Assembly: GCA_036336855.1 (NCBI GenBank)
Contig: JAYZFI010000036.1
Span: 14,871 to 78,870 of the forward strand
Direction of reading: 5' to 3'
DNA from: Candidatus Latescibacterota bacterium
GTDB taxonomy: Bacteria > Latescibacterota > UBA2968 > UBA8231
DNA length: 64,000 nt
In this document: positions 1 through 64,000 of the stretch, piece by piece
How the letters are laid out: each line of letters starts with the position of its first letter
How positions within the stretch are numbered: the stretch's first letter is position 1
The notes under the pieces: model-generated
Told to the model about the DNA's origin: nothing
What the model saw: the letters and a program-made list of their open reading frames with translations, nothing else
Database searches by the model: none
Translations under genes and position numbers: made by a program

Positions 1-1365
1 GTGCGGGTCATGGATCGCGTCGCCATCGCGGGCGTCGGCGACCAAGTCACCGGTGACCTCGGCGACTTCGCCACCGTTTGCCGCGCCGTGCGCGGCGTAG
101 ACGCAGTGATCCACATTGGTGGCAATCCAGGCGAAAAGCCCTGGCCAGAGATTCGCAACAACAACTACGTAGGCTGCTGCCACGTGTTTGAAGCGGCGCG
201 TGAGCTCGGTGTGCAACGCGTTGCCTTCGCCAGTCGCGCCGGCCTGCTCAGCGCCTATCCGGCGGGTGTTCAGCGTACCGTCGACATGCTGCCACGGCCG
301 CGCTCCCTGTACGACAACAGTAAGGTCTTCGGCGAGAGCCTCTGCTCCATGTACGCGGCTCGCTTCGACATGCAGACGGTATCCGTTCGCATCGGCAACT
401 TCAACCCGGAGCGCGATCAGCCGGAACACCCTCATCATCTGAGCCACGGGGACTGCGTGCGCGCCTTCGAACAGGCTATCACTCACCCGGTGAAGGGCTT
501 CCAGATCGTCTTCGGGGTGTCCGATTCAAACTGGCCTCTCTACGACCTCGACCACGGGAAAAAGGCAATCGGCTATGCACCGAAGGACTTCGCGATAGTC
601 CCAGAAAGGGGCCGGGACCGGCCCGAGACGCCGGAACAAGAACTGCCGCGGCCGGCGCACCAGCTTGGACGGGTGCTCATCACCGGGGCGAGCGGGAGAG
701 TGGGATCGGTGTTAGCTCGCGAACTCGGATCAAGTTACGGGATCCGTGGACTCGATCGCGTGGCAAACCTGGAAATTGAGGACATGGTTGTCGGTGACGT
801 CACCGACAGCGAGGTGTGCCGGCAATCCGTGCGGGACGTGGATGCCATCATTCACTTGGCCGGCGTCGCCGATGGTAGTTCTTCCTGGCATGAGGTACTG
901 GAGAACAATTTCGATGGCATGGTGCAGATCATGGATGCCGCGATAGAAGCGGGTGTGCCTCGCTTCGCCTTCGCCAGCCGCGCCGGAATCCTCGGCCCCT
1001 ACCCACGCAACCTGCAGCGCACCGTCGAGATGTACCCGCGTCCGGAAAGTTACTATACGATCAGCAAGATCTTCGGGGAGGGGCTCGGCCACATGTACCA
1101 TACGCGCCACGGCCTTGAGTTTGTTTCCGTGCGCATCGGCAACTTCAAACTCGAGCGCGATCTGCCTGAGCACCCGCATCAGTTGAGTCACACCGACTGC
1201 GTCCGGGTCTTTGAGGCAGCGATCACCTCCCCCGGAGTCAACTACGAAGTGGTGTTTGGAGTCAGCGATTCGGACTGGCCTCTGTACGATCTCGAGCACG
1301 GCCGCCGCGCAATCGGTTACGAACCTGCGAATCGCTCCGTAGTGCCCAAGGCCAAACGGCAGTAG
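1..1365 (+). CDS. Two-module (tandemly duplicated, fused) NAD-dependent epimerase/dehydratase-family SDR, uronate-dehydrogenase-like; 5' end lies outside the window
   Basis: The ORF is open from the window edge. The second module starts with the Rossmann motif GRVLITGASGRVGS and carries YTISK (YxxxK). The first, 5'-truncated module carries YDNSK. Both modules share RVAFASRAG, VSVRIGNF, PEHPHxLSH and VFGVSDSxWPLYDLxHG blocks. Confidence 0.75.
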   Translation: MRVMDRVAIAGVGDQVTGDLGDFATVCRAVRGVDAVIHIGGNPGEKPWPEIRNNNYVGCCHVFEAARELGVQRVAFASRAGLLSAYPAGVQRTVDMLPRPRSLYDNSKVFGESLCSMYAARFDMQTVSVRIGNFNPERDQPEHPHHLSHGDCVRAFEQAITHPVKGFQIVFGVSDSNWPLYDLDHGKKAIGYAPKDFAIVPERGRDRPETPEQELPRPAHQLGRVLITGASGRVGSVLARELGSSYGIRGLDRVANLEIEDMVVGDVTDSEVCRQSVRDVDAIIHLAGVADGSSSWHEVLENNFDGMVQIMDAAIEAGVPRFAFASRAGILGPYPRNLQRTVEMYPRPESYYTISKIFGEGLGHMYHTRHGLEFVSVRIGNFKLERDLPEHPHQLSHTDCVRVFEAAITSPGVNYEVVFGVSDSDWPLYDLEHGRRAIGYEPANRSVVPKAKRQ

Positions 1366-1382
1366 GCTCGCTCACCGACCTC

Positions 1383-2021
1383 TTATACGCGGTCGAGTTT
1401 CGGCTCGGCTTTACCGTGGGTGTGGTCCCAGAGGTGCCCGCGACGCTCTTGCCCCTCCATGGTGGTCTCGAAGTACACGCCCCGGAGCACACCCTCAATG
1501 TTGGCGATATCGTGATGGTGGCCCATGCCGGTGGCGACACAGTCCCCCGGACCCACCTGATAGTGACGGCCCTCGCTGACGACTTCGGCTGACCCCTCGT
1601 AGATGATCCAGTATTCGTCGCAGTCATGGAAGTGAGAGTCGAAGCGGGTGTGTTTCGAGTAAACCACGGGATCGCCGCGATCCTCGCCCTCGTCGCTGTT
1701 CTGGCCGGAAAACAACCCCGAGCCACCGAGATCATCCCCCCAGGCGCCAGCCATACGCACAAGGGTGGTGTCCCCTTCGACATCGAAGACCGAGAAGCAA
1801 CCAGAAACAGCCAGATCTATATTGGCTGCAGTCTCCGCGGGCGTGGGATCGGCCCCGTCGCCCACGGCGATGCGACACCGCCCCTTGGCAACGATGAGCT
1901 TCTCCTTGTCGCCGACGCACTCGAAGACATGGATAGCGCCAGACGCGAGTTGGACGATGTCGAAGGACTCCATCTCGCACCACGAGGGCGCCTGGCCGGG
2001 ACCACTGCGGAAAATGGGCAT
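1383..2021 (-). CDS. Cupin-domain protein
   Basis: Both cupin motifs are present (HFHDCDEYWIIYEG and GPGDCVATGMGHHHD). It lies 14 nt downstream of proS on the same strand. Confidence 0.7.
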   Translation of the reverse strand: MPIFRSGPGQAPSWCEMESFDIVQLASGAIHVFECVGDKEKLIVAKGRCRIAVGDGADPTPAETAANIDLAVSGCFSVFDVEGDTTLVRMAGAWGDDLGGSGLFSGQNSDEGEDRGDPVVYSKHTRFDSHFHDCDEYWIIYEGSAEVVSEGRHYQVGPGDCVATGMGHHHDIANIEGVLRGVYFETTMEGQERRGHLWDHTHGKAEPKLDRV

Positions 2022-2035
2022 GGCTTCCTGCCTCC

Positions 2036-3820
2036 CTAGCCTTCGTAAGGCACTTCAACTACGGCGTCGGCTAGTTCCTGGTAGAGGTCGGCGACGACCT
2101 CGCGAACGCGCTCGACGGCGCTCTCCAAGGCGACCTCCTCGGATTCGCTATCGCGACGCAGCTTGACCTCGACGACACCGTTCTTGAGGCCGCGGTCGCC
2201 GACGGTGATGCGCAGAGGCATACCGAGCAAATCGGCGTCATTGAACTTCACTCCGGCGTTCTCGGCGCGGTCATCGAACAGCACCTCAATGCCGGAGTCT
2301 CTGAGCTCACAGTAAATGGTTTCCGCGGCCGCCAGCGCCGGACTCTCTCCTTTTGCCAGAGCGACGAGGTGCACCTGGAACGGCGCGATCGCCACCGGCC
2401 ACATGAGACCGTTATCGTCGTGGCAATGCTCGGCGACACTAGCCAGAAGACGGCCCACACCGATGCCGTACGAGCCCATGAGAATGCTCTGGGCCTTGCC
2501 CGACTCATCGAGGTAGGAGCACTCCAGGGCGTCGGTATAGCGGGTGCCGAGCTGGAAGATGTTACCCACCTCGATGCCTCTCTGCAGACACAGCGGCTCT
2601 CCACATGAGCTGCATCCCACTCCTTCGGTGGCCTCGGCAATGTCGGCGATGATCTCGGCGCTGTAGTCACGGTCATAGTTGGAGTTGCGCACGTGAAAGC
2701 CGGGCTCATTAGCGCCGGTCACCAGGTTCGCCGAGCTGCTCACGGAATCGTCGGCGACGATGAGTGTTCCGTCGGCAATGTCGATCGGAGAGGCGTAGCC
2801 TGCCACCGAGCCCACAGCCTGAATCTCCTGTTCCTGAGCCGGTCGCAGGGAAAGAGCGCCCACGACATTGGCGAGCTTGACCTCGTTCACTTCCATGTCG
2901 CCGCGAATCATGGCCAAGATCAACTTCTCACTCTGCCCGACTTCGGCGTCCTCGCCGCCTTTGAATCGGCCGACGACGAAGACCGCCTTGGCGGTGCGAC
3001 TGGCGGGAATGTCAAGAAAGGCAGATAGCTCTTCGATGGTGGCGACCTGCGGCGTAGCGACCTTCTCGAGCTCCGCCGGCTCCTCCTCCTCTGCCGCCGC
3101 CTTGCGAAAACGGGCGACTTCGGTGTTGGCAGCGTAGCCGCAGCTGTCGCATATGGCGAGGATATTCTCACCGACGTCGTTCTGGAACATGAACTCGTGC
3201 GCCAGAGATCCTCCCATGATTCCGGTGTCCGAACTCACGGCAATGACCGGCAGGCCACAGCGATGGAAGATGTTGAAATATGCCTGGTAGTGAGCTCGAT
3301 ACTGTTTGTCCAAACCCGCCTGATTGGAGTCGAGAGAGTACGAGTCTTTCATGGTGAACTCGCGCACCCGCAGCAGGCCGGAAGTCGGGCGCGCCTCGTC
3401 ACGCCACTTGGTCTGAAAGTGGTAAAGCATCTGCGGCAGCTGGCGGTAGGAGCGGATCTCCTTGCGCACGAGATCGGCGACGATTTCCTCGTGAGTCATG
3501 GCCAGCACCATGTCGCGGCCGTGGCGGTCGGAGAACCGGCCGAGGATTTCGTCGGCCTCGAAGTAGCGGCCCGTCTCCTTCCACACGTCGGCGGAGTGCA
3601 CCACGGGCATGCGGATTTCCTGCCCGTTGATATCGTTCATCTCCTCGCGGATGATCTGTTCAATCTTGTCCATGGCCCGGTAGGCCAGTGGCAGGTAGGA
3701 AAATATGCCACTGGCGAGCTGGCGGATGTAGCCGGCCCGGGTGAGCAGGATGTGGCTGGTCGCCTCGGCATCGGCCGGTGCCTCTCGTAATGTCTGACTG
3801 AAGAGACCGCTCAGTCGCAT
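2036..3820 (-). CDS. proS: Prolyl-tRNA synthetase, bacterial type with inserted editing domain
   Basis: 594 aa. The N-terminus (TLREAPADAE...SHILLTRAGYIRQLASGIFSYLPL) and class II core blocks (FRDE-like WRDEARP, REFTMKDSYS) are typical of bacterial ProRS. Confidence 0.95.
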   Translation of the reverse strand: MRLSGLFSQTLREAPADAEATSHILLTRAGYIRQLASGIFSYLPLAYRAMDKIEQIIREEMNDINGQEIRMPVVHSADVWKETGRYFEADEILGRFSDRHGRDMVLAMTHEEIVADLVRKEIRSYRQLPQMLYHFQTKWRDEARPTSGLLRVREFTMKDSYSLDSNQAGLDKQYRAHYQAYFNIFHRCGLPVIAVSSDTGIMGGSLAHEFMFQNDVGENILAICDSCGYAANTEVARFRKAAAEEEEPAELEKVATPQVATIEELSAFLDIPASRTAKAVFVVGRFKGGEDAEVGQSEKLILAMIRGDMEVNEVKLANVVGALSLRPAQEQEIQAVGSVAGYASPIDIADGTLIVADDSVSSSANLVTGANEPGFHVRNSNYDRDYSAEIIADIAEATEGVGCSSCGEPLCLQRGIEVGNIFQLGTRYTDALECSYLDESGKAQSILMGSYGIGVGRLLASVAEHCHDDNGLMWPVAIAPFQVHLVALAKGESPALAAAETIYCELRDSGIEVLFDDRAENAGVKFNDADLLGMPLRITVGDRGLKNGVVEVKLRRDSESEEVALESAVERVREVVADLYQELADAVVEVPYEG

Positions 3821-3858
3821 ATCATCTTCCTCTCATTCATCCACACATATGTCATGTG

Positions 3859-4566
3859 CTAGCGCCGGCTGCGGTGGCGGATCAGCGAGCGCAGGGCACC
3901 GTACATCACCACCGTCGACATCATCACCCAAGTGCCGGCGATCAGGTACGCCGCCCACAGACCCCACCCCCAGAACTGGGCAAGGATTCCAGCGTCGGTG
4001 TACTCCGGAAACAGCCAGAGGTCGGTACGAAAATCTTCGAGGCTGTACAGGCAGAGCATCACACCGAGCCAAATGGCGGCGGCGCATCCCATCCGGGTCG
4101 AGTACAGGCTCATGACGACGAACACCAGGCCGCCGAAGATCCCCAGGTAGAAATCCGCCTTGCCGGTCGGCGTGAACGCCATGGTCATAGCCATGGTAGC
4201 ACCGCCAATGAGCAGCACGCTGAGGCGCTGCAGCTGGGGCACGATCCCTGACCAGATCAGCAACGCTCCCAGAAGAGCGCAACCCACATAGCCGGCGGCC
4301 GTGACCCCTGGCACCCAGCCCCCGCGAGTCAGGGTGTGCCCCGACTCGTTGGAGAACGCCCGGATTTCGACCACTTCGCCGCCAGTGGCCATGGCCGTCG
4401 CCGCGTGGCAGACCTCGTGAACCATTACCACGAAGACCCGAAAAGGCTTGACCACCGGCGTGTCCCAAAGCGCCACGGCGAGCACAGCGCTAAGCAGATA
4501 GTAGCGAAAGCGCCACCACACGGCAGTCTTGCGGCGCGCGCTGCGAAACGCTTTCACACCTTCCAC
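3859..4566 (-). CDS. M50B-like integral-membrane metallopeptidase-family protein
   Basis: 235 aa with about 6 hydrophobic helices. An HExxH motif (HEVCH) sits in the first helices, as in the Peptidase_M50B family. The gene lies between thrS and proS. Confidence 0.65.
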   Translation of the reverse strand: MEGVKAFRSARRKTAVWWRFRYYLLSAVLAVALWDTPVVKPFRVFVVMVHEVCHAATAMATGGEVVEIRAFSNESGHTLTRGGWVPGVTAAGYVGCALLGALLIWSGIVPQLQRLSVLLIGGATMAMTMAFTPTGKADFYLGIFGGLVFVVMSLYSTRMGCAAAIWLGVMLCLYSLEDFRTDLWLFPEYTDAGILAQFWGWGLWAAYLIAGTWVMMSTVVMYGALRSLIRHRSRR

Positions 4567-4576
4567 CCGGGCGCTA

Positions 4577-6499
4577 TCAGGTCAGGCTGCGCGTCGTGAT
4601 TTTCGCCACAATCATCGCTACCGCGTCGTCCACGGTCATGGGATCCAGATTTTCACCGCTGCGCTGACGAACTGCGACCTTGCCATCTTCGAGTTCGCGG
4701 TCACCGAGGATAAACATGTAGGGTACCTTCTTTTTCTGAGCCGCCCGGATCCGGTAATTGAGAGTGTTGTCCCCTTCCAGCTGCACGCGCACCCCGCTAG
4801 CCCTGAGGACACCCTCGACCTTGCGGCCATACTCGGCATGGCGTTCAGCGATAGGCAGTATCGACGCCTGCACCGGGGACAGCCACACGGGGAAAGCGCC
4901 AGCGAAGTGTTCGATGAGAAAGCCGATCATGCGCTCGTGCGTGCCCAGGGGAGCCCGATGGATGCACAGCGGCGTCTCTTTCTGATTTTCGGAGTTGATG
5001 TAGTTCAGGCCGAACTTGGAGGGCACGGCAAAGTCAACCTGGTTGGTGGCGATAGAGAATTCCCGGCCGATGGCGGACCAGATCTCCACGTCGATCTTGG
5101 GCCCGTAGAAGGCCGCCTCGCCGGGGACCTCCTCGTACGGAATACCACCATTCTCCAGGGCGCGCCGTACCATGTCCTCCGTCTGCTGCCAGAGTTCGGA
5201 ATGATCGACGTATTTCTTGCCCAGTCCCTCCTCATCGTGCTTGCTGAAGCGCATGACGTATTTTTCGATGCCAAACAGCTCAAAGTACTTTAGGTACATT
5301 CGGCAGACGGCGAGAAACTCCTCCTCGAACTGGTCGAGGCGGCAGTAGATGTGGGCGTCGTTCATCTGCATGGAGCGAACCCGCATGAGTCCGAAGAGCT
5401 CCCCCGACTGCTCGTAGCGGTAGCAAGTACCGTACTCGGCCAGGCGCACTGGCAGATCGCGGTACGAGCGCGGCACAGAATCGAAAATCTTGTGATGGTG
5501 GGGGCAGTTCATCGGCTTGATGTAGTATGTCACCCCCTCCAGTTCCATGGGCGGGAACATCGACTCCTTGTAGTACGGCAAGTGCCCGCTGGTGAGATAC
5601 ATGCTCTCCTTGGCGATGTGGGGCGTGCGTACCTGGCTGTAACCGGCGGCCGCCTCAGTCTCGCGAGCGAGCTTCTCCAGCTCCTCGATGAGTACGGCGC
5701 CCTTGGGCTGCCACAGCGGCAAACCCGGGCCGACCTCGTCGTCGAAGAAGAACAGCTCAAGCTCCTGCCCCAGGCGTCGGTGATCTCGCTTCTTCGCCTC
5801 CTCCAGCATTTTGAGGTGATGATCGAGCCCCTCACGCGAGGAGAACGCTGTTCCGTAGATGCGTTGCAGCATCTTGTTGTTCTCGTCACCGCGCCAGTAG
5901 GCACCCGCCACGGACAACAGCCGGTAGTTCTTGACCTGCCCCGAGCTCAGCATGTGCGGGCCGCGACAAAGGTCGGTGAAATCACCGTCTCGATAGAATG
6001 TGAGCGTCTCGCCATCTTCCAAATCGGCGAGGATCTCCTCCTTATAGGGTTCACCGACGATCATCTCCGCCGCCTGGTCGCGGCTGACCTCAATGCGCTC
6101 GAAGCGGTGGTTCTCCTTCACCACCTTCTTCATCTCCTTTTCGATCGTCTTGAGGTCTTCCGCAGTGAAGGATGTCTCCACGTCGAAGTCGTAGTAGAAC
6201 CCGTCGTCAATGGCCGGACCGATGGCGAGGCGAGCATCGGGAAAGAGGCGCCGTACCGCCTGCGCCATGACGTGGGACATACTGTGCCGAAAGATCCACG
6301 CCGCCTCTTCCGACTCCCACGGAATGAGCGCGACATCGGCGTCGACAGACAGTTCGGTGTGGAAATCCACGACCTCCTCACCGCGCCGTCCGGCGATGAA
6401 CTCTCGCAAAAGTTTCTTGTCATGCTCAACGAGGATTTCCTTCAGCGTCCCCGATCCGGGGTGCTCAAGTACCTCTCCTTCACGAATCTCGATCTTCAC
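4577..6499 (-). CDS. thrS: Threonyl-tRNA synthetase
   Basis: 640 aa with an N-terminal TGS-like segment, a second additional domain and a class II core (HRAPLGTHERMIGFLIEH, FYGPKID). The GTG start is preceded by AAAGGAG. Confidence 0.95.
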   Translation of the reverse strand: MKIEIREGEVLEHPGSGTLKEILVEHDKKLLREFIAGRRGEEVVDFHTELSVDADVALIPWESEEAAWIFRHSMSHVMAQAVRRLFPDARLAIGPAIDDGFYYDFDVETSFTAEDLKTIEKEMKKVVKENHRFERIEVSRDQAAEMIVGEPYKEEILADLEDGETLTFYRDGDFTDLCRGPHMLSSGQVKNYRLLSVAGAYWRGDENNKMLQRIYGTAFSSREGLDHHLKMLEEAKKRDHRRLGQELELFFFDDEVGPGLPLWQPKGAVLIEELEKLARETEAAAGYSQVRTPHIAKESMYLTSGHLPYYKESMFPPMELEGVTYYIKPMNCPHHHKIFDSVPRSYRDLPVRLAEYGTCYRYEQSGELFGLMRVRSMQMNDAHIYCRLDQFEEEFLAVCRMYLKYFELFGIEKYVMRFSKHDEEGLGKKYVDHSELWQQTEDMVRRALENGGIPYEEVPGEAAFYGPKIDVEIWSAIGREFSIATNQVDFAVPSKFGLNYINSENQKETPLCIHRAPLGTHERMIGFLIEHFAGAFPVWLSPVQASILPIAERHAEYGRKVEGVLRASGVRVQLEGDNTLNYRIRAAQKKKVPYMFILGDRELEDGKVAVRQRSGENLDPMTVDDAVAMIVAKITTRSLT

Positions 6500-6811
6500 G
6501 TCTATCGAACTCCTTTGGGAACGCGCGAGACGCGCGCCATCCTCGATCTGCTCTCGATTTCGGACAACAAAAAACCCACTGTCTCTTTCGACAGTGGGCT
6601 GACGGACTCTTCACGTCTCGGGGCCGAAGCCCGCACTATCCCAGCGCAGCCACCGTCGAAACACCATCGCCCGCAGTGGGCACGGCAGGGAGTAGAGGGG
6701 TAGCGGGGGCGGATGCCACGTGAACCGAGGCGCACCTCTCCTCGCCTCGATCCAGAGTATGTGAAACAAGTCGGGACATCCAAAGGAACTCCGGAAACTG
6801 TGGACTAAGCG
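6500..6811 (-). promoter_or_regulatory. Structured thrS leader with mutually exclusive terminator/antiterminator pairing (attenuator of unassigned class)
   Basis: GACGGTGGCTG (6647-6657) can pair with CAGCCCACTGTC, the 5' arm of the terminator. A GGGC-UUCG-GCCC hairpin (6621-6632) lies between them. A CGCGCG-TCT-CGCGCG hairpin (6522-6536) lies just upstream of the SD. Confidence 0.45.
6565..6600 (-). terminator. Intrinsic terminator inside the thrS 5' leader
   Basis: On the minus strand: CCCACTGTC-GAAAGA-GACAGTGGG followed by TTTTTT. That is a 9-bp perfect stem, a 6-nt loop and a U-run, about 65 nt upstream of the thrS start. Confidence 0.65.
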
Positions 6812-6817
6812 CGAACT

Positions 6818-6847
6818 AAGGTAACCGGCTTTCTCTGAGAATGTCAA
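6818..6847 (-). promoter_or_regulatory. Candidate sigma70-type promoter for the thrS leader
   Basis: Minus strand reads TTGACA (6842-6847), an 18-nt spacer, then TACCTT (6818-6823). The candidate promoter at 30628-30657 has the same architecture. Confidence 0.35.
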
Positions 6848-6958
6848 GAAGGAGTCGGCCTCGTTCGTAGTATCGACAGCAGATGAAGCATCACCACCGA
6901 TCGAGCAGGGAGTTTGCCTCAGTATAGTCCATAAGGACCCGTTCTCAAGCCAGGTCCT

Positions 6959-8785
6959 CTACCAGCCGAGGGCGTAGCCAATGCAGCCCTTGGCGGCGGC
7001 GGCACCGGCGATGATGCCTCGATTGGCGTCGTGGCGGATGCCCATCGCTTTTCCGTGTGACCAGCCATCGGTGCGGCGGACGATATGGCCGCGCGCCTCC
7101 AGACCGGAGAGAGTTGCTTCCTCGATGCGGTCCTCGGCGGAAAGCTCACCGGCAAATCCCTGCCGCGGATAAAAGGACGACGGGAAGTGCACGGAGTGCA
7201 CGGTGGGCATATCGAGGGCCTCCTGAAGGTTCATGCCGAAATCGACGAGGTTGAGGAAGAACTGCAGCGTCCACTGATCCTGGGCGTCTCCCCCCGGCGT
7301 GCCGAAGACCAAGTGGGGTTGCCCCTCTTTGAGCACGAGGGTTGGTGTCAGAGTGGCGCGGGGCCGCTTGTGGGGGGCCAGGGCGTTGGGCCGCGCCGGA
7401 TTCAGGTAGAACATTTGACCGCGCGTCCCAAGCGGGAATCCGAGGCCTTCGATCACCCGCGAGGTCCCCAGCCAGCCACCGCTGGGGGTGGCGGCGACCA
7501 TATTGCCCTCGGCGTCGCCGGCATCCAAGTGGGTGGTGTCTCCCATGTGCGCGTGACCGAGACCGAGATCCTGGATCTCGCTCTCGTCTAGGGACAGGGC
7601 GCTCCGGTTGTCCGCAGCAATGTCGGCGACGTTGAATTCCGGCAGTCCGCCGCCGACGTCGCCGGGGCGCAGCTCCATCGACGCTTGCGCTCCGATCAAC
7701 GCGCGCCGCGCGTCAGCATATTCCGTCGACAGCAGCACGTGAAGGGGTACGTCGTCGTGAAGAGGATCGCCGTAATAAGCCTCACGGTCGGCGAAGGCGA
7801 GCTTTGCACACTCGATGACCGTGTGCAAGTATTCGGTGGAGTTGTGCCCCATTGCGGACAGATCAAAGCCTTCAAGCAGGCGCAGCTGCTGCAGAAAGAC
7901 CGGTCCCTGGGTCCAGGAGGGGCACTTGTATACCTCGAGGCCTCTGTAGTTGACGGAGACCGGCTCCTCCAAGCGCGCTTCCCAGGTCGCGAGATCCCGA
8001 AACTCCAGCAGCGCCTTATGCGCGGTACCGGAGGCGTCGTCGACGGCCTCTGCGTGGATGAAGTCGATGATCTTCTCGGCAATCTCCCCCTTGTAGAAGG
8101 CGTCGCGAGCGGCCTCAATGCCAGCGATCCGCCCGCGCCCCGCGGCCCCCTTTTCAGCGGCGCAGAGATCGCGCAGGGTGCGGGCCCAGTCCGGGCAGCG
8201 CAGCAGCTGACCTATAGCGGGTACCTCCCCGTCCGGCAGGTAAACACGGGCCGTGGAAGGGTAGCGTTCGCGGTACTTGTCGGCGTGGCTCTTCAGGGCG
8301 CTGTGCAGCCCGGCATACACGGGAAAGCCATTTTCCGCTAGGTCGATCGCCGGTGACAGAATCTCGGCAAAGGACATCGTCCCCAACCGGGCCACTGCTT
8401 CGGCCCAGCTGCCGACCACGGCGGGCACACAGGCCGGTAGATAGCCATCGCCGGGGATCAGGTCGATGTCGTGGTCCCGGCACCAGTCGATGGTAAAGGC
8501 TGCCGGCGACCAGCCCATGCCACTAAGGGCGTAGACCTTTTTCTCCTTCGCCGAGTAGATGAGTGTGGGCACCTCTCCTCCCACCCCATTGCTCTGTGGC
8601 TCCAGCAAGTTCAGGCAGAAACACATGGCAGCGGCGGCGTCGATGGCATTGCCCCCAGCCTCCATGATCCGAAACCCGGCGGCAGTGGCCAAATAGTGCC
8701 CGGAGGTAACGACGTAATTCCTGCCCGTCACGACCGGGCGAGTGGGATGGTGATCGCTGCGGGTATTTCGGTATCCGTCAGTCAT
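6959..8785 (-). CDS. ggt: Gamma-glutamyltranspeptidase-family Ntn hydrolase, no obvious signal peptide
   Basis: 608 aa with the GDTTHL autoprocessing/nucleophile Thr motif and GGT-like blocks (GGNAIDAA, GTPGG). An ATGA overlap links it to the upstream sulfatase. Confidence 0.9.
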   Translation of the reverse strand: MTDGYRNTRSDHHPTRPVVTGRNYVVTSGHYLATAAGFRIMEAGGNAIDAAAAMCFCLNLLEPQSNGVGGEVPTLIYSAKEKKVYALSGMGWSPAAFTIDWCRDHDIDLIPGDGYLPACVPAVVGSWAEAVARLGTMSFAEILSPAIDLAENGFPVYAGLHSALKSHADKYRERYPSTARVYLPDGEVPAIGQLLRCPDWARTLRDLCAAEKGAAGRGRIAGIEAARDAFYKGEIAEKIIDFIHAEAVDDASGTAHKALLEFRDLATWEARLEEPVSVNYRGLEVYKCPSWTQGPVFLQQLRLLEGFDLSAMGHNSTEYLHTVIECAKLAFADREAYYGDPLHDDVPLHVLLSTEYADARRALIGAQASMELRPGDVGGGLPEFNVADIAADNRSALSLDESEIQDLGLGHAHMGDTTHLDAGDAEGNMVAATPSGGWLGTSRVIEGLGFPLGTRGQMFYLNPARPNALAPHKRPRATLTPTLVLKEGQPHLVFGTPGGDAQDQWTLQFFLNLVDFGMNLQEALDMPTVHSVHFPSSFYPRQGFAGELSAEDRIEEATLSGLEARGHIVRRTDGWSHGKAMGIRHDANRGIIAGAAAAKGCIGYALGW

Positions 8786-10245
8786 GGCAGGGGTATCGGC
8801 TCAGAGTCTTCGGTAGCAATGGACCAATCCGCGAGGCACAGGCGCATGTCGGCGATCACCTCTCCATTGGCCGGCACGGCGGCAACGTTGGTGAGCTCCC
8901 AGGGATCGGCCTCGAGATCGTAGAGCTCATCGAGATCGCCCATGGGATCGTGGACGTACTTCCACTGTCGTGTCCGCACCATCTTGCGGCGCCCCTCGGC
9001 CTCGCGCCAACGCAGCGATTCGATGAGGGCGCGTCGGCCCACGGGGTTTTCGAGGCTGCGCAGATCATTCATGCGGAAGGGAGGCCCTCCGGCGCCATAC
9101 TCACTGAAGGTCGCTTCTCGGGGCTCGGCATCAGTGACGGCGGGCAGCAGCGACCCGTGCATGGAGGCAGGGATCGTTAGTCCCTGTAACGAAAACAGCG
9201 TGGGCACGATGTCGATGAGATTGACGGGGCTGAGCTCACGATGTCCCTGGCTGACCTGGCCGGGCCAGGAGACGATGAGGGGTACCCGAGTCAGGCAGTC
9301 GTAAAACACGCCGCCCTTACACTGCATGGCATGCTCGCCCATGAAGTCCCCGTGATCGGAGCAAAACACGACGATGGTGCGCTCTCGCATCTGCAGGTGC
9401 TCCAGGGTATCCAGGATCCGACCTACGGAGTCGTCGATGTGTCGCACCATGCCGTAGTACACGCCCATGAGCCGCTTCACGTCTTCGGGGTTGTCGTCGC
9501 GCACGCCCATCATCTCGTAGAGTACGCGATTGCGCTCGGGCACGGTGTCAGGATCGTTGAACTCCTCATCCCGCCAGGGCGGCATGTCGATCTTGTCGAG
9601 GGGAAAGAGATCGGCGTATTGCTGGGGACAGACCCAAGGTTCGTGGGGATCGGGAATAGACAACCAGAGCGCAAAGGAGTCGCTCCGGTGCTGCTCGAAG
9701 AATCGTGTTGCCTGCTGCACCAGCAGCTCGGTGCCGTAGTCTTCGAGGGGAAAGTCGCTGGTGGCGTAGGAGAAGCGCGGGTTCTGGGGAGTCATGGTGC
9801 GACGAAGCTCATGGGCGGCGGCTACGCGATTGAGAGGGCGCACCCAGTCTATACCGCGAATTTTCGGGTCGCTGACGCCGCCGTGGCCGACCTCGCACCA
9901 GGTGTCGAACTGCGCCTGATCGGCGGCCTGGAAGCAGTGGTTCTTGCCGATAAGCCCGATGTGATAGCCGGCATCGCGCCAAAGCTTGAAGGCATGCACC
10001 GTGTCCGGCGGCATCCAGGTCTCGTTGCGGCGTCCGCCATGGGAGTGTGGGAACTGGCTCGTCCAGAACGAGACGCGGGCGGGGCAGCAGAGCGGATGCG
10101 GAGTGATGGCGCAGTCGAAGAGCACCCCCTCATCGGCGAGGCGCTGCAACGCGGGCGTCTCGCAGAAGGTGCTGCCCCATAGATGGCTAGCTGTAGCCTT
10201 CTGCTGGTCGGTCATGATCACCAGGACGTTGGGTCGATGGGTCAT
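8782..10245 (-). CDS. Sulfatase (Cys-type, formylglycine-dependent)
   Basis: The N-terminus PNVLVIMTDQQ and a CCPAR motif (CxPxR) followed by VSFWTS are sulfatase signatures. There is no signal peptide. ATGA overlaps occur at both ends. Confidence 0.9.
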   Translation of the reverse strand: MTHRPNVLVIMTDQQKATASHLWGSTFCETPALQRLADEGVLFDCAITPHPLCCPARVSFWTSQFPHSHGGRRNETWMPPDTVHAFKLWRDAGYHIGLIGKNHCFQAADQAQFDTWCEVGHGGVSDPKIRGIDWVRPLNRVAAAHELRRTMTPQNPRFSYATSDFPLEDYGTELLVQQATRFFEQHRSDSFALWLSIPDPHEPWVCPQQYADLFPLDKIDMPPWRDEEFNDPDTVPERNRVLYEMMGVRDDNPEDVKRLMGVYYGMVRHIDDSVGRILDTLEHLQMRERTIVVFCSDHGDFMGEHAMQCKGGVFYDCLTRVPLIVSWPGQVSQGHRELSPVNLIDIVPTLFSLQGLTIPASMHGSLLPAVTDAEPREATFSEYGAGGPPFRMNDLRSLENPVGRRALIESLRWREAEGRRKMVRTRQWKYVHDPMGDLDELYDLEADPWELTNVAAVPANGEVIADMRLCLADWSIATEDSEPIPLP

Positions 10246-11186
10246 CTCGTTTCCTCTGGTTGTTCCGATTCCGCGAAGGCACCGCGCACTCCCATGCCTC
10301 GGCGTACAAGCTCGGTGCTCAGAGCGACGGCGGCGGCGGTGGATTCACCCAGGGGCTCACCGGTGGCTCGGCCGTAGACAATGCGAGCGTTGAAGGTGTC
10401 CCCCGCTCCCACTGAGTTTCCTCCCTGGATGGAAACAGCGGGCGCCTCACCTGTCGCCTCTGGATCGGCGTAGAACGCGCCCTGAGGCCCGCGCTTGACG
10501 ACGACCCCTTGCGGCCCGCAGTCAAGCGCCCCCTGAGTAAGCGCTTCGAGAGAATCCCCCGGAATCCACTCGCCGATCTCCTCTTCTGTGCCCAGCAAGA
10601 GATCGCATCCGGCAAAGGCGCGCTGCATCTGGCTCACCGTGGTGCGGCCGCGAAACCAGGGGCTGGGGTCGAAGGCGATGCGCGTTCCCTGCCGCTTCAG
10701 GAAATCACAGACCTCGGCCATCTCTTCGAGATCATCTGCGGTCACGGCACCGAACCCGGAGAGCAGTGCCCAGGCCGGCGCCGGCACGAGCGAGCGCGAA
10801 ACGAACCAGTCGACGCGCTCGCCTGTGTGATAGGAAGACTGTCGGCCCTGCACCGACAAGCGAATTATGTGAACCGCGGAATGCCCCGCTGTGGCAGCGA
10901 CGTGGACGCCGGCTTCGGCGAGCCAGCCTCGCAGCATCTGCCCGGCGTCATCGGCACCGATGTTGGTGTTGAGACTCACGCGGGCACCGAGGAAGCCCAA
11001 GGCGTAGGCCGAGGCGGCGCCGCAACCGCCGAGCGCGAAGCCGACAGGAGCTGACAGGATCTCGGTGTTGTCCGCCCAGCGGTCCTCCGGTGGTGCGGGC
11101 GGACACTCGTCTGCACGTAGGAGTACGTCGACGACAGCGTTGCCGGCGACGTGTACGAGGGGAGCGTCGGCGCCTCGGACGCTCAT
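10242..11186 (-). CDS. PfkB-family carbohydrate kinase
   Basis: Contains the C-terminal pfkB signature NSVGAGDTFNA. I chose the ATG at 11186 (MSVRGADAPLVHVAGNAVVD), preceded by GGGAGTGAG, rather than the longer ORF start at 11321. Confidence 0.8.
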   Translation of the reverse strand: MSVRGADAPLVHVAGNAVVDVLLRADECPPAPPEDRWADNTEILSAPVGFALGGCGAASAYALGFLGARVSLNTNIGADDAGQMLRGWLAEAGVHVAATAGHSAVHIIRLSVQGRQSSYHTGERVDWFVSRSLVPAPAWALLSGFGAVTADDLEEMAEVCDFLKRQGTRIAFDPSPWFRGRTTVSQMQRAFAGCDLLLGTEEEIGEWIPGDSLEALTQGALDCGPQGVVVKRGPQGAFYADPEATGEAPAVSIQGGNSVGAGDTFNARIVYGRATGEPLGESTAAAVALSTELVRRGMGVRGAFAESEQPEETR

Positions 11187-11193
11187 GGACGAC

Positions 11194-11394
11194 TCACTCC
11201 CTGTCAATGGAAATGGAAATTGAATCTCCAACCCACACGAGACCCCCTTCTTGGATCGCCCCGAACACTCCACCACGCATCTCCGAAACCAGAGCACGGA
11301 AGAGACCGCACCTCTGGGCATCCATGACCAGACAGGGCTCGGTCTCGGCGAGGATCTCGATGAGAACTTCGCCGACGCGCAACCGCCAGCCCAC
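11194..11394 (-). pseudogene. C-terminal MOSC-domain-like fragment (possible remnant)
   Basis: The translation RVGEVLIEILAETEPCLVMDAQRCGLFRAL...GGVFGAIQEGGLVWVGDSI resembles the C-terminal half of MOSC domains. No room remains for the N-terminal half before the upstream gene stop at 11438. The only in-frame start is GTG at 11394. Confidence 0.3.
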
Positions 11395-11437
11395 CGGCTG
11401 CCACTGCGGGGGATGAGATGTAGGGATTTCCCATACG

Positions 11438-13117
11438 TCAGTGCCGACCGGGACGACGGCGGTCCTCTCGTGGCGCCACACCCGGGATGGCTTGGAGGTC
11501 GTGGGATAGCAGCTTGTCGTTGCCGGAGTAGTCCATGGGCACCTCGACGAGGTGCACGCCACCTCCATCGAGACAGGAAGTGAGCAGGGACTCGAGATCC
11601 CCAGTATTCTCCAAGCGATGGCCATGGGCCCCGTACGACTCAGCATAACGCACGAAATCGGGATTGCCGTAGTCCAAACCCCAGTGCTCCAGGCCCATGT
11701 CCGCCTGCTTCCACTTGATCATGCCGTAGCCGTCGTCGCGCAGAACCACCACCACCAGGTCCATGCTCAGGCGCACGGCGGTCTCGAGCTCCTGGGAGTT
11801 CATCATGAAGCCGCCGTCGCCGCAGATCGCCATGACCTTTTCCTCTGGGCAGCAGAACCGTGCTCCCATAGCCGAGGGCAGTCCCGCGCCCATGGTGGCC
11901 AAGGCGTTGTCGAGGAGAACGGTATTGGGCGCGTGCGCCTGGTAGTTGAGGGCGAACCAGATTTTGTAGACGCCGTTGTCGAGGCAGATGATGCCGGTGT
12001 CGGGCATGACGTTGCGCACCGACTTCACCAGCCGTTGCGGCACAACCGGGAAAGCATCGTTGTCCTCGCCTTCGTGGCACTTCTCGGCAGCCCACTCTTT
12101 CACGGCGAGGAAAAAATCGAAGTCCCAGTGTGATTGGGACTCGAGCTGTTTCATGATTTGCCAGACGCTGTTGCCGATGTCGCCGATGACTTCGAGTTGT
12201 GGGAAATAGACAGGGTCCACCTCGGCAGAGTTGAAGTTTACATGAATCACCTGAAAGCCGTCGGCCTGCATGAAAAACGGCGGCTTCTCCACCACATCGT
12301 GGCCGACGTTGATGATGAGGTCGGCGTGGTCGATGGCGCAGTGCAAAGGATCGTTGGCCGACAGCGCGGCATTGCCGAGAAACAGGGGGTGACGCTCGTC
12401 GACAACACCCTTGCCCATCTGCGTGCTAATGAAGGGGATACCGGTCTTGTCAACGAATTGAGAAAGCATGCGGGAAGTGCGCTTGCGATTGGCGCCAGCG
12501 CCGACCACCACCAGAGGCCGCTGCGCCTTTCTCATCATGTCCACGGCACGGGCGATCGCCTTGTCCTCGGCGATGGACCGGCGCACCCGGTCCTTGGGGA
12601 AAAGCTGAGCTTCCTGCACGGTCTCACGGGCGATGTCTTCCGGCAACTCGAGGTGGACAGCTCCCGGCCTTTCCTCCTCAGCGAGGCGGAAGGCCTCTCG
12701 CACCCGGGAGGGAATGGTCTCCCCACTCACCACTTGGTGAGTAAACTTCGTAATGGGCTTCATCATCTCCACGACATCGATGATCTGGAAGCGCCCTTGC
12801 TTACTCGTCTTGATCGGCTTCTGTCCGGTAATCATCATCATTGGCATAGCGCCAAGCTGCGCGTAGCCGGCAGCGGTTACGAAATTGGTCGCGCCGGGGC
12901 CCAGAGTGGCCATGCACACACCAGCCTTGCCGGTGAGCCGGCCATAGGTGGAAGCCATGAATCCCGCGGCCTGCTCGTGCCGGGTAAGGATCAGCTGGAT
13001 CTGCTCGGTGTTCTTCAGCGAGTCAAGGAGGTCGAGGTTTTCTTCGCCGGGGATTCCGAAGATGTACTCCACCCCTTCAGCTTCAAGGGCTTTGATGAAC
13101 AGATCAGAGGCTTTCAT
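11438..13117 (-). CDS. Thiamine-pyrophosphate enzyme, acetolactate-synthase-like (AlsS/IlvB family)
   Basis: 559 aa. The N-terminus is GIPGEENLDLLDSL...RHEQAAGFMASTYGRLTGKAGVCMATLGPGATN. A TPP-binding motif GDGGFMMNSQE is present. Confidence 0.85.
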   Translation of the reverse strand: MKASDLFIKALEAEGVEYIFGIPGEENLDLLDSLKNTEQIQLILTRHEQAAGFMASTYGRLTGKAGVCMATLGPGATNFVTAAGYAQLGAMPMMMITGQKPIKTSKQGRFQIIDVVEMMKPITKFTHQVVSGETIPSRVREAFRLAEEERPGAVHLELPEDIARETVQEAQLFPKDRVRRSIAEDKAIARAVDMMRKAQRPLVVVGAGANRKRTSRMLSQFVDKTGIPFISTQMGKGVVDERHPLFLGNAALSANDPLHCAIDHADLIINVGHDVVEKPPFFMQADGFQVIHVNFNSAEVDPVYFPQLEVIGDIGNSVWQIMKQLESQSHWDFDFFLAVKEWAAEKCHEGEDNDAFPVVPQRLVKSVRNVMPDTGIICLDNGVYKIWFALNYQAHAPNTVLLDNALATMGAGLPSAMGARFCCPEEKVMAICGDGGFMMNSQELETAVRLSMDLVVVVLRDDGYGMIKWKQADMGLEHWGLDYGNPDFVRYAESYGAHGHRLENTGDLESLLTSCLDGGGVHLVEVPMDYSGNDKLLSHDLQAIPGVAPREDRRRPGRH

Positions 13118-13146
13118 GGATCTCCTAAGGGGACGTATAGGTTAGG

Positions 13147-14238
13147 TCAAGATGTGATGTCGAGGTCAACGTAAACGGCAGAAAGCAACTCGCGGAAACG
13201 AACCATGTGAACGTCAGGAGCCGGCCTGCCGTTTACAGCGATGGCGACTGCGAGGCCGTGCTCGGCGTCAGCGAAGCCCGCTGACGAGCGCCTACCGCTG
13301 TGGCCGTAGGTGCGCGGCGACGCGTGGCGGCCGTATCCGTACGGCACGGTGTCGGCTCCGTACTGGTTGGAGTCGAGCAGCAACCCGAGCCCCCAGTCGA
13401 CGATGTGATTGAAGGATTCGTCGTGCATGCCCTGGCGCTGGCGAGAGGTCATGGCGCAAACCGTCTCTGCCGAGATCACCCCCCTGCCCCCCTCCAGAAA
13501 CGCCTCGTAGAAGCGACCAAGATCGCGTATCGGCCCCCGGGCGCTAGAGCCGGGTATGCAGCGTCCCACCGACTCCGGTGTGTTGAACGGATCTTCGGCT
13601 ACGGCAGCGCCAGATCTGGTGTCGTGCATTAGGGCTATTCGGTCGCCGTACTCAGCAAATTTGGTCTCATCGAGGGCAAGCGAGGTACACTCAAGCCCCA
13701 ACGGCTTAAGGATGCGCTCCCACAACCAGGCTTCAAGCTCCTGACCAGTGATGGATTGCACGAGCTCACCAAGCACGTACCAGCTCGAACGCGCCTGGTA
13801 CCCGGCGCGTTCGCCCGGAACCCAGTTGCGCTCGAGACTCGATTGGTAGATCTGTTGCAGAGCGTGCTCCCAGTCGCAGGCCTGCTCCTCCATGTCGACG
13901 CGGCAGCGAAAGCCAGCGGTATGGGTGAGGAGGTGGCGCACCCGAACGGTGTCTTTGCCCCGATGTCCGAATTCCGGCAGATGGGAGACCACCGGATCGT
14001 CGAGGCCCAGCTCACCCTCGTCCACCAGCTGCATAATCGCCACCGCGGTCAGCGGCTTCCCCGCGGACAACCAAGGCAGCAGGCACCCCGGTGTCATTGG
14101 CACACCCGGACTGGCGTCACCGATGGCAAAGTCGGCGAGTGGCTGACCGGCGCGCGAGACGTAGACCTGTGCACCTGGGTGCAGACCTGCCTCAATACCG
14201 GCCTCCAGCAGAGCTGTCGTCTTTTGCAGTTCAGTCAC
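13147..14238 (-). CDS. Beta-lactamase-related serine hydrolase (class C/esterase-like)
   Basis: 363 aa. An SxxK motif (SAGK) sits near residue 58, with the LLTHTAGF block typical of the family. Confidence 0.8.
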   Translation of the reverse strand: MTELQKTTALLEAGIEAGLHPGAQVYVSRAGQPLADFAIGDASPGVPMTPGCLLPWLSAGKPLTAVAIMQLVDEGELGLDDPVVSHLPEFGHRGKDTVRVRHLLTHTAGFRCRVDMEEQACDWEHALQQIYQSSLERNWVPGERAGYQARSSWYVLGELVQSITGQELEAWLWERILKPLGLECTSLALDETKFAEYGDRIALMHDTRSGAAVAEDPFNTPESVGRCIPGSSARGPIRDLGRFYEAFLEGGRGVISAETVCAMTSRQRQGMHDESFNHIVDWGLGLLLDSNQYGADTVPYGYGRHASPRTYGHSGRRSSAGFADAEHGLAVAIAVNGRPAPDVHMVRFRELLSAVYVDLDITS

Positions 14239-14277
14239 AGGAACAAGAGAATTGGCGTCTACGGGCTAATCCCGACG

Positions 14278-14805
14278 TCAGCGAACTTCCCCCTCACGCT
14301 TGCGAGAGACCGCCCAGCTCTCCTGTTCGTCGGCGAGTTGTACGGCGTGCACTCCATTTTCGAACTGAGCCTGCAGGTGCTGGTAGGTGTCCTGCATCTC
14401 GTCTTCGGAATAGCGCCAGGGGTGCAGGTAATGGACGGCAGTGACCCGGGCCTGCAGCAGCTCCTTGGTACAGCCGAAGCAGGGCTGCATAGTGGAGTAC
14501 ACAGCAGCGTTCTCCGTGGCGATACCGAAGCGCGCCGCCGACAGAAGGGCGTTCTGCTCGGCGTGGACGCAGATGCACAGATCGTAAGCGCCTCCCGACG
14601 GATAGCGCTCACGGTTGGCGCAGCGCGGACAGCCGCCGTCTGTGCAGTTCGTCATGTTGGCGGGAGTGCCGTTGTAGCCGGTGGAGATGATCCGGTCGTC
14701 GAGAACGAGCACCGCACCCACCCGATTACCCCGACAGTCGGCGCGGGCCCGCACCGACATGGCGATGCGCATGTAGTATTCGACCCAGTCCGGTCGCTGC
14801 GTCAT
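14278..14805 (-). CDS. dCMP deaminase / ComEB-type cytidine-deoxycytidylate deaminase
   Basis: Zinc-binding motifs HAEQNA and PCFGCTKE are present. The N-terminus MTQRPDWVEYYMRIA is typical. The start is uncertain (alternatives at 14820 or 14856). Confidence 0.8.
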   Translation of the reverse strand: MTQRPDWVEYYMRIAMSVRARADCRGNRVGAVLVLDDRIISTGYNGTPANMTNCTDGGCPRCANRERYPSGGAYDLCICVHAEQNALLSAARFGIATENAAVYSTMQPCFGCTKELLQARVTAVHYLHPWRYSEDEMQDTYQHLQAQFENGVHAVQLADEQESWAVSRKREGEVR

Positions 14806-14882
14806 GGACTTGCCTTCCATCGAAAGGGCAGTTGCATTAGGGTAATGCACCTGCACGACCCCGTCGACATTGGAGAACGCCC

Positions 14883-15632
14883 ATGTTCGCTGCCACTGAC
14901 GCCAGACTGCTCAACAACGCGGAGCTCGAATTCTACCGAGACAACGGCTACGTGGTCGCCGCCGACCTACTATCAGCGCAGGAGCTGAGCGACTTCATTG
15001 ATAGCGAAGAGAGCGTCGATCCCGACAGCGGACCCCGGGGCCTGCAGAACCACAACCACGATGAGGCCTGGGACCGAGTGGCCCGCCACCCCAACGTGGT
15101 GACCATCGTGCGTCAGCTTCTCGGCGGTCGACCGTGGGTCCTGCAAAGCATGTACATGGCCAAGCAGCCCTCGGGCGGCACCGGCGTGGCCCTGCACCAG
15201 GACACCCACTACATCCGCAATGAGCCGAACACGCTGATGGCCTGCTGGGTCGCCTTCAACGACACCGGACCCGACAACGGCGGGCTCTGCGTCGTACCGG
15301 GAAGCCACAAGAAGGGCCTCTTCGAAACCGACCGTGTGCGCGAGTCCGAACAACACACAGCCTGGGAGAAGGACTACGAGATGAAAGGCCCCGACGGCGA
15401 GGAGTGGGTGGAGCCCATGTACTCCTTCGACATCCACGCCTACAGCGAGGACGAGGTGACCAAACTCGAGGTGCCCGCCGGCTCCGGGGTATTCTTCACC
15501 TCCATGACGATTCACGGGTCCTACGCCAACCTCACCCAAGACCGTCGGCGGCTCGCCTTCGCCACCCACTTCGTGAGGGAGGGCACCTGGGTTTATCGCA
15601 AGGACCTTCAGGACATGGTTGCCGCCAACTGA
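14883..15632 (+). CDS. Phytanoyl-CoA dioxygenase (PhyH)-family Fe(II)/2-oxoglutarate oxygenase
   Basis: 249 aa with FYRDNGYVV, an HQDTHY (HxD) motif and a distal His in TIHGS. Confidence 0.8.
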   Translation: MFAATDARLLNNAELEFYRDNGYVVAADLLSAQELSDFIDSEESVDPDSGPRGLQNHNHDEAWDRVARHPNVVTIVRQLLGGRPWVLQSMYMAKQPSGGTGVALHQDTHYIRNEPNTLMACWVAFNDTGPDNGGLCVVPGSHKKGLFETDRVRESEQHTAWEKDYEMKGPDGEEWVEPMYSFDIHAYSEDEVTKLEVPAGSGVFFTSMTIHGSYANLTQDRRRLAFATHFVREGTWVYRKDLQDMVAAN

Positions 15633-15638
15633 GCAACC

Positions 15639-16916
15639 CTAGCGCAGCAGCTGACAATACGGTTGAGGGTCGAGGAAGATTCCCCCGGACCGATCGTAGT
15701 AATCGTCGTCGAGGCGGAAGGCTCCCCGCTCGGCGCGGAGCCAACTGGCTCCGGCGCAGGGGTGCTCGGTAAGCATACGCGACCAGCTGCCGTAATTCTC
15801 CGGTCCGTTCGACTCCATCATCCCTCCGCGCACGCCAGGAAAGGCGGGCAGTCGGGCGGCAACAGCCTTGTTCCACTCCACCAGCCAGGGCACGCAGGCG
15901 TTGTCGGCGACGAAAGCGGCGAGCCCGCAGCGATGGACCTCGGCAATCATGTCGAAGGCGATGGACAGGGTTTTGCCCGCCGGCTTGATAGCCACCGCTG
16001 AATAGCCGAGGCCTTGTCGATCCTTCACCTCGGCGGGATCGTGGAGGCTCTCGTCGGCAGCGACGGGGACGGGTAGGTCGCCCACCACGGCGTGGACGTC
16101 AGCAGCGAAGGGTTCCTCCAGCAACAGGGTTCGCTCAAGCAGACCGGCGTCACCGGCGGCGTCGAGCACCTGGTTCACCGCTTCGAGGTCCCGGAAGCGC
16201 CCATTGGCGTCGAGATATAGACCAACCTCACCGGACTTGGTAAACGGAGTCTTTGCGCCGACGATGAGCTCGGAAATCCGGCGCAGGCCAGCGCAGTCGC
16301 CGGAGATCATTTCGTCGCGGTTTCCTGGGTGGCCGATCTTGACCTTGAGGATAGCGGCGCCCTCTGCGAGGATCTCTTCCACCCGCTGCGGCGGCGTGTT
16401 GTAGGCCACGGCAGGAACCAGGGCGATGTCCTGCTGCCGATGCGCGAGCGCCGGTCGCACCGCGTCGGGTACAAGCCCGTCGAAATCGTCCACCCCACAC
16501 CGCCGGCTCCAAAGTGTCCACGCGGCGAGGTCGAGGGCGACACAGGCGTTCAGGGTGAAGGTGCGCAACAGCTTCGAGCCGCGCCCGGTGACGGCCCCAG
16601 CGTAGTCTTGGACCTCGGGCAGAATGGCTGCCAGCAACTCCGGGGGCGCCGTGAACTCACGGTCGCGACTGCAGGCGAGAGCGCGCTCAAGGATAGCCAC
16701 CATGAGGGCATTCCCACCGATCTCGCTATGCGCGGCAAAGACCTCAGAGTCCGACCACAATGCCGCCAGGCCGCCCACGCCAAAGGCCTGCCCACCATCA
16801 TCGCCCTGCAGACGGACGACGAGGTTCCACTTCTCGTGGAAGGCCGACCCCTTGAAGGCGAAGGGCTTGGCAAAGGGCTCGCGCTGAATGTCCAGATCAT
16901 AGTCAACGATCTTCAC
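15639..16916 (-). CDS. Enolase-superfamily enzyme (MLE/dipeptide-epimerase-like subgroup)
   Basis: KVKIG (KxK) and the metal-ligand series DANG / EEP / DES are present, plus AIKPAGK. The GTG start is preceded by AGGAGGG. A C-terminal extension of about 80 aa follows. Confidence 0.75.
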   Translation of the reverse strand: MKIVDYDLDIQREPFAKPFAFKGSAFHEKWNLVVRLQGDDGGQAFGVGGLAALWSDSEVFAAHSEIGGNALMVAILERALACSRDREFTAPPELLAAILPEVQDYAGAVTGRGSKLLRTFTLNACVALDLAAWTLWSRRCGVDDFDGLVPDAVRPALAHRQQDIALVPAVAYNTPPQRVEEILAEGAAILKVKIGHPGNRDEMISGDCAGLRRISELIVGAKTPFTKSGEVGLYLDANGRFRDLEAVNQVLDAAGDAGLLERTLLLEEPFAADVHAVVGDLPVPVAADESLHDPAEVKDRQGLGYSAVAIKPAGKTLSIAFDMIAEVHRCGLAAFVADNACVPWLVEWNKAVAARLPAFPGVRGGMMESNGPENYGSWSRMLTEHPCAGASWLRAERGAFRLDDDYYDRSGGIFLDPQPYCQLLR

Positions 16917-17199
16917 GCAGCACCCTCCTGCTTGCCCTCAGTCCGGAAACCGGTCTTTCTTTCGCCTGAGGCATAGCCCCACCCAAGCGACGATAGCAGT
17001 TGTCCCTGTCGCTTCACGTCCACCGATTTGTCTCCTAACTCGTGTTGCTGTTGGCAACGGAGAAGCGGGCCATGACCGACATCCCGGAAGGACCTCCGCA
17101 GATCCGGGGAATCTACGAACAGCTTGGCAGTCCTTGGAAGCACAGAGACCGTCTCGATGACTATGGCGTTGACGAGGTCTCTATTCACTCCGGGCAGAT

Positions 17200-17481
17200 A
17201 TGGAGACGCTGCAGCGGTCGCGTGGCGAGGGATTTCTGGTGCCCGCCAAGTTCGCCAACCTCAACGACAAGATGGCAGCGCTCAAGCAGATTTCCGGAGA
17301 GTCTACCGCCCAAGCAGAAGCCAAGTTGTCCGGGAAGGAGAACAGCGAGATGAGTCCTCGAGAGCAGTGGATCATGGCAGCCATCGCCGCCGCCGGGGCG
17401 TTCTGGGCCTTCGGCTCACAGGCCCTTTACCTCTACGCCCTAGCGGGGGTCATCTTCTTCATTCTCAAGAATCGGACTTGA
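17200..17481 (+). CDS. Hypothetical small protein with C-terminal transmembrane helix
   Basis: 93 codons with GC-rich third positions. The C-terminal hydrophobic segment is WIMAAIAAAGAFWAFGSQALYLYALAGVIFFIL. I recognised no homolog. Confidence 0.35.
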   Translation: METLQRSRGEGFLVPAKFANLNDKMAALKQISGESTAQAEAKLSGKENSEMSPREQWIMAAIAAAGAFWAFGSQALYLYALAGVIFFILKNRT

Positions 17482-17572
17482 GCCGGATGCTTGACTTTGG
17501 CCCGGCCGCCCAGGTTATTACGGAAGAATGGGTTAGCTAGAAGCACTCAGACACAACCCAAGGCACCGTCGG

Positions 17573-17890
17573 ATGAGATCCATCGATCTACAAGACAACC
17601 TGTCCAAGGCTCCCCTCGCCGGACGCGAGCAAGGCATTCAGCAATCACGCCCGGAACACGGCCAGCGGCAGTTGGCGCACGAACTCGAGCAGCAACACGT
17701 GCTCGATCACTCCCGAACCAAGGAGACGGCGGAGCCCGACCCCGCCGCGAACCGCACGGACCAAGACGGGGGCCAGCGCCGCGGCCAAGGGGCGCGACAC
17801 CCCGCTCACCAGGCCGAGGACGAAGAGGGAGAGCAGATGCCGCAAGCCTCACCCTCAGCGACATCCCGCGCCATCGACGTCATCGCTTGA
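17573..17890 (+). CDS. Hypothetical highly charged Gln/Glu/Arg-rich small protein
   Basis: 105 codons. By-eye GC3 > GC1 > GC2 favours this frame over the antisense ORF 17645-17845. No recognisable domain. Confidence 0.3.
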   Translation: MRSIDLQDNLSKAPLAGREQGIQQSRPEHGQRQLAHELEQQHVLDHSRTKETAEPDPAANRTDQDGGQRRGQGARHPAHQAEDEEGEQMPQASPSATSRAIDVIA

Positions 17891-17906
17891 CGTCTCCCCT
17901 GCCCTT

Positions 17907-18809
17907 CTATGTGCCCCGGTCTACGGGCCAGTTCTCGCGCCATCGCGACCTCTCCGGCGGAGGTTCGCGCTCCGGTCGCCATTGTCGCATGGTCTCGAAC
18001 TCTTGGATCAAAGGCTCCACCTCAGCGTTCCAGAACCGCTCGACATCGCCGTAGGTGCGCAGCCGCGACGGGTGCCCGGGGTCGTAGGCATCCAATAGCT
18101 CATCACGCTTGTTGGCCAGCCAGGCAACCTCGTCGGCGACCATCTTCTTGCCCGCTTCCAGACGTGACTCCGCCGCATTCTTACCCATGGCGAACAGCGG
18201 AAATTGGGGATCGTCAGGAATGCGATCCACCTCCACGCAGTCCGGCTCCAAGGCCCAAAGCAGTGAGGTCTCCACCTTGCCGGCGTGATCGCCGCCAGCG
18301 CCGTCGTTGGGAAATCCCGGCTCGTTGGCCTCGAAGTCGGGCAGACCGTAGAGCCGCACCCGAACCCAGGGCTGGATGAGATCGACGAGTGACTTCAGAT
18401 CCTTCCAGTTCGGTCCGTAGTGGCCTGTGAGCAGGATCGCCGCCTGGAAGTCGAGAACCTCGGCGGCGCGAATGTGGTAGCAAATAGACTTGAAGTGGTG
18501 CCAGGGCGGAACCGCCGACATCCAGGGCTTCACCTCCCCCACGCTATCGTAGGCCCACGAAGCATAGCCGCCGATCTCGTGAATGTGCCAGAAGTCGGGA
18601 GGCGCCACGATGCCACCGTGCTCGCGCGCCAGGCGCACAAGGATGCCGTGAGCCTTGAGGCCGTCAAGCCCCAGCGCGTTCTGTGGGCCGTGCGGCTCGC
18701 ACAGTCCGTACGGGAAGTACAGCCCCGGGCAGGCGCCAAAGGCGACCTCCAACTGATGGGGGAACATGCGCTCCCAGCGCACTTCGCGATCACTGTTGTT
18801 GTCACTCAT
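17907..18809 (-). CDS. Creatininase-family amidohydrolase
   Basis: LCEPHGPQNALGLD and later His/Glu-containing blocks resemble the creatinine amidohydrolase family. An ATGA overlap links it to the upstream SDR gene. Confidence 0.75.
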   Translation of the reverse strand: MSDNNSDREVRWERMFPHQLEVAFGACPGLYFPYGLCEPHGPQNALGLDGLKAHGILVRLAREHGGIVAPPDFWHIHEIGGYASWAYDSVGEVKPWMSAVPPWHHFKSICYHIRAAEVLDFQAAILLTGHYGPNWKDLKSLVDLIQPWVRVRLYGLPDFEANEPGFPNDGAGGDHAGKVETSLLWALEPDCVEVDRIPDDPQFPLFAMGKNAAESRLEAGKKMVADEVAWLANKRDELLDAYDPGHPSRLRTYGDVERFWNAEVEPLIQEFETMRQWRPEREPPPERSRWRENWPVDRGT

Positions 18810-19576
18810 TGGTAGGATTCCGTGCGATCACCGCCGTTGACGGTCAAGTTCTGACCGGTGAGATAGCTCGCCTCATCGCTAGAGAGAAAAGCAACGACAC
18901 GGGCGATCTCCTCGGCGGTGCCGGGCCGTCCTATGGGAATGGTGGCTACGAACCGAGCCAACACCTCGGGATCGCGGCGATCCATCGCTCCCTGCCCCAT
19001 GCCCGCGGCAATGAGTCCGGGCGACAGGGCGTTGACGCGAATACCGTCTCGGGCGACCTCCTTGGATAGCACCTGGCTCAAAGCCACGAGCCCCGCCTTG
19101 GAGGCGGCGTACGCAGAGCTACCACCGGGCAAGCTGTTGACGATATTGGAGGAAATGTTAACGATGCTGCCGGCGCCGCGCGCACGCAGCGCCGGCACGG
19201 CAGCGCGACAGAGATAGAATACGCTGTTGAGGTTGACGTCCATCATGTGGTCCCAGTCGCCGACCTCCGTGTCCTCCAGATTCACCCCTCCGAGGGTGAT
19301 CCCGTGGTTGTTGACGAGAATGTCGATTCCCCCGAGTCCCTGAACGACCTCCTTCACAAGTGCCTCGGCGCCTTCGGCGGAGGCGACGTCGGCGGAGACG
19401 AGCTCGGCGCGACGGCCTTCGGCGGTGAGTGCCGCCACGAACTCTCTCGCCAGGGCCTCGTTGCGATGGTAGTGGACAGCCACAGTGGCACCCTCGGCGG
19501 CGAGTTCGGCGCAGATCGCGCTGCCGAGCCCGCCGGATCCGCCGGTGACGAGGGCATTCTTACCCTCCAGTCTCAT
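18806..19576 (-). CDS. Short-chain dehydrogenase/reductase (FabG-like)
   Basis: TGGSGGLGSAI cofactor motif, NNHG, and the catalytic S...YAASK. Confidence 0.9.
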   Translation of the reverse strand: MRLEGKNALVTGGSGGLGSAICAELAAEGATVAVHYHRNEALAREFVAALTAEGRRAELVSADVASAEGAEALVKEVVQGLGGIDILVNNHGITLGGVNLEDTEVGDWDHMMDVNLNSVFYLCRAAVPALRARGAGSIVNISSNIVNSLPGGSSAYAASKAGLVALSQVLSKEVARDGIRVNALSPGLIAAGMGQGAMDRRDPEVLARFVATIPIGRPGTAEEIARVVAFLSSDEASYLTGQNLTVNGGDRTESYQ

Positions 19577-19664
19577 TCCATCTCCCTCTGCTCAGGTGTG
19601 AATGGCCAACTAGCAATAAACCGAGGGAGATTGACGGGGGCAATGCGAGAGACGGGACGACAGG

Positions 19665-19694
19665 TAGACAGAGTCGGCGCTGCGCCCATATACT
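19665..19694 (+). promoter_or_regulatory. Candidate promoter giving a leaderless MFS mRNA
   Basis: TAGACA (19665-19670), an 18-nt spacer, then TATACT (19689-19694). The ATG lies 6 nt after the -10 and there is no SD. Confidence 0.3.
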
Positions 19695-19700
19695 CGCACC

Positions 19701-20981
19701 ATGGCATTGACTCGGGAGGGACGCGCGATCTGGGCGTGGTCGTTTTACGATTTCGCCAACAGCTCCTTCACCACCCTCGTCGTCACCTTCATCTACGCGG
19801 CCTACTTCGCCGACGCTCTGGCCCCGGACGACTTCACAGGAACAGCGCTATGGTCGAAGGGCGTCGCCATCAGTGGCATCGCCGTGGCCCTCCTGTCACC
19901 TCCCTTAGGAGCGCTGGCTGACGCCTGCTCCTGCCGTCGGCTGTTCCTTTTGATCTCTACTGCCCTTTGCGTACTCTGCACGGTGGGCCTGTTCTTTCCC
20001 GTCCCCGGAGAGGTGTATCAGGCGTTGGCTTGGTTCATGGTCGCCAACATCTCTTTCGAACTTGGCAGCGTATTCTACAACTCCTTTCTACCAGAGATCG
20101 CCTCGGCCGATCGCATAGGCCGAGTCTCTGGCTACGGATGGTCCTTCGGCTACGTGGGCGGTCTGCTGTGTATGGGCATAGCCATGGTGGGCTTCGTCAA
20201 CTCGGAGACACCGTGGTTCGGCTTCGGCACCGAGCAGGGCGAGCATTATCGCGCCACTAATCTGTTGGTGGCCGTTTGGTTTACTGTGTTCTCGCTGCCG
20301 GCCCTACTGTGGCTGCGCGAGAGCAAGTGCGATGCCCAACAACTAAGCTGGGCGATCGCATCTCGTTCCCTCACGCGGTTGTGGGCAACGGTGCGCAAGG
20401 TGCGCGGCTATCCGCAGATCGTGCGCTTGCTCATCGCCCGTCTGTTCTACAACGATGGCATGGTAACAGTTTTCGCCTTCGGTGGTATCTACGCCGTCAC
20501 CACCTTCCAGTTCAGCTTCGAGCAACTGATGTACTTTGGACTCACCTTGAACGTCTCCGCCGGCGTCGGGGCCTTCCTGTTCGGCTTCGTCGACGATCGA
20601 GTCGGGGCCCGACCAACGATCTTCATCAGCCTCACCGGGCTCATCGCCGCGTCGTTGACGGCAGCGATCACCGAGAACTCCACCGTGTTCTGGGTGACAG
20701 GCATCATCATCGGCCTGCTCTCCGGTCCAGCGCAATCAGCGAGCCGCTCGATGATGGCCCGCTTCATTCCCAACCACATGGAAAGCGAGTTCTTCGGGTT
20801 CTACGCGTTCTCAGGAAAGGCGACGGCCTTCATCGGGCCCCTCCTGCTCGGCGAGCTCACACTCGGCTTCGGCAGCCAGCGCGCCGGGATCTCGGTGGTG
20901 GTCGTATTGCTGCTGCTGGGAGCATTGTTGCTTACCCGGGTGGATACCGCCGAGGGCCAGCGCGCTGCGGGCCGGGGATAG
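19701..20981 (+). CDS. MFS transporter, UMF1/Atg22-like family
   Basis: 426 aa with about 12 hydrophobic helices. The N-terminal WAWSFYDFANSSF block is characteristic of UMF1-family MFS proteins. Confidence 0.8.
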   Translation: MALTREGRAIWAWSFYDFANSSFTTLVVTFIYAAYFADALAPDDFTGTALWSKGVAISGIAVALLSPPLGALADACSCRRLFLLISTALCVLCTVGLFFPVPGEVYQALAWFMVANISFELGSVFYNSFLPEIASADRIGRVSGYGWSFGYVGGLLCMGIAMVGFVNSETPWFGFGTEQGEHYRATNLLVAVWFTVFSLPALLWLRESKCDAQQLSWAIASRSLTRLWATVRKVRGYPQIVRLLIARLFYNDGMVTVFAFGGIYAVTTFQFSFEQLMYFGLTLNVSAGVGAFLFGFVDDRVGARPTIFISLTGLIAASLTAAITENSTVFWVTGIIIGLLSGPAQSASRSMMARFIPNHMESEFFGFYAFSGKATAFIGPLLLGELTLGFGSQRAGISVVVVLLLLGALLLTRVDTAEGQRAAGRG

Positions 20982-20990
20982 TCACGACAC

Positions 20991-23675
20991 TCAAAACTCG
21001 GTTGCGGAAACCGCCTTTCGGATCATGAGGATGGCGGAGCAGAACATCCCCACCAGTGCCAGTCCCACACCATAGCCCACCGCCAGCACCATGGCGTACC
21101 GCCGCCACTCCTGCTTGCCGTAGCGCTTCCAGAAGTAGCGGCGCGCCAATAGAGCACCGATGAACTCGGTGAACATGGCGAAGAACGTCGCCGCCCCCGA
21201 CTGAGCCACGGCGCCGATGAAGCCCCAGACAAAGAACATGGGCATGCCGAAGAAGCTAAGTACGCTGTAGAGGGCCAGTGCGAAGGTCGTGCCCAGCGCT
21301 AGGATCGGCCACTTCCGGCCCTGTAACGGATGGTGGGTGTCCTCGTCAATCTCACCATCGCCATCGTCGTCGCGCTGGTTGAGGTACTCCTCGTCGGCGA
21401 CACCGTCGAAGTCATCGTCACGGCCGTTGCCGGTGTAGTCAAGATCCTCCCAGTAGATCTTGAAGAACATGGGCCGCTCGTTGGAACCCTGGTAAAAATC
21501 GCCCCGGAAAGTGGAATCGGTATCGAGCTCGAAAACGACTTCGAGGCGGTCCTGCCACTCCCTAGGAACGGAAGCTCGCAGGTAGGGTTCGGGCGAAGTG
21601 ACGATGTCGCCCTCGTCGGGGGTGACCATTTGTGGCAGCGGCAGGTGGTACTGCTCGTCGCGCTCGGGCGACAACTCCATGAACTGAGGCTCACGGCTGT
21701 CGACGCCATCGCCCTCGAAATCGGTGTAGAAATAGCCCCGCTTCGTCCACGGCGAATAGCGGCGCAGGTCGAGATTACGCACGTCGAGTTCTTCCGTGAC
21801 CCGCATGCGCCAGTAGTAGAGCTCATCGTCCTGCAGATTCGCCGGCGACCAAGCGAACTCGCCAGGCTGCAGCTGGCGGCCTTCAACTTCTTCCCCTGCC
21901 TCGTAGAGCAGACTGTATTGGGTCGCCGAGTACCTCACCGCGCTGTTAAAGGCCATCGCTGGCCAGAACGTCTGTACGTACGGGTAGGCATCAGAGGGAA
22001 TCGGGGCCAGGCGCCACAGGAAGCTCCAGTACAGTAGGCTACCGCCGAGCACGATGGGCACCATGACCAGCTCGGCCTTGAGCAGGCTGGTGAAGCGCAT
22101 GCCGGTGAGCTCGATGACCCGGAAAACCTCAGCATTGCCGCCGAAGTCGGAGCCGGCCAGTGGCACGAACCAGATCTCCACGCCGCGGTAGCCGGTGAGG
22201 AAGACGGTGGCCTCATGCAGATGTGGGATCTGGATATTGCGGCCCAACAGACCGTCCAAACGCGCCGACACGAAGGACATGAGCGGCGCGTACACGAAGG
22301 CCATCAACACGATCAACAGCAGGATGCCAGTGGTGATCAGCGTCGGGAATAGCGTCTTGGCGAGCACGATGGGGTACGCAGCGCCGATGAAGAACAGAGT
22401 AATGCAGACCCACAACGGGAAGTCGCCGCGGTTGAGATGGGTCATGCAGTAGCCACGCACCTGCGCCTGATTGTGGCACTCCGGATGACGGCACTCGTCG
22501 CCATCGCGCTGGTGGCCTTCCTGTCCCTGCTGGGCCTCGAAGGCTTGGTCCTGCATGCGCTCGCGGCCTGCGCGCACAACCTGGATAATGCTGATCAGAG
22601 CCAGCGACAAGGTGACCCCCATGGCGAAGGGCGACCAAAAATCGACCCCAGCGGTGATCTGCGTCTGCACAGCGCCCATGCCCGGCACCCAGCGCGGCAT
22701 CATTCCGAAGTGGTGGAGGATCGGCGAGATGGTGATGAAGGAGAGCACCCCGGCAAAGCCACCCATGATGCCCCAGAATGGAGCCAGCAAGCCGACGAAG
22801 ATCGGCGACAACGTGAAGGGAATGGCGATCGGCGTGCCGCCGAGAAAGCGCCCGAGGATCGGCGTCAGGTCAGCGAAGGGGTTGGGCAGAATGACAACCC
22901 TGGTGCCGCTGAAGGTCTCGGTCAACGCCGGCACCGCCACGTAGATGAGACCGAACACGAGGCCGATGGCGCCACCGATGGTGAAGCAGGGCCACTTCCA
23001 GGTCTGCTCCTCGGAACCGCTCTCCTCTGCCAGAGCCATCGCTCCCAGAGCCTGCTGTGGCGCCGTCGGGAAGGGCAGGCGCTCGCGGTCCGACACCAGG
23101 CGAAACAGCACGTACCCGGAAGTGAACCAGGTGATTTTGGAGACGACGATTCCCACCACTAGGAGCGCGATGGGCAACACCCAATCGGGGTGGAAGAACG
23201 TGCGCTCAATGAGGGCGGGAGAGTCCAGAGGCGGTGTGTACCAGCCCCGGCCCATAAATTTCAAATTCGCCAGCTTCTCCGTGAGCCCGAACTGCTGGGC
23301 TTCCTGAGAAGCGACGAAGTACTGGCGGAAAATGAGCTCCTGAAAAGTTTGGCTTTGGGCACGAGCGATGAGCTGCGACGCCGCGTAGGTGAGCAGGAAG
23401 ATCTCCTGGCGCCGCAGGGTGGTAAAGGATCGCTTGGCGATCTCGAGAAAGAGAATCACCGTCACCCATTGGGCGGCGTCGCCAATACCAAGACCAGTGG
23501 TCAGCGACAGGTAGAGCTGGCCTGGGGTCATGATGAAGGCGATGAACAAGACCCCGATGACGGTCTTCTTGGTGAATCCGTGCTCGAATTCGTTCGGCGC
23601 CTGCAGGAGATCGCGGTACTCGTTGATCTCTTCGTACTGGCGGCTGCGCTTGGCCCGTCTGCTCTCTTCCGACAT
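20991..23675 (-). CDS. Polytopic membrane protein, distantly OPT-transporter-like, with inserted zinc-ribbon-like loop and acidic DxDxDG-repeat domain (operon gene 3)
   Basis: 894 aa with many hydrophobic helices. OPT-like segments are FTKKTVIGVLFIAF...LYLSLTTGL and RERLPFPTAPQQALGAM. Two inserts are CRHPECHNQAQVRGYCMTH (aa 395-413) and a soluble insert at about aa 590-785. The start overlaps the gene 2 stop (TGATG). Confidence 0.85.
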   Translation of the reverse strand: MSEESRRAKRSRQYEEINEYRDLLQAPNEFEHGFTKKTVIGVLFIAFIMTPGQLYLSLTTGLGIGDAAQWVTVILFLEIAKRSFTTLRRQEIFLLTYAASQLIARAQSQTFQELIFRQYFVASQEAQQFGLTEKLANLKFMGRGWYTPPLDSPALIERTFFHPDWVLPIALLVVGIVVSKITWFTSGYVLFRLVSDRERLPFPTAPQQALGAMALAEESGSEEQTWKWPCFTIGGAIGLVFGLIYVAVPALTETFSGTRVVILPNPFADLTPILGRFLGGTPIAIPFTLSPIFVGLLAPFWGIMGGFAGVLSFITISPILHHFGMMPRWVPGMGAVQTQITAGVDFWSPFAMGVTLSLALISIIQVVRAGRERMQDQAFEAQQGQEGHQRDGDECRHPECHNQAQVRGYCMTHLNRGDFPLWVCITLFFIGAAYPIVLAKTLFPTLITTGILLLIVLMAFVYAPLMSFVSARLDGLLGRNIQIPHLHEATVFLTGYRGVEIWFVPLAGSDFGGNAEVFRVIELTGMRFTSLLKAELVMVPIVLGGSLLYWSFLWRLAPIPSDAYPYVQTFWPAMAFNSAVRYSATQYSLLYEAGEEVEGRQLQPGEFAWSPANLQDDELYYWRMRVTEELDVRNLDLRRYSPWTKRGYFYTDFEGDGVDSREPQFMELSPERDEQYHLPLPQMVTPDEGDIVTSPEPYLRASVPREWQDRLEVVFELDTDSTFRGDFYQGSNERPMFFKIYWEDLDYTGNGRDDDFDGVADEEYLNQRDDDGDGEIDEDTHHPLQGRKWPILALGTTFALALYSVLSFFGMPMFFVWGFIGAVAQSGAATFFAMFTEFIGALLARRYFWKRYGKQEWRRYAMVLAVGYGVGLALVGMFCSAILMIRKAVSATEF

Positions 23676-26600
23676 CAGCCCGCCGCTTCACCGTCGGCGA
23701 AACCGAGGTCATCGGCCCGCTGCGCCACGTGACGGCAGGTCTCAGTGTGCCTCTGCTGGATGTCGTCCCTCAGTGTCTGCCAGACGAGGAACTGCTTCCG
23801 CAACTCGAGCATGAAACCTAGATTGAGCCGCTTCCAGAATGCCAGCGGACCCGAGATCCTCTCGATGTAGAGATCGATCTCGTGAATGCTTGGATCCTGG
23901 GTAGGCATGGTGGTGAACTGCAAGTACTGGCTCACGCCCATGTCGAAAGGCGCCAGCCACAGCAGCAGCTGCACAGAGTAGACCTTGATCTGGTCAGTCT
24001 CCTCCACCACGATGCGGGTCTTCTCCGTGTACATCTTGCCCACCGACTCATGGCCGTGCGAAGAAAAGAGCGTGTACAGGTATCCGCACAGACTCTCAAT
24101 GGCATTCACGTTCACTGTGAAGGGAAAGGAAAACTGCCAGACGTCGCCGTCGGGATCGGGCAGCTGCCAGCGCCGTACCACGTCGGGTACCGCCATCTGC
24201 GACGCCACCCGGGACGGGTACAGAGTGGAGACGATAACAACGAGCATCACCAGCATGGCCCCGGCGACCGCGGAGGTGGAGGAGTAGTTGAGGCTTACGC
24301 CGCCGAGCATGTTGAGGGCGAGCAGAATCTTCGCGCCCACCTGCCCCACGATGTAGCCAATGACGACGCCGAGCACACCGTATACGCAGGCTTCGGCAAT
24401 GAACAGGAAGGCGATGTGAATTGGCGCCAGGCCCACCGAGGAGTACACACCGATTTCTCGGAAGCGTTCGTACACAGCACCCATCATGGTGTTGAGGACG
24501 ATAAGCGCGGCGATGAGCATGGGGATCACCAGCGCCCCGAAGCCTTCGGCGCTGGTGGAGCCGAACGCGGTGTAGGCGAAGGTGCGCAGCTCACCCTCGT
24601 CGTCGGGCATGCCGACGAACAGCCGGAAGGCGGCACGCGACAGGTAGCTCTGGATAAGCGCCTCAGCATCAGTGTCGTCGTCAAAGCGCACCGCTACCGA
24701 CATGAGTTCTGCACCCATGCTCTCGAGTTCGCGGTAGGGTAGGATTGCCAATCGCGCCGCCGCCTGGTGCTCGTAGCCGATATCCACGTCCGCCTCGAAG
24801 AGCATCATCTCGTTCATCAAGAACATGACGTCCATGCCCGGCATGTTAAACTGCTCGAACTGCTCCTTGGCCGGGGTCATAGGCTGGTTGTTGAGATCGC
24901 GGATCGATTCCAGTACCTGGGAGTCATAAATGCCGCGCACGTCCCACCAACGACCGTGGATCTGCACTTTCGGCGCGGCCTGTTCTCCGCGCTCGGCGGC
25001 CTCAACCTCCTCCGAGGTGATCTGCAAACGCTCGGCCATGGCGTCGGCAAGGATCACCGACCCCTCGAATTCCTTCTCGAACCAGCTACCGGCGACCAAG
25101 GCCTGGTCGATGCCGGTGACTTGGGGCTCGCGCCGGTCCATGCCGAGCAGACCCAGGGCGCCGGCTTCAAGGCCATCATGCCGAAGGGGGATGAAGCCGT
25201 CCTCTTCGAAACCCATGATGTCCCAGGTACGGGGCACAACCACCCCATGGGCGCCGAAGTGGTCGTTGAGGTAGTCGAAGTGGGTCGGCTCCCAGGACCA
25301 CCAGTGGATGTCGTGCATGAGCAACCCGTGGTAGGCGGGCTTCCAGTCTTTGAGAAAGCCAACGAACTGGATCTGCGGTCGGAAGCTGGTAAAGGAGAGC
25401 ACCGTGAAGGTGAGTAGGGTGATGGTCGCCAGGGTCAGACTCGTGCGCATCACCCGCCGGCGCATGTTGGAGATGCCGAGCATGAAGGCGACATAGGCCG
25501 TTCCCGAGCGACTGATTTCGCCACTGGCCGTACCCGAACGTGTCTGGCTCAGCTCGGTCATGAACTCGTTGAAGCGCGACATCACCAGAGAGATGACGAA
25601 GAACGCCATCACTATGACCATGAGAGCTAGCAGCACGATGATCGGCTGGGCGAGCTCGAAGGCGGGGTGCACCTGAGACATGATCAACCAGATCACCGCA
25701 GTGATGGCGCCAAACATCGCCAACTGCCGCCGGACGTCGGTGGAGGCAAAGATGAGCCGCTCGGCAAAGAACGCCGCCGGCACCAGCAGGGCCATGAAGA
25801 ACACGAGACCGTTCATGACGTCGTTCTGGGTTCCGCGCACATCCGGATAGGCGCCGAACTCTAGGCCGATGGCTTCGCGTGCGTGGCGGATGTAGTCGCC
25901 CCAATTGAGGTCGGTTATGGCCTGATCTGCTTTCTCGATGGAGCGGGCGGCGCGGTCGTGTAGGGCTTCCAAGCGGGGATTCTCGATGGCGAACTCGCGC
26001 ATCCGTTCGATGCGCGCTTCGTCGAGGCGCCACATGTCCTTGGTGCTTTGCAGCATGGAATGACGCACCATGCGATTGCCCGCGAAGCCGAAACCCCGGC
26101 CCTGTCCCGTCGTCTCGTCGGTAGTGCCTTCGTTGCCCAGTAGGATCATCGACTCCGAGACCACTCGCAAAGAATCTTCGAGCCCGGCGAACAACAGCAT
26201 CATCTGCTCGTCGACGTCCCCCATGGCGAAGCCATACTGACGAGGCGTGGCACCGCGGCGATCGAGGACCTTCATCTCCTTCGAGAAGTTGCCCATGGCA
26301 AAGTGGAAGTGGGCGTGGACGCGATCGTAGATCTCGATACTCTCCGCCGGGAACATAATCGTCGTCCACGCCGTTTCCGCTTTGCCCAAGGTCTGCTCCC
26401 AAGCACCGATTGCCTGGGCCCGCTCGCCGTGGTCGGTGGCGTGAGTGATCTCCCCGGTCTCGAGATCCATCTTGTAGCTATGTAGCTGCGTTGGCCGCTT
26501 GCTCAGTCCACGCGACTTGTAGTTTCCATATTCATCGGCTATTTCTAGCCTCGGTCGCCACATGTTCGACCGGTGTCCCAGTTTGCGGATCCACACCAGG

Positions 26601-28315
26601 GCATTGTCGACCGGATCCTTGGGCTCGGCGCTACGCCTGGGCAACAGACGCAAGCGACCGTCGATAGCGACGAAGACGTCGAGGATGTTCTTGTTGTGAT
26701 CCTTCCGCAGTTGCGCTGGGTCGGAACCGAACAGATCCGGATCGTCCAGCGCCTGTTGCAGCGCCGAATTGATGATCTCGCTCTGTAGCGCCAGGTTGCC
26801 GAAGTCCACCTTGTCGGCAGTGTCGAGGGGCGTGTCCAACACCATTCGCTTGTCAGTGGTGGTGACTAGGTTCAGCGCCATCAACCCCGCGTCTACGGCA
26901 ATCTTGCCGGGCTCACGGTAGACATCGTCGTCGAGATAGCTGTCCCAAGACAGGCCCTTGATCGGGCTGATCAAGTTCACCAGCGCCGTGGACTCGCGCT
27001 TGAGCTCGGCGGCGGCTACCTCGGCGTATTGCATGAAGCGGCGTCCAAGGGGCACAAAAAATTGGCGATGCGCCGGAAGACGGGCGCTATGTACGACCCC
27101 GACCTGGTTGCTCTTCGACGACAGCTCAAGACCGATGAAGAGGGCAATGTCAAGAGAGTCTGGCTCGATACGGATTCCGATGTCGACGGAATCGGGTTTG
27201 ATACGTCGCAACTTGAGCGCCGCCCTCAGCTTGGGCATGTTCACGGAGTCGAGTCTCAGTTGACCATTTTGCTCATTTTCGACGAGCTCGATGCCTAGCG
27301 TGTCGGGGGTGATACCGCGGGCGGCGGTGGCGGCGATCAGCGTCTCCACGTCGAGGGAGTCGGCGATAAAGCGCTTGGGCATGCGGTCTTTGAAGGGCGC
27401 CACCTTACGGGCGTGCTTGTCGAACCACTCGAACAGGCCACGGTAGCCCTGGAAGTTCGAGCCCGCCGCCAGCAGGGCGACAGTCCGCCCCGGAGGCTGC
27501 GCCTGTAGGTGACGGGCGAGTTCCAAGAGCACGGAGATGCTGGAGGCGGCTTCTGCTGACGGTGACACCGAGGGCACGACGGAGGTTCCGTCGTAGTATG
27601 CCTCGACGAGGACAACCTCGTCCTTCAATACCGGATCGGTGCCGGGCACAATCCCCCAGATGTTCCAACTCGTCGCCTTCTCGAAGTCCATCCGCGCGTG
27701 CATGCGCACTGGCAACGATCCCCTGCCGATACGCGCCTTCAGGGTCAGCCCGGTGTTGCGATCGAGCCAGAATCGGGGCACGCGCACCGGCGCCCACGAC
27801 CACTTATGACGTGCCTCCCACAGCGTGGTCTCCTCAGGGGCGATGAAGATGATAGCCGCTGCTCCCAGTGCGGCCGCGTTCTTCCAATTCGCCCAGGAGT
27901 TGAACTCCATGAGCACGACATTGCCCTCAACCTCGAAGCCGTTGAAGTCCTCGTACTCCCCTGTGCTCCCGTAGAACAGCTCGGCTTCGAGGCCTTCAGG
28001 ACCGAGAGTGTTGGTACGCACCAGATTGGGCCACATGGAAGTGATGGGAACGTCCTCCACCGCCTCCCCCGCCACGGATAGCAGCTGCAACGAAGCGCCC
28101 TTGTCGATGGGCATGACCAGCTCGTAGGGCTCGCGTTTCACTTTGGTGACACCAGCGGCGATGAACTCACGCTCCACGTAGCTAGCGGCGAAGCGATCCC
28201 CGGGGTAGCCGGGGTGTCGGGCACCGTGAGAGGAGAGCTCGCGAATCGTGTGCGTGAGGCGGGCCACCGTCTCGTCGCGCTCGGCGTGCAGCCCAGCCGC
28301 GGCCATGAGCAACAC
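23675..28315 (-). CDS. Giant fusion: PA-domain/M28-peptidase-like ectodomain (metal ligands apparently degenerate) + duplicated FtsX-type permease + unknown C-terminal domain (operon gene 2)
   Basis: 1546 aa. PA-like block: FNGFEVEGNVVLMEF...AAALGAAAIIFI. M28-like blocks: NIWGIVPG...VVLVEAYYDG, SAEAASSISVLLELARHL. FtsX module: RRVMRTSLTLATITLL then a roughly 280-aa loop then ALVIPMLIAALIVLNTMMGAVYERFREIGVYSSVGL. An earlier degenerate FtsX-like helix triplet lies at aa 835-912. The start may be TTG at 28321 (LGVLLMAAAGLHA is signal-like). Confidence 0.9.
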   Translation of the reverse strand: MLLMAAAGLHAERDETVARLTHTIRELSSHGARHPGYPGDRFAASYVEREFIAAGVTKVKREPYELVMPIDKGASLQLLSVAGEAVEDVPITSMWPNLVRTNTLGPEGLEAELFYGSTGEYEDFNGFEVEGNVVLMEFNSWANWKNAAALGAAAIIFIAPEETTLWEARHKWSWAPVRVPRFWLDRNTGLTLKARIGRGSLPVRMHARMDFEKATSWNIWGIVPGTDPVLKDEVVLVEAYYDGTSVVPSVSPSAEAASSISVLLELARHLQAQPPGRTVALLAAGSNFQGYRGLFEWFDKHARKVAPFKDRMPKRFIADSLDVETLIAATAARGITPDTLGIELVENEQNGQLRLDSVNMPKLRAALKLRRIKPDSVDIGIRIEPDSLDIALFIGLELSSKSNQVGVVHSARLPAHRQFFVPLGRRFMQYAEVAAAELKRESTALVNLISPIKGLSWDSYLDDDVYREPGKIAVDAGLMALNLVTTTDKRMVLDTPLDTADKVDFGNLALQSEIINSALQQALDDPDLFGSDPAQLRKDHNKNILDVFVAIDGRLRLLPRRSAEPKDPVDNALVWIRKLGHRSNMWRPRLEIADEYGNYKSRGLSKRPTQLHSYKMDLETGEITHATDHGERAQAIGAWEQTLGKAETAWTTIMFPAESIEIYDRVHAHFHFAMGNFSKEMKVLDRRGATPRQYGFAMGDVDEQMMLLFAGLEDSLRVVSESMILLGNEGTTDETTGQGRGFGFAGNRMVRHSMLQSTKDMWRLDEARIERMREFAIENPRLEALHDRAARSIEKADQAITDLNWGDYIRHAREAIGLEFGAYPDVRGTQNDVMNGLVFFMALLVPAAFFAERLIFASTDVRRQLAMFGAITAVIWLIMSQVHPAFELAQPIIVLLALMVIVMAFFVISLVMSRFNEFMTELSQTRSGTASGEISRSGTAYVAFMLGISNMRRRVMRTSLTLATITLLTFTVLSFTSFRPQIQFVGFLKDWKPAYHGLLMHDIHWWSWEPTHFDYLNDHFGAHGVVVPRTWDIMGFEEDGFIPLRHDGLEAGALGLLGMDRREPQVTGIDQALVAGSWFEKEFEGSVILADAMAERLQITSEEVEAAERGEQAAPKVQIHGRWWDVRGIYDSQVLESIRDLNNQPMTPAKEQFEQFNMPGMDVMFLMNEMMLFEADVDIGYEHQAAARLAILPYRELESMGAELMSVAVRFDDDTDAEALIQSYLSRAAFRLFVGMPDDEGELRTFAYTAFGSTSAEGFGALVIPMLIAALIVLNTMMGAVYERFREIGVYSSVGLAPIHIAFLFIAEACVYGVLGVVIGYIVGQVGAKILLALNMLGGVSLNYSSTSAVAGAMLVMLVVIVSTLYPSRVASQMAVPDVVRRWQLPDPDGDVWQFSFPFTVNVNAIESLCGYLYTLFSSHGHESVGKMYTEKTRIVVEETDQIKVYSVQLLLWLAPFDMGVSQYLQFTTMPTQDPSIHEIDLYIERISGPLAFWKRLNLGFMLELRKQFLVWQTLRDDIQQRHTETCRHVAQRADDLGFADGEAAG

Positions 28316-28352
28316 CCCAAGCGCTGCCGAGATGTGAAAGGGGACTTTCAGG

Positions 28353-30524
28353 TCAGATCCAGAAGATAGAGTTGCTCACCGTGCCGGTGAGATAGTCGAC
28401 CACCAGCCAGCCGCCGCTGATGAACATGCGTCCAGCGATCATGCCGAGGAAGAAATTCCGGCTCTTGGCGAACGTGATGGCGCCGCCGTACTTGAGGACG
28501 AACACCTTGACCAGCCAGGCGAAGAACACACTGAACCACATCCAATCCACCACCCAGCTGGTCATGATGGGAAAGCCAATAGGGTGCAGGGGCCACCATA
28601 GAAATCGTTGATGTAGCCAAGTCAGCGCCAGCATGCCCACGGCGCCAACGCCCATGAAGCCCATCCCCGGCCAGTACACCCCTGGGGTTTCCATGCCCTT
28701 GATCGCCGTGCGGCAAATAACGGCGGGCATGCTCTTGTAGAACCAGCCGCTGAAATTAATGCCGCCGTCGCGGTAGGCGAGCTCGAGAACGGTGTAGAGC
28801 GACCCTGTGACACCGAGGAAGATGGCGATGAGGATCGACCAGAATACGATACGCCGGCTGTGCGTGTTCATGCCTTCGATGAGCTTCAGGCCGTTGGCCA
28901 CTAGCCCCATCAGAAAGACCCGGATATCAGCGGCGAAGATGTAGCCCAGAGAGATGTTGGTGATCGCCGTGGCTCCCAGCAGCTTGGAGCCGAGGCCGAA
29001 GACCATGAAGTCGCAGGCGTTCATCGGCGTGATGATCGCCGCCACTCCCGACTCGGCGACCACACGAGAAAGCCCCGTGAAGATGATCATGAGCACGGCG
29101 ATGAAGAGCACGCTCGCCCACAGCGGCGTACCCAGCCAGGTGAACCAACCGATCATCACTGCAGTGCCCACCAGCGTGCCGAGCACGGCGGCGCGGTATG
29201 ACATGATCTCGTCGTCGTCGCTGAGCTCGGTGTCCTTGCCCAGAAAATTCAGCGCCACTTGCTTCAGGTGCTCTCGGCCCACCCACAGCCCGATGGCGAC
29301 GAACACAATGAGGGCGCCAAGCCCCTGGTAGTTGATGAGCTCCGTCACCCGCACCGACCACACGTCCTGCTGCTTGGTCACGCCGTTGGCGACGAACATC
29401 ATGCGCTCGAACTTCGACACCAGGGCGAAGCCCCAGATGCCCATGGCAATGTCGGGCCCGAGGAGGTAGGAGAACCCGACCACGGCGAAGCTGATCGTCA
29501 TGTTGATGGACTGACCGAAGCCGATGGGGAAGCTCCAGGCCGTGGGAATAAGCGGCCAGCCACCGAGGTACTTGTTGAGGCCAGTGAACAGGCCCACGAG
29601 AATGGGCAGCGCCGCCCCAGCCCACATGGCCTTGCTCTTGAAGAACGGATTCACCATCGACTGCTCGTCTTCGCCGCGGATGATAACCTGCGCCGCTTGC
29701 ACCAGCGGGTAGGACAGTCGCTCCCGATCCATCCACTGGCGCCGCAGAATCACCATGATGCTGACCATGGTCACGTACAGCGACAGGAGCATCACCGCCC
29801 ACAGCAGCATGGGACGCAACCACAGCATCCACGGGATCGAGTAATTCACGCCGGCGCCGTAGCCTTCGAAGAACTTGGCGTTCTCCATGCCGTCGTTAGC
29901 CATGATCTCCATCGGCAGGTGGGGAAACAGAAGCTCTTCCCACTTGTTCTCCGGACTCGCGTAGTAGAAAGCGCCGGAGATCGCCGGCAGGATGGTCTCG
30001 CACAGCCCCATCGTCGACACCGAGGCGACGACGATGAGCATGATGTAAACGACGATGAGTTCGGAGCGGTTGAGGGCGAGGCTGCGCCGACCCGCGGCGA
30101 CGAGGACGGTGTTGGCGAACAGAGACAGAACTAGGAAGCTGGAGAACAACGCCCCCGGCGAGTACGCCACCAGCCCCTTGTCGAAAGGGTAGTAGTGTAC
30201 GGCCCAGGCGAGGGCGACAAGCACTGTGAGCGCCCCAGAGATCGCCACGGTGCGCCCGGTGATTTTGTAGAGAGTGTTGAGGCCGCCAACAAGGACGAGA
30301 AAGAGGAAGATCGCCCCAGGGGTGGTGAAATCCAGGGTCATGTACGACCCCTTGAGCACTGCATCGGCGTAGTTGGATCCCACTGCTAGGAAGAACGAGA
30401 GGAACGAGCCTACCGCCAGTGCACGCTTGGTGAGGGGCTGGTGGCCGGCCTCCTCCTCCTGCGTGACCGAGGCGCCTCGCAGAGACAGGTAACGCCGGAA
30501 ATCGATGGGGATTCCGACTCTCAT
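28353..30524 (-). CDS. Polytopic membrane protein, distantly OPT-transporter-like (operon gene 1)
   Basis: 723 aa with more than 14 hydrophobic helices. The N-terminal LTKRALAVGSFLSFFLAVGSNYADAVLKG and the RERLSYPLVQAAQVI loop parallel gene 3 and the OPT family. I recall similar proteins annotated as DUF6785/DUF6784 but cannot verify this. Confidence 0.85.
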   Translation of the reverse strand: MRVGIPIDFRRYLSLRGASVTQEEEAGHQPLTKRALAVGSFLSFFLAVGSNYADAVLKGSYMTLDFTTPGAIFLFLVLVGGLNTLYKITGRTVAISGALTVLVALAWAVHYYPFDKGLVAYSPGALFSSFLVLSLFANTVLVAAGRRSLALNRSELIVVYIMLIVVASVSTMGLCETILPAISGAFYYASPENKWEELLFPHLPMEIMANDGMENAKFFEGYGAGVNYSIPWMLWLRPMLLWAVMLLSLYVTMVSIMVILRRQWMDRERLSYPLVQAAQVIIRGEDEQSMVNPFFKSKAMWAGAALPILVGLFTGLNKYLGGWPLIPTAWSFPIGFGQSINMTISFAVVGFSYLLGPDIAMGIWGFALVSKFERMMFVANGVTKQQDVWSVRVTELINYQGLGALIVFVAIGLWVGREHLKQVALNFLGKDTELSDDDEIMSYRAAVLGTLVGTAVMIGWFTWLGTPLWASVLFIAVLMIIFTGLSRVVAESGVAAIITPMNACDFMVFGLGSKLLGATAITNISLGYIFAADIRVFLMGLVANGLKLIEGMNTHSRRIVFWSILIAIFLGVTGSLYTVLELAYRDGGINFSGWFYKSMPAVICRTAIKGMETPGVYWPGMGFMGVGAVGMLALTWLHQRFLWWPLHPIGFPIMTSWVVDWMWFSVFFAWLVKVFVLKYGGAITFAKSRNFFLGMIAGRMFISGGWLVVDYLTGTVSNSIFWI

Positions 30525-30627
30525 CGATACAGGCTCGCTACGGCAGCCGATCGGCGCACGAAACGCTTCCTCCCGGAGGTAGATAAGTATCTATGAATGC
30601 TGAACTTCCGCCCGATGATAGAAATCC

Positions 30628-30657
30628 AACGTAGCTTGGATCCGAGCGAATTGTCAA
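30628..30657 (-). promoter_or_regulatory. Candidate promoter of the three-gene membrane operon
   Basis: Minus strand reads TTGACA (30652-30657), an 18-nt spacer, then TACGTT (30628-30633). It sits in the 200-bp spacer upstream of gene 1. Confidence 0.3.
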
Positions 30658-30724
30658 GCCGACTTCGACGCGGCTCGAGGACTGTTTTCCGACCCGAGCC
30701 GACCTGCTGTCGGCCGTTCCGGGC

Positions 30725-31912
30725 CTACTCCCCCGAATGGGCAAACTCAGTGGCGATGAGGGCGTAGAGCTCCGCGACTCGCACGAGTTCGGCAACAGGG
30801 ACACGCTCGCTGATGGTGTGAGCCCCCCGGGAAGCAGGACCGTGCGTGACGCTGGGCACGCCGGCGGCACAAAACCGATTGCCGTCGTCTAGGAAGGGCT
30901 TGGCCCCCACCGGCAGTTCACACCCCCCAGACTGCTGGCGGTAGCAGCGCTGAAAAGCAGTGACCAGGGGCTCGTCATCGCCGAGCTCGAAGGCATCACC
31001 CATTTGAGAGAACTCGACGTCGACCTCAACACCGTGATTCTCCGCCACGGACCATGCCATGCTTTCGATCTCCACGCGGGCCCGAACGCCGCTACCGGGC
31101 GCAACCCAGCGGCGAGTGCCCTTCACCTGTCCATTCACTGGACTCTGGTTGTAGATCTCGCCTACCTGCACGAGCCCGACGAAGGCGGAGTCGGTGCCTG
31201 TCACCGGGTGAGCCTTCACACTGAGCTCGACGTTCCACTCCTTCATCTTCACGGCGAACTCCGCCGCCGCCCCGACCACATCGCCCGTTCCTTCCGGCCG
31301 TAGCACTTCGTGGGTGGGTTCACCAGATCGGCGGAAGTTGGCCTCGAAGATCGCCATACCGCGGCCGGCCATGGGCATCAGGTCGCTGAGGTACTCGGGA
31401 ATGAGCACGCCGTCGCCGGTGTAGCCGTCGCGAATCAGCGCCTCGACCTGACGACCGTCACCCCACGGGCCCTCGTGGTGATCGTGGGCGGTGAGCAGGA
31501 CGGTGCCGACCTGCAGCAGCTCACACTCGCGCAGCACCCGCACCGCCTCCACGCAGCAGGCGATGCCCCCCTTCATGTCAGCTGCGCCGAGACCGGTGAG
31601 CATGCCATCGCTCACCTCCGCCTCGTAAAACGGCAGGGGCACGGTGTCGAGATGACCGTTGAACTGCAGGCAGGGGCCTGGCGTTGCGCTGTCGTAACGC
31701 AGCGCCACCGCGGGTGACTCCGCCCAATCAGCGACGGGCCTCTTCACCGAGAACCCCTCCGAAATCAACATCTCGGCCAACCCATCGGCGACCTCGGCGG
31801 CGCTGCGTGTGGGGCTATAAATGCGCACCAGCTTCAACGCCGTCTCAAGCAACCGCTGCTGATTCACGGCAGAGGCGATGCGTGCCTGGGTGTCTCGCAG
31901 ATTCTCGGTCAT
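30725..31912 (-). CDS. M20-family metallopeptidase (ArgE/DapE/ACY1/CPG2-like)
   Basis: NGHLDTVP and GLGAADMKGG motifs are present. I chose the ATG at 31912 (MTENLRD), directly after the upstream gene stop at 31914. The longer ORF reaching 32221 overlaps that gene. Confidence 0.85.
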   Translation of the reverse strand: MTENLRDTQARIASAVNQQRLLETALKLVRIYSPTRSAAEVADGLAEMLISEGFSVKRPVADWAESPAVALRYDSATPGPCLQFNGHLDTVPLPFYEAEVSDGMLTGLGAADMKGGIACCVEAVRVLRECELLQVGTVLLTAHDHHEGPWGDGRQVEALIRDGYTGDGVLIPEYLSDLMPMAGRGMAIFEANFRRSGEPTHEVLRPEGTGDVVGAAAEFAVKMKEWNVELSVKAHPVTGTDSAFVGLVQVGEIYNQSPVNGQVKGTRRWVAPGSGVRARVEIESMAWSVAENHGVEVDVEFSQMGDAFELGDDEPLVTAFQRCYRQQSGGCELPVGAKPFLDDGNRFCAAGVPSVTHGPASRGAHTISERVPVAELVRVAELYALIATEFAHSGE

Positions 31913-31913
31913 G

Positions 31914-33017
31914 TCAATCGAGCTCGAAGTCAGGCAACCCGGCGGGAACTGCCGCCGGCTGCATGCAGGTGCTCTGCAGCTGGTGATGGACGCCAGCGTC
32001 GGCAGCGTCATGGAAGGCGTGCATGAGATCGAGGACGTGGAAGGTGAGATCGCCGTTGGCTCGGTGCTCCCGCCCCAGGCGTAGGGCGTATGCCATGTCG
32101 GCGACACCGATGCTACGGCTCTGCGCAGCGTTGCCGTGGGACAAATCAGTGACTTCCACCCAGTCATCCCCCTTGCTCTTGATGTACACGGGGCCGCCGA
32201 AAGTGTTGGGGTCGGGCACACTCAACGAACCCTCGGTGCCGTAGATCTCAATGCGCGGCAGAGTCATGCCTCCCCACACGTCGAAGCTCGTCGTAATTGT
32301 GCCAATGGCGCCGTTGGCGAACTCCATAATACCGGCGATGTGAGTGGGCACGTCGACGCGGATGATGGTGCCCCGTTTGGGCTCGCTGACAATCTCGCGC
32401 TCAGGATAGGTAATGCGGGTGCTGCCCGTGATACGCCGCACCGGACCCATCAAGTTCACCAGCGCCGTCAGGTAGTACGGCCCCATGTCGAACATGGGCC
32501 CGCCCCCCTTCTTGTAGTAGAACTCGGGATCTGGGTGCCAACTCTCGTGGCCGTGACCCATCATGAAGGCCGTCGCTGCCACCGGCTCGCCGATGCGTCC
32601 GTCGTCGATGAGCTTGCGGCAGGTCTGGATGCCAGCGCCGAGGAAGGTGTCGGGGGCACCGCCGACACGCAGTCCCTTGTCTTGCGCGAGCTCCACCAAT
32701 GCCGCCCCTTCACTGCGCTCCACCGCCATGGGCTTCTCGCTGTAGGCACATTTGTCGGCCTCCAGGGAAGCGCGGGCAATTTCGTAGTGCGCCGCCGGGA
32801 TCGTCAGATTGATGACGATCTCGATCTCGTCGTCGGAGAGCAGCTCGTCCACCGTACAGTCGCGGGGCACGTCGTACTCCTCGGCCCGCGCCCGGGCACG
32901 CTCTGGGAGCATATCAGCGACAGCGACAACATCAAGGATCTCCCAGTTGGCGGAGACGGAGAGGTAGGCGCCACTGATGGCACCGCAGCCGACGATTCCG
33001 ACCTTCACGCTCTGCAT
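31914..33017 (-). CDS. Gfo/Idh/MocA-family NAD(P)-dependent oxidoreductase
   Basis: The N-terminal Rossmann motif [15 protein letters not shown] and the family-typical EKP block (YSEKPMA). Confidence 0.9.
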
Positions 33018-33141
33018 CTCTCACCCCTTCCCTTCTGCTGGTTGACCGACAGGGCGCCAGGCGATCCGCGCCCAGAGATTCACTATAGTAGCAGCCTTCG
33101 GATTCCGGCGACAGATTCCCCTATCCTCCAGGACACTCTCT

Positions 33142-34746
33142 ATGCCCCTTCCCCCACCTTCACCTCCCTACCGCGTCATCTACAACTGGGACGGCGCACC
33201 CCACGGCTACACGCCGGTGCCCCAGTCCATCGAGGATTTCCTGGACGGGGTGTACGCGCCGCTGCGCGACACCCAGGTAGACGCCCTGTTCTGGTGTGTC
33301 GGCGAGCACACGGCGCGCTGGCAGAGCCAGCGGTTGGAGCAGCTCGGCGACTTGCACGATCGTCGTTACGAGAGCGCCGCCGCCTACACGCACACCGAGA
33401 ACATCCGCCTCATGCTCGAGCGCGGCGTGGATCCGCAGGCCGAAATCATTCGCCGCGGTCACGAGCTCGGCATCGCGGTGTACGGCTCACTGCGGATGAA
33501 CGACAACCACTTCGATGGCGCCCAGCTCGCCGACCTTCCCAGACTACATCATACCGAGCTCACCGAGCTGCGCCGTCAGCACCCGGAGTGGCTCCTTGGC
33601 AATCGTACGGCGGAGTGGTTCGCCCTCTCCTGGGACCTGAGCGTTCCCGAAGTGCGCCGCCATCGTCTCGATCACGTGCGCGAGCTCTGTGAGAACTACG
33701 AGTGGGACGGCATCGAACTTGACTGGCAACGCCACGCCTTTCACCTGCCGCGAGACCTATCCTACCGTCTGCGCTGGACCCTCACTGACCTGCAGCGCGC
33801 CGCCCGGGAGATCACTCGCAAACGCGCCGAACAACTCGGCCGGCCCTTCCACTTGGCGGCACGGGTTTCTGGATCGCTACGCGGTTGTGACGACATCGGG
33901 TATGACGTCGAGACCTGGGTGCGCGAAGGCCTAGTGGACGTGCTCATTCCCGCCGGCAATGCCGCTACCGACCCCGCCATCGAGGTGGCAGAGTTCGTTG
34001 CCCTCTGCGAGCCCCATGGGGTCGCCGTGTACCCGGGCTTCGATGGCGGCCTCCCGGGCGGCAGCACGGCCCCAGAGGGCCCTATTCGCAAGGACCGCCT
34101 ACGCACCCGCGCCATCGGTGCCCGCCATCGCCACCTCGGTGCCACCGGGATCTATGTCTTCAACTGGCACTCCGGTGCGATAGGACCGCGAGTCGACATG
34201 CTCCATGAGATCGGTGAGGACGAGACGTTGGCCCCCACAGACAAGGTCTATGCTGCCACCCATCGCGTCGTTGTGGAGGAAGGCCCCTGGCGTGGCGCTT
34301 ACCGCGGCGATCGGCTCCGCGGACAGGTGCCGGTACCTCTGTGCAAATCCCTCACCGACACCGGACCGGTCATCTTCATCGAGCTTGCTGACGAGACTAC
34401 AGCGGCGCCACCCTTGGCGGTGGAGCTACGCATCCGCATTGACGAGTGGATTGAGGGCGACGGCGTCGCCGTGCGCTGGAACGGTGAGGAACTCTCCGGG
34501 GGCGAGCCCCATTACGACCTACCCGCCAGCAACGCCGACCTCAACGCGGTGCCCTTGCCGATCTCCCAGGTAAGCAGCGCCGCGTGGCTGCGCTTCGCCC
34601 TTTCGCCCGACAGTGTACAGGCCGGCTGTCACACCGTGGAAGTTGTGCTGCGCCGACGCCACCCCCAGCTGGCCTGCGATCTACAGCTCACCGATGTCGA
34701 AGTCGCTGTGGCCCACACCTCGGAGTACGCGGAAAGCCTCCTGTAA
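33142..34746 (+). CDS. Uncharacterised TIM-barrel glycoside-hydrolase-like protein (GHL10/DUF187-like by eye), paralog 1 of 3
   Basis: 534 aa. It shares blocks with the ORFs at 53035-54507 and 54524-56134: an N-terminal I/LY.NDG.H motif, a (D/E)G(I/V/F)ELD/Q strand (WDGIELDWQRH), and WV/L/M..GLVD.(L/V)IP. A C-terminal beta-rich domain follows. Confidence 0.65.
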   Translation: MPLPPPSPPYRVIYNWDGAPHGYTPVPQSIEDFLDGVYAPLRDTQVDALFWCVGEHTARWQSQRLEQLGDLHDRRYESAAAYTHTENIRLMLERGVDPQAEIIRRGHELGIAVYGSLRMNDNHFDGAQLADLPRLHHTELTELRRQHPEWLLGNRTAEWFALSWDLSVPEVRRHRLDHVRELCENYEWDGIELDWQRHAFHLPRDLSYRLRWTLTDLQRAAREITRKRAEQLGRPFHLAARVSGSLRGCDDIGYDVETWVREGLVDVLIPAGNAATDPAIEVAEFVALCEPHGVAVYPGFDGGLPGGSTAPEGPIRKDRLRTRAIGARHRHLGATGIYVFNWHSGAIGPRVDMLHEIGEDETLAPTDKVYAATHRVVVEEGPWRGAYRGDRLRGQVPVPLCKSLTDTGPVIFIELADETTAAPPLAVELRIRIDEWIEGDGVAVRWNGEELSGGEPHYDLPASNADLNAVPLPISQVSSAAWLRFALSPDSVQAGCHTVEVVLRRRHPQLACDLQLTDVEVAVAHTSEYAESLL

Positions 34747-34880
34747 TGAGGAATCGCGCCCAATTTGGAGAGGCTACTTCAGAGCGGCAAGCAGTGACCA
34801 CGTGAGCGCACCTCCGGTCATTCCTGCGGATCCCGAGATCGATTTGCTTTCGTATCCCCGAGCGAGGCAGAAACAACGCC

Positions 34881-36149
34881 ATGACTGAATCTGCCCTTAT
34901 CCTTCGCGCACAGCTGCTGGCCGACGGCCTCGGTGGCGAGCCACGCCAAGACAGCGCCGTTCTCATCTCCCACGGCCGGATCCAGGCCGTAGGGGTCGTT
35001 GCCGAGATCACTGCTTCGGCGCCCCCCGATGCCGAAATCGTCGATCTCGGCAACGCCTGTCTCTGCCCTGGGCTCATTGACGGCCACACCCACCTCAGCC
35101 TCGCCGGCGACGGTCGCAGCTACATCGAGATGTTCTCCGATAACGACGAGATGATGGTCTTGACGGGTGCCCTCAACATGAAGCGCCACCTTGACGCCGG
35201 CATCACCACGATCCGCGAACACGGTGCCCGCAATCACGTTGGCTTCACCCTCAAGGAAGGCTTGAGTCGCAACTACATCCCCGGACCTCGCATGCAAGTC
35301 AGCGGCCGTCCCATCACCTGCAGCGGCGGACATTTTCACATGTGCAATGAAATCGCCGACGGCGAAGACGAGATCCGCAAGTCAGTGCGCCGCCTTGTCC
35401 ACGAAGGCGCTGATTACATCAAGATCATGGCCTCCGGCGGCGGCACAGCTGGCACCATTCCCGGCCGCGCCTCGTACTCCGAGGCCGAACTGCATGCCGC
35501 CGTTCATGAGGCCCACCACTTCCACCGGCTCACCGCCGCCCATTGTCGCGCCAAAGATTCGATGGCCAATGCGGTGAAGGCCGGCATCGACCTGATGGAG
35601 CACGCCGAGTTTCTTGACTCCGACGGCGAGCTCCGCTTCGACGAGAGTCTGGCCGAACAGATGGCCGAGTGTGGCATCTGGATCAGTCCGACTCTGCAGG
35701 CCTGGTGCCGATGGCCCCGCGTCACTTATCTGCGCAGCCTCCGCAATGAGGGTAGCGCCTCGCGGCAGGAACAGGTGGAACTCGCGCAGCTCGAGAAACG
35801 AGCGCAGGGCCGCCTCGATGTCATGCGCCGCATGCTCGACTACTGCATGAGGGGGCGTATCGTACCCGGCACTGATTCCGGGGTTTCCGATCTCGCCTTC
35901 GGACACCTCGACTACGATCTACAGCTCCTCGTCGAAGTTGGATTCACACCCGGGGAAGCGTTGGAAGCAGCGACCCGAATTTCCGCCGAAGCGATCGGTC
36001 TTGCCGACGACCTCGGCACCATCGAAGTCGGCAAGATCGCGGATCTCGTCGCCTTCGCCGGTGACCCCACCCGCGACGTGGGCGCCTTCAGCCAGGTGGT
36101 CGCCGTCTTTCAGGAAGGTCGCCCCATCCTCGTCAGCCCCCACCTGTGA
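34881..36149 (+). CDS. Amidohydrolase-superfamily metal-dependent hydrolase
   Basis: GLIDGHTHL (HxH), ADYIKIMASGG and later His/Asp blocks (HAEF, PGTDSG). Confidence 0.85.
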   Translation: MTESALILRAQLLADGLGGEPRQDSAVLISHGRIQAVGVVAEITASAPPDAEIVDLGNACLCPGLIDGHTHLSLAGDGRSYIEMFSDNDEMMVLTGALNMKRHLDAGITTIREHGARNHVGFTLKEGLSRNYIPGPRMQVSGRPITCSGGHFHMCNEIADGEDEIRKSVRRLVHEGADYIKIMASGGGTAGTIPGRASYSEAELHAAVHEAHHFHRLTAAHCRAKDSMANAVKAGIDLMEHAEFLDSDGELRFDESLAEQMAECGIWISPTLQAWCRWPRVTYLRSLRNEGSASRQEQVELAQLEKRAQGRLDVMRRMLDYCMRGRIVPGTDSGVSDLAFGHLDYDLQLLVEVGFTPGEALEAATRISAEAIGLADDLGTIEVGKIADLVAFAGDPTRDVGAFSQVVAVFQEGRPILVSPHL

Positions 36150-36552
36150 ACAAGCATCTGACTGCTCTGTACCCCCATTCGCGCCTCTACGATCAGCTCG
36201 GCGGTCCGCCGAAATGAATCGCACCATTGACGCGTTCTTCAAAGGCTGAATCGGCAGCAAAATGATCCTGCTTCTGCGCCACAGAGCCATCGTCAACACT
36301 CACGCCACCGCCTACCCTGGGCGATTTGGCGACCTCGAAATTGCTGACCCGTGAGGATCTCCGGCGGGTGCACGAGCACCAGCGCGCCGAAGACGTACCC
36401 CGAGATGCCCCCGTTCCACACCGTCGGCCTAGATTGCTCGACTGCGTAGACTACCTGCTGCATCGAGGAGCTGCGCTCGCCCGAGGGTTCGCCGCCATGA
36501 CGCCAGGTCGGCGTACCGCCTGACATACACTGTCCCTCAAAGGAGACCGAAT

Positions 36553-37608
36553 TTGCTTCTTGTAGACGCCCACCTCGATCTCGCAATGAACGCCCTCAAC
36601 TGGGATCGCGATCTCAACCTCTCCGTCTCGGAAATCCGTAAGCGCGAGAAGGAAATGACCCAGAAAGGCCGAGGCTGCAACACCTGCTCGCTGCCTGAGC
36701 TGCGGCGCGCCGAGGTGGGGCTGTCGGTGGTGACCGTCATCTCCCGCACCAGGCACACGGGCAGCACGTCATCCGGAGCAGCGACGCAGGAGATCAGTTG
36801 CGCCCATGCCCGCGGACAACTGGGCTACTACCAAGTGTTGGAGGAGCAAGGTAAGGTCGCCATGATCGCCGACGTCGACACTCTCGACACTCACGTGCAG
36901 TCTTGGCTGACCGGCGAGGAGAACGAGCGCCTGGGCTTCATTCTCAGTATGGAAGGGGCCGATCCCGTGGTCTGCCCGGACCAGATCCATACTTGGTGGG
37001 CTGACGGCCTGCGCGTGCTCAGCCTCTCTCACTACGGGCTCAGTGCCTATGCTCACGGCCACGATATGGAGGGCGGCCTTCGGGGAGAGGCCAAGGCGCT
37101 ACTGCGGGAAATGGCCAGTGCCGGCATGATCCTCGACGTGACCCACCTCTCGGATCAGTCGTTCTGGGAAGCCCTCGACAACTTCCCCGGCGAGCTGCTG
37201 GCGAGCCACAGCAACTGCCGCGCCCTCGTCAACGATCCGCGCCAGCTATCCGACGCCCAGCTCAAGGCTCTCATCGAGCGCGGCGCCGTTGTCGGCACCG
37301 CGCTCGATGCCTGGATGCTCAAACCAGGCTGGGTGCGCGGTGTCACCCAACCCGAAGGCCTCACCCTGAAAGGCGTCACCGACCAGATCGATCACGTCTG
37401 CCAGCTCGCCGGCAATTGCCTACACGCCGGCATCGGTAGCGATCTAGACGGGGGCTACGGCACCGAGCAGACCCCAAGCGACCTCGACACCATCGCCGAT
37501 CTGCAAAGGGTGGCTGGGCTGTTGCGAGATCGCGGCTACGGTGAGGACAATATCGCCACCGTCATGCACGGCAACTGGATCCGCCACTTCCGCCAAGCCT
37601 GGATCTGA
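36553..37608 (+). CDS. Membrane-dipeptidase-family (M19, renal dipeptidase-like) peptidase
   Basis: The TTG start is preceded by AAGGAG. Motifs: LLVDAHLDLA, SMEGAD, LSLSHYG, DVTHLSD. Confidence 0.9.
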   Translation: MLLVDAHLDLAMNALNWDRDLNLSVSEIRKREKEMTQKGRGCNTCSLPELRRAEVGLSVVTVISRTRHTGSTSSGAATQEISCAHARGQLGYYQVLEEQGKVAMIADVDTLDTHVQSWLTGEENERLGFILSMEGADPVVCPDQIHTWWADGLRVLSLSHYGLSAYAHGHDMEGGLRGEAKALLREMASAGMILDVTHLSDQSFWEALDNFPGELLASHSNCRALVNDPRQLSDAQLKALIERGAVVGTALDAWMLKPGWVRGVTQPEGLTLKGVTDQIDHVCQLAGNCLHAGIGSDLDGGYGTEQTPSDLDTIADLQRVAGLLRDRGYGEDNIATVMHGNWIRHFRQAWI

Positions 37609-37979
37609 TCCGCGAGCAGAGACTCACAACCACGTGGGCTCGTGATCTCTGGAAAAACTTGTTGCGGGAGAGCAAATGACAGGCATTGTGCGCCAACGAA
37701 GGAGAGCTAACGAAATCGGGGCTGCTGCGACGTCGCCGACCTGTAAAATGTTAAGGGCAATGCCCATCGCCTGCTGTTGCCGCACTATCTCGAACTCGTC
37801 ACGGGATGGGACCTTCTGTCCTGTCGGTAGCCAGTTCCGCCCAATGATGGTCTGACCATCCTGCTACTCATCCCGGCAGAGCTCATCGACCCGACTCATG
37901 ATTACATCGATTGTGCTCTGAACGTCTCCCTCATGCACGGATGATTGCCTCCGTTTAATTCGAGTACTTCACCTCGCAC

Positions 37980-39389
37980 ATGTCCGACCGCCCCAATATC
38001 CTCCTCATCCTCACCGACCAGCAGCGCTTTGACTCGCTCGCTGCCTACGGCAACCTGGTTTGCCGGACGCCAGCAACGGATCGACTCACGCGCGAGGGCA
38101 TGAGGTTCACCCAGGCCTTTACACCCACGGCGCTGTGCTCACCAGCCCGAGCTTCGCTACTGACTGGGCTGCTGTCACACCAGCACACGATGACTAATCT
38201 CACTAACACCCGCATCCCCTCCGTAGTGGATCTGCCCGATCACATGCCGAGCTTCGCCAGACTCCTGCGCGATGCAGGCTATCGGACCGGATATGTGGGA
38301 AAATGGCACAGCGGAGTCGCACGGGCGCCTCTTCATTGGGGATTCGAGGAGTATCGGCCCGGAGAGGGCTGGCACGAATGGTGGCCGGACGGGGTCGAGT
38401 TGGAAGACGAATCCACGGTTCGACTCGGATACGATCGCAGCAAACCGATGGCCGCCCGCGTGCCACGGCCTCTGGCGGACTACCCCGATCGGGGTCGAAC
38501 CGACGCGGCCATCGAGCTGCTCGAGGGCTACGCCGCCGGAGAGGCCCCATTCTGCTGTCAGCTGAACTATTTCGGACCCCATTACCCGCACTACCTACCG
38601 GAGCCCTATCACTCGATGTACGATCCGGCGCGGATCCCCCCGTGGGACAACTTCGCCTCCCGGCCTGTCACGCCGCACTCAGGATACCGCTGGCTCCGGA
38701 AGCGGTGGGGCGCACCATCCGACGATTGGGCGCACTACGCACGAATTGTCGCCGCCCAGTACGGTCAGGTCACCCTACTCGAGCACGAGATCGAGCGGGT
38801 CTTGCACGCCCTCGACCAGCTTGGCCTAGCCGAACGCACGCTCGTGATCTTCACCGCCGACCACGGCGAACTGGCCGGCGCCCACGGCCTGCTGCAGAAG
38901 GGGGCCGTCGTCTACGACGAGTTGTATCGTTTGCCCTTTATCGTCCGTTGGCCCGGCGCGATCGCAGCTGGCTCCATATGCAATGAAATGGTGAGTTTGT
39001 GCGATCTCATGCCGACGCTGCTCGACGTGGCCAATGTGCCGCCGCCATCCGCCGGTCCGGCGCGCAGTATTGTGCCTCTGATGGAAGGGCTGTCGCCGGC
39101 AGACTGGCCTCGGGCGGTGTTCTGCGAGTATCTGGCTCACCAAGCCGGTGACATGGAGCTCAAGATCCTGCGGACAAGGACACACAAACTCGCCGTCAAC
39201 TTGTCGACCCGGGACGAGTTGTTCGACCTGGTTACAGATCCCGGAGAAAATGAGAACCGGATCGACGATCCGGCATGTGAGAACGTGCGTCACGATCTGG
39301 CGAACCGGCTCGTCGATAGGATGCGGCAGACCTGCGACCCCCTTCTACCCAAGTTCAGCCGACGGATGGAACCCTATCTGAAAACGTAG
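37980..39389 (+). CDS. Sulfatase (Cys-type), no signal peptide
   Basis: PNILLILTDQQR, CSPARASLLTG (CxPxR) and TADHGE. Confidence 0.9.
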   Translation: MSDRPNILLILTDQQRFDSLAAYGNLVCRTPATDRLTREGMRFTQAFTPTALCSPARASLLTGLLSHQHTMTNLTNTRIPSVVDLPDHMPSFARLLRDAGYRTGYVGKWHSGVARAPLHWGFEEYRPGEGWHEWWPDGVELEDESTVRLGYDRSKPMAARVPRPLADYPDRGRTDAAIELLEGYAAGEAPFCCQLNYFGPHYPHYLPEPYHSMYDPARIPPWDNFASRPVTPHSGYRWLRKRWGAPSDDWAHYARIVAAQYGQVTLLEHEIERVLHALDQLGLAERTLVIFTADHGELAGAHGLLQKGAVVYDELYRLPFIVRWPGAIAAGSICNEMVSLCDLMPTLLDVANVPPPSAGPARSIVPLMEGLSPADWPRAVFCEYLAHQAGDMELKILRTRTHKLAVNLSTRDELFDLVTDPGENENRIDDPACENVRHDLANRLVDRMRQTCDPLLPKFSRRMEPYLKT

Positions 39390-39698
39390 TTGCGCACCGG
39401 GTGATTCGCCTTGGTCGGTCCCCGATCTGTGCGCGGCCGTGAAGAGGTTTATGATGCCGAGCTGCGATATGCCGGGGGCGGACCTCTGACGGCGACCTCG
39501 CCCCTGTATATCGAGCTCATCGACATCGAGCGCTTGACCTTCATAGAAGATGCCCACTTGGACCGAGGTCGAGCCCGATCCACCCTGCTCCCATGTGAGG
39601 ATCGAATCGAGATGCCGAAAGGATGGCATAACAAGATGCGGGAGTAACAACGGTGAGCGAAAGGCGATCAAGGCCGGAATCGGCTATCTTGCCCTCTC

Positions 39699-41387
39699 AT
39701 GACAGGACATTTCCGAGTGGATCGAAAGGTCGATATCAAAATCCCGATGCGGGATGCTGTCCGGCTTTCCTCCGACCTCTTTCTACCACGGGGATCGGCG
39801 CCGGCGCCAACCGTGCTCATCCGGACGCCCTACAACAACAACACGGAGCCCCTGGTCGAAAAGGGACGCCGCTTGGCCAGTCTTGGCTACGCCTGCGTCG
39901 TCCAGGACGTGCGTGGTCGCTGGGATTCAGAAGGCGAATATTATCCTTTCGTCAACGAAGCCGAGGACGGCTTCGATACTCACGAATGGATCGGGGCTCA
40001 GCCCTGGAGCAACGGGCGCATCGGAACTGCTGGTGCCTCCTACCTAGGTACCACGCAGTGGCGCCCTGCGCCACTGGCCAGCCGGCACCTCATTTGCATG
40101 GCCCCACGTGTAATCTGCACGGACTACTATTCCGGCCTACTCTATCCCGGAGGGGCCCTCCAGCTGAATGTGGCCATGACGTGGGGCATGCGCACCCACG
40201 CACGCACCGCACAGGACATCGAGTTCCACAACTGGACCGAGGCTTTCCGCAGCCTACCTGTCTCCGCAATGGACGCCGCGGGAGGCCGCGACCTGCCATT
40301 CTGGAGAGACTGGATCGCCCATCCTCGCTATGATGACTACTGGGCGCAGATGGATGACACCCCGCGCTGGGCCGACATCCGTGCTCCCGCCTTCAACATG
40401 GGAGGGTGGTACGACCTCTACGCGGCCGACACCTTCACCAACTTTAACGGCTTGCGTCTATACGGAGGCTCACCGGAGGCGCGCCAAAGCAAGCTTATCG
40501 TCGGTCCTTGGCCGCACGCTCTGAGCGCCTCGACACAAACCGGTGATATCGATTTTGGGGAAGACTCGCTGGTCGATCTCGAATCTGAGGAGCTTCGCTG
40601 GTTCGACTACTGGTTGAAAGGCATCGACAACAGCATCATCGACGAACCACCCCTGCGTCTCTTCGTCATGGGCGCCAACAAGTGGGTATCAGAGCACGAA
40701 TGGCCTCTGCGGCGAACCGACTGGCAACACTGGCACCTGCACTCCAGCGGCAACGCCAATTCCGTATTGGGCGATGGCTCTCTCCGCGTCTCATCTCCAA
40801 CTGGCGACGAGTCCGTCGATACCTTCGTCTACGATCCTCACTTCCCGGTGCAAACCCTGGGTGGAAACAACTGCTGCTCACCGCACATCGTGGCTTGGGG
40901 TCCTCAGGACCAACGCTCAGCGGAGATGCGAGGCGATGTGCTCTGCTATACGAGTGACGTGCTCGGCGACGACCTGCTCGTCATAGGTCCGGTCGAGCTC
41001 GTACTGTTCGCGGCCACCGATGGACCCGACACCGACTGGACCGCCAAACTCGTCGACGTCTTTCCTTCCGGATATGCGATGAACCTCTGCGACGGTATCG
41101 TGCGCGCCCGCTACCGGGAAGGCGCCGACTCCGATTCCCTGCTGCAACCGAACGTGATCTACGAGTACCGCATCCAGGTCGGCGTCACCGCCAACCTCTT
41201 CCAGCGCGGGCACCGCATCCGCGTCGAAGTGTCATCGTCTAATTTCCCGCGCTTTGACCGCAATCCCAACACCGGCTCCGCGTATGGCGCAGATAGCGTG
41301 CTGCGCGCTGCACACCAGAGTGTCTGTCATTCCTTTTCTCATCCCTCCCATTTGCGCCTGCCGGTGATTCCGGTGGGACCAAACTGA
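39699..41387 (+). CDS. CocE/NonD-family (S15, X-Pro dipeptidyl-peptidase-like) hydrolase
   Basis: IRTPYNN, VVQDVRGRWDSEGEY, GASYLG (GxSxG) and a C-terminal RVEVSSSNFPRFDRNPNTG block. Confidence 0.9.
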   Translation: MTGHFRVDRKVDIKIPMRDAVRLSSDLFLPRGSAPAPTVLIRTPYNNNTEPLVEKGRRLASLGYACVVQDVRGRWDSEGEYYPFVNEAEDGFDTHEWIGAQPWSNGRIGTAGASYLGTTQWRPAPLASRHLICMAPRVICTDYYSGLLYPGGALQLNVAMTWGMRTHARTAQDIEFHNWTEAFRSLPVSAMDAAGGRDLPFWRDWIAHPRYDDYWAQMDDTPRWADIRAPAFNMGGWYDLYAADTFTNFNGLRLYGGSPEARQSKLIVGPWPHALSASTQTGDIDFGEDSLVDLESEELRWFDYWLKGIDNSIIDEPPLRLFVMGANKWVSEHEWPLRRTDWQHWHLHSSGNANSVLGDGSLRVSSPTGDESVDTFVYDPHFPVQTLGGNNCCSPHIVAWGPQDQRSAEMRGDVLCYTSDVLGDDLLVIGPVELVLFAATDGPDTDWTAKLVDVFPSGYAMNLCDGIVRARYREGADSDSLLQPNVIYEYRIQVGVTANLFQRGHRIRVEVSSSNFPRFDRNPNTGSAYGADSVLRAAHQSVCHSFSHPSHLRLPVIPVGPN

Positions 41388-41396
41388 TCTAACTGC

Positions 41397-41575
41397 GTGT
41401 CACGTACCACTCGGGCCTATCATCGCCATCTCGATGTACGCAAGTTCCTTCCCGACCCTGAACCCGGAACCCTTCTCGTGCGCCAGGGGATGTCCGGCAT
41501 CTTTGGCACCGACCTCCACAACTGGCAGAACAGCCTCGGAGACGTGCAGTTCTTCGTCCACGAAACCGTCGCCAT
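41397..41575 (+). pseudogene. N-terminal fragment of a zinc-type medium-chain alcohol dehydrogenase (remnant)
   Basis: The translation PEPGTLLVRQGMSGIFGTDLHNWQ...FFVHETVAIIEP matches the GICGTDLH...GHE region of MDR dehydrogenases. The catalytic Cys is replaced by Phe and GHE by VHE. Similarity ends where the convergent gene begins. Confidence 0.45.
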
Positions 41576-43926
41576 CATCGAGCCCAGAGCCCTTTGTGCA
41601 GGTCGCCGAAGTAAGCCAGCTTCAGCTGCAAGGAACGATTGCGTTGGCGCCTGCCACCTTCGGTGTCCCACGCGTGGTTGTAGACGAGAAAGAGATCGCT
41701 GCCCGGTCGATAGCGGTAGCTGAACAGCACGTTGACTCCGACGATCTCGTCTTTGCTGTTCCATTGTGCAAGTCCGCGCAGATAGAGGTCGGTATTCAGG
41801 CTTATCAACATCCGCTGGCTCAACCGATAAGCGGTGAACTTGCTTGCCGGCAATTCCACAAGGTTGATCTCGTACTTGGTTTCCGTATTCCATCGCGCGT
41901 TCGCCTTCCAAACGCCTTCTATCGACAATCGACGGCGCGTACCGTTGAAGAACTCCCCGGCGCTGGCGCCGGCACTGCCACCCAAGCGACGGCTGTCGTT
42001 TAGAAAAAGCCGGCCACTGACCTGCCGGAAAGTGTGATCCCCCACTGGGATCTCTATCCCGTCGTCGATCTCGAAGGATTCATCAAGCCGTTCAAAGCGC
42101 TCCTCCACTTCGATGCCCATCCAGTCACCGGCCTCGGTATTGATGAAGAAAAACCCCTTTGTGGATCGACTCTCCAACTCGTTGTCCCGGTTCATCGTAA
42201 ATGACCACTCGGGCCCGGTGGCGTAGCGGCGAATCCACTCTGTCTGCGGACGGGGCCGCCAACGCATTTGGCCCTTAAGGCGGCGCACATCGTCGCGAGG
42301 CACAAAGCCGATCTCCGGGTTGAAGTCCTCACCGATATCGATGAAGGAGGCGTTGAACTCCGTAGTTCCGACGCGGTGGTCGAACTCGACAAAGGAGGCC
42401 GCATTGGGACCACGTAGGCCCGGGGTCCAGGTGCGGCCGACGAAACCGCGCAAGCTGGTAGCTCCTTCGTCGAAGGAAAGGCTAGCGTCCACCCCCACGG
42501 TACGGTTATAGTCCTCCTCCTGCCCCGGGCTACGGTCGGCAAGCAGTAGTCCCACCTGTGACTGACCCGGCAGATCCCTCTTCACGCGCAAGACGGTGAA
42601 GAGAGTGCGCTCCACGTCGAGGGTGTCGATCACATTCTGTGTCACCGTGTCGACGATGGCCAAGGCGGCGCGCTGGACGCTGGAGAGCTCGCCTATTTCG
42701 TCTTTGTCGAAGCGGTGGCCGTCGGCGCTGAAAAAGAAATCCTCCTCCACTTTGTCGCGGAATAGACCGGATTCCGTCATCATATTTAGAGCGCCAATCT
42801 CGAAAGCACCAACACGCCCAGTGACCTTGGCACCATAGGTCACGGGAATCCCGTGTCCGTCCTGAATGCCGATGCGCCGGCTGTAAAACAACAAAGTTGG
42901 CGGCCGTCCGCCGAAGCGCTGGCGACGCTCGCCGAAGGCGAAAATCCCCGCGCCTTCGAGGAAGAAGTGCCGCTTCTCGGGAAAGAACAGGGAGAAGCGA
43001 GTAAGATTCACCGCCTCCTGGTCGGATTCGACCTGGGCAAAGTCGGTGTTGTACGAGAGATCGAGGGTTACACTCCGGCTGATCCCGTACTTGAGGTCGC
43101 CGCCAATGTCGAAAAACTTTTCTAGGTTGCGATCTTCGAAGTCGCGTCGCACACCGGGCAGCACGTAGGGCGTGACCTGCAGCAGGCGCTGCTCGCGCAG
43201 GGCTCCGAGGCCGTGCAGCGTCGCCAGGATCGAGGTCCGCATCCCTCCTGAGAACCCAAAGGCCTGAGGCGGAACGGCCAGGTAGTTTTCCTCGCTCCGC
43301 CGCGCGATGACGCGCCCGATGTTGATTCCCCAGATCGCCTCGTCCGTAGATTCGAAGCGCAGCTGATCGAAGGGTATGGCGATCTCCGCCGTCCAGCCCT
43401 CAGCGTCGATGCGGCCCACGCTCTCCCAGATCGCGTCCCAGGCCTCGTTTCGGCTACGGCCCTCGTCCATGAGGATAGCGTCGCGCCGGGCCCCCAGGGG
43501 GTTCGTATTGAAGAGGAAACCGCCGCGTCGGTTGTTGTAGGTGTCGAGGATGACGAAGACATTGTCGTCGTCGCCGATGTCGCTATCCCGGCGCAACTGA
43601 GTCGCCGTGATGCGATGGGGTTCGACGTCGAAGCACCGGACGGCGAAGTAAAGCTTGTCGGCGTCGAACAGCACCCGCACTTCTGTGCGCTCACTCGGCT
43701 CTCCGCCTTCGATGGGCTCGCGCTGACGAAAGGCGGCGCAGACTGGAGCCGATTGCCAAGCGACCTCGTTGAGATCGCCATCGATGAGGGGCTGCGTTGC
43801 CGTGCGCACCGCGCGCACTTCGGGCAGATCGGCGTTGAGCGTTCCCGTCGCCACGACTGACGTCGAGAGTGCGAGCACCAAGCCGGCAAACCACGCCGGA
43901 TCTATCTGTCTAGCTCGGAGACGCAT
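41575..43926 (-). CDS. CBM9-like/DUF5916-type large secreted (probably outer-membrane) protein
   Basis: 783 aa with a signal-like N-terminus. PLIDGDLNEVAW...FRQREPIEGGEPSERTEVRVLFDADKLYFAVRC resembles carbohydrate-binding family 9 domains. The long beta-rich remainder follows. The start overlaps the upstream gene by 17 nt. Confidence 0.7.
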   Translation of the reverse strand: MRLRARQIDPAWFAGLVLALSTSVVATGTLNADLPEVRAVRTATQPLIDGDLNEVAWQSAPVCAAFRQREPIEGGEPSERTEVRVLFDADKLYFAVRCFDVEPHRITATQLRRDSDIGDDDNVFVILDTYNNRRGGFLFNTNPLGARRDAILMDEGRSRNEAWDAIWESVGRIDAEGWTAEIAIPFDQLRFESTDEAIWGINIGRVIARRSEENYLAVPPQAFGFSGGMRTSILATLHGLGALREQRLLQVTPYVLPGVRRDFEDRNLEKFFDIGGDLKYGISRSVTLDLSYNTDFAQVESDQEAVNLTRFSLFFPEKRHFFLEGAGIFAFGERRQRFGGRPPTLLFYSRRIGIQDGHGIPVTYGAKVTGRVGAFEIGALNMMTESGLFRDKVEEDFFFSADGHRFDKDEIGELSSVQRAALAIVDTVTQNVIDTLDVERTLFTVLRVKRDLPGQSQVGLLLADRSPGQEEDYNRTVGVDASLSFDEGATSLRGFVGRTWTPGLRGPNAASFVEFDHRVGTTEFNASFIDIGEDFNPEIGFVPRDDVRRLKGQMRWRPRPQTEWIRRYATGPEWSFTMNRDNELESRSTKGFFFINTEAGDWMGIEVEERFERLDESFEIDDGIEIPVGDHTFRQVSGRLFLNDSRRLGGSAGASAGEFFNGTRRRLSIEGVWKANARWNTETKYEINLVELPASKFTAYRLSQRMLISLNTDLYLRGLAQWNSKDEIVGVNVLFSYRYRPGSDLFLVYNHAWDTEGGRRQRNRSLQLKLAYFGDLHKGLWAR

Positions 43927-45367
43927 CGTAGGTGCGGGCGATCTTCGGATCTGTGTTGGCCAGGGCGATGAGGTTCCTCAAGGCCGCATGGAGCCGCACC
44001 GCTCCCTCAGGATGCTGGGCGAGCAGGTTGATCTCCTGATCGGGGTCCGCGTCGAGATCGAAGAGCTCGTCCACCCGACGCTCCGGCATGCCCGTGTTGG
44101 GATAGGTCTCCTGGCGTACGGGCTTCCGACCCTTGTAGGCGAGGTCCTTGTTGGGCCAGTACTGAAGAGACCAACGACCATCGGTGACCATCGCCGGAAC
44201 GGTACCCCAGTTGTCATCAAGATTGCGCCCACTGATGGCGACTTCGCGGTGGGCAACGTCTGGATTGCCGATTACCGGCGCGAAAGATCTGCCATTCAGG
44301 TCGGTGGACGCCGGCAGACCGGCGAGCTCGCACAAAGTCGGAAACAGGTCAATAGGCTGCACTAGCGCCTGCGAGCGAGCACCCACCGGTCCATCGGGTT
44401 TCCGCAGCATCAATACCTGCCGCACCATGGGCTCGTAGAGCTGACCAAGATCCCCCCACGGCTTGCCTTGTAGCCCGTGGTCGCCAAAGTAGTGCCCGTG
44501 ATCGGACATAAGAACGACAATGGTGTTGTCGTACAGACCGAGTAGCTCCACCGTGTCGAGGAAATACCCGACCCAGCGATCGGTCATAGTCACTTCGGCT
44601 GCGTACAACGCCCGCGTGTGGTTGAGTTCCGCCTCGCTCATGAAATCGAGAGAGAATCCGTAACATGGGTATTGAATCTCATCTCCCGTCCATCCTCGAT
44701 CGTAGAGATCAACGTAGTACTGGGGCGGATCCCAGGGCTCGTGGGGGTCCCAGCTGTCGATCCACAGAAAGAAGTCAGACTGGTAGTTCTTCTCCAGCCA
44801 ATGCATGGCCTCGCGGAACACCCGGGGTCCGAGGTAATCGCACTCGTAACGTCTGCGACTTTGGTTCAGCAAATAGCGGTGCAGGCCCGACTTCACCTTG
44901 TGTTCCGCCGCCGGCAGCTTGATGTCGAGGCTGGCATCGGCGATCCACGGCTCGCCGCCCTGTCCGCGAATCCACTCGATGGAACCGAAGCCACGATCCA
45001 GGAAATTGCCTTGGGTCATGAAAATTGGGGTGTCGAAGATGAGGCCCGTGGAGTGACCCGCTCGTCGGAAAGTCTCCGCCAGAGTCGGCAGGTCGCGCTC
45101 CATCTCGTCCCAAGTGTTAAAGGGATGTCCCCAGCGGCCCGTGAACAGGTCACGCCGACAGGGCAGTGTGGGAAAGGAGCCGGCATAGGCGCGATCGAAC
45201 ACCAGACTGTGGTGTGCGAAGCGGTCCATTGCCGGAGTGCGCGCCCGTCCTCCAGGACCCGCACCCCCGGGCCAGTCGTCGGCCCCCTTGCCGCCGGTGT
45301 GGGCTTTTCCGTAGACGCCCACGTGGTCGGTGCGCAGGGAGTCGAGCATGATGCAGATGACGTTCAA
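43910..45367 (-). CDS. Sulfatase-fold (alkaline-phosphatase superfamily) enzyme with Thr at the nucleophile position
   Basis: [28 protein letters not shown] (aligning to CxPxR...LTG) and [12 protein letters not shown]. The TTG start at 45367 forms a TTGA overlap with the upstream ATPase stop and is preceded by AAGGGGAAGGA. Confidence 0.8.
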
Positions 45368-46389
45368 CGCTGTTGTCCTTCCCCTTGCGTCGCCCCCCGA
45401 AGTTGTTCGGAGTGATGGCATCTCACCCAGTGACGGGGTAACAACTCGCGCAGCACGGGCAACTCTTCGCGACAACGGCCCTCGTCGGTGTGTACGCAGC
45501 GCGGATGGAAGGCGCAACCCAAGGGAGGTTCAGCGGGGTCGGCGATCTCTCCCTGCAACGAGGATTCCCAGCTGCGTCGATCCGGGTCCGGTTCGGGCAC
45601 GGCGGCAAGCAGGGCCCGCGTGTATGGGTGTTGGGGATTCTGAAATAGCTCTTCGGTCTCCGCGAGCTCGACGATGCGTCCGACGTACATCACTGCCACA
45701 CGGTCGCACAGGTGCCTCACGACGCTGAGATCGTGGGCGATGAAGATGTAGGTTAGCCCGAGGTCGGCCTGCAGCTGCTGTAGAAGATTGAGGATCTGCG
45801 CCTGCACCGACACGTCGAGAGCGGATACCGGCTCGTCTGCGACGATGAGCCGGGGTCGCAGGGCCAGACCGCGGGCAATGCCGATGCGCTGGCGCTGACC
45901 GCCGCTGAAGGCGTGGGGGTAGCGCAGCATGTGCGCCGGGTTGAGCCCTACCTGGGCCAGCAGCACCCGCACCCGCGCCTCGCGTTGCTGCCGATCCTTG
46001 AGGCCATGCACGAGCAGAGGCTCGCCCACGATGTCGGAGATCGTCATGCGCGGGTTCAGGGATCCATAGGGATCCTGGAAAATGAGCTGTATGTGCCGCC
46101 GCAGCGACCGCAACTCGTCGCCAGCGACTGTCGCCATGTCAACGGGGTCGCCATTCGCGGCGAACAGGATCTGCCCAGAAGTGGGGTTCAGGGCGCGCAG
46201 AATGCAGCGTCCCACCGTGGTCTTTCCGGAGCCACTCTCCCCCACCAAGCCGAGACACTCACCTTCATGCACGTCGAAGCTGACGCCGTCCACAGCACGC
46301 ACCGTTCCCACTTGGCGGTTGAGTACGCCTCGTGTAATGGGGAAATGCTTGGTCAGGTCGCACACCTGCAGTAGCGGGTGTGGGTTCAC
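45364..46389 (-). CDS. Opp/Dpp-type ABC transporter ATP-binding protein (OppF-like)
   Basis: Walker [10 protein letters not shown], signature SGGQRQR, Walker B LIVADEP and a C-terminal oligopeptide-ATPase extension. The GTG start at 46389 forms a GTGA overlap. Confidence 0.9.
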
Positions 46390-47420
46390 GCTCCCCCTCT
46401 TTCCCGGTGACGTTTCAAGCAAGCCGTTCTGTGGCCATCTCCAACGGGATCGATGAGCAACGGCCGCTCGCCGACGTCGCAGAGTCCGGATTCCGCCTCC
46501 TGGCAGCGAGGATGGAAAGGGCATCCAGACAAGCGCTCGAAGGGATCGGGGACGCTGCCTTCGATGACCTCCAACTCCCCCTTGCGGTTCTCGATCTGCG
46601 TGCCTGGCAGCGAACGTTGCAGCGCGGCCGTGTAGGGATGTCGTGGCTCAGCGTAAATCGAACGCACCGGGCCGGCCTCGACGATCCGTCCCATGTACAT
46701 CACCGCCACCTCGTCCGCCATCTGTGCTACTACGCCGAGGTCGTGGGTAATGAGCAGGATCGCCATGTCGAACTCTTGCTGTACTTGTCGCATCAGCAAC
46801 AAAATCTGCGCCTGAATGGTCACATCGAGAGCGGTGGTGGGCTCGTCGGCGATGAGTAAAGCGGGTTGGCAGGACAACGCAATGGCAATCACAATCCGCT
46901 GCCGCAAGCCGCCACTGAGCTCGTGGGGATACTGGTAGAACCGGGTCTCGGGCGTTGGGATTCCCACCAGTCGCATGATGCTAAGAGCGCGCTCCCGCGC
47001 TTCGGCCTTGTCGACATCGGAGTGCAATTGCACCGCCTCCACGATCTGGCTGCCCACGGTGTGCACCGGGCTCAGGCTGCTCATGGGCTCCTGGAAAACC
47101 ATGGCGATGTCGCGCCCTCGGATCTCTCGCATCTGCCGACCGTCCTCGTCGAGATCGGTGAGGCGCACGTCGCCATCCTTGCCGTGCAGGACGATTTCGC
47201 CGTCCACGATACGACCCGGGTTGGAAATCATACGCATGATGGAGAACGCGGTGATGGTCTTCCCGCAGCCGCTCTCTCCTACTACGCACATCGTCTTCCC
47301 CCTAGGGATCGTCAGATCGACACCGTCCACCGCCTGCACCACACCCTCGTCGAGAAAAAAGTGGGTCTTCAGCCCTGAAACGGTAACGATGGGAAGAGGT
47401 GCGGACGTCATCCGGGTCAT
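46386..47420 (-). CDS. Opp/Dpp-type ABC transporter ATP-binding protein (OppD-like)
   Basis: Walker A GESGCGKT, signature SGGLRQR and Walker [13 protein letters not shown]. The ATG at 47420 forms an ATGA overlap. Confidence 0.9.
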
Positions 47421-48550
47421 CGCGAGTAGGGATCGGCGGCGTCGCGCAATCCGTCGCCGACGAAGTTGAAAGCGAGCACAGCGATGATGACGAAGCACGC
47501 CGGCGTCAGCAGCCACGGTTGCATGGCTACAGCCTGCACGTTCTGCGCCTCTTTCAGCAGCACCCCCCAGCTGGTAATCGGTGGCCTGAGTCCCAGTCCC
47601 AGAAAACTCAGCGCCGTCTCGCCGAGAATCATGTTCGGCAGAGTCAACGTCAGGCTGACGATGATGTGACTGGTAAAGGCGGGCAACAGGTGCCGAAGCA
47701 TGACCCGCCGCTGACTAGCGCCGACAAGCAACGCCGCAGTAGCATAGTCTTCTTCGCGCAGCGACAGGATCTTGCCGCGCACCACCCGCGCCAGACCAGT
47801 CCAGCCGAGAAGGGAGAGCACCACGGTGATGCCGAAGTAGACCTGTAGGGGTGACCAAGTCACCGGCAGCGCCGCCGATAACGCCATCCACAAGGGAATC
47901 GAGGGAAAGGACCGCAACACCTCGATTAGGCGCTGAATCAAGTTGTCGATCCAGCCGCCGTAGTAGCCGGAAGCGGCGCCGATGGTAAGCCCGAAGATGA
48001 AGCTCAGCGCCACGCCGATGAGGCCCACGGTCAGCGAAATCCGCGATCCATAAATGATGCGGGAGAGCAGATCGCGCCCTAGGGCATCCGTGCCCAGCAG
48101 GAAGAGTGTGCCCCCCTCTTCCACACCAAACAGATGCAGGTCGGTCTCGAAGATTCCCCCGAGCTTATAGGTCAAACCGCTCGCCAACAGCTGTAGAGGG
48201 TATTCACGGTTGGAGTCCTCGGCGTAGACCATGCGCAACGTTTCCGGGTGGCGGCGCCCCTCCAGCCCGTACACGACGGGCCACAGATGCAATCCTCCGT
48301 CAGCGCCGATCCAGTGTAGACGCTGCGGCGGCGCGTACTGGTAGGACAGGTTCTGCTCGTCGAGGCCGTATGGCGCAACGAATTCGCAGAGCAAGGCCAC
48401 GGCGTACAGACAGAGTATGACCCGCCCCGCCCACACTGCCAACCGATGGCGGGCAAACTTGGCGCGCATGAGTTGCCACTGCGACGCCATGTAGTGAGCG
48501 TCTACCGCGGTGCGCACTTCCGCTGCCTCGTGCCGGGCCAGCACCGTCAC
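47417..48550 (-). CDS. Opp/Dpp-type ABC transporter permease (OppC-like)
   Basis: Hydrophobic BPD-type permease with an EAA-like block (YATAALLVGASQRRVMLRHLLP). The GTG at 48550 forms a GTGA overlap with the oppB-like stop. Confidence 0.85.
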   Translation of the reverse strand: MTVLARHEAAEVRTAVDAHYMASQWQLMRAKFARHRLAVWAGRVILCLYAVALLCEFVAPYGLDEQNLSYQYAPPQRLHWIGADGGLHLWPVVYGLEGRRHPETLRMVYAEDSNREYPLQLLASGLTYKLGGIFETDLHLFGVEEGGTLFLLGTDALGRDLLSRIIYGSRISLTVGLIGVALSFIFGLTIGAASGYYGGWIDNLIQRLIEVLRSFPSIPLWMALSAALPVTWSPLQVYFGITVVLSLLGWTGLARVVRGKILSLREEDYATAALLVGASQRRVMLRHLLPAFTSHIIVSLTLTLPNMILGETALSFLGLGLRPPITSWGVLLKEAQNVQAVAMQPWLLTPACFVIIAVLAFNFVGDGLRDAADPYSR

Positions 48551-49635
48551 TGGCTTTCCCGTTCCTCGTAGCGAATGCGCGGATCCAGCCACAGCAGAAG
48601 CAGATCGGAGATCAAGGTGCCGATCACGGTGAGCATGCTGAGGATCATCACCATGGAGCCGGCGAGATACATGTCCTGCTGCTCCAAAGCGCGCAGCAGA
48701 AGGGGGCCCGTAGTCGGCAGCCCCAGCACTACCGCCACGATCACCGAGCCCGAGACGATACCGGGTAACACCCACCCCACAGTACTGACCAGCGGATTCA
48801 GAGCCATCCGAACCGGATACTTCCACAACAGCTTCCACGGTCCCACACCCTTGGCGCGCGCCGTCATCACATATTGCTTGGGCAGTTCGTCGAGTAGATT
48901 GCCGCGCATAATGCGGATGAGCCCGGCGGTACCCGCCGTTCCGATGACGATGACGGGAATCCACAGATGGGCGAGAAGATCCATGAAGCGCGCCAGACTC
49001 CATTCGGCATTTTCGAACTGCGGCGAGAACAGCCCGCCCGCGCTCACTCCGAATACCGAGTATCCCACGTACATGAAGACGAGGGCCAGCAGGAAATTCG
49101 GCGTCGCCAAACCGATGAAACCGAGCACAGAGAACACGTAGTCTCCCGCCGAATACTGGCGTACGGCGGAGTACACGCCGATGGGAATGGCCAGCGCCCA
49201 AGTGAACAGTAGGGTGACGATGGAGATCACCATGGTTAGCACCAGGCGCTCGCGAATGAGCTCGATCACCGGTCTCTCCCATTCGAAAGACTTGCCGAGA
49301 TCCGGCCACTTGAAGGTGGGCCAGTTGAAGGTCCTGCTGCCATCAGTCTCGACTATCCAGATGTACTCACCAGCGTGGGTACGCGGGAATCCGACGGGCA
49401 TGAGGTCGTTGAGCCAGCGGCCGTACTGGAAGACGAAGGGCTGGTCCAGGCTATAGCGCTTGCGGAGTGCCTCCACCTGCTCCTCATTCACGGTCTCCCC
49501 CGTCTCTTCCAGTGCGGTGATGTACGAAGTCAGGTAATCACCGGGCGGCAACTGAATCAGAGCAAAGGAGACCAGGGAGATAATCCACAGGGTGGGTATC
49601 ATCCACAGAAGCCGATTCAGAAGCACGCCGACCAT
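48547..49635 (-). CDS. Opp/Dpp-type ABC transporter permease (OppB-like)
   Basis: The N-terminus LLNRLLWMIPTLWIISLVSFALIQLPPGD is typical of OppB/DppB. An EAA-like block is YVMTARAKGVGPWKLLWKYPVR. The start shares 1 nt with the SBP stop. Confidence 0.9.
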   Translation of the reverse strand: MVGVLLNRLLWMIPTLWIISLVSFALIQLPPGDYLTSYITALEETGETVNEEQVEALRKRYSLDQPFVFQYGRWLNDLMPVGFPRTHAGEYIWIVETDGSRTFNWPTFKWPDLGKSFEWERPVIELIRERLVLTMVISIVTLLFTWALAIPIGVYSAVRQYSAGDYVFSVLGFIGLATPNFLLALVFMYVGYSVFGVSAGGLFSPQFENAEWSLARFMDLLAHLWIPVIVIGTAGTAGLIRIMRGNLLDELPKQYVMTARAKGVGPWKLLWKYPVRMALNPLVSTVGWVLPGIVSGSVIVAVVLGLPTTGPLLLRALEQQDMYLAGSMVMILSMLTVIGTLISDLLLLWLDPRIRYEERESQ

Positions 49636-51695
49636 CAGACCTCCCCCTCCTCCTCGATGGCGTAACACTCCGGTGCCGTCGCCCCCGGCGTACGCAGGGG
49701 CCAGCAGGCCACGGCCGTCTCTGGCACGTTGCGGAAGGTGTTCTTCACCACGAAGATCTGCGGCACACCCCCCACCGTGCCGATGACCCATAGATTCTGT
49801 CGGTTGATCTCGATGATCTCCTTGAACAGCCGGATCTGCTCCTGTTCAACCACCGTCCCCCGCATCTTCTCGAATAGCTCGATACAGCGCATCATCTCCG
49901 GCGGCGGCTTCTCTCCCTTGGCACCGTTGGTGCGATACCAGCGTGCGTAGTCGAGTCCGTGGAAAGAGGAGGTGCTATATGGCAGAAACCAGCGCGGATC
50001 AAGCACGGGGATGATCTCCCCTGCTCCACCCCACACATGCACGTCGCACAGCAACGCCTCGCGACGCTGCCTATAAAGCTGACGTGCCGTGGTTTTTAGC
50101 TTGGCCTTGACCCCCACCGCGGTCCAGTCCGCCACCGCCATCTCGAATAGCCGGTTCATCGCCGACTGCGTAGACGACGTCTCCAAGTGAATGACCAGGG
50201 GCTCGCCGTCGGAACGTAATCGAATGCCTTCTTCGTTGTGCGCCGTCAGTCCCATCTCGTCGAGCAAGGCGTTCGCCTTCTCTGGCGAGTACTCGAGGTA
50301 GGCGTTCTCGTAATCCGCCACGTAGTAGCGCGACTCCGGCGGTGGCGCCACCTGGCGAGGGTAGCCGAGACCGAAGAAGTTGATCTCGTTGATGGCGTCG
50401 CGATTGAGGGCGTGGGACAGGGCGATGCGGAAGCGACGATCCGAGAACAGTTTGCGCAGCACCGGATCGCGGTGGTTGAGATTAGGGCTCAGCGTCCCGG
50501 TGCCATCGCCGCCGTCAATCCAGTGCCTCACCTGGTAACCACCGCTCTCACGGTTGGCCATGAACAGCGGGTAATCAGGCGTGTTCAGGTGCCGCCCCTG
50601 CATGCCGATCTCGCCATTGATGACCTTCAGGTTGATGGTCTCAATGTCGTAAATATCGAAAGTGATTTCATCGATGTAAGGCAACTGCTGTCCATTGTCG
50701 TCCACTTTCCAGTAGTAGGGATTGCGATGAAAGACGGCCGGACGCGACGGCGGCGGCTGCTTGCACACCCATGCCCAGATCCGCGGCACCTCGGGGTTGC
50801 GCCATTCGTGACGGTCCTTAAACAGCTGATGCCAGAAATCCCGTCCGGCCTCCCGCGTCTTGTGCTTGAGCTCCTCCTCCAACACGTAGCGCTTGTGGAA
50901 CTGCTTCATGTAGTGCTTGGGGTAGCTCACCAGCGTGTACGATAGGTTGGATGCCAGCTGCTTGAGGAACAGGCCGTTGGGACGGTCGAAGCGAAAGCGC
51001 ACGGTGAAGCTGTCGAGCTTCACCACTTGTACCAGCTCGCCGCCAGGCCGGTAATCCATGTCGATGACCGGCGTGAGATCGGACTCGAGCAGCACATCCT
51101 CGTACCAGAATAGGATGTCGTCGGCGCTGTAGGCGTGGCCATCCGACCAGTGCACACCGCGGCGTAGGTGGAAGGTATAGGTACGGCCACCCTCACCGAT
51201 CTCCCAGTGAGTGGCAAGATTGGGACGGATCTCTCGCCCCATAGGCCCCCAGCGAACGAGCCCGTCGTAAGCGAGACGAGCACTGAAGATTCCCACATCG
51301 CTAGGCCCAGTTCCGTAGCGTACCCAGGTTCCCCCGTACGGTCCCTGCTGCTCGACAGGAATCACTACCAGGGGATTCTCCGGCAGCCGTTCTTCCACTG
51401 GCGGCAGCTGGCCCGCTGCAACCATGGATTGCCATTCCGGCGCTTCCGAGAATGCGCGCCCGCGCTCGGGCAACCATTCCGCGATCTCGTTCATCTCCAC
51501 CTCATCTCCGTGCGACGGGCGGCGCATTACCTGCAGGGCATCGAGCTCGCGCAGGTCGACATCATCGGCAGCGGACAACCAGAACGTGAGGTCACCGAAG
51601 ACAATGACGACCACAGACATAGAGAGGGCTACGGCACCATAGGGGACTAGCCGCCGTAGGATCCGTTGCAGACATGGTGGAACGGAGTGGTTCAT
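49635..51695 (-). CDS. ABC transporter substrate-binding protein, family 5 (peptide/nickel/oligosaccharide type), N-terminally membrane-anchored
   Basis: 686 aa. The blocks NLATHWEIGEGGRTYTFHLRRGVHWSDG and FNRNPYYWKVD-like are typical of SBP_bac_5. The N-terminal hydrophobic helix has no lipobox Cys. Confidence 0.9.
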   Translation of the reverse strand: MNHSVPPCLQRILRRLVPYGAVALSMSVVVIVFGDLTFWLSAADDVDLRELDALQVMRRPSHGDEVEMNEIAEWLPERGRAFSEAPEWQSMVAAGQLPPVEERLPENPLVVIPVEQQGPYGGTWVRYGTGPSDVGIFSARLAYDGLVRWGPMGREIRPNLATHWEIGEGGRTYTFHLRRGVHWSDGHAYSADDILFWYEDVLLESDLTPVIDMDYRPGGELVQVVKLDSFTVRFRFDRPNGLFLKQLASNLSYTLVSYPKHYMKQFHKRYVLEEELKHKTREAGRDFWHQLFKDRHEWRNPEVPRIWAWVCKQPPPSRPAVFHRNPYYWKVDDNGQQLPYIDEITFDIYDIETINLKVINGEIGMQGRHLNTPDYPLFMANRESGGYQVRHWIDGGDGTGTLSPNLNHRDPVLRKLFSDRRFRIALSHALNRDAINEINFFGLGYPRQVAPPPESRYYVADYENAYLEYSPEKANALLDEMGLTAHNEEGIRLRSDGEPLVIHLETSSTQSAMNRLFEMAVADWTAVGVKAKLKTTARQLYRQRREALLCDVHVWGGAGEIIPVLDPRWFLPYSTSSFHGLDYARWYRTNGAKGEKPPPEMMRCIELFEKMRGTVVEQEQIRLFKEIIEINRQNLWVIGTVGGVPQIFVVKNTFRNVPETAVACWPLRTPGATAPECYAIEEEGEV

Positions 51696-51781
51696 GAGAG
51701 TAGAGGGGAAGAAGGTTGCTGAGCCCGGATTTCGCCAGCCCTTGACGGCGTGGGCTCTGAATTCGCCTCTTTCCCCTTGCC

Positions 51782-53020
51782 ATGAGCCGACTCTACTACA
51801 ACGAAGAAGGGCGAGTAATGCCTTCTCTCGGCGAGGAGCTGACCCGCTTTCGCCGCGTCCGCAAGCATCTGGATCTGCCTGCCACCGAATTCCCGGCCGT
51901 TCTCTATATCCTCGCCCGTCCCGATCCCCAGACCCATGGGCCCCTTCACATACGCGTTAACAATGCGGATCTACCTCCGGTGGCCGCGTCGAAGCCGGGC
52001 GTCTACCAGTGGTATGCCATCGAGGTGTCTCCGGATCGACTGCGTTCGGGCGACAATTGCTTCGAGCTGTGGACGGAGTCCGTCGCCATGGACGGCTGGA
52101 CCCTGGCCCTGGAGGCGGGACATGGAAGGCCGGGCAGCGAGCGCAGCGACGATGCGGGAGTCAACTGGCGGCGCGATCGCATGGGCTATCTGAACAACGT
52201 GTGCGCCGAGTACGTCCTCCGCATCCGACTCGCCGAGGGCGAAGATCCACCACCGGCTACCCTCCCGCTGGAGGACTGCAAGTCCGCGAGAATGCAGGCC
52301 CTACGTGACAGCCTCCCCGAGGCAGTGCAACGTAAGGTCCCGCCGTTGGAACGGATCCGAACCATCTCCACCTGGCTGGGGTCGAGCTGGGAGCACACCG
52401 CATCGAATCGTGCCGAGCAGTACGGCCCCTGGGAGGTGGAGACTATCCTCGCCTGGGGAGCTCGACGCCAGGGGCACAACGGTAAGCGCCCCATTGTCAT
52501 GTGCGTGCATTACGCAGCCGCCATGGTCAGCGTTGCCCAAGCCGTGGGCCTATCGGCCCGTTGCGCCGTTCTCACTGAAGCCCCCAACGGCTCCGCTGGG
52601 CATTTCGTCGCCGAAGTCTGGGTGCCCGAGCTCGAGAAGTGGATCGTCGTCGACCCCAATTCAGACACGCTGTTCGTGCGACACGGCATTCCCATGTCGA
52701 TGACGGAGATTCAGGACGCCGGTGCTGACGTCGGCGACCACATCGAGTTCGGCCCCGGCAGCGAATTTCAGCTCGGATTCTCTCACATGGTCGAATTCTG
52801 CGAAAAAAATCTGAAGAAGGGAGTCTGCTTCCAGCACCGAAGTGTCTGGTATCGTGCCGACCTACTCACTCGCCCTGAGTTCTCGCCACCAGGCCACGGC
52901 TCGCTCAGTTATTGCGAAACTGGTTTGATCTGGGAACAACGCGACCTCGACCGCGGCTTCGGCATGTTTCCTAGCTTCGGCTCGCCGGAGTTTTTCAATT
53001 CACCACCTCCTCCCCCATAG
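51782..53020 (+). CDS. Transglutaminase-like cysteine-protease-fold protein
   Basis: The Cys-His-Asp arrangement is CVHYAAAMVSVAQAVGLSAR ... GHFVAEVW ... VVDPN. The N-terminal beta-rich domain is of unknown function. Confidence 0.75.
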   Translation: MSRLYYNEEGRVMPSLGEELTRFRRVRKHLDLPATEFPAVLYILARPDPQTHGPLHIRVNNADLPPVAASKPGVYQWYAIEVSPDRLRSGDNCFELWTESVAMDGWTLALEAGHGRPGSERSDDAGVNWRRDRMGYLNNVCAEYVLRIRLAEGEDPPPATLPLEDCKSARMQALRDSLPEAVQRKVPPLERIRTISTWLGSSWEHTASNRAEQYGPWEVETILAWGARRQGHNGKRPIVMCVHYAAAMVSVAQAVGLSARCAVLTEAPNGSAGHFVAEVWVPELEKWIVVDPNSDTLFVRHGIPMSMTEIQDAGADVGDHIEFGPGSEFQLGFSHMVEFCEKNLKKGVCFQHRSVWYRADLLTRPEFSPPGHGSLSYCETGLIWEQRDLDRGFGMFPSFGSPEFFNSPPPPP

Positions 53021-53034
53021 GCACTCGATAGAGA

Positions 53035-54507
53035 TCACTCAAGCAAGCGGCTCGGCCAAAGGTCGTAGGCCACGGTCACCTCTACATCCTCCACCACAAC
53101 CTTGCTCCGCAGGCCCTCGGGGCGCTCGAGCAGGGCGATTTCCAGTCGGTTCTCGCCCCGGCGCAAACGCTGCGTACCCGAGAGCTCGATCTCCAGCCAC
53201 TGACCCTGATAGGGAGAAACGGGCATGATTGGAAAGCGGCGCACGCCCTGCATCAGTGGCAATCGCTCGCCGTTGACACGGATTTCCAGGCGATCGTCGC
53301 TGACTAGGTCAGTCAACGCCAATCGTAGGCTCATGCGGCCAATACGTTTCCCCGTCGCCTCCACGTCGTCGCCAATACGGACGGGAATCGCGAAAGTGCG
53401 ACCGAGGTCACTCGCCGGATCCATGGATATTGGCAGGTGCGCCGGGTAATCCACGTCCACCACATACGGCACATCGGTGCTGCGCCGCAGGAAGTAGTGT
53501 TTATCCTTGTCGACGATCTGGTCAGGTGAAGACAGCTCGCTGAGCACGGCGCGCTCCCGGTCTCCTAGCGGCCAGCGCATAAACCAGCTGTACATACCGT
53601 CGACACCGGCCTGCCAAGCATTAGCCGCCGCCCCTCGGTACATCTCTGGCGTGGGGTACTGGCGAGCAATGAGGGCTCGGCTCTCATCTGCGTAGTAGGG
53701 CTGCAGCATGGCATATACGGAAACATCCCGGGCATGAGCGGCTCTCACGATCCAGTCGATGGGCATGGCACCGTCGAGGATCATGAAGCCGTAGACTAGG
53801 GGCACCACGTAATCCACCAGGCCCTCTTCGAGCCAGCGTTCCACCTGCAAGCCAGTCTTCTCATTTGCCTCGCGGGTGGGATAGACGCGAGCACCGACCA
53901 CGCGATCTCCCACATGGTTCACGGCATCACGGGTCCGGCGCAGCCACTCCGTCATCTCCGAGCCTAAGGCGGCGGCACGATCCTGGGGAAACCAGTACGC
54001 CGTTCCTCCTGGCGCCCCCGCGAAATCAAGTTCTACGCCTTCGGCGTCGTACCCGGCGAGTTCCACCACGGCGCGCTGCATGAAGTCACGGACCGAGGGA
54101 TCCGCCATGCCGGGCCCGCCTTCGCGGGTGCTCAGATTTTGATCGAGACCGGCGTACGCACCCATGCGCAGCGAAGACAGAAAGTCCATGCCACGATCGT
54201 GGGCACGGTCGATGAGAACCTGCAACGGGTCAAGATCGCGGTCGACAAGGCTCTGCATGTTCTGCCAGACCCGCCAGTACGCCGCCTGTTCAAAATTTCC
54301 CACCATGTCCTGGCCAAAGCGTGTTCCCACCCGAGAGGGGTAGAACCAACCGTCATCACGCGACACACCGTAGATAAAGGTGTCCACCCCAGTGTCGGCC
54401 ACTTCGTCCACCGGCACCCAGGCGTCCTCTAAACGCATCGGAGGCTCGAAGACGAACAGGTAATAATGGCGGGCATCGTTGAAATAGATGGTTCGGCGCT
54501 GGCGCAC
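53035..54507 (-). CDS. Uncharacterised TIM-barrel glycoside-hydrolase-like protein, paralog 2 of 3
   Basis: The GTG start is preceded by GGAGGAGGG. It shares blocks with 33142-34746 and 54524-56134: IYFNDARHYY, EGVELDFAG, WLEEGLVDYVVP. Confidence 0.65.
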   Translation of the reverse strand: MRQRRTIYFNDARHYYLFVFEPPMRLEDAWVPVDEVADTGVDTFIYGVSRDDGWFYPSRVGTRFGQDMVGNFEQAAYWRVWQNMQSLVDRDLDPLQVLIDRAHDRGMDFLSSLRMGAYAGLDQNLSTREGGPGMADPSVRDFMQRAVVELAGYDAEGVELDFAGAPGGTAYWFPQDRAAALGSEMTEWLRRTRDAVNHVGDRVVGARVYPTREANEKTGLQVERWLEEGLVDYVVPLVYGFMILDGAMPIDWIVRAAHARDVSVYAMLQPYYADESRALIARQYPTPEMYRGAAANAWQAGVDGMYSWFMRWPLGDRERAVLSELSSPDQIVDKDKHYFLRRSTDVPYVVDVDYPAHLPISMDPASDLGRTFAIPVRIGDDVEATGKRIGRMSLRLALTDLVSDDRLEIRVNGERLPLMQGVRRFPIMPVSPYQGQWLEIELSGTQRLRRGENRLEIALLERPEGLRSKVVVEDVEVTVAYDLWPSRLLE

Positions 54508-54523
54508 AGTTCCGCCCTCCTCC

Positions 54524-56134
54524 TCAGCTCACGCCTGCGTTGGTCGGTCCCAGATCGGGATCGACAAGCGTCCGGTGATAGGCTCGGCCCATGAGGTAGC
54601 GAATCTCCAACTCAACGTCGCGCAGACGCACGGGCGGCACAGCCTCAGGCTCGCGATTCACAAGTTCCACGGAGATCTCGTTGTCGCCCTGCGTCGGCCA
54701 CTGCTCCGCCTCCGGGCGAAAGACGAACCAGTAGCAGGATCCGGTGCGAAAACGCGGCGCGTTCATACGGTACATCTCGTTGATACGACGCAGGCAACTG
54801 TCGGGCAGTGTCTTACCGTTGAGCCGAAAGCGCAGCTCGTCGGTCTCGGTCGCAGACTCCAGCCGGAGTCGCAGGATCACCTCGTGGACGCGCCCGTCGG
54901 CAGCCCATCGGTTCAGATCATCTGACACCCGCAGAGGTATGGTGACGCTATCACCCTCGGAAATCTCGGCGGGCAATGGGCAGCGCGCTCCCGGCTCCAG
55001 CTCCGGTCGCGGATAGCGACCCGTGCCAGTTGGCACGTAGTATATCTTATCCTTCGCCGCCATCACTTCCGGATGGGGCAGCTCGCGCAGCTTCTCATAG
55101 AACTCGGCCTCGTACGGCCAGCATCCAAACCAGTGTCCGAGATAAAGGCCGTCCACTCCTTGCTCCCAGTAGTTGCAGGCGGCAGCGCGGATGAGCTCGA
55201 TCGTCCCCTGTCCCAGTCGATCTGAATCGACCAAGCTCTGCAGGGTCGCCATGACGTGGACATCCGTTCCCACGGCAGTGCTCACGAGATCACGGTAGTC
55301 GGCGTTGCAGTCCACGAGTTCGGGACCAGAGAACGTCTGGCCGATGACGATGTCAACGAGGCCATCACTCATCCACTTGTCGATGTCGAGGCCGATGTCG
55401 TAGCAGCCCTGTACGCTGATCGGTACACGCACGGCGAGCCGCCGTTCCGAACCGCTGGCGCGCACCGCCTCGGAGCAACGTCGCAACCACTCCGTCATCA
55501 CCTTTCGGCCCTCGTTAATTTCGTCAGGGTGAAAGTAAAACGGCTGGTAGTTGAGCTGTAGTTCGAAGCCGTCTACAGGGTAGCGCTGCACCGTCTCTTC
55601 CACGAGGGCGAAACGTTCGTCTTGGACCTCCTCCAAGAGAAAGTCCAGGCAGGTGTAACCCTTCCAGTCTGCATCCACGCCGGCCTTGGCCCCAATCTCG
55701 AGCTGAGGATTGTCGAATCGAAAATTCGAGCCCCGGGTGTCCTCGCCGCGCACTCCCCTGCCTTGCTGCACGAGCAGCGTGGGATAGATGGGCATCGCTT
55801 TATCGCGGGCGCGTTCGCAAATGACCATGAGGGGATCTTCGCCGAGGCCGATCATGTCGCGGGCGTTCTGATGGGCGCGTCGAAAGATGAGGTGGGGCCA
55901 GCGCTTCATGTTGTGGCCCCAGAGTTCGCCAACCTTGGTGTCGTGGAGGACGGTGCGGCCATCCCCCAGGCAAAACATGAGACTGTCCACCGGAGTGCCA
56001 AGTAGCTCGTCAACCCCCTGCTCATATTCGACCCGCTGTATGGGCGGCTCGTACATGTAGATGAGGGGATGACGACCGTCGTGGTAGAACGCCAAGCGCG
56101 GCATCGGTGGGGGCGAAGTTTTGTCTGGGCTCAT
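54524..56134 (-). CDS. Uncharacterised TIM-barrel glycoside-hydrolase-like protein, paralog 3 of 3
   Basis: I chose the ATG at 56134 (MSPDKTSPPP), preceded by AGGAGG and clear of the upstream gene. Shared blocks: LAFYHDGRHP, DGFELQLNY, WMSDGLVDIVIG. Confidence 0.65.
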   Translation of the reverse strand: MSPDKTSPPPMPRLAFYHDGRHPLIYMYEPPIQRVEYEQGVDELLGTPVDSLMFCLGDGRTVLHDTKVGELWGHNMKRWPHLIFRRAHQNARDMIGLGEDPLMVICERARDKAMPIYPTLLVQQGRGVRGEDTRGSNFRFDNPQLEIGAKAGVDADWKGYTCLDFLLEEVQDERFALVEETVQRYPVDGFELQLNYQPFYFHPDEINEGRKVMTEWLRRCSEAVRASGSERRLAVRVPISVQGCYDIGLDIDKWMSDGLVDIVIGQTFSGPELVDCNADYRDLVSTAVGTDVHVMATLQSLVDSDRLGQGTIELIRAAACNYWEQGVDGLYLGHWFGCWPYEAEFYEKLRELPHPEVMAAKDKIYYVPTGTGRYPRPELEPGARCPLPAEISEGDSVTIPLRVSDDLNRWAADGRVHEVILRLRLESATETDELRFRLNGKTLPDSCLRRINEMYRMNAPRFRTGSCYWFVFRPEAEQWPTQGDNEISVELVNREPEAVPPVRLRDVELEIRYLMGRAYHRTLVDPDLGPTNAGVS

Positions 56135-56153
56135 GGCCACGTCCTCCTGCTCG

Positions 56154-57260
56154 CTACGTCCACTTTCGGGAATCTGGGACTGGCACCCAGCTTGAGCCGT
56201 CGGATAGCGACTGCTCACTGACCAGTCCCGGCAAGGTCATATCCATGGCGGCGTCGACACCTATTGGAGGTTCTGCCTCTTCGCGAATAGATCGAACGAA
56301 GTCCTCCACCTCCCAGTAGTCACCGCCACCATGTCCGGCCTTAAGCGCTTCTTCTGGGGGGTTCTTCCAGAACTCGGGCAGGAACTCCTCTTCCAGATCC
56401 GAGAGGGACTCCCATCTGTGGCTCTCATTGCGGCTGCGCAGCCAGATCTTGGCCGCCGCCCGATGACCGTCAGAGGACTCAAAACACCCGTCCGTCCCCT
56501 GCAGCGCATAGTGAGTCATATGGTGAGGCCGCTCCGAGAGCATATCGACACGGATCTGCACGAGCCCGCCGCTGGCCATGCGGCACATCATGGTGACGGC
56601 GTCCTCCATTTCGTACTCGTCACCGCGCGGATCCCGGTAGTGATGTCCGCTACCCACAGCACTCACCGACACCACTCGGTCCGCATCCCCGAACCATTGG
56701 AGTACCGGGCCCAGGCTGTGCGTAGGATAGGTGCAGGCGTTGATGCCGGTCTGCCAGCGCCGCCGCCACCTGGTAATCTCATTTAGCCCCTTCAGCTCGT
56801 GGATATAGGCACCTTCACCGTAGTATAGCGTCCCGAACAGCCCGCGCCGGGCCAGAGAGCGCACCAGCACGTTGTCCTTCATGTAAGTGAAATTTTCCGC
56901 CATCATGTAGATGCCACGGCTGCGACGGGCGACATCGACGAGTTCGCGGCACTCGTCGATCGACACTCCCGCCGTAACTTCGCAGAGCACGTGCAGATCG
57001 CGTGCAAGGGCAGCGATCGCTTGCGGTGCGTGCAGGGGCATGGGCGTACCCAGCACCACGGCGTCCACTTCACCAGAGTCGAACATCTCCTCTGCATCGG
57101 TGAACAGGGACTCCACCTCAATCTCGGCAGCCTTCTCCCGCAGCCTATCCTCGTGAATGTCGCACAGGGCCGTGAGCTCCGTCGCCGGGTTCGCCTTCAG
57201 CGCACGCACGAAGCTCTTGCCCCGCCCGGCGGCGCCGACAATGCCGAAGCGAATGCTCAC
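56154..57260 (-). CDS. Gfo/Idh/MocA-family oxidoreductase
   Basis: The Rossmann N-terminus is IRFGIVGAAGRGKSF. The GTG at 57260 forms a GTGA overlap with the upstream stop. The ATG at 57275 is an alternative. Confidence 0.85.
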   Translation of the reverse strand: MSIRFGIVGAAGRGKSFVRALKANPATELTALCDIHEDRLREKAAEIEVESLFTDAEEMFDSGEVDAVVLGTPMPLHAPQAIAALARDLHVLCEVTAGVSIDECRELVDVARRSRGIYMMAENFTYMKDNVLVRSLARRGLFGTLYYGEGAYIHELKGLNEITRWRRRWQTGINACTYPTHSLGPVLQWFGDADRVVSVSAVGSGHHYRDPRGDEYEMEDAVTMMCRMASGGLVQIRVDMLSERPHHMTHYALQGTDGCFESSDGHRAAAKIWLRSRNESHRWESLSDLEEEFLPEFWKNPPEEALKAGHGGGDYWEVEDFVRSIREEAEPPIGVDAAMDMTLPGLVSEQSLSDGSSWVPVPDSRKWT

Positions 57261-58261
57261 GCCCCAGCTTCCCATGGGGGGACAATGCCGAGACGCTTGC
57301 CAACCTCGCGCACCGATTTCTGCTCCATCTCGCCGAACCGGATTCCCTCAAGTCGCTGTTTGTGCCAAAGCTCCTCTTCGATGGCTCCGGGAAGTAGTGC
57401 CCGATCATGCCCCGGCAAAGGCTCAAAGGTGGCCGCTACATCTCGGGTCATACGGTCCACCTCTGTGCAGAATTCCGTTTCATCCGCAGCGGCGTCGATG
57501 CGGATGGCGATGATCGTCCCGCCACCGGTAGCCTGCGGCCAGCGATCCGACACGGCAGAATCGGACGTGGTGCCGGCCAATCCACCTCCCAGCAGTGCTG
57601 CAACTGCAGTGTAGCCCACGCTCTTGAAGAACGCCGCCGGGATCTGGCTGAATAGCGCCTCGAATTCCGGGCCCCGCTGATAATCGGCGAGGATGCAGGT
57701 AGCAGCGTCGAGGATGACGGGAGGTCCTTCTCCGCCAGGAATGGCGAAGCAGATCGGAGGATTGCCGAAGAAACCGAGCTGGGGCTTCGGGTTGGCGCCG
57801 GTAGCGTTACCGTGTTGTCCCCCCTGCACCGAGAACCCGATACATCCGGCGGCCGTCGCCATCCGGCAGTAGTTGCCCGCCGCGCCGTAGTGCCCAATTG
57901 AACGCACGGTGCCCATGCCCAGCCCGTACTGCTGCGCGCGTTCAACAGCCAACTCAGTCGCCTTCACCATGGGCAGGTAGCCAAGACTGCCGTCTCCTTC
58001 GATGCCGACAACGGCACCGAAATCCCGCCACACTCGGGGTTGGGGGTCGGGGTTGAAATGCCCCTCGGCGAAAGCCCGGCAATAACCGTTGACCTGGCGG
58101 GTGCCGTGGGAGCGCACCCCCCGCAAATCGCAGTTGACCAGCAACCGGCTGATCAGAACAGCGTGGGCGCGGGGCAGACCGACGACCTCGAAGCAGGCGA
58201 TGGCAAACTGCAGCAACGCGTCTTCGCGCACGGTCACGTAGCTATCAGGGGGGCGGTTCAT
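57257..58261 (-). CDS. Ldh_2-family (malate/L-lactate/ureidoglycolate/sulfolactate-type) dehydrogenase
   Basis: 334 aa with DLRGVRSHGT and HYGAAG blocks characteristic of the type-2 malate/lactate dehydrogenase family. Confidence 0.85.
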   Translation of the reverse strand: MNRPPDSYVTVREDALLQFAIACFEVVGLPRAHAVLISRLLVNCDLRGVRSHGTRQVNGYCRAFAEGHFNPDPQPRVWRDFGAVVGIEGDGSLGYLPMVKATELAVERAQQYGLGMGTVRSIGHYGAAGNYCRMATAAGCIGFSVQGGQHGNATGANPKPQLGFFGNPPICFAIPGGEGPPVILDAATCILADYQRGPEFEALFSQIPAAFFKSVGYTAVAALLGGGLAGTTSDSAVSDRWPQATGGGTIIAIRIDAAADETEFCTEVDRMTRDVAATFEPLPGHDRALLPGAIEEELWHKQRLEGIRFGEMEQKSVREVGKRLGIVPPWEAGA

Positions 58262-58366
58262 AAGTGTATCGGAATGGGTGAAATCCTACCCTTGATCAGA
58301 GATGTAGGCCGGAGTATGCTTGTGCGCCTTCACCACTGCGGTTACGCCCCCACCTTTGGACAGCTG

Positions 58367-59509
58367 ATGAAAATCGATGTCATCGGGCTCACGAAAGAGC
58401 TCGTAAGCTACAAATCCGAGAGTCTGAGCAGCAACGTCGACGTCACCCAGCGTGTCGCTACCATCCTCCGTGCCCTGCACTTCCAGGTCGAGGAGCTGCC
58501 CCACACCGACGTCAATGGCGTGCCTAAACTGTCCATTGTCGCCAAGCTGGGCACGGGCCGAGGTGGCCTTTCGCTAATGAGCCATGATGACGTGGTGCCC
58601 GCGCGCATGGAGCAAGGGTGGACCTCCGATCCCTATCAGGCACGCCTGGCAGACGGTAAGATCTATGGTCGCGGCGCCTGCGACATGAAGGGTCCACTGG
58701 CTGCGACAATTTGTGCCGCCTCTCAATTCCGCTCGGTCACCCTGAAAAAGCCCCTCTACATCATCGTCACCTCCGACGAGGAGATTCAGGCTGTGGGCGC
58801 CTGGGAGGTAAGCAATAAATCGAAGCTCTTCGCCGAGGCCGCCAGCGGCTACGGGCTAATCTGCGAGCCCACCCGCCTCAAAGTCGTCCACGCTCACAAG
58901 GGCTCACTGCAAATCGTGGCCACCTCCATGGGCAGAGCAGCGCACACCAGCACCCTCAAGGGGGTCAATGCCAACTTGGCCATGATCCCCTTCCTCTCCG
59001 AGATGGTCAAGATCAACAATCTCGTCCTCACCTCAAAGCGCTACCGGAACGAAGAGTTCACGCCACCCCACTCGGAGTGGAGCATTGGCATCAACGACCA
59101 CAACGTGGCGACCAACATATACCCGGTACGCAGCGTCTGCACCATCAACTACCGTCCCATGCCCGGAACCGACGTCAACGCTCTCGTCGATCGCGCTCGT
59201 CGCAAGGCCAAGGAGCTCGGCATCAAATTCAAGGCATCCAAGGCCGGCGACGCCTTGTACACCAGCCCGGAAGCACAGTTGGTTAAGACCGCTCTCAAGC
59301 TCACCGGGACCCGCAAGCCTGCCACCGTTGCCTATGGCACTGATGGGCTCGCCTCTTCTAAGAACATGAAGAACCTCGTCGTACTGGGGCCCGGAAACAT
59401 CGCTCAAGCCCACACCGTCGATGAGTGGGTGGAAGTGGAACAGCTAGAAAAAGGGGTCGACCTCTACACGCGTTTCATCGACTACGTTTGCGTACAGGGC
59501 AAGGACTGA
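58367..59509 (+). CDS. M20-family peptidase/deacylase (ArgE/DapE-like)
   Basis: MSHDDVVP, GRGACDMKG and SDEE motifs are present. I chose the start at 58367 (MKIDVIGLTKELV) on N-terminal similarity. Alternatives are 58316 and 58274. Confidence 0.8.
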   Translation: MKIDVIGLTKELVSYKSESLSSNVDVTQRVATILRALHFQVEELPHTDVNGVPKLSIVAKLGTGRGGLSLMSHDDVVPARMEQGWTSDPYQARLADGKIYGRGACDMKGPLAATICAASQFRSVTLKKPLYIIVTSDEEIQAVGAWEVSNKSKLFAEAASGYGLICEPTRLKVVHAHKGSLQIVATSMGRAAHTSTLKGVNANLAMIPFLSEMVKINNLVLTSKRYRNEEFTPPHSEWSIGINDHNVATNIYPVRSVCTINYRPMPGTDVNALVDRARRKAKELGIKFKASKAGDALYTSPEAQLVKTALKLTGTRKPATVAYGTDGLASSKNMKNLVVLGPGNIAQAHTVDEWVEVEQLEKGVDLYTRFIDYVCVQGKD

Positions 59510-59856
59510 TCGCGCTCACGGATAGACGACGCGAAAGTGCTCGCACACCATCGGCATCTGGTGCGTCACCTCCCGACCCAGCTCCTCGTAGTGTCGTAAG
59601 TAGATGACCCAACACCCAAGCGCCAGGTCTTGAGGGAACGGTCCCACCCTTCCGTCTCGGGGACGCTCAGACTGCCAGACTGAGATAAGGACTTGGCTTA
59701 GCGCCCCACCTGATGAGCAGAGCGCCGTAGTCGGCGACGTCCCGTAAGCTGCCAATACGGAAATGTTCGTGGAACCGGCGTCGCCTACTGGAGATCGTCG
59801 ACAGGCTGTGCTGCTCCTATGGCCGCTGCGATTCCTCGTTGAGATCGACAGCCATG

Positions 59857-60768
59857 TCAGTGCTGGTAGGGCTGCCCAGTGCGCCGCAGCTCCTTGGTAA
59901 TCGCCAGCTGCACAGTACAGTAGCTGCCAATGTACTCGGTGGCGAAACCGGGCCGGGCGTCGGCGATGGTGCCGACGATCATATTGGCGTATTCGAAAGT
60001 CGTGCTGTAGCGATCGATGAGTAAGGCCACCATCTCCATCCACGCTTTCTTGAGCGCGTCGCCCCAGGTTTCGCCGATTCCACTGGTGAGCCATTCCTCC
60101 TTGCTCTCCACGTAGCCTGTAGTCTCCACCACCGGGCTGGCGTTGGGGAAGGGCTGTGGCGAGCGATCCACCTTCACCGTGACCGCGGCGTCGATCTCCA
60201 CTCCGGCGGCAGTGAGTTCGCCGTCACCCATTCGGGCATGGGTGTCACCGAGTAAGAGATAACCACCGGGGCGCTGGGCACGAATGTGCACGGTACTACC
60301 CGGCTGGATGGCATTGAAGTCCATGTTCCCGCCGTGGTCGATGGGATGAGGAGCCACTGACTCAAGCTGGATGATCCCCACCATGGGCCGGATCGGCACG
60401 ACGAAATCGGGGGGGAAGTGAATGAGCCCGTCCCGCACTGGGGCCACGCAGCGCCAGTATCCCCAGTGCGGTCCTGCATTGCGGTAGAACCCGTAGGGCC
60501 CCACCTCCATGTCGATGATCTCGATGGCCACCCAATCGTCTGGCTCGATTCCCTCGATGATAAAGGGGCCTCCCGGTCGCGAATGTCGCGGCGTGTTTGC
60601 CGCCACGATCATTCCCGCGCGCGTCTCCCCAGCCGCCTCGTAGTCGTGGTCGGCACCCCCCGCGGTCTGGATGATCACCTTCTCCCCCAGCTGCAGAACT
60701 CCCCGCACTTCCCCACGCTCGGGATCGTCATGGCCGTCGTATACCGGAGTACGCGTGAATCGTCGCAT
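59857..60768 (-). CDS. Acetamidase/formamidase-family amidohydrolase
   Basis: 303 aa with HGGNMD, GDTHARMGDGE and family-like spacing. The SD AAAGGAGGG lies upstream. Confidence 0.85.
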   Translation of the reverse strand: MRRFTRTPVYDGHDDPERGEVRGVLQLGEKVIIQTAGGADHDYEAAGETRAGMIVAANTPRHSRPGGPFIIEGIEPDDWVAIEIIDMEVGPYGFYRNAGPHWGYWRCVAPVRDGLIHFPPDFVVPIRPMVGIIQLESVAPHPIDHGGNMDFNAIQPGSTVHIRAQRPGGYLLLGDTHARMGDGELTAAGVEIDAAVTVKVDRSPQPFPNASPVVETTGYVESKEEWLTSGIGETWGDALKKAWMEMVALLIDRYSTTFEYANMIVGTIADARPGFATEYIGSYCTVQLAITKELRRTGQPYQH

Positions 60769-61065
60769 TGCTGAATTCCCTCCTTTACCTCAGCCGCTGA
60801 GGTGACGGGGTTCGTAGTGATACAGCTCCAGACTCTCCCGCCTACAGCTCAAGAAACCTGCGTGATCGATGGCGTAATCGTCCTTGTCCCGGTGCTCGTG
60901 TCACTTGGGCACGTAGTGCAGATTCCACATCCCAGATGATGGCACATCTCCATCTTCCGCAACACCCAAATGGAGGTGTGGCTGTCCTTCACGTCCAACG
61001 TCTCCACGAGAATGTCGAGCTCAATGCCATGGACTCAACATCCTCGCTCTTCATCGGTGAAATTC

Positions 61066-62058
61066 CTATTCGTACACCAAGCTCTGCGCCTGCATAAGGC
61101 CGATCATGTAGCCAAAGGCAAAGATCTTCCCCAGAGTGCCGTAGCCGCGAGTGGTCTCGGCATCCTCCGAACCCATGGTCGGCGCGTGGTCGGGCCGGAT
61201 CGGGCCATCGAAGCCAGCATGAGAGTAGATCTCCAGCATTCGCGCCATGTCGGTGGGCCCATCGTCGTGGAAGGTCTCGGTAAAGCGGGCATCTGCGGTG
61301 CCCTCCACATCACGATAGTGGATGAAATGGACCTTGCCCTGCTCCGTGAACTCCCGCGCCACCGAGTAAATGTCCTCCCCCATGGCCTTGAAGTTCCCCT
61401 GGCAGAACGTGACGCCGTTGTTTGGGCTCGGAGCGATGTTGAACAACCGGCGGTAGGCGTCGGCACTTACCATGATTTGCGCCGATCCTCGGTACGGGGA
61501 GATCGGCGGATCGTTGGGATGGTAGCCCAACCGAACCTTCGCCTTCTCGGCGACGGGGACGATGCGCTCCAGCAGCCAAGTGAGATTGTCCCAGAGCTCT
61601 TCCTCGGTCTGCGGCTCTTCAAAGGGTTCCTCTTCCGCGTTCGATCGGGCGTAGTCGAACTGGGAGGAGATCGCGCCCCCTCGCGTCGGCACCCAGTCCG
61701 TGCGCGAGCCTCCAGCGCCCAAGTTGTAGCAGAGCACAGGGATTCCCGCCCTGCCCATAGCTTCGATGGCGGCAATGTAGTTCTTGATCTCCTCCTCGCG
61801 TCCGGAAGTGCCGCGCCGGATGTGATCCCCCTTAACCGGCGTCATGGTCTCGTACACGGGAAGGGCAAACCCCACCTCCTCCCACTCTTCCTTCTGATAA
61901 CGCATGGCCGCCTCGTACTGGTCGCGACCGATGCCGTGCAGATCCGGTGCCGTTACGCAGCTAGAGACTCCCATCTCCCGGCAAATCTGAACCTTCTCTG
62001 GATGGTCTGAGGGACTACGGCCAAGGGTCATCGACAGTTTGAACTTGCCCGGACGCAT
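61066..62058 (-). CDS. uxuA: Mannonate dehydratase-family enzyme
   Basis: 330 aa. VHFIHYRDVEG...FTETFHDDGPTDMARML...GPIRPDHAP matches the UxuA C-terminal signature region. Confidence 0.8.
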   Translation of the reverse strand: MRPGKFKLSMTLGRSPSDHPEKVQICREMGVSSCVTAPDLHGIGRDQYEAAMRYQKEEWEEVGFALPVYETMTPVKGDHIRRGTSGREEEIKNYIAAIEAMGRAGIPVLCYNLGAGGSRTDWVPTRGGAISSQFDYARSNAEEEPFEEPQTEEELWDNLTWLLERIVPVAEKAKVRLGYHPNDPPISPYRGSAQIMVSADAYRRLFNIAPSPNNGVTFCQGNFKAMGEDIYSVAREFTEQGKVHFIHYRDVEGTADARFTETFHDDGPTDMARMLEIYSHAGFDGPIRPDHAPTMGSEDAETTRGYGTLGKIFAFGYMIGLMQAQSLVYE

Positions 62059-62152
62059 TGAACAATCTCTCTTTGTCGGGGCGGAACTTTAGCAACCGAC
62101 AGTCTAATCGTCTGACAAGGAGGTGCCAGTGCCCACGGCCCTTCCGTGACGC

Positions 62153-63205
62153 TTACCCGCCGGCAACGGCTGCCGATCGGCCAACCACCAGATCCCGGTC
62201 GATCAGCTCCTCGGCGATCTGCACGGCGTTCAGCGCCGCCCCCTTGCGCAGCTGGTCCCCGCTTACAAACAGGTCGATCCCCCGCCCGTCGGGACGGGAC
62301 AGATCCTGGCGGATGCGGCCAACGAACACGTCGTCCTCCCCCGAGGCCTGCAGCGGCATGGGGAATAGATTGTCGGTGCGACTGTCGAGGATGCGAACGC
62401 CCGCAGCGCCTTCGAGAATCTCCCGCACCTGTTCCTCCATCATGGGATTCTCGAACTCGAGGTTGATGGCCTCGGAGTGGGCCCGCATGACGGGGACGCG
62501 CACGCAGGTGGGGGTCACTTGGATATCGTCGTCGTGGAACATCTTTCGGGTTTCCCTGATCATCTTCACCTCTTCCTCACAGTAGCCCTCAGGACCAATG
62601 TCCGAGTTGTGTGAAAACAGATTGAAGGCGATCTGGTGCGGCAGCTCTTTGGGCTGGGCCTCCTCACCGGCCAGAACACTCCGGGTCTGAACCTCGAGTT
62701 CTTCCATCGCCTTTGCGCCGGCGCCCGAGATCGCCTGGTAGGTGGCGACGACGATGCGCTTCACACGATTCACCTGATACAACGGCCACACCACCACATC
62801 CATGATGATGGTAGAGCAGTTGGGGTTAGCGATGATACCCTGATGGCCGCTGAGATCGCCAGCGTTGATCTCAGGGACAACCAGGGGCACCCGCGGGTCC
62901 ATGCGGAAAGCGGAGGTGTTGTCCACCACCACCGCGCCCGCCTCTACGGCGGCGGGGGTGAACTTCTTGCTGATACTGCCCCCGGCGGAGGCTAGGACGA
63001 TGTCGACCCCTTCGAAGGAATTCGCCTTCAGCTCTTGGACCGTCAGCGTGCTCCCGTGGAACCCGATCTCCTTGCCGGCAGACCGGCTGGAAGCCAGCAG
63101 TCTCAACTCCTCGAGGGGAAAGTCGCGCTCGGCGAGTATGTCAAGAAAAATCTGGCCCACCGCGCCAGTGGCGCCCATGATAGCAACGTTGTACCTGCGG
63201 GACAT
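62153..63205 (-). CDS. asd: Aspartate-semialdehyde dehydrogenase
   Basis: VAIMGATGAVGQ, IIANPNCSTI (active-site Cys), and 350 aa in length. Confidence 0.95.
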   Translation of the reverse strand: MSRRYNVAIMGATGAVGQIFLDILAERDFPLEELRLLASSRSAGKEIGFHGSTLTVQELKANSFEGVDIVLASAGGSISKKFTPAAVEAGAVVVDNTSAFRMDPRVPLVVPEINAGDLSGHQGIIANPNCSTIIMDVVVWPLYQVNRVKRIVVATYQAISGAGAKAMEELEVQTRSVLAGEEAQPKELPHQIAFNLFSHNSDIGPEGYCEEEVKMIRETRKMFHDDDIQVTPTCVRVPVMRAHSEAINLEFENPMMEEQVREILEGAAGVRILDSRTDNLFPMPLQASGEDDVFVGRIRQDLSRPDGRGIDLFVSGDQLRKGAALNAVQIAEELIDRDLVVGRSAAVAGG

Positions 63206-63254
63206 GTGAATCTCCGTGGTCTGTCGGAGCGCCGGAACCGTCCGTTTACTAGCG

Positions 63255-64000
63255 TCAGTTGTCTATCGTCTGGGGTCCACGGACCAGCGCCTCGATGAGC
63301 TCATGACCCGCCTGCGGAAACAGGCCGCCGGCTTCGGCGGCATCTTCCGCGTACACGTCCATTTCATCGGTTCCGACCCCCTCTCCCCACAATACGAATG
63401 GCACTGGCTCTCGGGTGTGGGTGCGAATCGCCAGTGGCGTCCGGTGGTCGGGGGTCATGAGGATCCGGCCAGGCTCGCCGATACCCATCAACCCCTCAAG
63501 GATGGGCGCCGCTACGCGGGAATCGAAGTCCTCTATGGCTTGCACCTTCCCCTCGATGTCCGCGTTGTGGCCTGCCTCATCCGGCGCTTCCACATGCACG
63601 TAGAGCAGATCCTTGCCGTTGCGAAGCGCGTCTAGGGCGTACTGGGCCTTGCCTTCATAGTTCGTATCCAGATAACCTGTGACCCCGGGAACGTCGATGA
63701 CTTCGTAGCCGGCACAAGTGCCGATACCGCGGATCAGGTCGACGGCGCTGATCACGCCGGCCTGCAAACCGTAGCGCTGTTGCACGCTCTCCAAGGTCAA
63801 GGCGCGCCCGGCGCCCCATAGCCAGATGGCGTTGGCCGGAACCTGACCGGCGGCCAATCTCTTCTTGTTGGTTTCCGACGCCTTCAGGATCGGCTTGGCC
63901 CGCTCCATGAGGGCACGAATCTCTTCCTGCCGCTCGCCGCGCGGGAGGTGGGCGCTCGCCGACTCGCCCATGATATCGTGGGGCGGATATTCTTCGAGCC
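63255..64000 (-). CDS. Cofactor-independent phosphoglycerate mutase, archaeal-type (ApgM family; the 'proposed homoserine kinase' clade often sits next to asd); 5' end outside window
   Basis: LYVHVEAPDEAGH and MTPDHRTP motifs are present. The reading frame stays open to the window edge upstream of the first ATG at 63971. Confidence 0.85.
   Translation of the reverse strand, partial: LEEYPPHDIMGESASAHLPRGERQEEIRALMERAKPILKASETNKKRLAAGQVPANAIWLWGAGRALTLESVQQRYGLQAGVISAVDLIRGIGTCAGYEVIDVPGVTGYLDTNYEGKAQYALDALRNGKDLLYVHVEAPDEAGHNADIEGKVQAIEDFDSRVAAPILEGLMGIGEPGRILMTPDHRTPLAIRTHTREPVPFVLWGEGVGTDEMDVYAEDAAEAGGLFPQAGHELIEALVRGPQTIDN

Follow-up and report, generated by a model that had tools for sequence, protein, structure and literature searches.

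How does a permease of the FtsX type work when no ATPase is encoded beside it? FtsX/MacB-type permeases normally work with an ATPase of the FtsE/MacB type, either encoded adjacently or fused. The question is raised by a very large gene located at 23675..28315 on the minus strand of the 64-kb stretch of Latescibacterota DNA analysed here (the window). Its product, hereafter the giant, carries neither a Walker A nor an LSGGQ motif, and no FtsE/LolD/MacB-type ATPase was found within the window. An earlier interpretation of the DNA letters (the sequence-only reading) named OppD/F-type proteins, about 17 kb away, as the sole ABC ATPases of the window. Two ABC ATPase ORFs and no others were indeed found in it, 45364..46524 and 46386..47516; they lie next to OppC-like and SBP_bac_5 genes.

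An intact gene representing a large membrane protein family

The ORF list and its translation give a protein of 1546 aa from a GTG start, or of about 1558 aa from a CTG at 28351. The frame proposed earlier is intact and is conserved in homologues. The 84 homologues share 26-72% identity with the window protein and nearly all are full length. GTDB species genomes contain 590 relatives, mostly in Latescibacterota or 'Gemmatimonadetes' MAGs; several paralogues per genome are found in Latescibacterota, and the family also occurs in other uncultured phyla. Overall, the giant represents a large, previously uncharacterised membrane protein family. Its parts follow in the order signal peptide, PA/M28-like ectodomain, three TM helices, FtsX/MacB module and novel C-terminal domain.

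A probable Sec signal peptide, (M)KVPFHISAALGVLLMAAAGLHA, was located at 28283..28351 (minus strand) from the sequence and from the N-termini of homologues, nearly all of which show a clear signal peptide or hydrophobic helix. This peptide is complete and in frame only if translation starts at CTG 28351-28349 or at ATC 28333. From the listed GTG start (28315), the protein opens with VLLMAAAGLHA|ERDE, that is, with only the last 11 residues of the signal peptide. The signal-like N-terminus noted previously is a feature of nearly all homologues, but only its tail is retained in the window protein if the GTG start is used.

A complete FtsX/MacB module

A canonical FtsX module had been recognised at residues 955-1368, with TM1, a loop of about 280 aa and a helix bundle. 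Pfam, AF2 and Foldseek all bear this out. PF02687 matched residues 1262-1374 of the full giant (E 7.6e-12, 45.8 bits as compared to a gathering cut-off of 25.5) and the TM2-4 segment alone with E 4.8e-14 and 52.9 bits. In the AF2 model of residues 821-1546 (pLDDT 84.7), the module begins with a cytoplasmic amphipathic helix (AYVAFMLGISNMRRR, aa 936-953) followed by TM1 (aa 955-975), together spanning aa 936-975 (25391..25510, minus strand). The motif AF.LG.SNMRRR..RT, which lies at this helix and TM1, is near-invariant in the giant family.

Between TM1 and TM2, residues 980-1254 (24554..25378, minus strand) form an alpha/beta periplasmic domain in the AF2 model. Foldseek matched it to the isolated MacB periplasmic region 5c59_A (E 7e-6, TMt 0.52), indicating a MacB-like periplasmic core. 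Pfam scanning of the window periplasmic segment alone gave no match; PF12704 is recorded in the giant homologues P0048, P0049, P0061, P0063 and P0074. The rest of the module (aa 1257-1374; 24194..24547, minus strand) consists of TM2 (aa 1257-1283), a short coupling helix (YERFREIGVYSSVGLAP, aa 1285-1293), TM3 (aa 1298-1333) and TM4 (aa 1346-1374). Besides PF02687, this TM2-4 region gave PDB sequence matches to YtrF, MacB and LolC. Using the model of residues 821-1546, Foldseek returned MacB (5gko, E 5.8e-15) and LolCDE (E 1.5e-12), and also HrtB, YtrF and YbbP. The coupling helix contacts the NBDs in MacB, LolCDE and FtsEX. In the giant family, key positions of the corresponding helix (YERFREIGVYSSVGLAP in the window) are 80-100% conserved among 50 members, and the ER.REIG...GL.P.H coupling region shows 90-100% conservation.

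A PA/M28-like ectodomain with replaced catalytic motifs

Hydropathy and AF2 agree with the large first ectodomain described earlier: about 800 aa of non-membrane sequence precede the extra TM helices. The pseudo-peptidase nature of this region had escaped the sequence-only reading. In the AF2 model of the ectodomain (pLDDT 93.5, pTM 0.91), residues 12 to about 545 (26681..28282, minus strand) form a PA plus M28 aminopeptidase-fold domain, an assignment to which Foldseek, profile comparison with the PDB and a motif table also contributed. AF2 secondary structure then gives two further parts, encoded together at 25850..26680 (minus strand): residues about 546-730 form a beta-rich module, and residues 753-829 a helical stalk leading into the membrane. 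Foldseek matched the ectodomain model to the Aneurinibacillus AP 2ek8 (E 2.7e-22) and BSAP 6hc6 (E 1e-20), with PaAP, TfR1 and GCPII as further matches. The ectodomain profile matched YwaD in the PDB with E 3.6e-20, and also TfR1 and nicalin. AF2, Foldseek and the profile thus agree on an M28 fold with a PA insert. In Pfam, PF04389 scored 17.9 bits with the window protein, below the cut-off of 21.3.

The residue set with which an active M28 enzyme holds its metals and catalyses (H-x-D, D, E-E, D/E, H, including the catalytic Glu) is conserved neither in the window protein nor in the 50 aligned members. In all of these, aHyDs is changed to AYYDG (HxD to YYD), the bridging D to E (SAE) and EE to S(N/H)F, the window form being SNF. 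Similarly, yHTPeD becomes vDTPlD across the 50 members, with D in place of the histidine (LDTPLD in the window). An active di-zinc M28 aminopeptidase was rejected as the identity of the ectodomain on these replacements. Since every family member has other residues in place of the M28 di-zinc and catalytic motifs, the ectodomain is most likely a pseudo-peptidase that serves in binding or as a receptor rather than a canonical enzyme. The substitutes themselves (Y-Y-D, E, H/N-F, D) are conserved in the giant family, so that they may possibly form a non-canonical catalytic or metal site.

Three extra helices without FtsX similarity

Hydropathy and AF2 place three extra TM helices, TMa-c, at residues 823-855, 861-882 and 891-927 (25535..25849, minus strand). 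The triplet (aa 835-912) had been described as echoing the FtsX signature and the whole protein as having a duplicated FtsX topology. Comparison of the family TMa-c profile with the family TM2-4 profile by hhalign gave a probability of 0.2-0.4% (E 0.09-0.28). Pfam FtsX did not match the TMa-c segment even at E<=10, the control being the TM2-4 segment, and PF02687 matched the full giant only once. Neither the echo nor the duplication survives this profile comparison. YbbP, BceB and ADOP are duplicated FtsX proteins, and ADOP genes often have no ATPase gene beside them. The giant scored 14.8 bits with the ADOP model (NCBIfam TIGR03434), as compared to a cut-off of 622. An ADOP or other duplicated FtsX permease with two modules was rejected on this score, on the single PF02687 match and on the character of TMa-c. 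At the profile level, the duplication appears to be a topological analogy only.

A conserved C-terminal domain outside the known families

For the sequence following TM4 (aa 1375-1546, core 1392-1533; 23678..24193, minus strand), AF2 gives a cytoplasmic domain of mixed alpha+beta structure, about 140 aa long, with the order beta-alpha-beta4-alpha-alpha. This domain contains the motifs WLAPFDMGVSQ and LRKQFLVW, and in the giant family it is conserved as strongly as the FtsX core. A 20-sequence profile of the domain had no match in Pfam, including ABC_tran, or in the PDB, consistent with the earlier remark that residues 1370-1546 belong to no recognised family. Foldseek gave weak matches of the START/Bet v1 type (E about 1e-2). 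In a library of 1.84 billion, 1596 cluster representatives (clusters at 50% identity) matched the profile. Among 150 listed matches, which include giants of 1450-3050 aa, the domain is C-terminal in all but three.

The domain was not detected as a divergent NBD by motifs, Pfam, PDB or AF2. An ABC NBD was rejected, as the domain shows no Walker A, Walker B or LSGGQ motif and no profile match, and has a fold distinct from the RecA-like one of about 220 aa. Moreover, all giant relatives with an ATPase in their cluster or upstream keep the C-terminal domain. It is therefore not a substitute for an ATPase or NBD, contrary to the implied idea of a giant that works ATPase-free and has this domain docked where an NBD would sit.

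OPT-like and DUF6785/6784 membrane proteins as conserved neighbours

Downstream of the giant lies a gene for an OPT-superfamily-related membrane protein of 894 aa (20991..23675, minus strand). Its ATG overlaps the giant stop codon by 1 nt, and from this arrangement the two genes are judged to be translationally coupled. Residues 586-790 of the protein are an acidic insert of about 205 aa that looks extracytoplasmic, and residues 395-413 form a Cys/His knuckle. The protein has no Pfam match at E<=0.1, and four other partners likewise lack a PF03169 match. However, it is 36% identical (E 1e-125) to the partner at locus L005, which matches PF03169 (OPT) with E 1.9e-9 and 37.2 bits, above the gathering threshold of 25.8. 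The OPT assignment of the window protein is thus a transitive one, made via this homologue. In 61 of 85 relative loci, an OPT-like ORF could be detected, and it directly follows the giant.

On the other side of the giant, a polytopic membrane protein of 723 aa with DUF6785 and DUF6784 (Pfam E 3.4e-102 and 3.1e-26) is encoded at 28353..30524 (minus strand). Its stop codon lies 2 nt ahead of the giant's CTG. A DUF6785 gene adjoins the giant in most of the 85 loci, and in P0052 the giant is fused to DUF6785/6784. The hhalign comparison of DUF6785 with the OPT-like family gave a probability of 50% (E 1.7e-4), and the two have a DRERL(P/S)(F/Y)P motif in common; the DUF6785/6784 protein is possibly a remote OPT relative. 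This conserved pairing had been missed in the sequence-only reading. The module of giant and OPT-like gene is conserved over hundreds of genomes. Because the order of the giant, OPT-like and DUF6785 genes varies between loci, the pairing seems to be under selection and not just inherited synteny. To our knowledge, no OPT protein is known to work with an FtsX-type protein, and literature searches for such a case found none.

Beyond the DUF6785/6784 gene, 200 nt upstream, an M20 peptidase is encoded at 30725..32221 (minus strand; Pfam E 1.1e-20). Homologues of it lie near the giant in L001, L009, L011 and L015 and recur in the subclade of the window, making a functional association possible. The window also encodes M19 and S15 peptidases, an amidohydrolase and Opp genes, as well as MR_MLE-family, beta-lactamase-fold and creatininase enzymes. 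Locus L059 has DAP-epimerase-like and DHDPS-family genes as neighbours.

ATPases in the clusters of relatives

In the approximately 15 loci closest to that of the window (giants 62-75% identical), no LolD-type ATPase was found within 10 kb of the giant. More generally, window-type loci and most Latescibacterota loci have no ATPase within that distance. However, five loci of one Latescibacterota subclade (L037, L059, L060, L067 and L069), with giants about 40-45% identical to the window protein, carry a solitary LolD/FtsE/MacB-type ATPase directly upstream of the DUF6785-giant-OPT operon, and no other permease lies near it. Therefore, the lack of an adjacent ATPase put forward earlier holds for the window and its nearest relatives but does not extend to these five. 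In L053, the same ATPase is nearby with a transposase in between.

Five more distant lineages have clusters that group further genes. In L086, L088, L089 and the P0069 locus, the giant, the OPT-like gene, an unknown 300-aa protein, a PqqD-like protein, a small FtsX and a LolD-type ATPase form one cluster. In L006, the giant is accompanied by the OPT-like gene, the small FtsX and two ATPases; PqqD-like and 300-aa genes were not detected there. The best NCBIfam matches of the relatives' ATPases are LolD, FtsE, MacB and YbbA. Among themselves these ATPases show 57-81% identity, across lineages in which the giant shares just 31-40% identity with the window protein. The identity of these ATPases to an unrelated ATPase of a MacB pair is 38-45%.

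Since relatives encode a dedicated ATPase, the giant is probably not a truly ATPase-less orphan, as far as gene clusters can tell. Several genomes have multiple paralogous giants with an ATPase beside only one of them, which fits a shared ATPase acting in trans. The cognate ATPase of the window giant is probably unlinked. Alternatively, the ATPase could have been truly lost in the clade of the window, and in the distant clusters it could serve only the small FtsX that it adjoins.

A proposed Type VII permease with an ATPase in trans

Overall, we favor, with a probability of roughly 0.55, that the giant serves as the large membrane subunit in a branch of Type VII ABC systems (MacB/LolCDE/FtsEX-like, 'mechanotransmission') that has not been described before, and that its ATPase acts in trans. 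After the signal peptide, about 800 residues comprising the PA/M28-like domain, the beta-rich module and the stalk lie outside the cytoplasmic membrane. The three non-FtsX helices return the chain to the cytoplasm, ahead of the complete FtsX module and the C-terminal domain. The coupling helix would dock a dimer of a LolD/FtsE-type ATPase, encoded outside the 64 kb here and in the cluster in relatives. ATP-driven movement of the FtsX helices would then be relayed to the periplasmic domain and to the pseudo-peptidase ectodomain. The latter may capture a peptide-like ligand and pass it to, or gate it for, the OPT-like partner or partners for uptake, after which cytoplasmic peptidases such as the neighbouring M20 could act on it. 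The C-terminal domain would be an accessory regulatory or ligand-binding module, and not an NBD. A peptide substrate is suggested by domain ancestry and gene neighbourhood: the peptidase, amidohydrolase and Opp genes of the window share this theme with the PqqD-like peptide-binding proteins of related clusters.

We also consider, more tentatively, a hybrid uptake machine in which a Type VII mechanotransmitter with a pseudo-peptidase receptor is physically coupled to secondary transporters of the OPT superfamily. Outer movements, either ATP-driven or controlled by the C-terminal domain, would load or gate the proton-driven carrier. The clade of the window may then run without an ATPase, the C-terminal domain being the control element.

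A less probable alternative to the favored reading is an ATPase-independent receptor or anchor, with FtsX as a passive scaffold, the ectodomain as a receptor for proton-driven OPT-like transporters, and the C-terminal domain replacing nucleotide-driven motion by regulation or assembly. As secondary carriers, OPT-family transporters need no ATPase, and orphan FtsX permeases are a recognised category (cf. the 'ADOP family duplicated permease' of TIGR03434). The ATPase-free surroundings of most Latescibacterota giants and the strong conservation of the C-terminal domain point the same way. However, the coupling-helix motif that would contact an NBD is near-invariant, the clusters of relatives that keep this C-terminal domain include a dedicated LolD-type ATPase of high conservation, and the multi-paralogue genomes fit a shared ATPase.

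An FtsEX-like envelope remodelling device, with the hydrolase-like domain fused in cis acting on cell-wall peptides or envelope proteins and the OPT-like partners recycling the released peptides, is unlikely. Those Type VII systems that have been characterised are coupled to hydrolases of the periplasm or to activators of such enzymes (YbbAP-TesA, PMC12646458; FtsEX-RipC, PMC10694151; FtsEX-EnvC, PMC7668044). The MR_MLE-family, beta-lactamase-fold, creatininase and M20 neighbours, together with the two L059 genes named above, would suit such a device. Against it, the M28 catalytic residues are replaced, and several paralogues per genome in catabolic neighbourhoods favor nutrient acquisition over a housekeeping envelope function. 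Least probable, and largely refuted at the sequence level, is the self-contained duplicated FtsX orphan (signal/TM0, ectodomain, degenerate TM2-4, canonical FtsX, and the C-terminal domain in the NBD docking site): its formally analogous topology, with a hydrophobic N-terminus, a large ectodomain and helices running out-in, in-out and out-in, has precedents in YbbP, BceB and ADOP, and YbbP is among the Foldseek matches, but the profile comparisons speak against it, the N-terminal segment, with its AxA-like LHA|E, has the look of a signal peptide that is cleaved off rather than of a TM1, and the C-terminal domain coexists with cluster-encoded ATPases.

Comparison with known systems

MacAB-TolC, LolCDE, FtsEX, YbbAP, BceAB and HrtBA perform envelope work without a substrate crossing the cytoplasmic membrane. 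The giant family combines three features not found together before: a fused, outward-facing PA/M28 pseudo-peptidase, a cytoplasmic domain of no known family and a translationally coupled OPT-like partnership. If physical, this partnership would link primary-active mechanotransmission to secondary transport, and would suggest a function for DUF6785 and DUF6784. For annotation, a caution follows: what looks like an 'orphan' FtsX permease may rely on a shared ATPase encoded at an unlinked site.

With the PA-domain M28 aminopeptidases (BSAP/YwaD 6hc6, 2ek8, PaAP), the giant shares the PA insert and the alpha/beta hydrolase-like M28 core. As in TfR1 and nicalin, which are inactive M28 relatives, the catalytic metal site is not conserved. 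Unlike these proteins, which are secreted or single-pass, the giant has this domain fused to a polytopic permease, shows specific and conserved substitutions at the ligand positions, and adds a large insertion (aa about 303-390), the beta-rich domain and the stalk. The L005 partner passes the threshold of the OPT family; the window partner differs from that family by its lack of a Pfam match, its acidic insert and its knuckle. FtsEX-EnvC/PcsB/RipC and YbbAP-TesA would be analogues in the envelope-remodelling reading, the effector of the giant being fused in cis. Like ADOP and YbbP/BceB, the giant is a large FtsX-containing protein with more than four TM helices; these have two FtsX modules whereas the giant has one detectable module, and its first ectodomain is a peptidase fold instead of a second MacB_PCD. 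With the Type VII permeases MacB, LolC/LolE, FtsX, HrtB and YtrF (PF02687 and PF12704), it shares the four-helix module with an N-terminal amphipathic helix, the alpha/beta domain that TM1 and TM2 flank in the periplasm, and the ER.REIG coupling helix between TM2 and TM3. In contrast to them, it adds the 800-aa ectodomain and three TM helices upstream of the module and, after TM4, about 170 aa that form a novel cytoplasmic domain; its operon in the window has no gene for an ATPase or for a MacA/TolC-type or LolA-type partner, and the giant is paired instead with OPT-like and DUF6785/6784 membrane proteins.

A large, probably exported ectodomain and a candidate non-canonical start

The giant ORF, which lies on the reverse strand (23675..28315), encodes 1546 residues when counted from the first canonical start codon. 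Word-indexed searching of 5.8 billion proteins yielded 84 homologues that share 26-72% identity with it and almost all have 1450-1730 residues; scanning one genome for each GTDB species gave 590 relatives. Therefore, the giant is no chance ORF. Almost all of the best 79 of the 590 loci are from Latescibacterota or 'Gemmatimonadetes'-labelled MAGs, and in these 79 loci paralogous giants often number two or three per genome. G+C content stays at 60-64% across the window, with no compositional break at the giant gene.

Read from GTG 28315, the protein begins with VLLMAAAGLHA|ERDE and thus keeps just the final part of a signal peptide. Gene callers start it at this GTG or at ATG 28306, which truncates the signal peptide. 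The frame is open upstream to a TGA at 28378-28376 (reverse strand) and reads ...SD-L-KVPFHISAALGVLLMAAAGLHA; between this TGA and GTG 28315, no ATG, GTG or TTG is present to encode the full signal peptide. A CTG at 28351-28349, 2 nt past the stop codon of the upstream gene, would yield a textbook signal peptide, (M)KVPFHISAALGVLLMAAAGLHA, the sole alternative being an ATC at 28333. Because of this predicted signal peptide, and because clear signal peptides are found at the N-termini of nearly all homologues, we regard the ectodomain as exported and the gene as having a candidate non-canonical start codon. The first transmembrane helix (TM1) of FtsX proteins is oriented with its N-terminus in the cytoplasm. 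Together with a basic linker in the cytoplasm (SNMRRR) and the charges of the loops, this orientation places the first 820 residues outside the cytoplasmic membrane.

An AlphaFold2 model of residues 1-830 (pLDDT 93.5, pTM 0.91) was compared with known structures using Foldseek. It matched PA-domain M28 aminopeptidases, namely Aneurinibacillus AP (2ek8, E = 2.7e-22), B. subtilis BSAP/YwaD (1e-20) and P. aeruginosa PaAP, as well as two M28 relatives, transferrin receptor 1 and GCPII. The former of these relatives is non-catalytic and the latter is an active glutamate carboxypeptidase. The ectodomain family profile also found YwaD (3.6e-20), together with TfR1 and nicalin. A beta-rich module (residues about 546-730) follows the PA/M28-like domain, and a helical stalk (753-829) runs on into the first membrane helix.

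The M28 metal-binding and catalytic motifs are substituted in the window giant and in all 50 of the 50 aligned relatives. The family has AYYDG for aHyDs, Glu (SAE) for the bridging Asp, (H/N)F for the catalytic/ligand EE and vDTPlD for yHTPeD. Pfam M28 and PA matches stay under their gathering scores, and the giant does not classify as an active M28 peptidase. Judging from these motifs, the ectodomain is a putative pseudo-peptidase, or at least has a non-canonical site.

A single FtsX module

Pfam detects one FtsX domain only, at residues 1262-1374 (E = 7.6e-12). Residues 821-1546 were modelled with AlphaFold2 from a 50-sequence alignment (mean pLDDT 84.7). The model has three helices, TMa-c (823-855, 861-882 and 891-927), an amphipathic helix (936-953), TM1 (955-975), an alpha/beta domain (980-1254), TM2 (1257-1283), a short helix carrying the ER.REIG motif (1285-1293), TM3 (1298-1333), TM4 (1346-1374) and a compact beta-alpha-beta4-alpha-alpha domain (1392-1533). 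A Foldseek search of the PDB with this model returned MacB (5gko, E = 5.8e-15), an S. pneumoniae MacB-like transporter, LolC/LolE, HrtB, YtrF and YbbP, and the isolated MacB periplasmic domain (5c59) was matched at E = 7e-6. The sequence-only reading was thus right about a canonical FtsX/MacB module. In structural terms, the giant is an FtsX/MacB-type permease.

The same reading had taken TMa-c for a degenerate FtsX half and the whole for a duplicated topology. This did not hold. Profile-profile comparison (hhalign) of the TMa-c and TM2-4 regions of the giant family gave a probability of 0.2-0.4%. Pfam found no FtsX in residues 815-935 even at E<=10, while a control segment scored 4.8e-14. With the ADOP duplicated-permease model, whose cut-off is 622 bits, the giant scored 14.8; it does not classify as an ADOP or duplicated FtsX protein. 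The likeness of TMa-c to FtsX is topological only, and the duplication claim fails on the refuting condition set in the sequence-only reading itself.

A new C-terminal domain

The C-terminal domain is conserved as strongly as the FtsX core, with invariant positions including P, W, G and D in WLAPFDxGVSQ and LRKQFLxW. With a 20-sequence profile of the domain, no PDB sequence was hit at E<=10, and Pfam gave no meaningful match. The whole-model Foldseek search (residues 821-1546) gave weak helix-grip matches (START, Bet v1, PYL; E about 1e-2). A profile search of 1.84 billion cluster representatives retrieved 1596 proteins, 1423 of them at E<=1e-10. In all but three of the 150 matches listed, the domain is C-terminal, and the carriers are giants of 1450-3050 residues or shorter proteins, probably fragments. 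Neither Walker A nor LSGGQ occurs anywhere in the giant protein. A divergent nucleotide-binding domain (NBD) was rejected on its missing motifs and profile matches and on size and fold; the giant has no fused NBD, and its C-terminal domain is a new domain.

Linked ATPases in relatives

As first noted from the sequence, the window encodes no FtsE/LolD/MacB-type ATPase: phmmer searches of the 64 kb with ABC ATPase queries found only two OppD/F-type ORFs. Similarly, in the roughly 15 loci closest to the window, no ATPase was found within 10 kb. Other relatives gave a different picture. In four clusters from distant lineages (L086, L088, L089 and the locus of homologue P0069), the giant and OPT-like genes occur with genes for an unknown protein of about 300 residues, a PqqD-like protein, a small FtsX (205-446 residues) and an ABC ATPase. 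Locus L006, likewise distant, has the giant, the OPT-like gene, a small FtsX and two ATPases; the PqqD-like and 300-residue genes were not detected there. In a Latescibacterota subclade (L037, L059, L060, L067, L069), a solitary 262-residue ATPase heads a DUF6785-giant-OPT operon, bounded upstream by an opposite-strand gene and with no other permease nearby; the apparent ORFs ahead of it are spurious frames. Locus L053 has the same ATPase, but there a transposase interrupts the arrangement.

The best NCBIfam matches of the giant-linked ATPases are LolD, FtsE, MacB, YbbA and DevA. Identity among them is 57-81%, although their giants share just 31-40% with the window giant. With the ATPase of L021, which goes with an unrelated MacB-type pair, they are 38-45% identical. 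Every giant with a linked ATPase keeps the C-terminal-domain motifs, which contradicts the idea that this domain takes the place of an ATPase. We infer that a dedicated LolD-type ATPase is the ancestral partner of the family and that the C-terminal domain does not stand in for it. The window's clade would then either have lost the ATPase gene or have it at an unlinked site, where paralogues may share it. The near-invariance of the coupling helix favours an unlinked gene.

Several candidate partners were discarded. The 551-residue 'ATPase' ORFs of L021 and L039 carry a spurious high-GC frame over their N-terminal 330 residues. The real ATPase, of about 225 residues, goes with a canonical MacB_PCD + FtsX pair of its own, which lies beyond TPR and FG-GAP genes on the opposite strand. 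This ATPase is only 38-45% identical to the dedicated ones. In L037 and L053, the ORFs ahead of the ATPase, considered as small permeases, are non-coding frames, and the MalK-type ATPases of L003 and L034 are part of a sugar importer.

In another Latescibacterota subclade (L072, L075, L081, L083, L084, L085; at about 14.5-16.2 kb in each locus), the 300-residue and PqqD-like genes directly follow the OPT-like gene, and neither a small FtsX nor an ATPase occurs within 10 kb, which resembles a cluster midway through erosion. In L059 (14769-21694), the operon is followed by BMC-domain microcompartment shell genes and by DHDPS-family, PhyH, zinc-ADH and DAP-epimerase-like genes, suggesting that the compound transported in the ATPase-bearing subclade feeds a compartmentalised catabolic pathway.

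Conserved partner genes for membrane proteins

The stop codon of the giant overlaps the ATG of an 894-residue polytopic protein (20991-23675, reverse strand). This protein has no Pfam match; it is 36% identical (E = 1e-125) to its counterpart in L005, which scores above the OPT (PF03169) threshold. Upstream of the giant lies a gene for a DUF6785 + DUF6784 membrane protein (28353-30524). A DRERLxxP region is common to this protein and the OPT-like family, and hhalign of the DUF6785 and OPT-like profiles gave a probability of 50% (E = 1.7e-4), which is only suggestive; DUF6785 was not accepted as a clear OPT homologue.

In most of the relative loci compared, the OPT-like gene directly follows the giant, and in most a DUF6785 gene adjoins it. 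The order varies among DUF-giant-OPT, giant-OPT-DUF, giant-DUF and DUF-giant. Tandem giants (1510 and 1509 residues) precede a single OPT-like gene in L004 (5333-14530), and L061 (1-12184) has the DUF6785-giant pair twice in succession. One homologue, P0052, is annotated as a fusion. From the varied order, the tandem duplicates and this fusion, we argue that the association is selected and not merely inherited synteny.

The OPT-like partner carries a zinc-knuckle-like C-x-H-x2-C-x9-RGYC-x2-H motif (CRHPECHNQAQVRGYCMTH, residues 395-413) in a loop before a conserved RGDF. This motif is present in all OPT-like partners of 880-1075 residues and missing in the 650-830-residue subclades, including those with an ATPase in the operon. 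An acidic insert of about 205 residues (586-790, 25% D+E) has runs, DDDFDG and DDDGDGEIDED, that resemble calcium-binding loops; its length varies from 14 to about 396 residues among relatives.

The window is also a dense degradative neighbourhood, with three sulfatases (8782-10245, 37980-39389, 43910-45517), M20, M19 and S15 peptidases (30725-32221, 36553-37608, 39699-41387), amidohydrolase(s), and creatininase-fold and beta-lactamase-fold enzymes. It contains a complete Opp-type ABC importer (45364-51695); as called, the D and F ATPase ORFs of this importer share about 140 nt. Within the window's subclade, the M20 peptidase is repeatedly encoded upstream. Its ORF (reverse strand, GTG start) overlaps that of a GFO/IDH/MocA oxidoreductase (31914-33017, reverse strand) by about 300 nt. 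As its Pfam match starts at residue 187 of 498 and homologues have about 400-430 residues, the true start is probably further downstream.

A putative Type VII uptake system

Our main reading, to which we give a probability of about 0.55, is that the giant serves as a mechanotransmission subunit of the Type VII ABC kind. Facing outward, its PA/M28 pseudo-peptidase and its MacB-like periplasmic domain would bind a peptide-like ligand; to take this up, the giant would cooperate, perhaps in a physical complex, with the membrane proteins of the OPT-like and DUF6785 families, and power would come from a LolD-type ATPase encoded elsewhere. Of this, the data show the domain architecture, the lost canonical active site, the recurrent gene partnership and the linkage to an ATPase in relatives; complex formation, the transport direction, a peptide as substrate and an ATPase acting in trans are deduced.

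In a possible, though clearly less probable, alternative, the giant would need no ATPase and would serve proton-driven OPT-like carriers as a receptor or anchor. The lack of an ATPase gene near the giant in the window and its closest loci is compatible with it; the near-invariant coupling helix and the dedicated ATPases of relatives speak against it. An FtsEX-like envelope-remodelling device is improbable. The duplicated, self-contained orphan first proposed ranks last, close behind.

In the library searched, no relevant literature was found on DUF6785/DUF6784, M28-FtsX fusions, ADOP or orphan FtsX. The giant is probably something other than the ATPase-less duplicated oddity first proposed, yet it is surprising and experimentally tractable. 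We place its family among the Type VII ABC permeases as a large branch without annotation, set apart by its fused pseudo-peptidase, its new cytoplasmic domain and its unprecedented conserved pairing with OPT-superfamily proteins.
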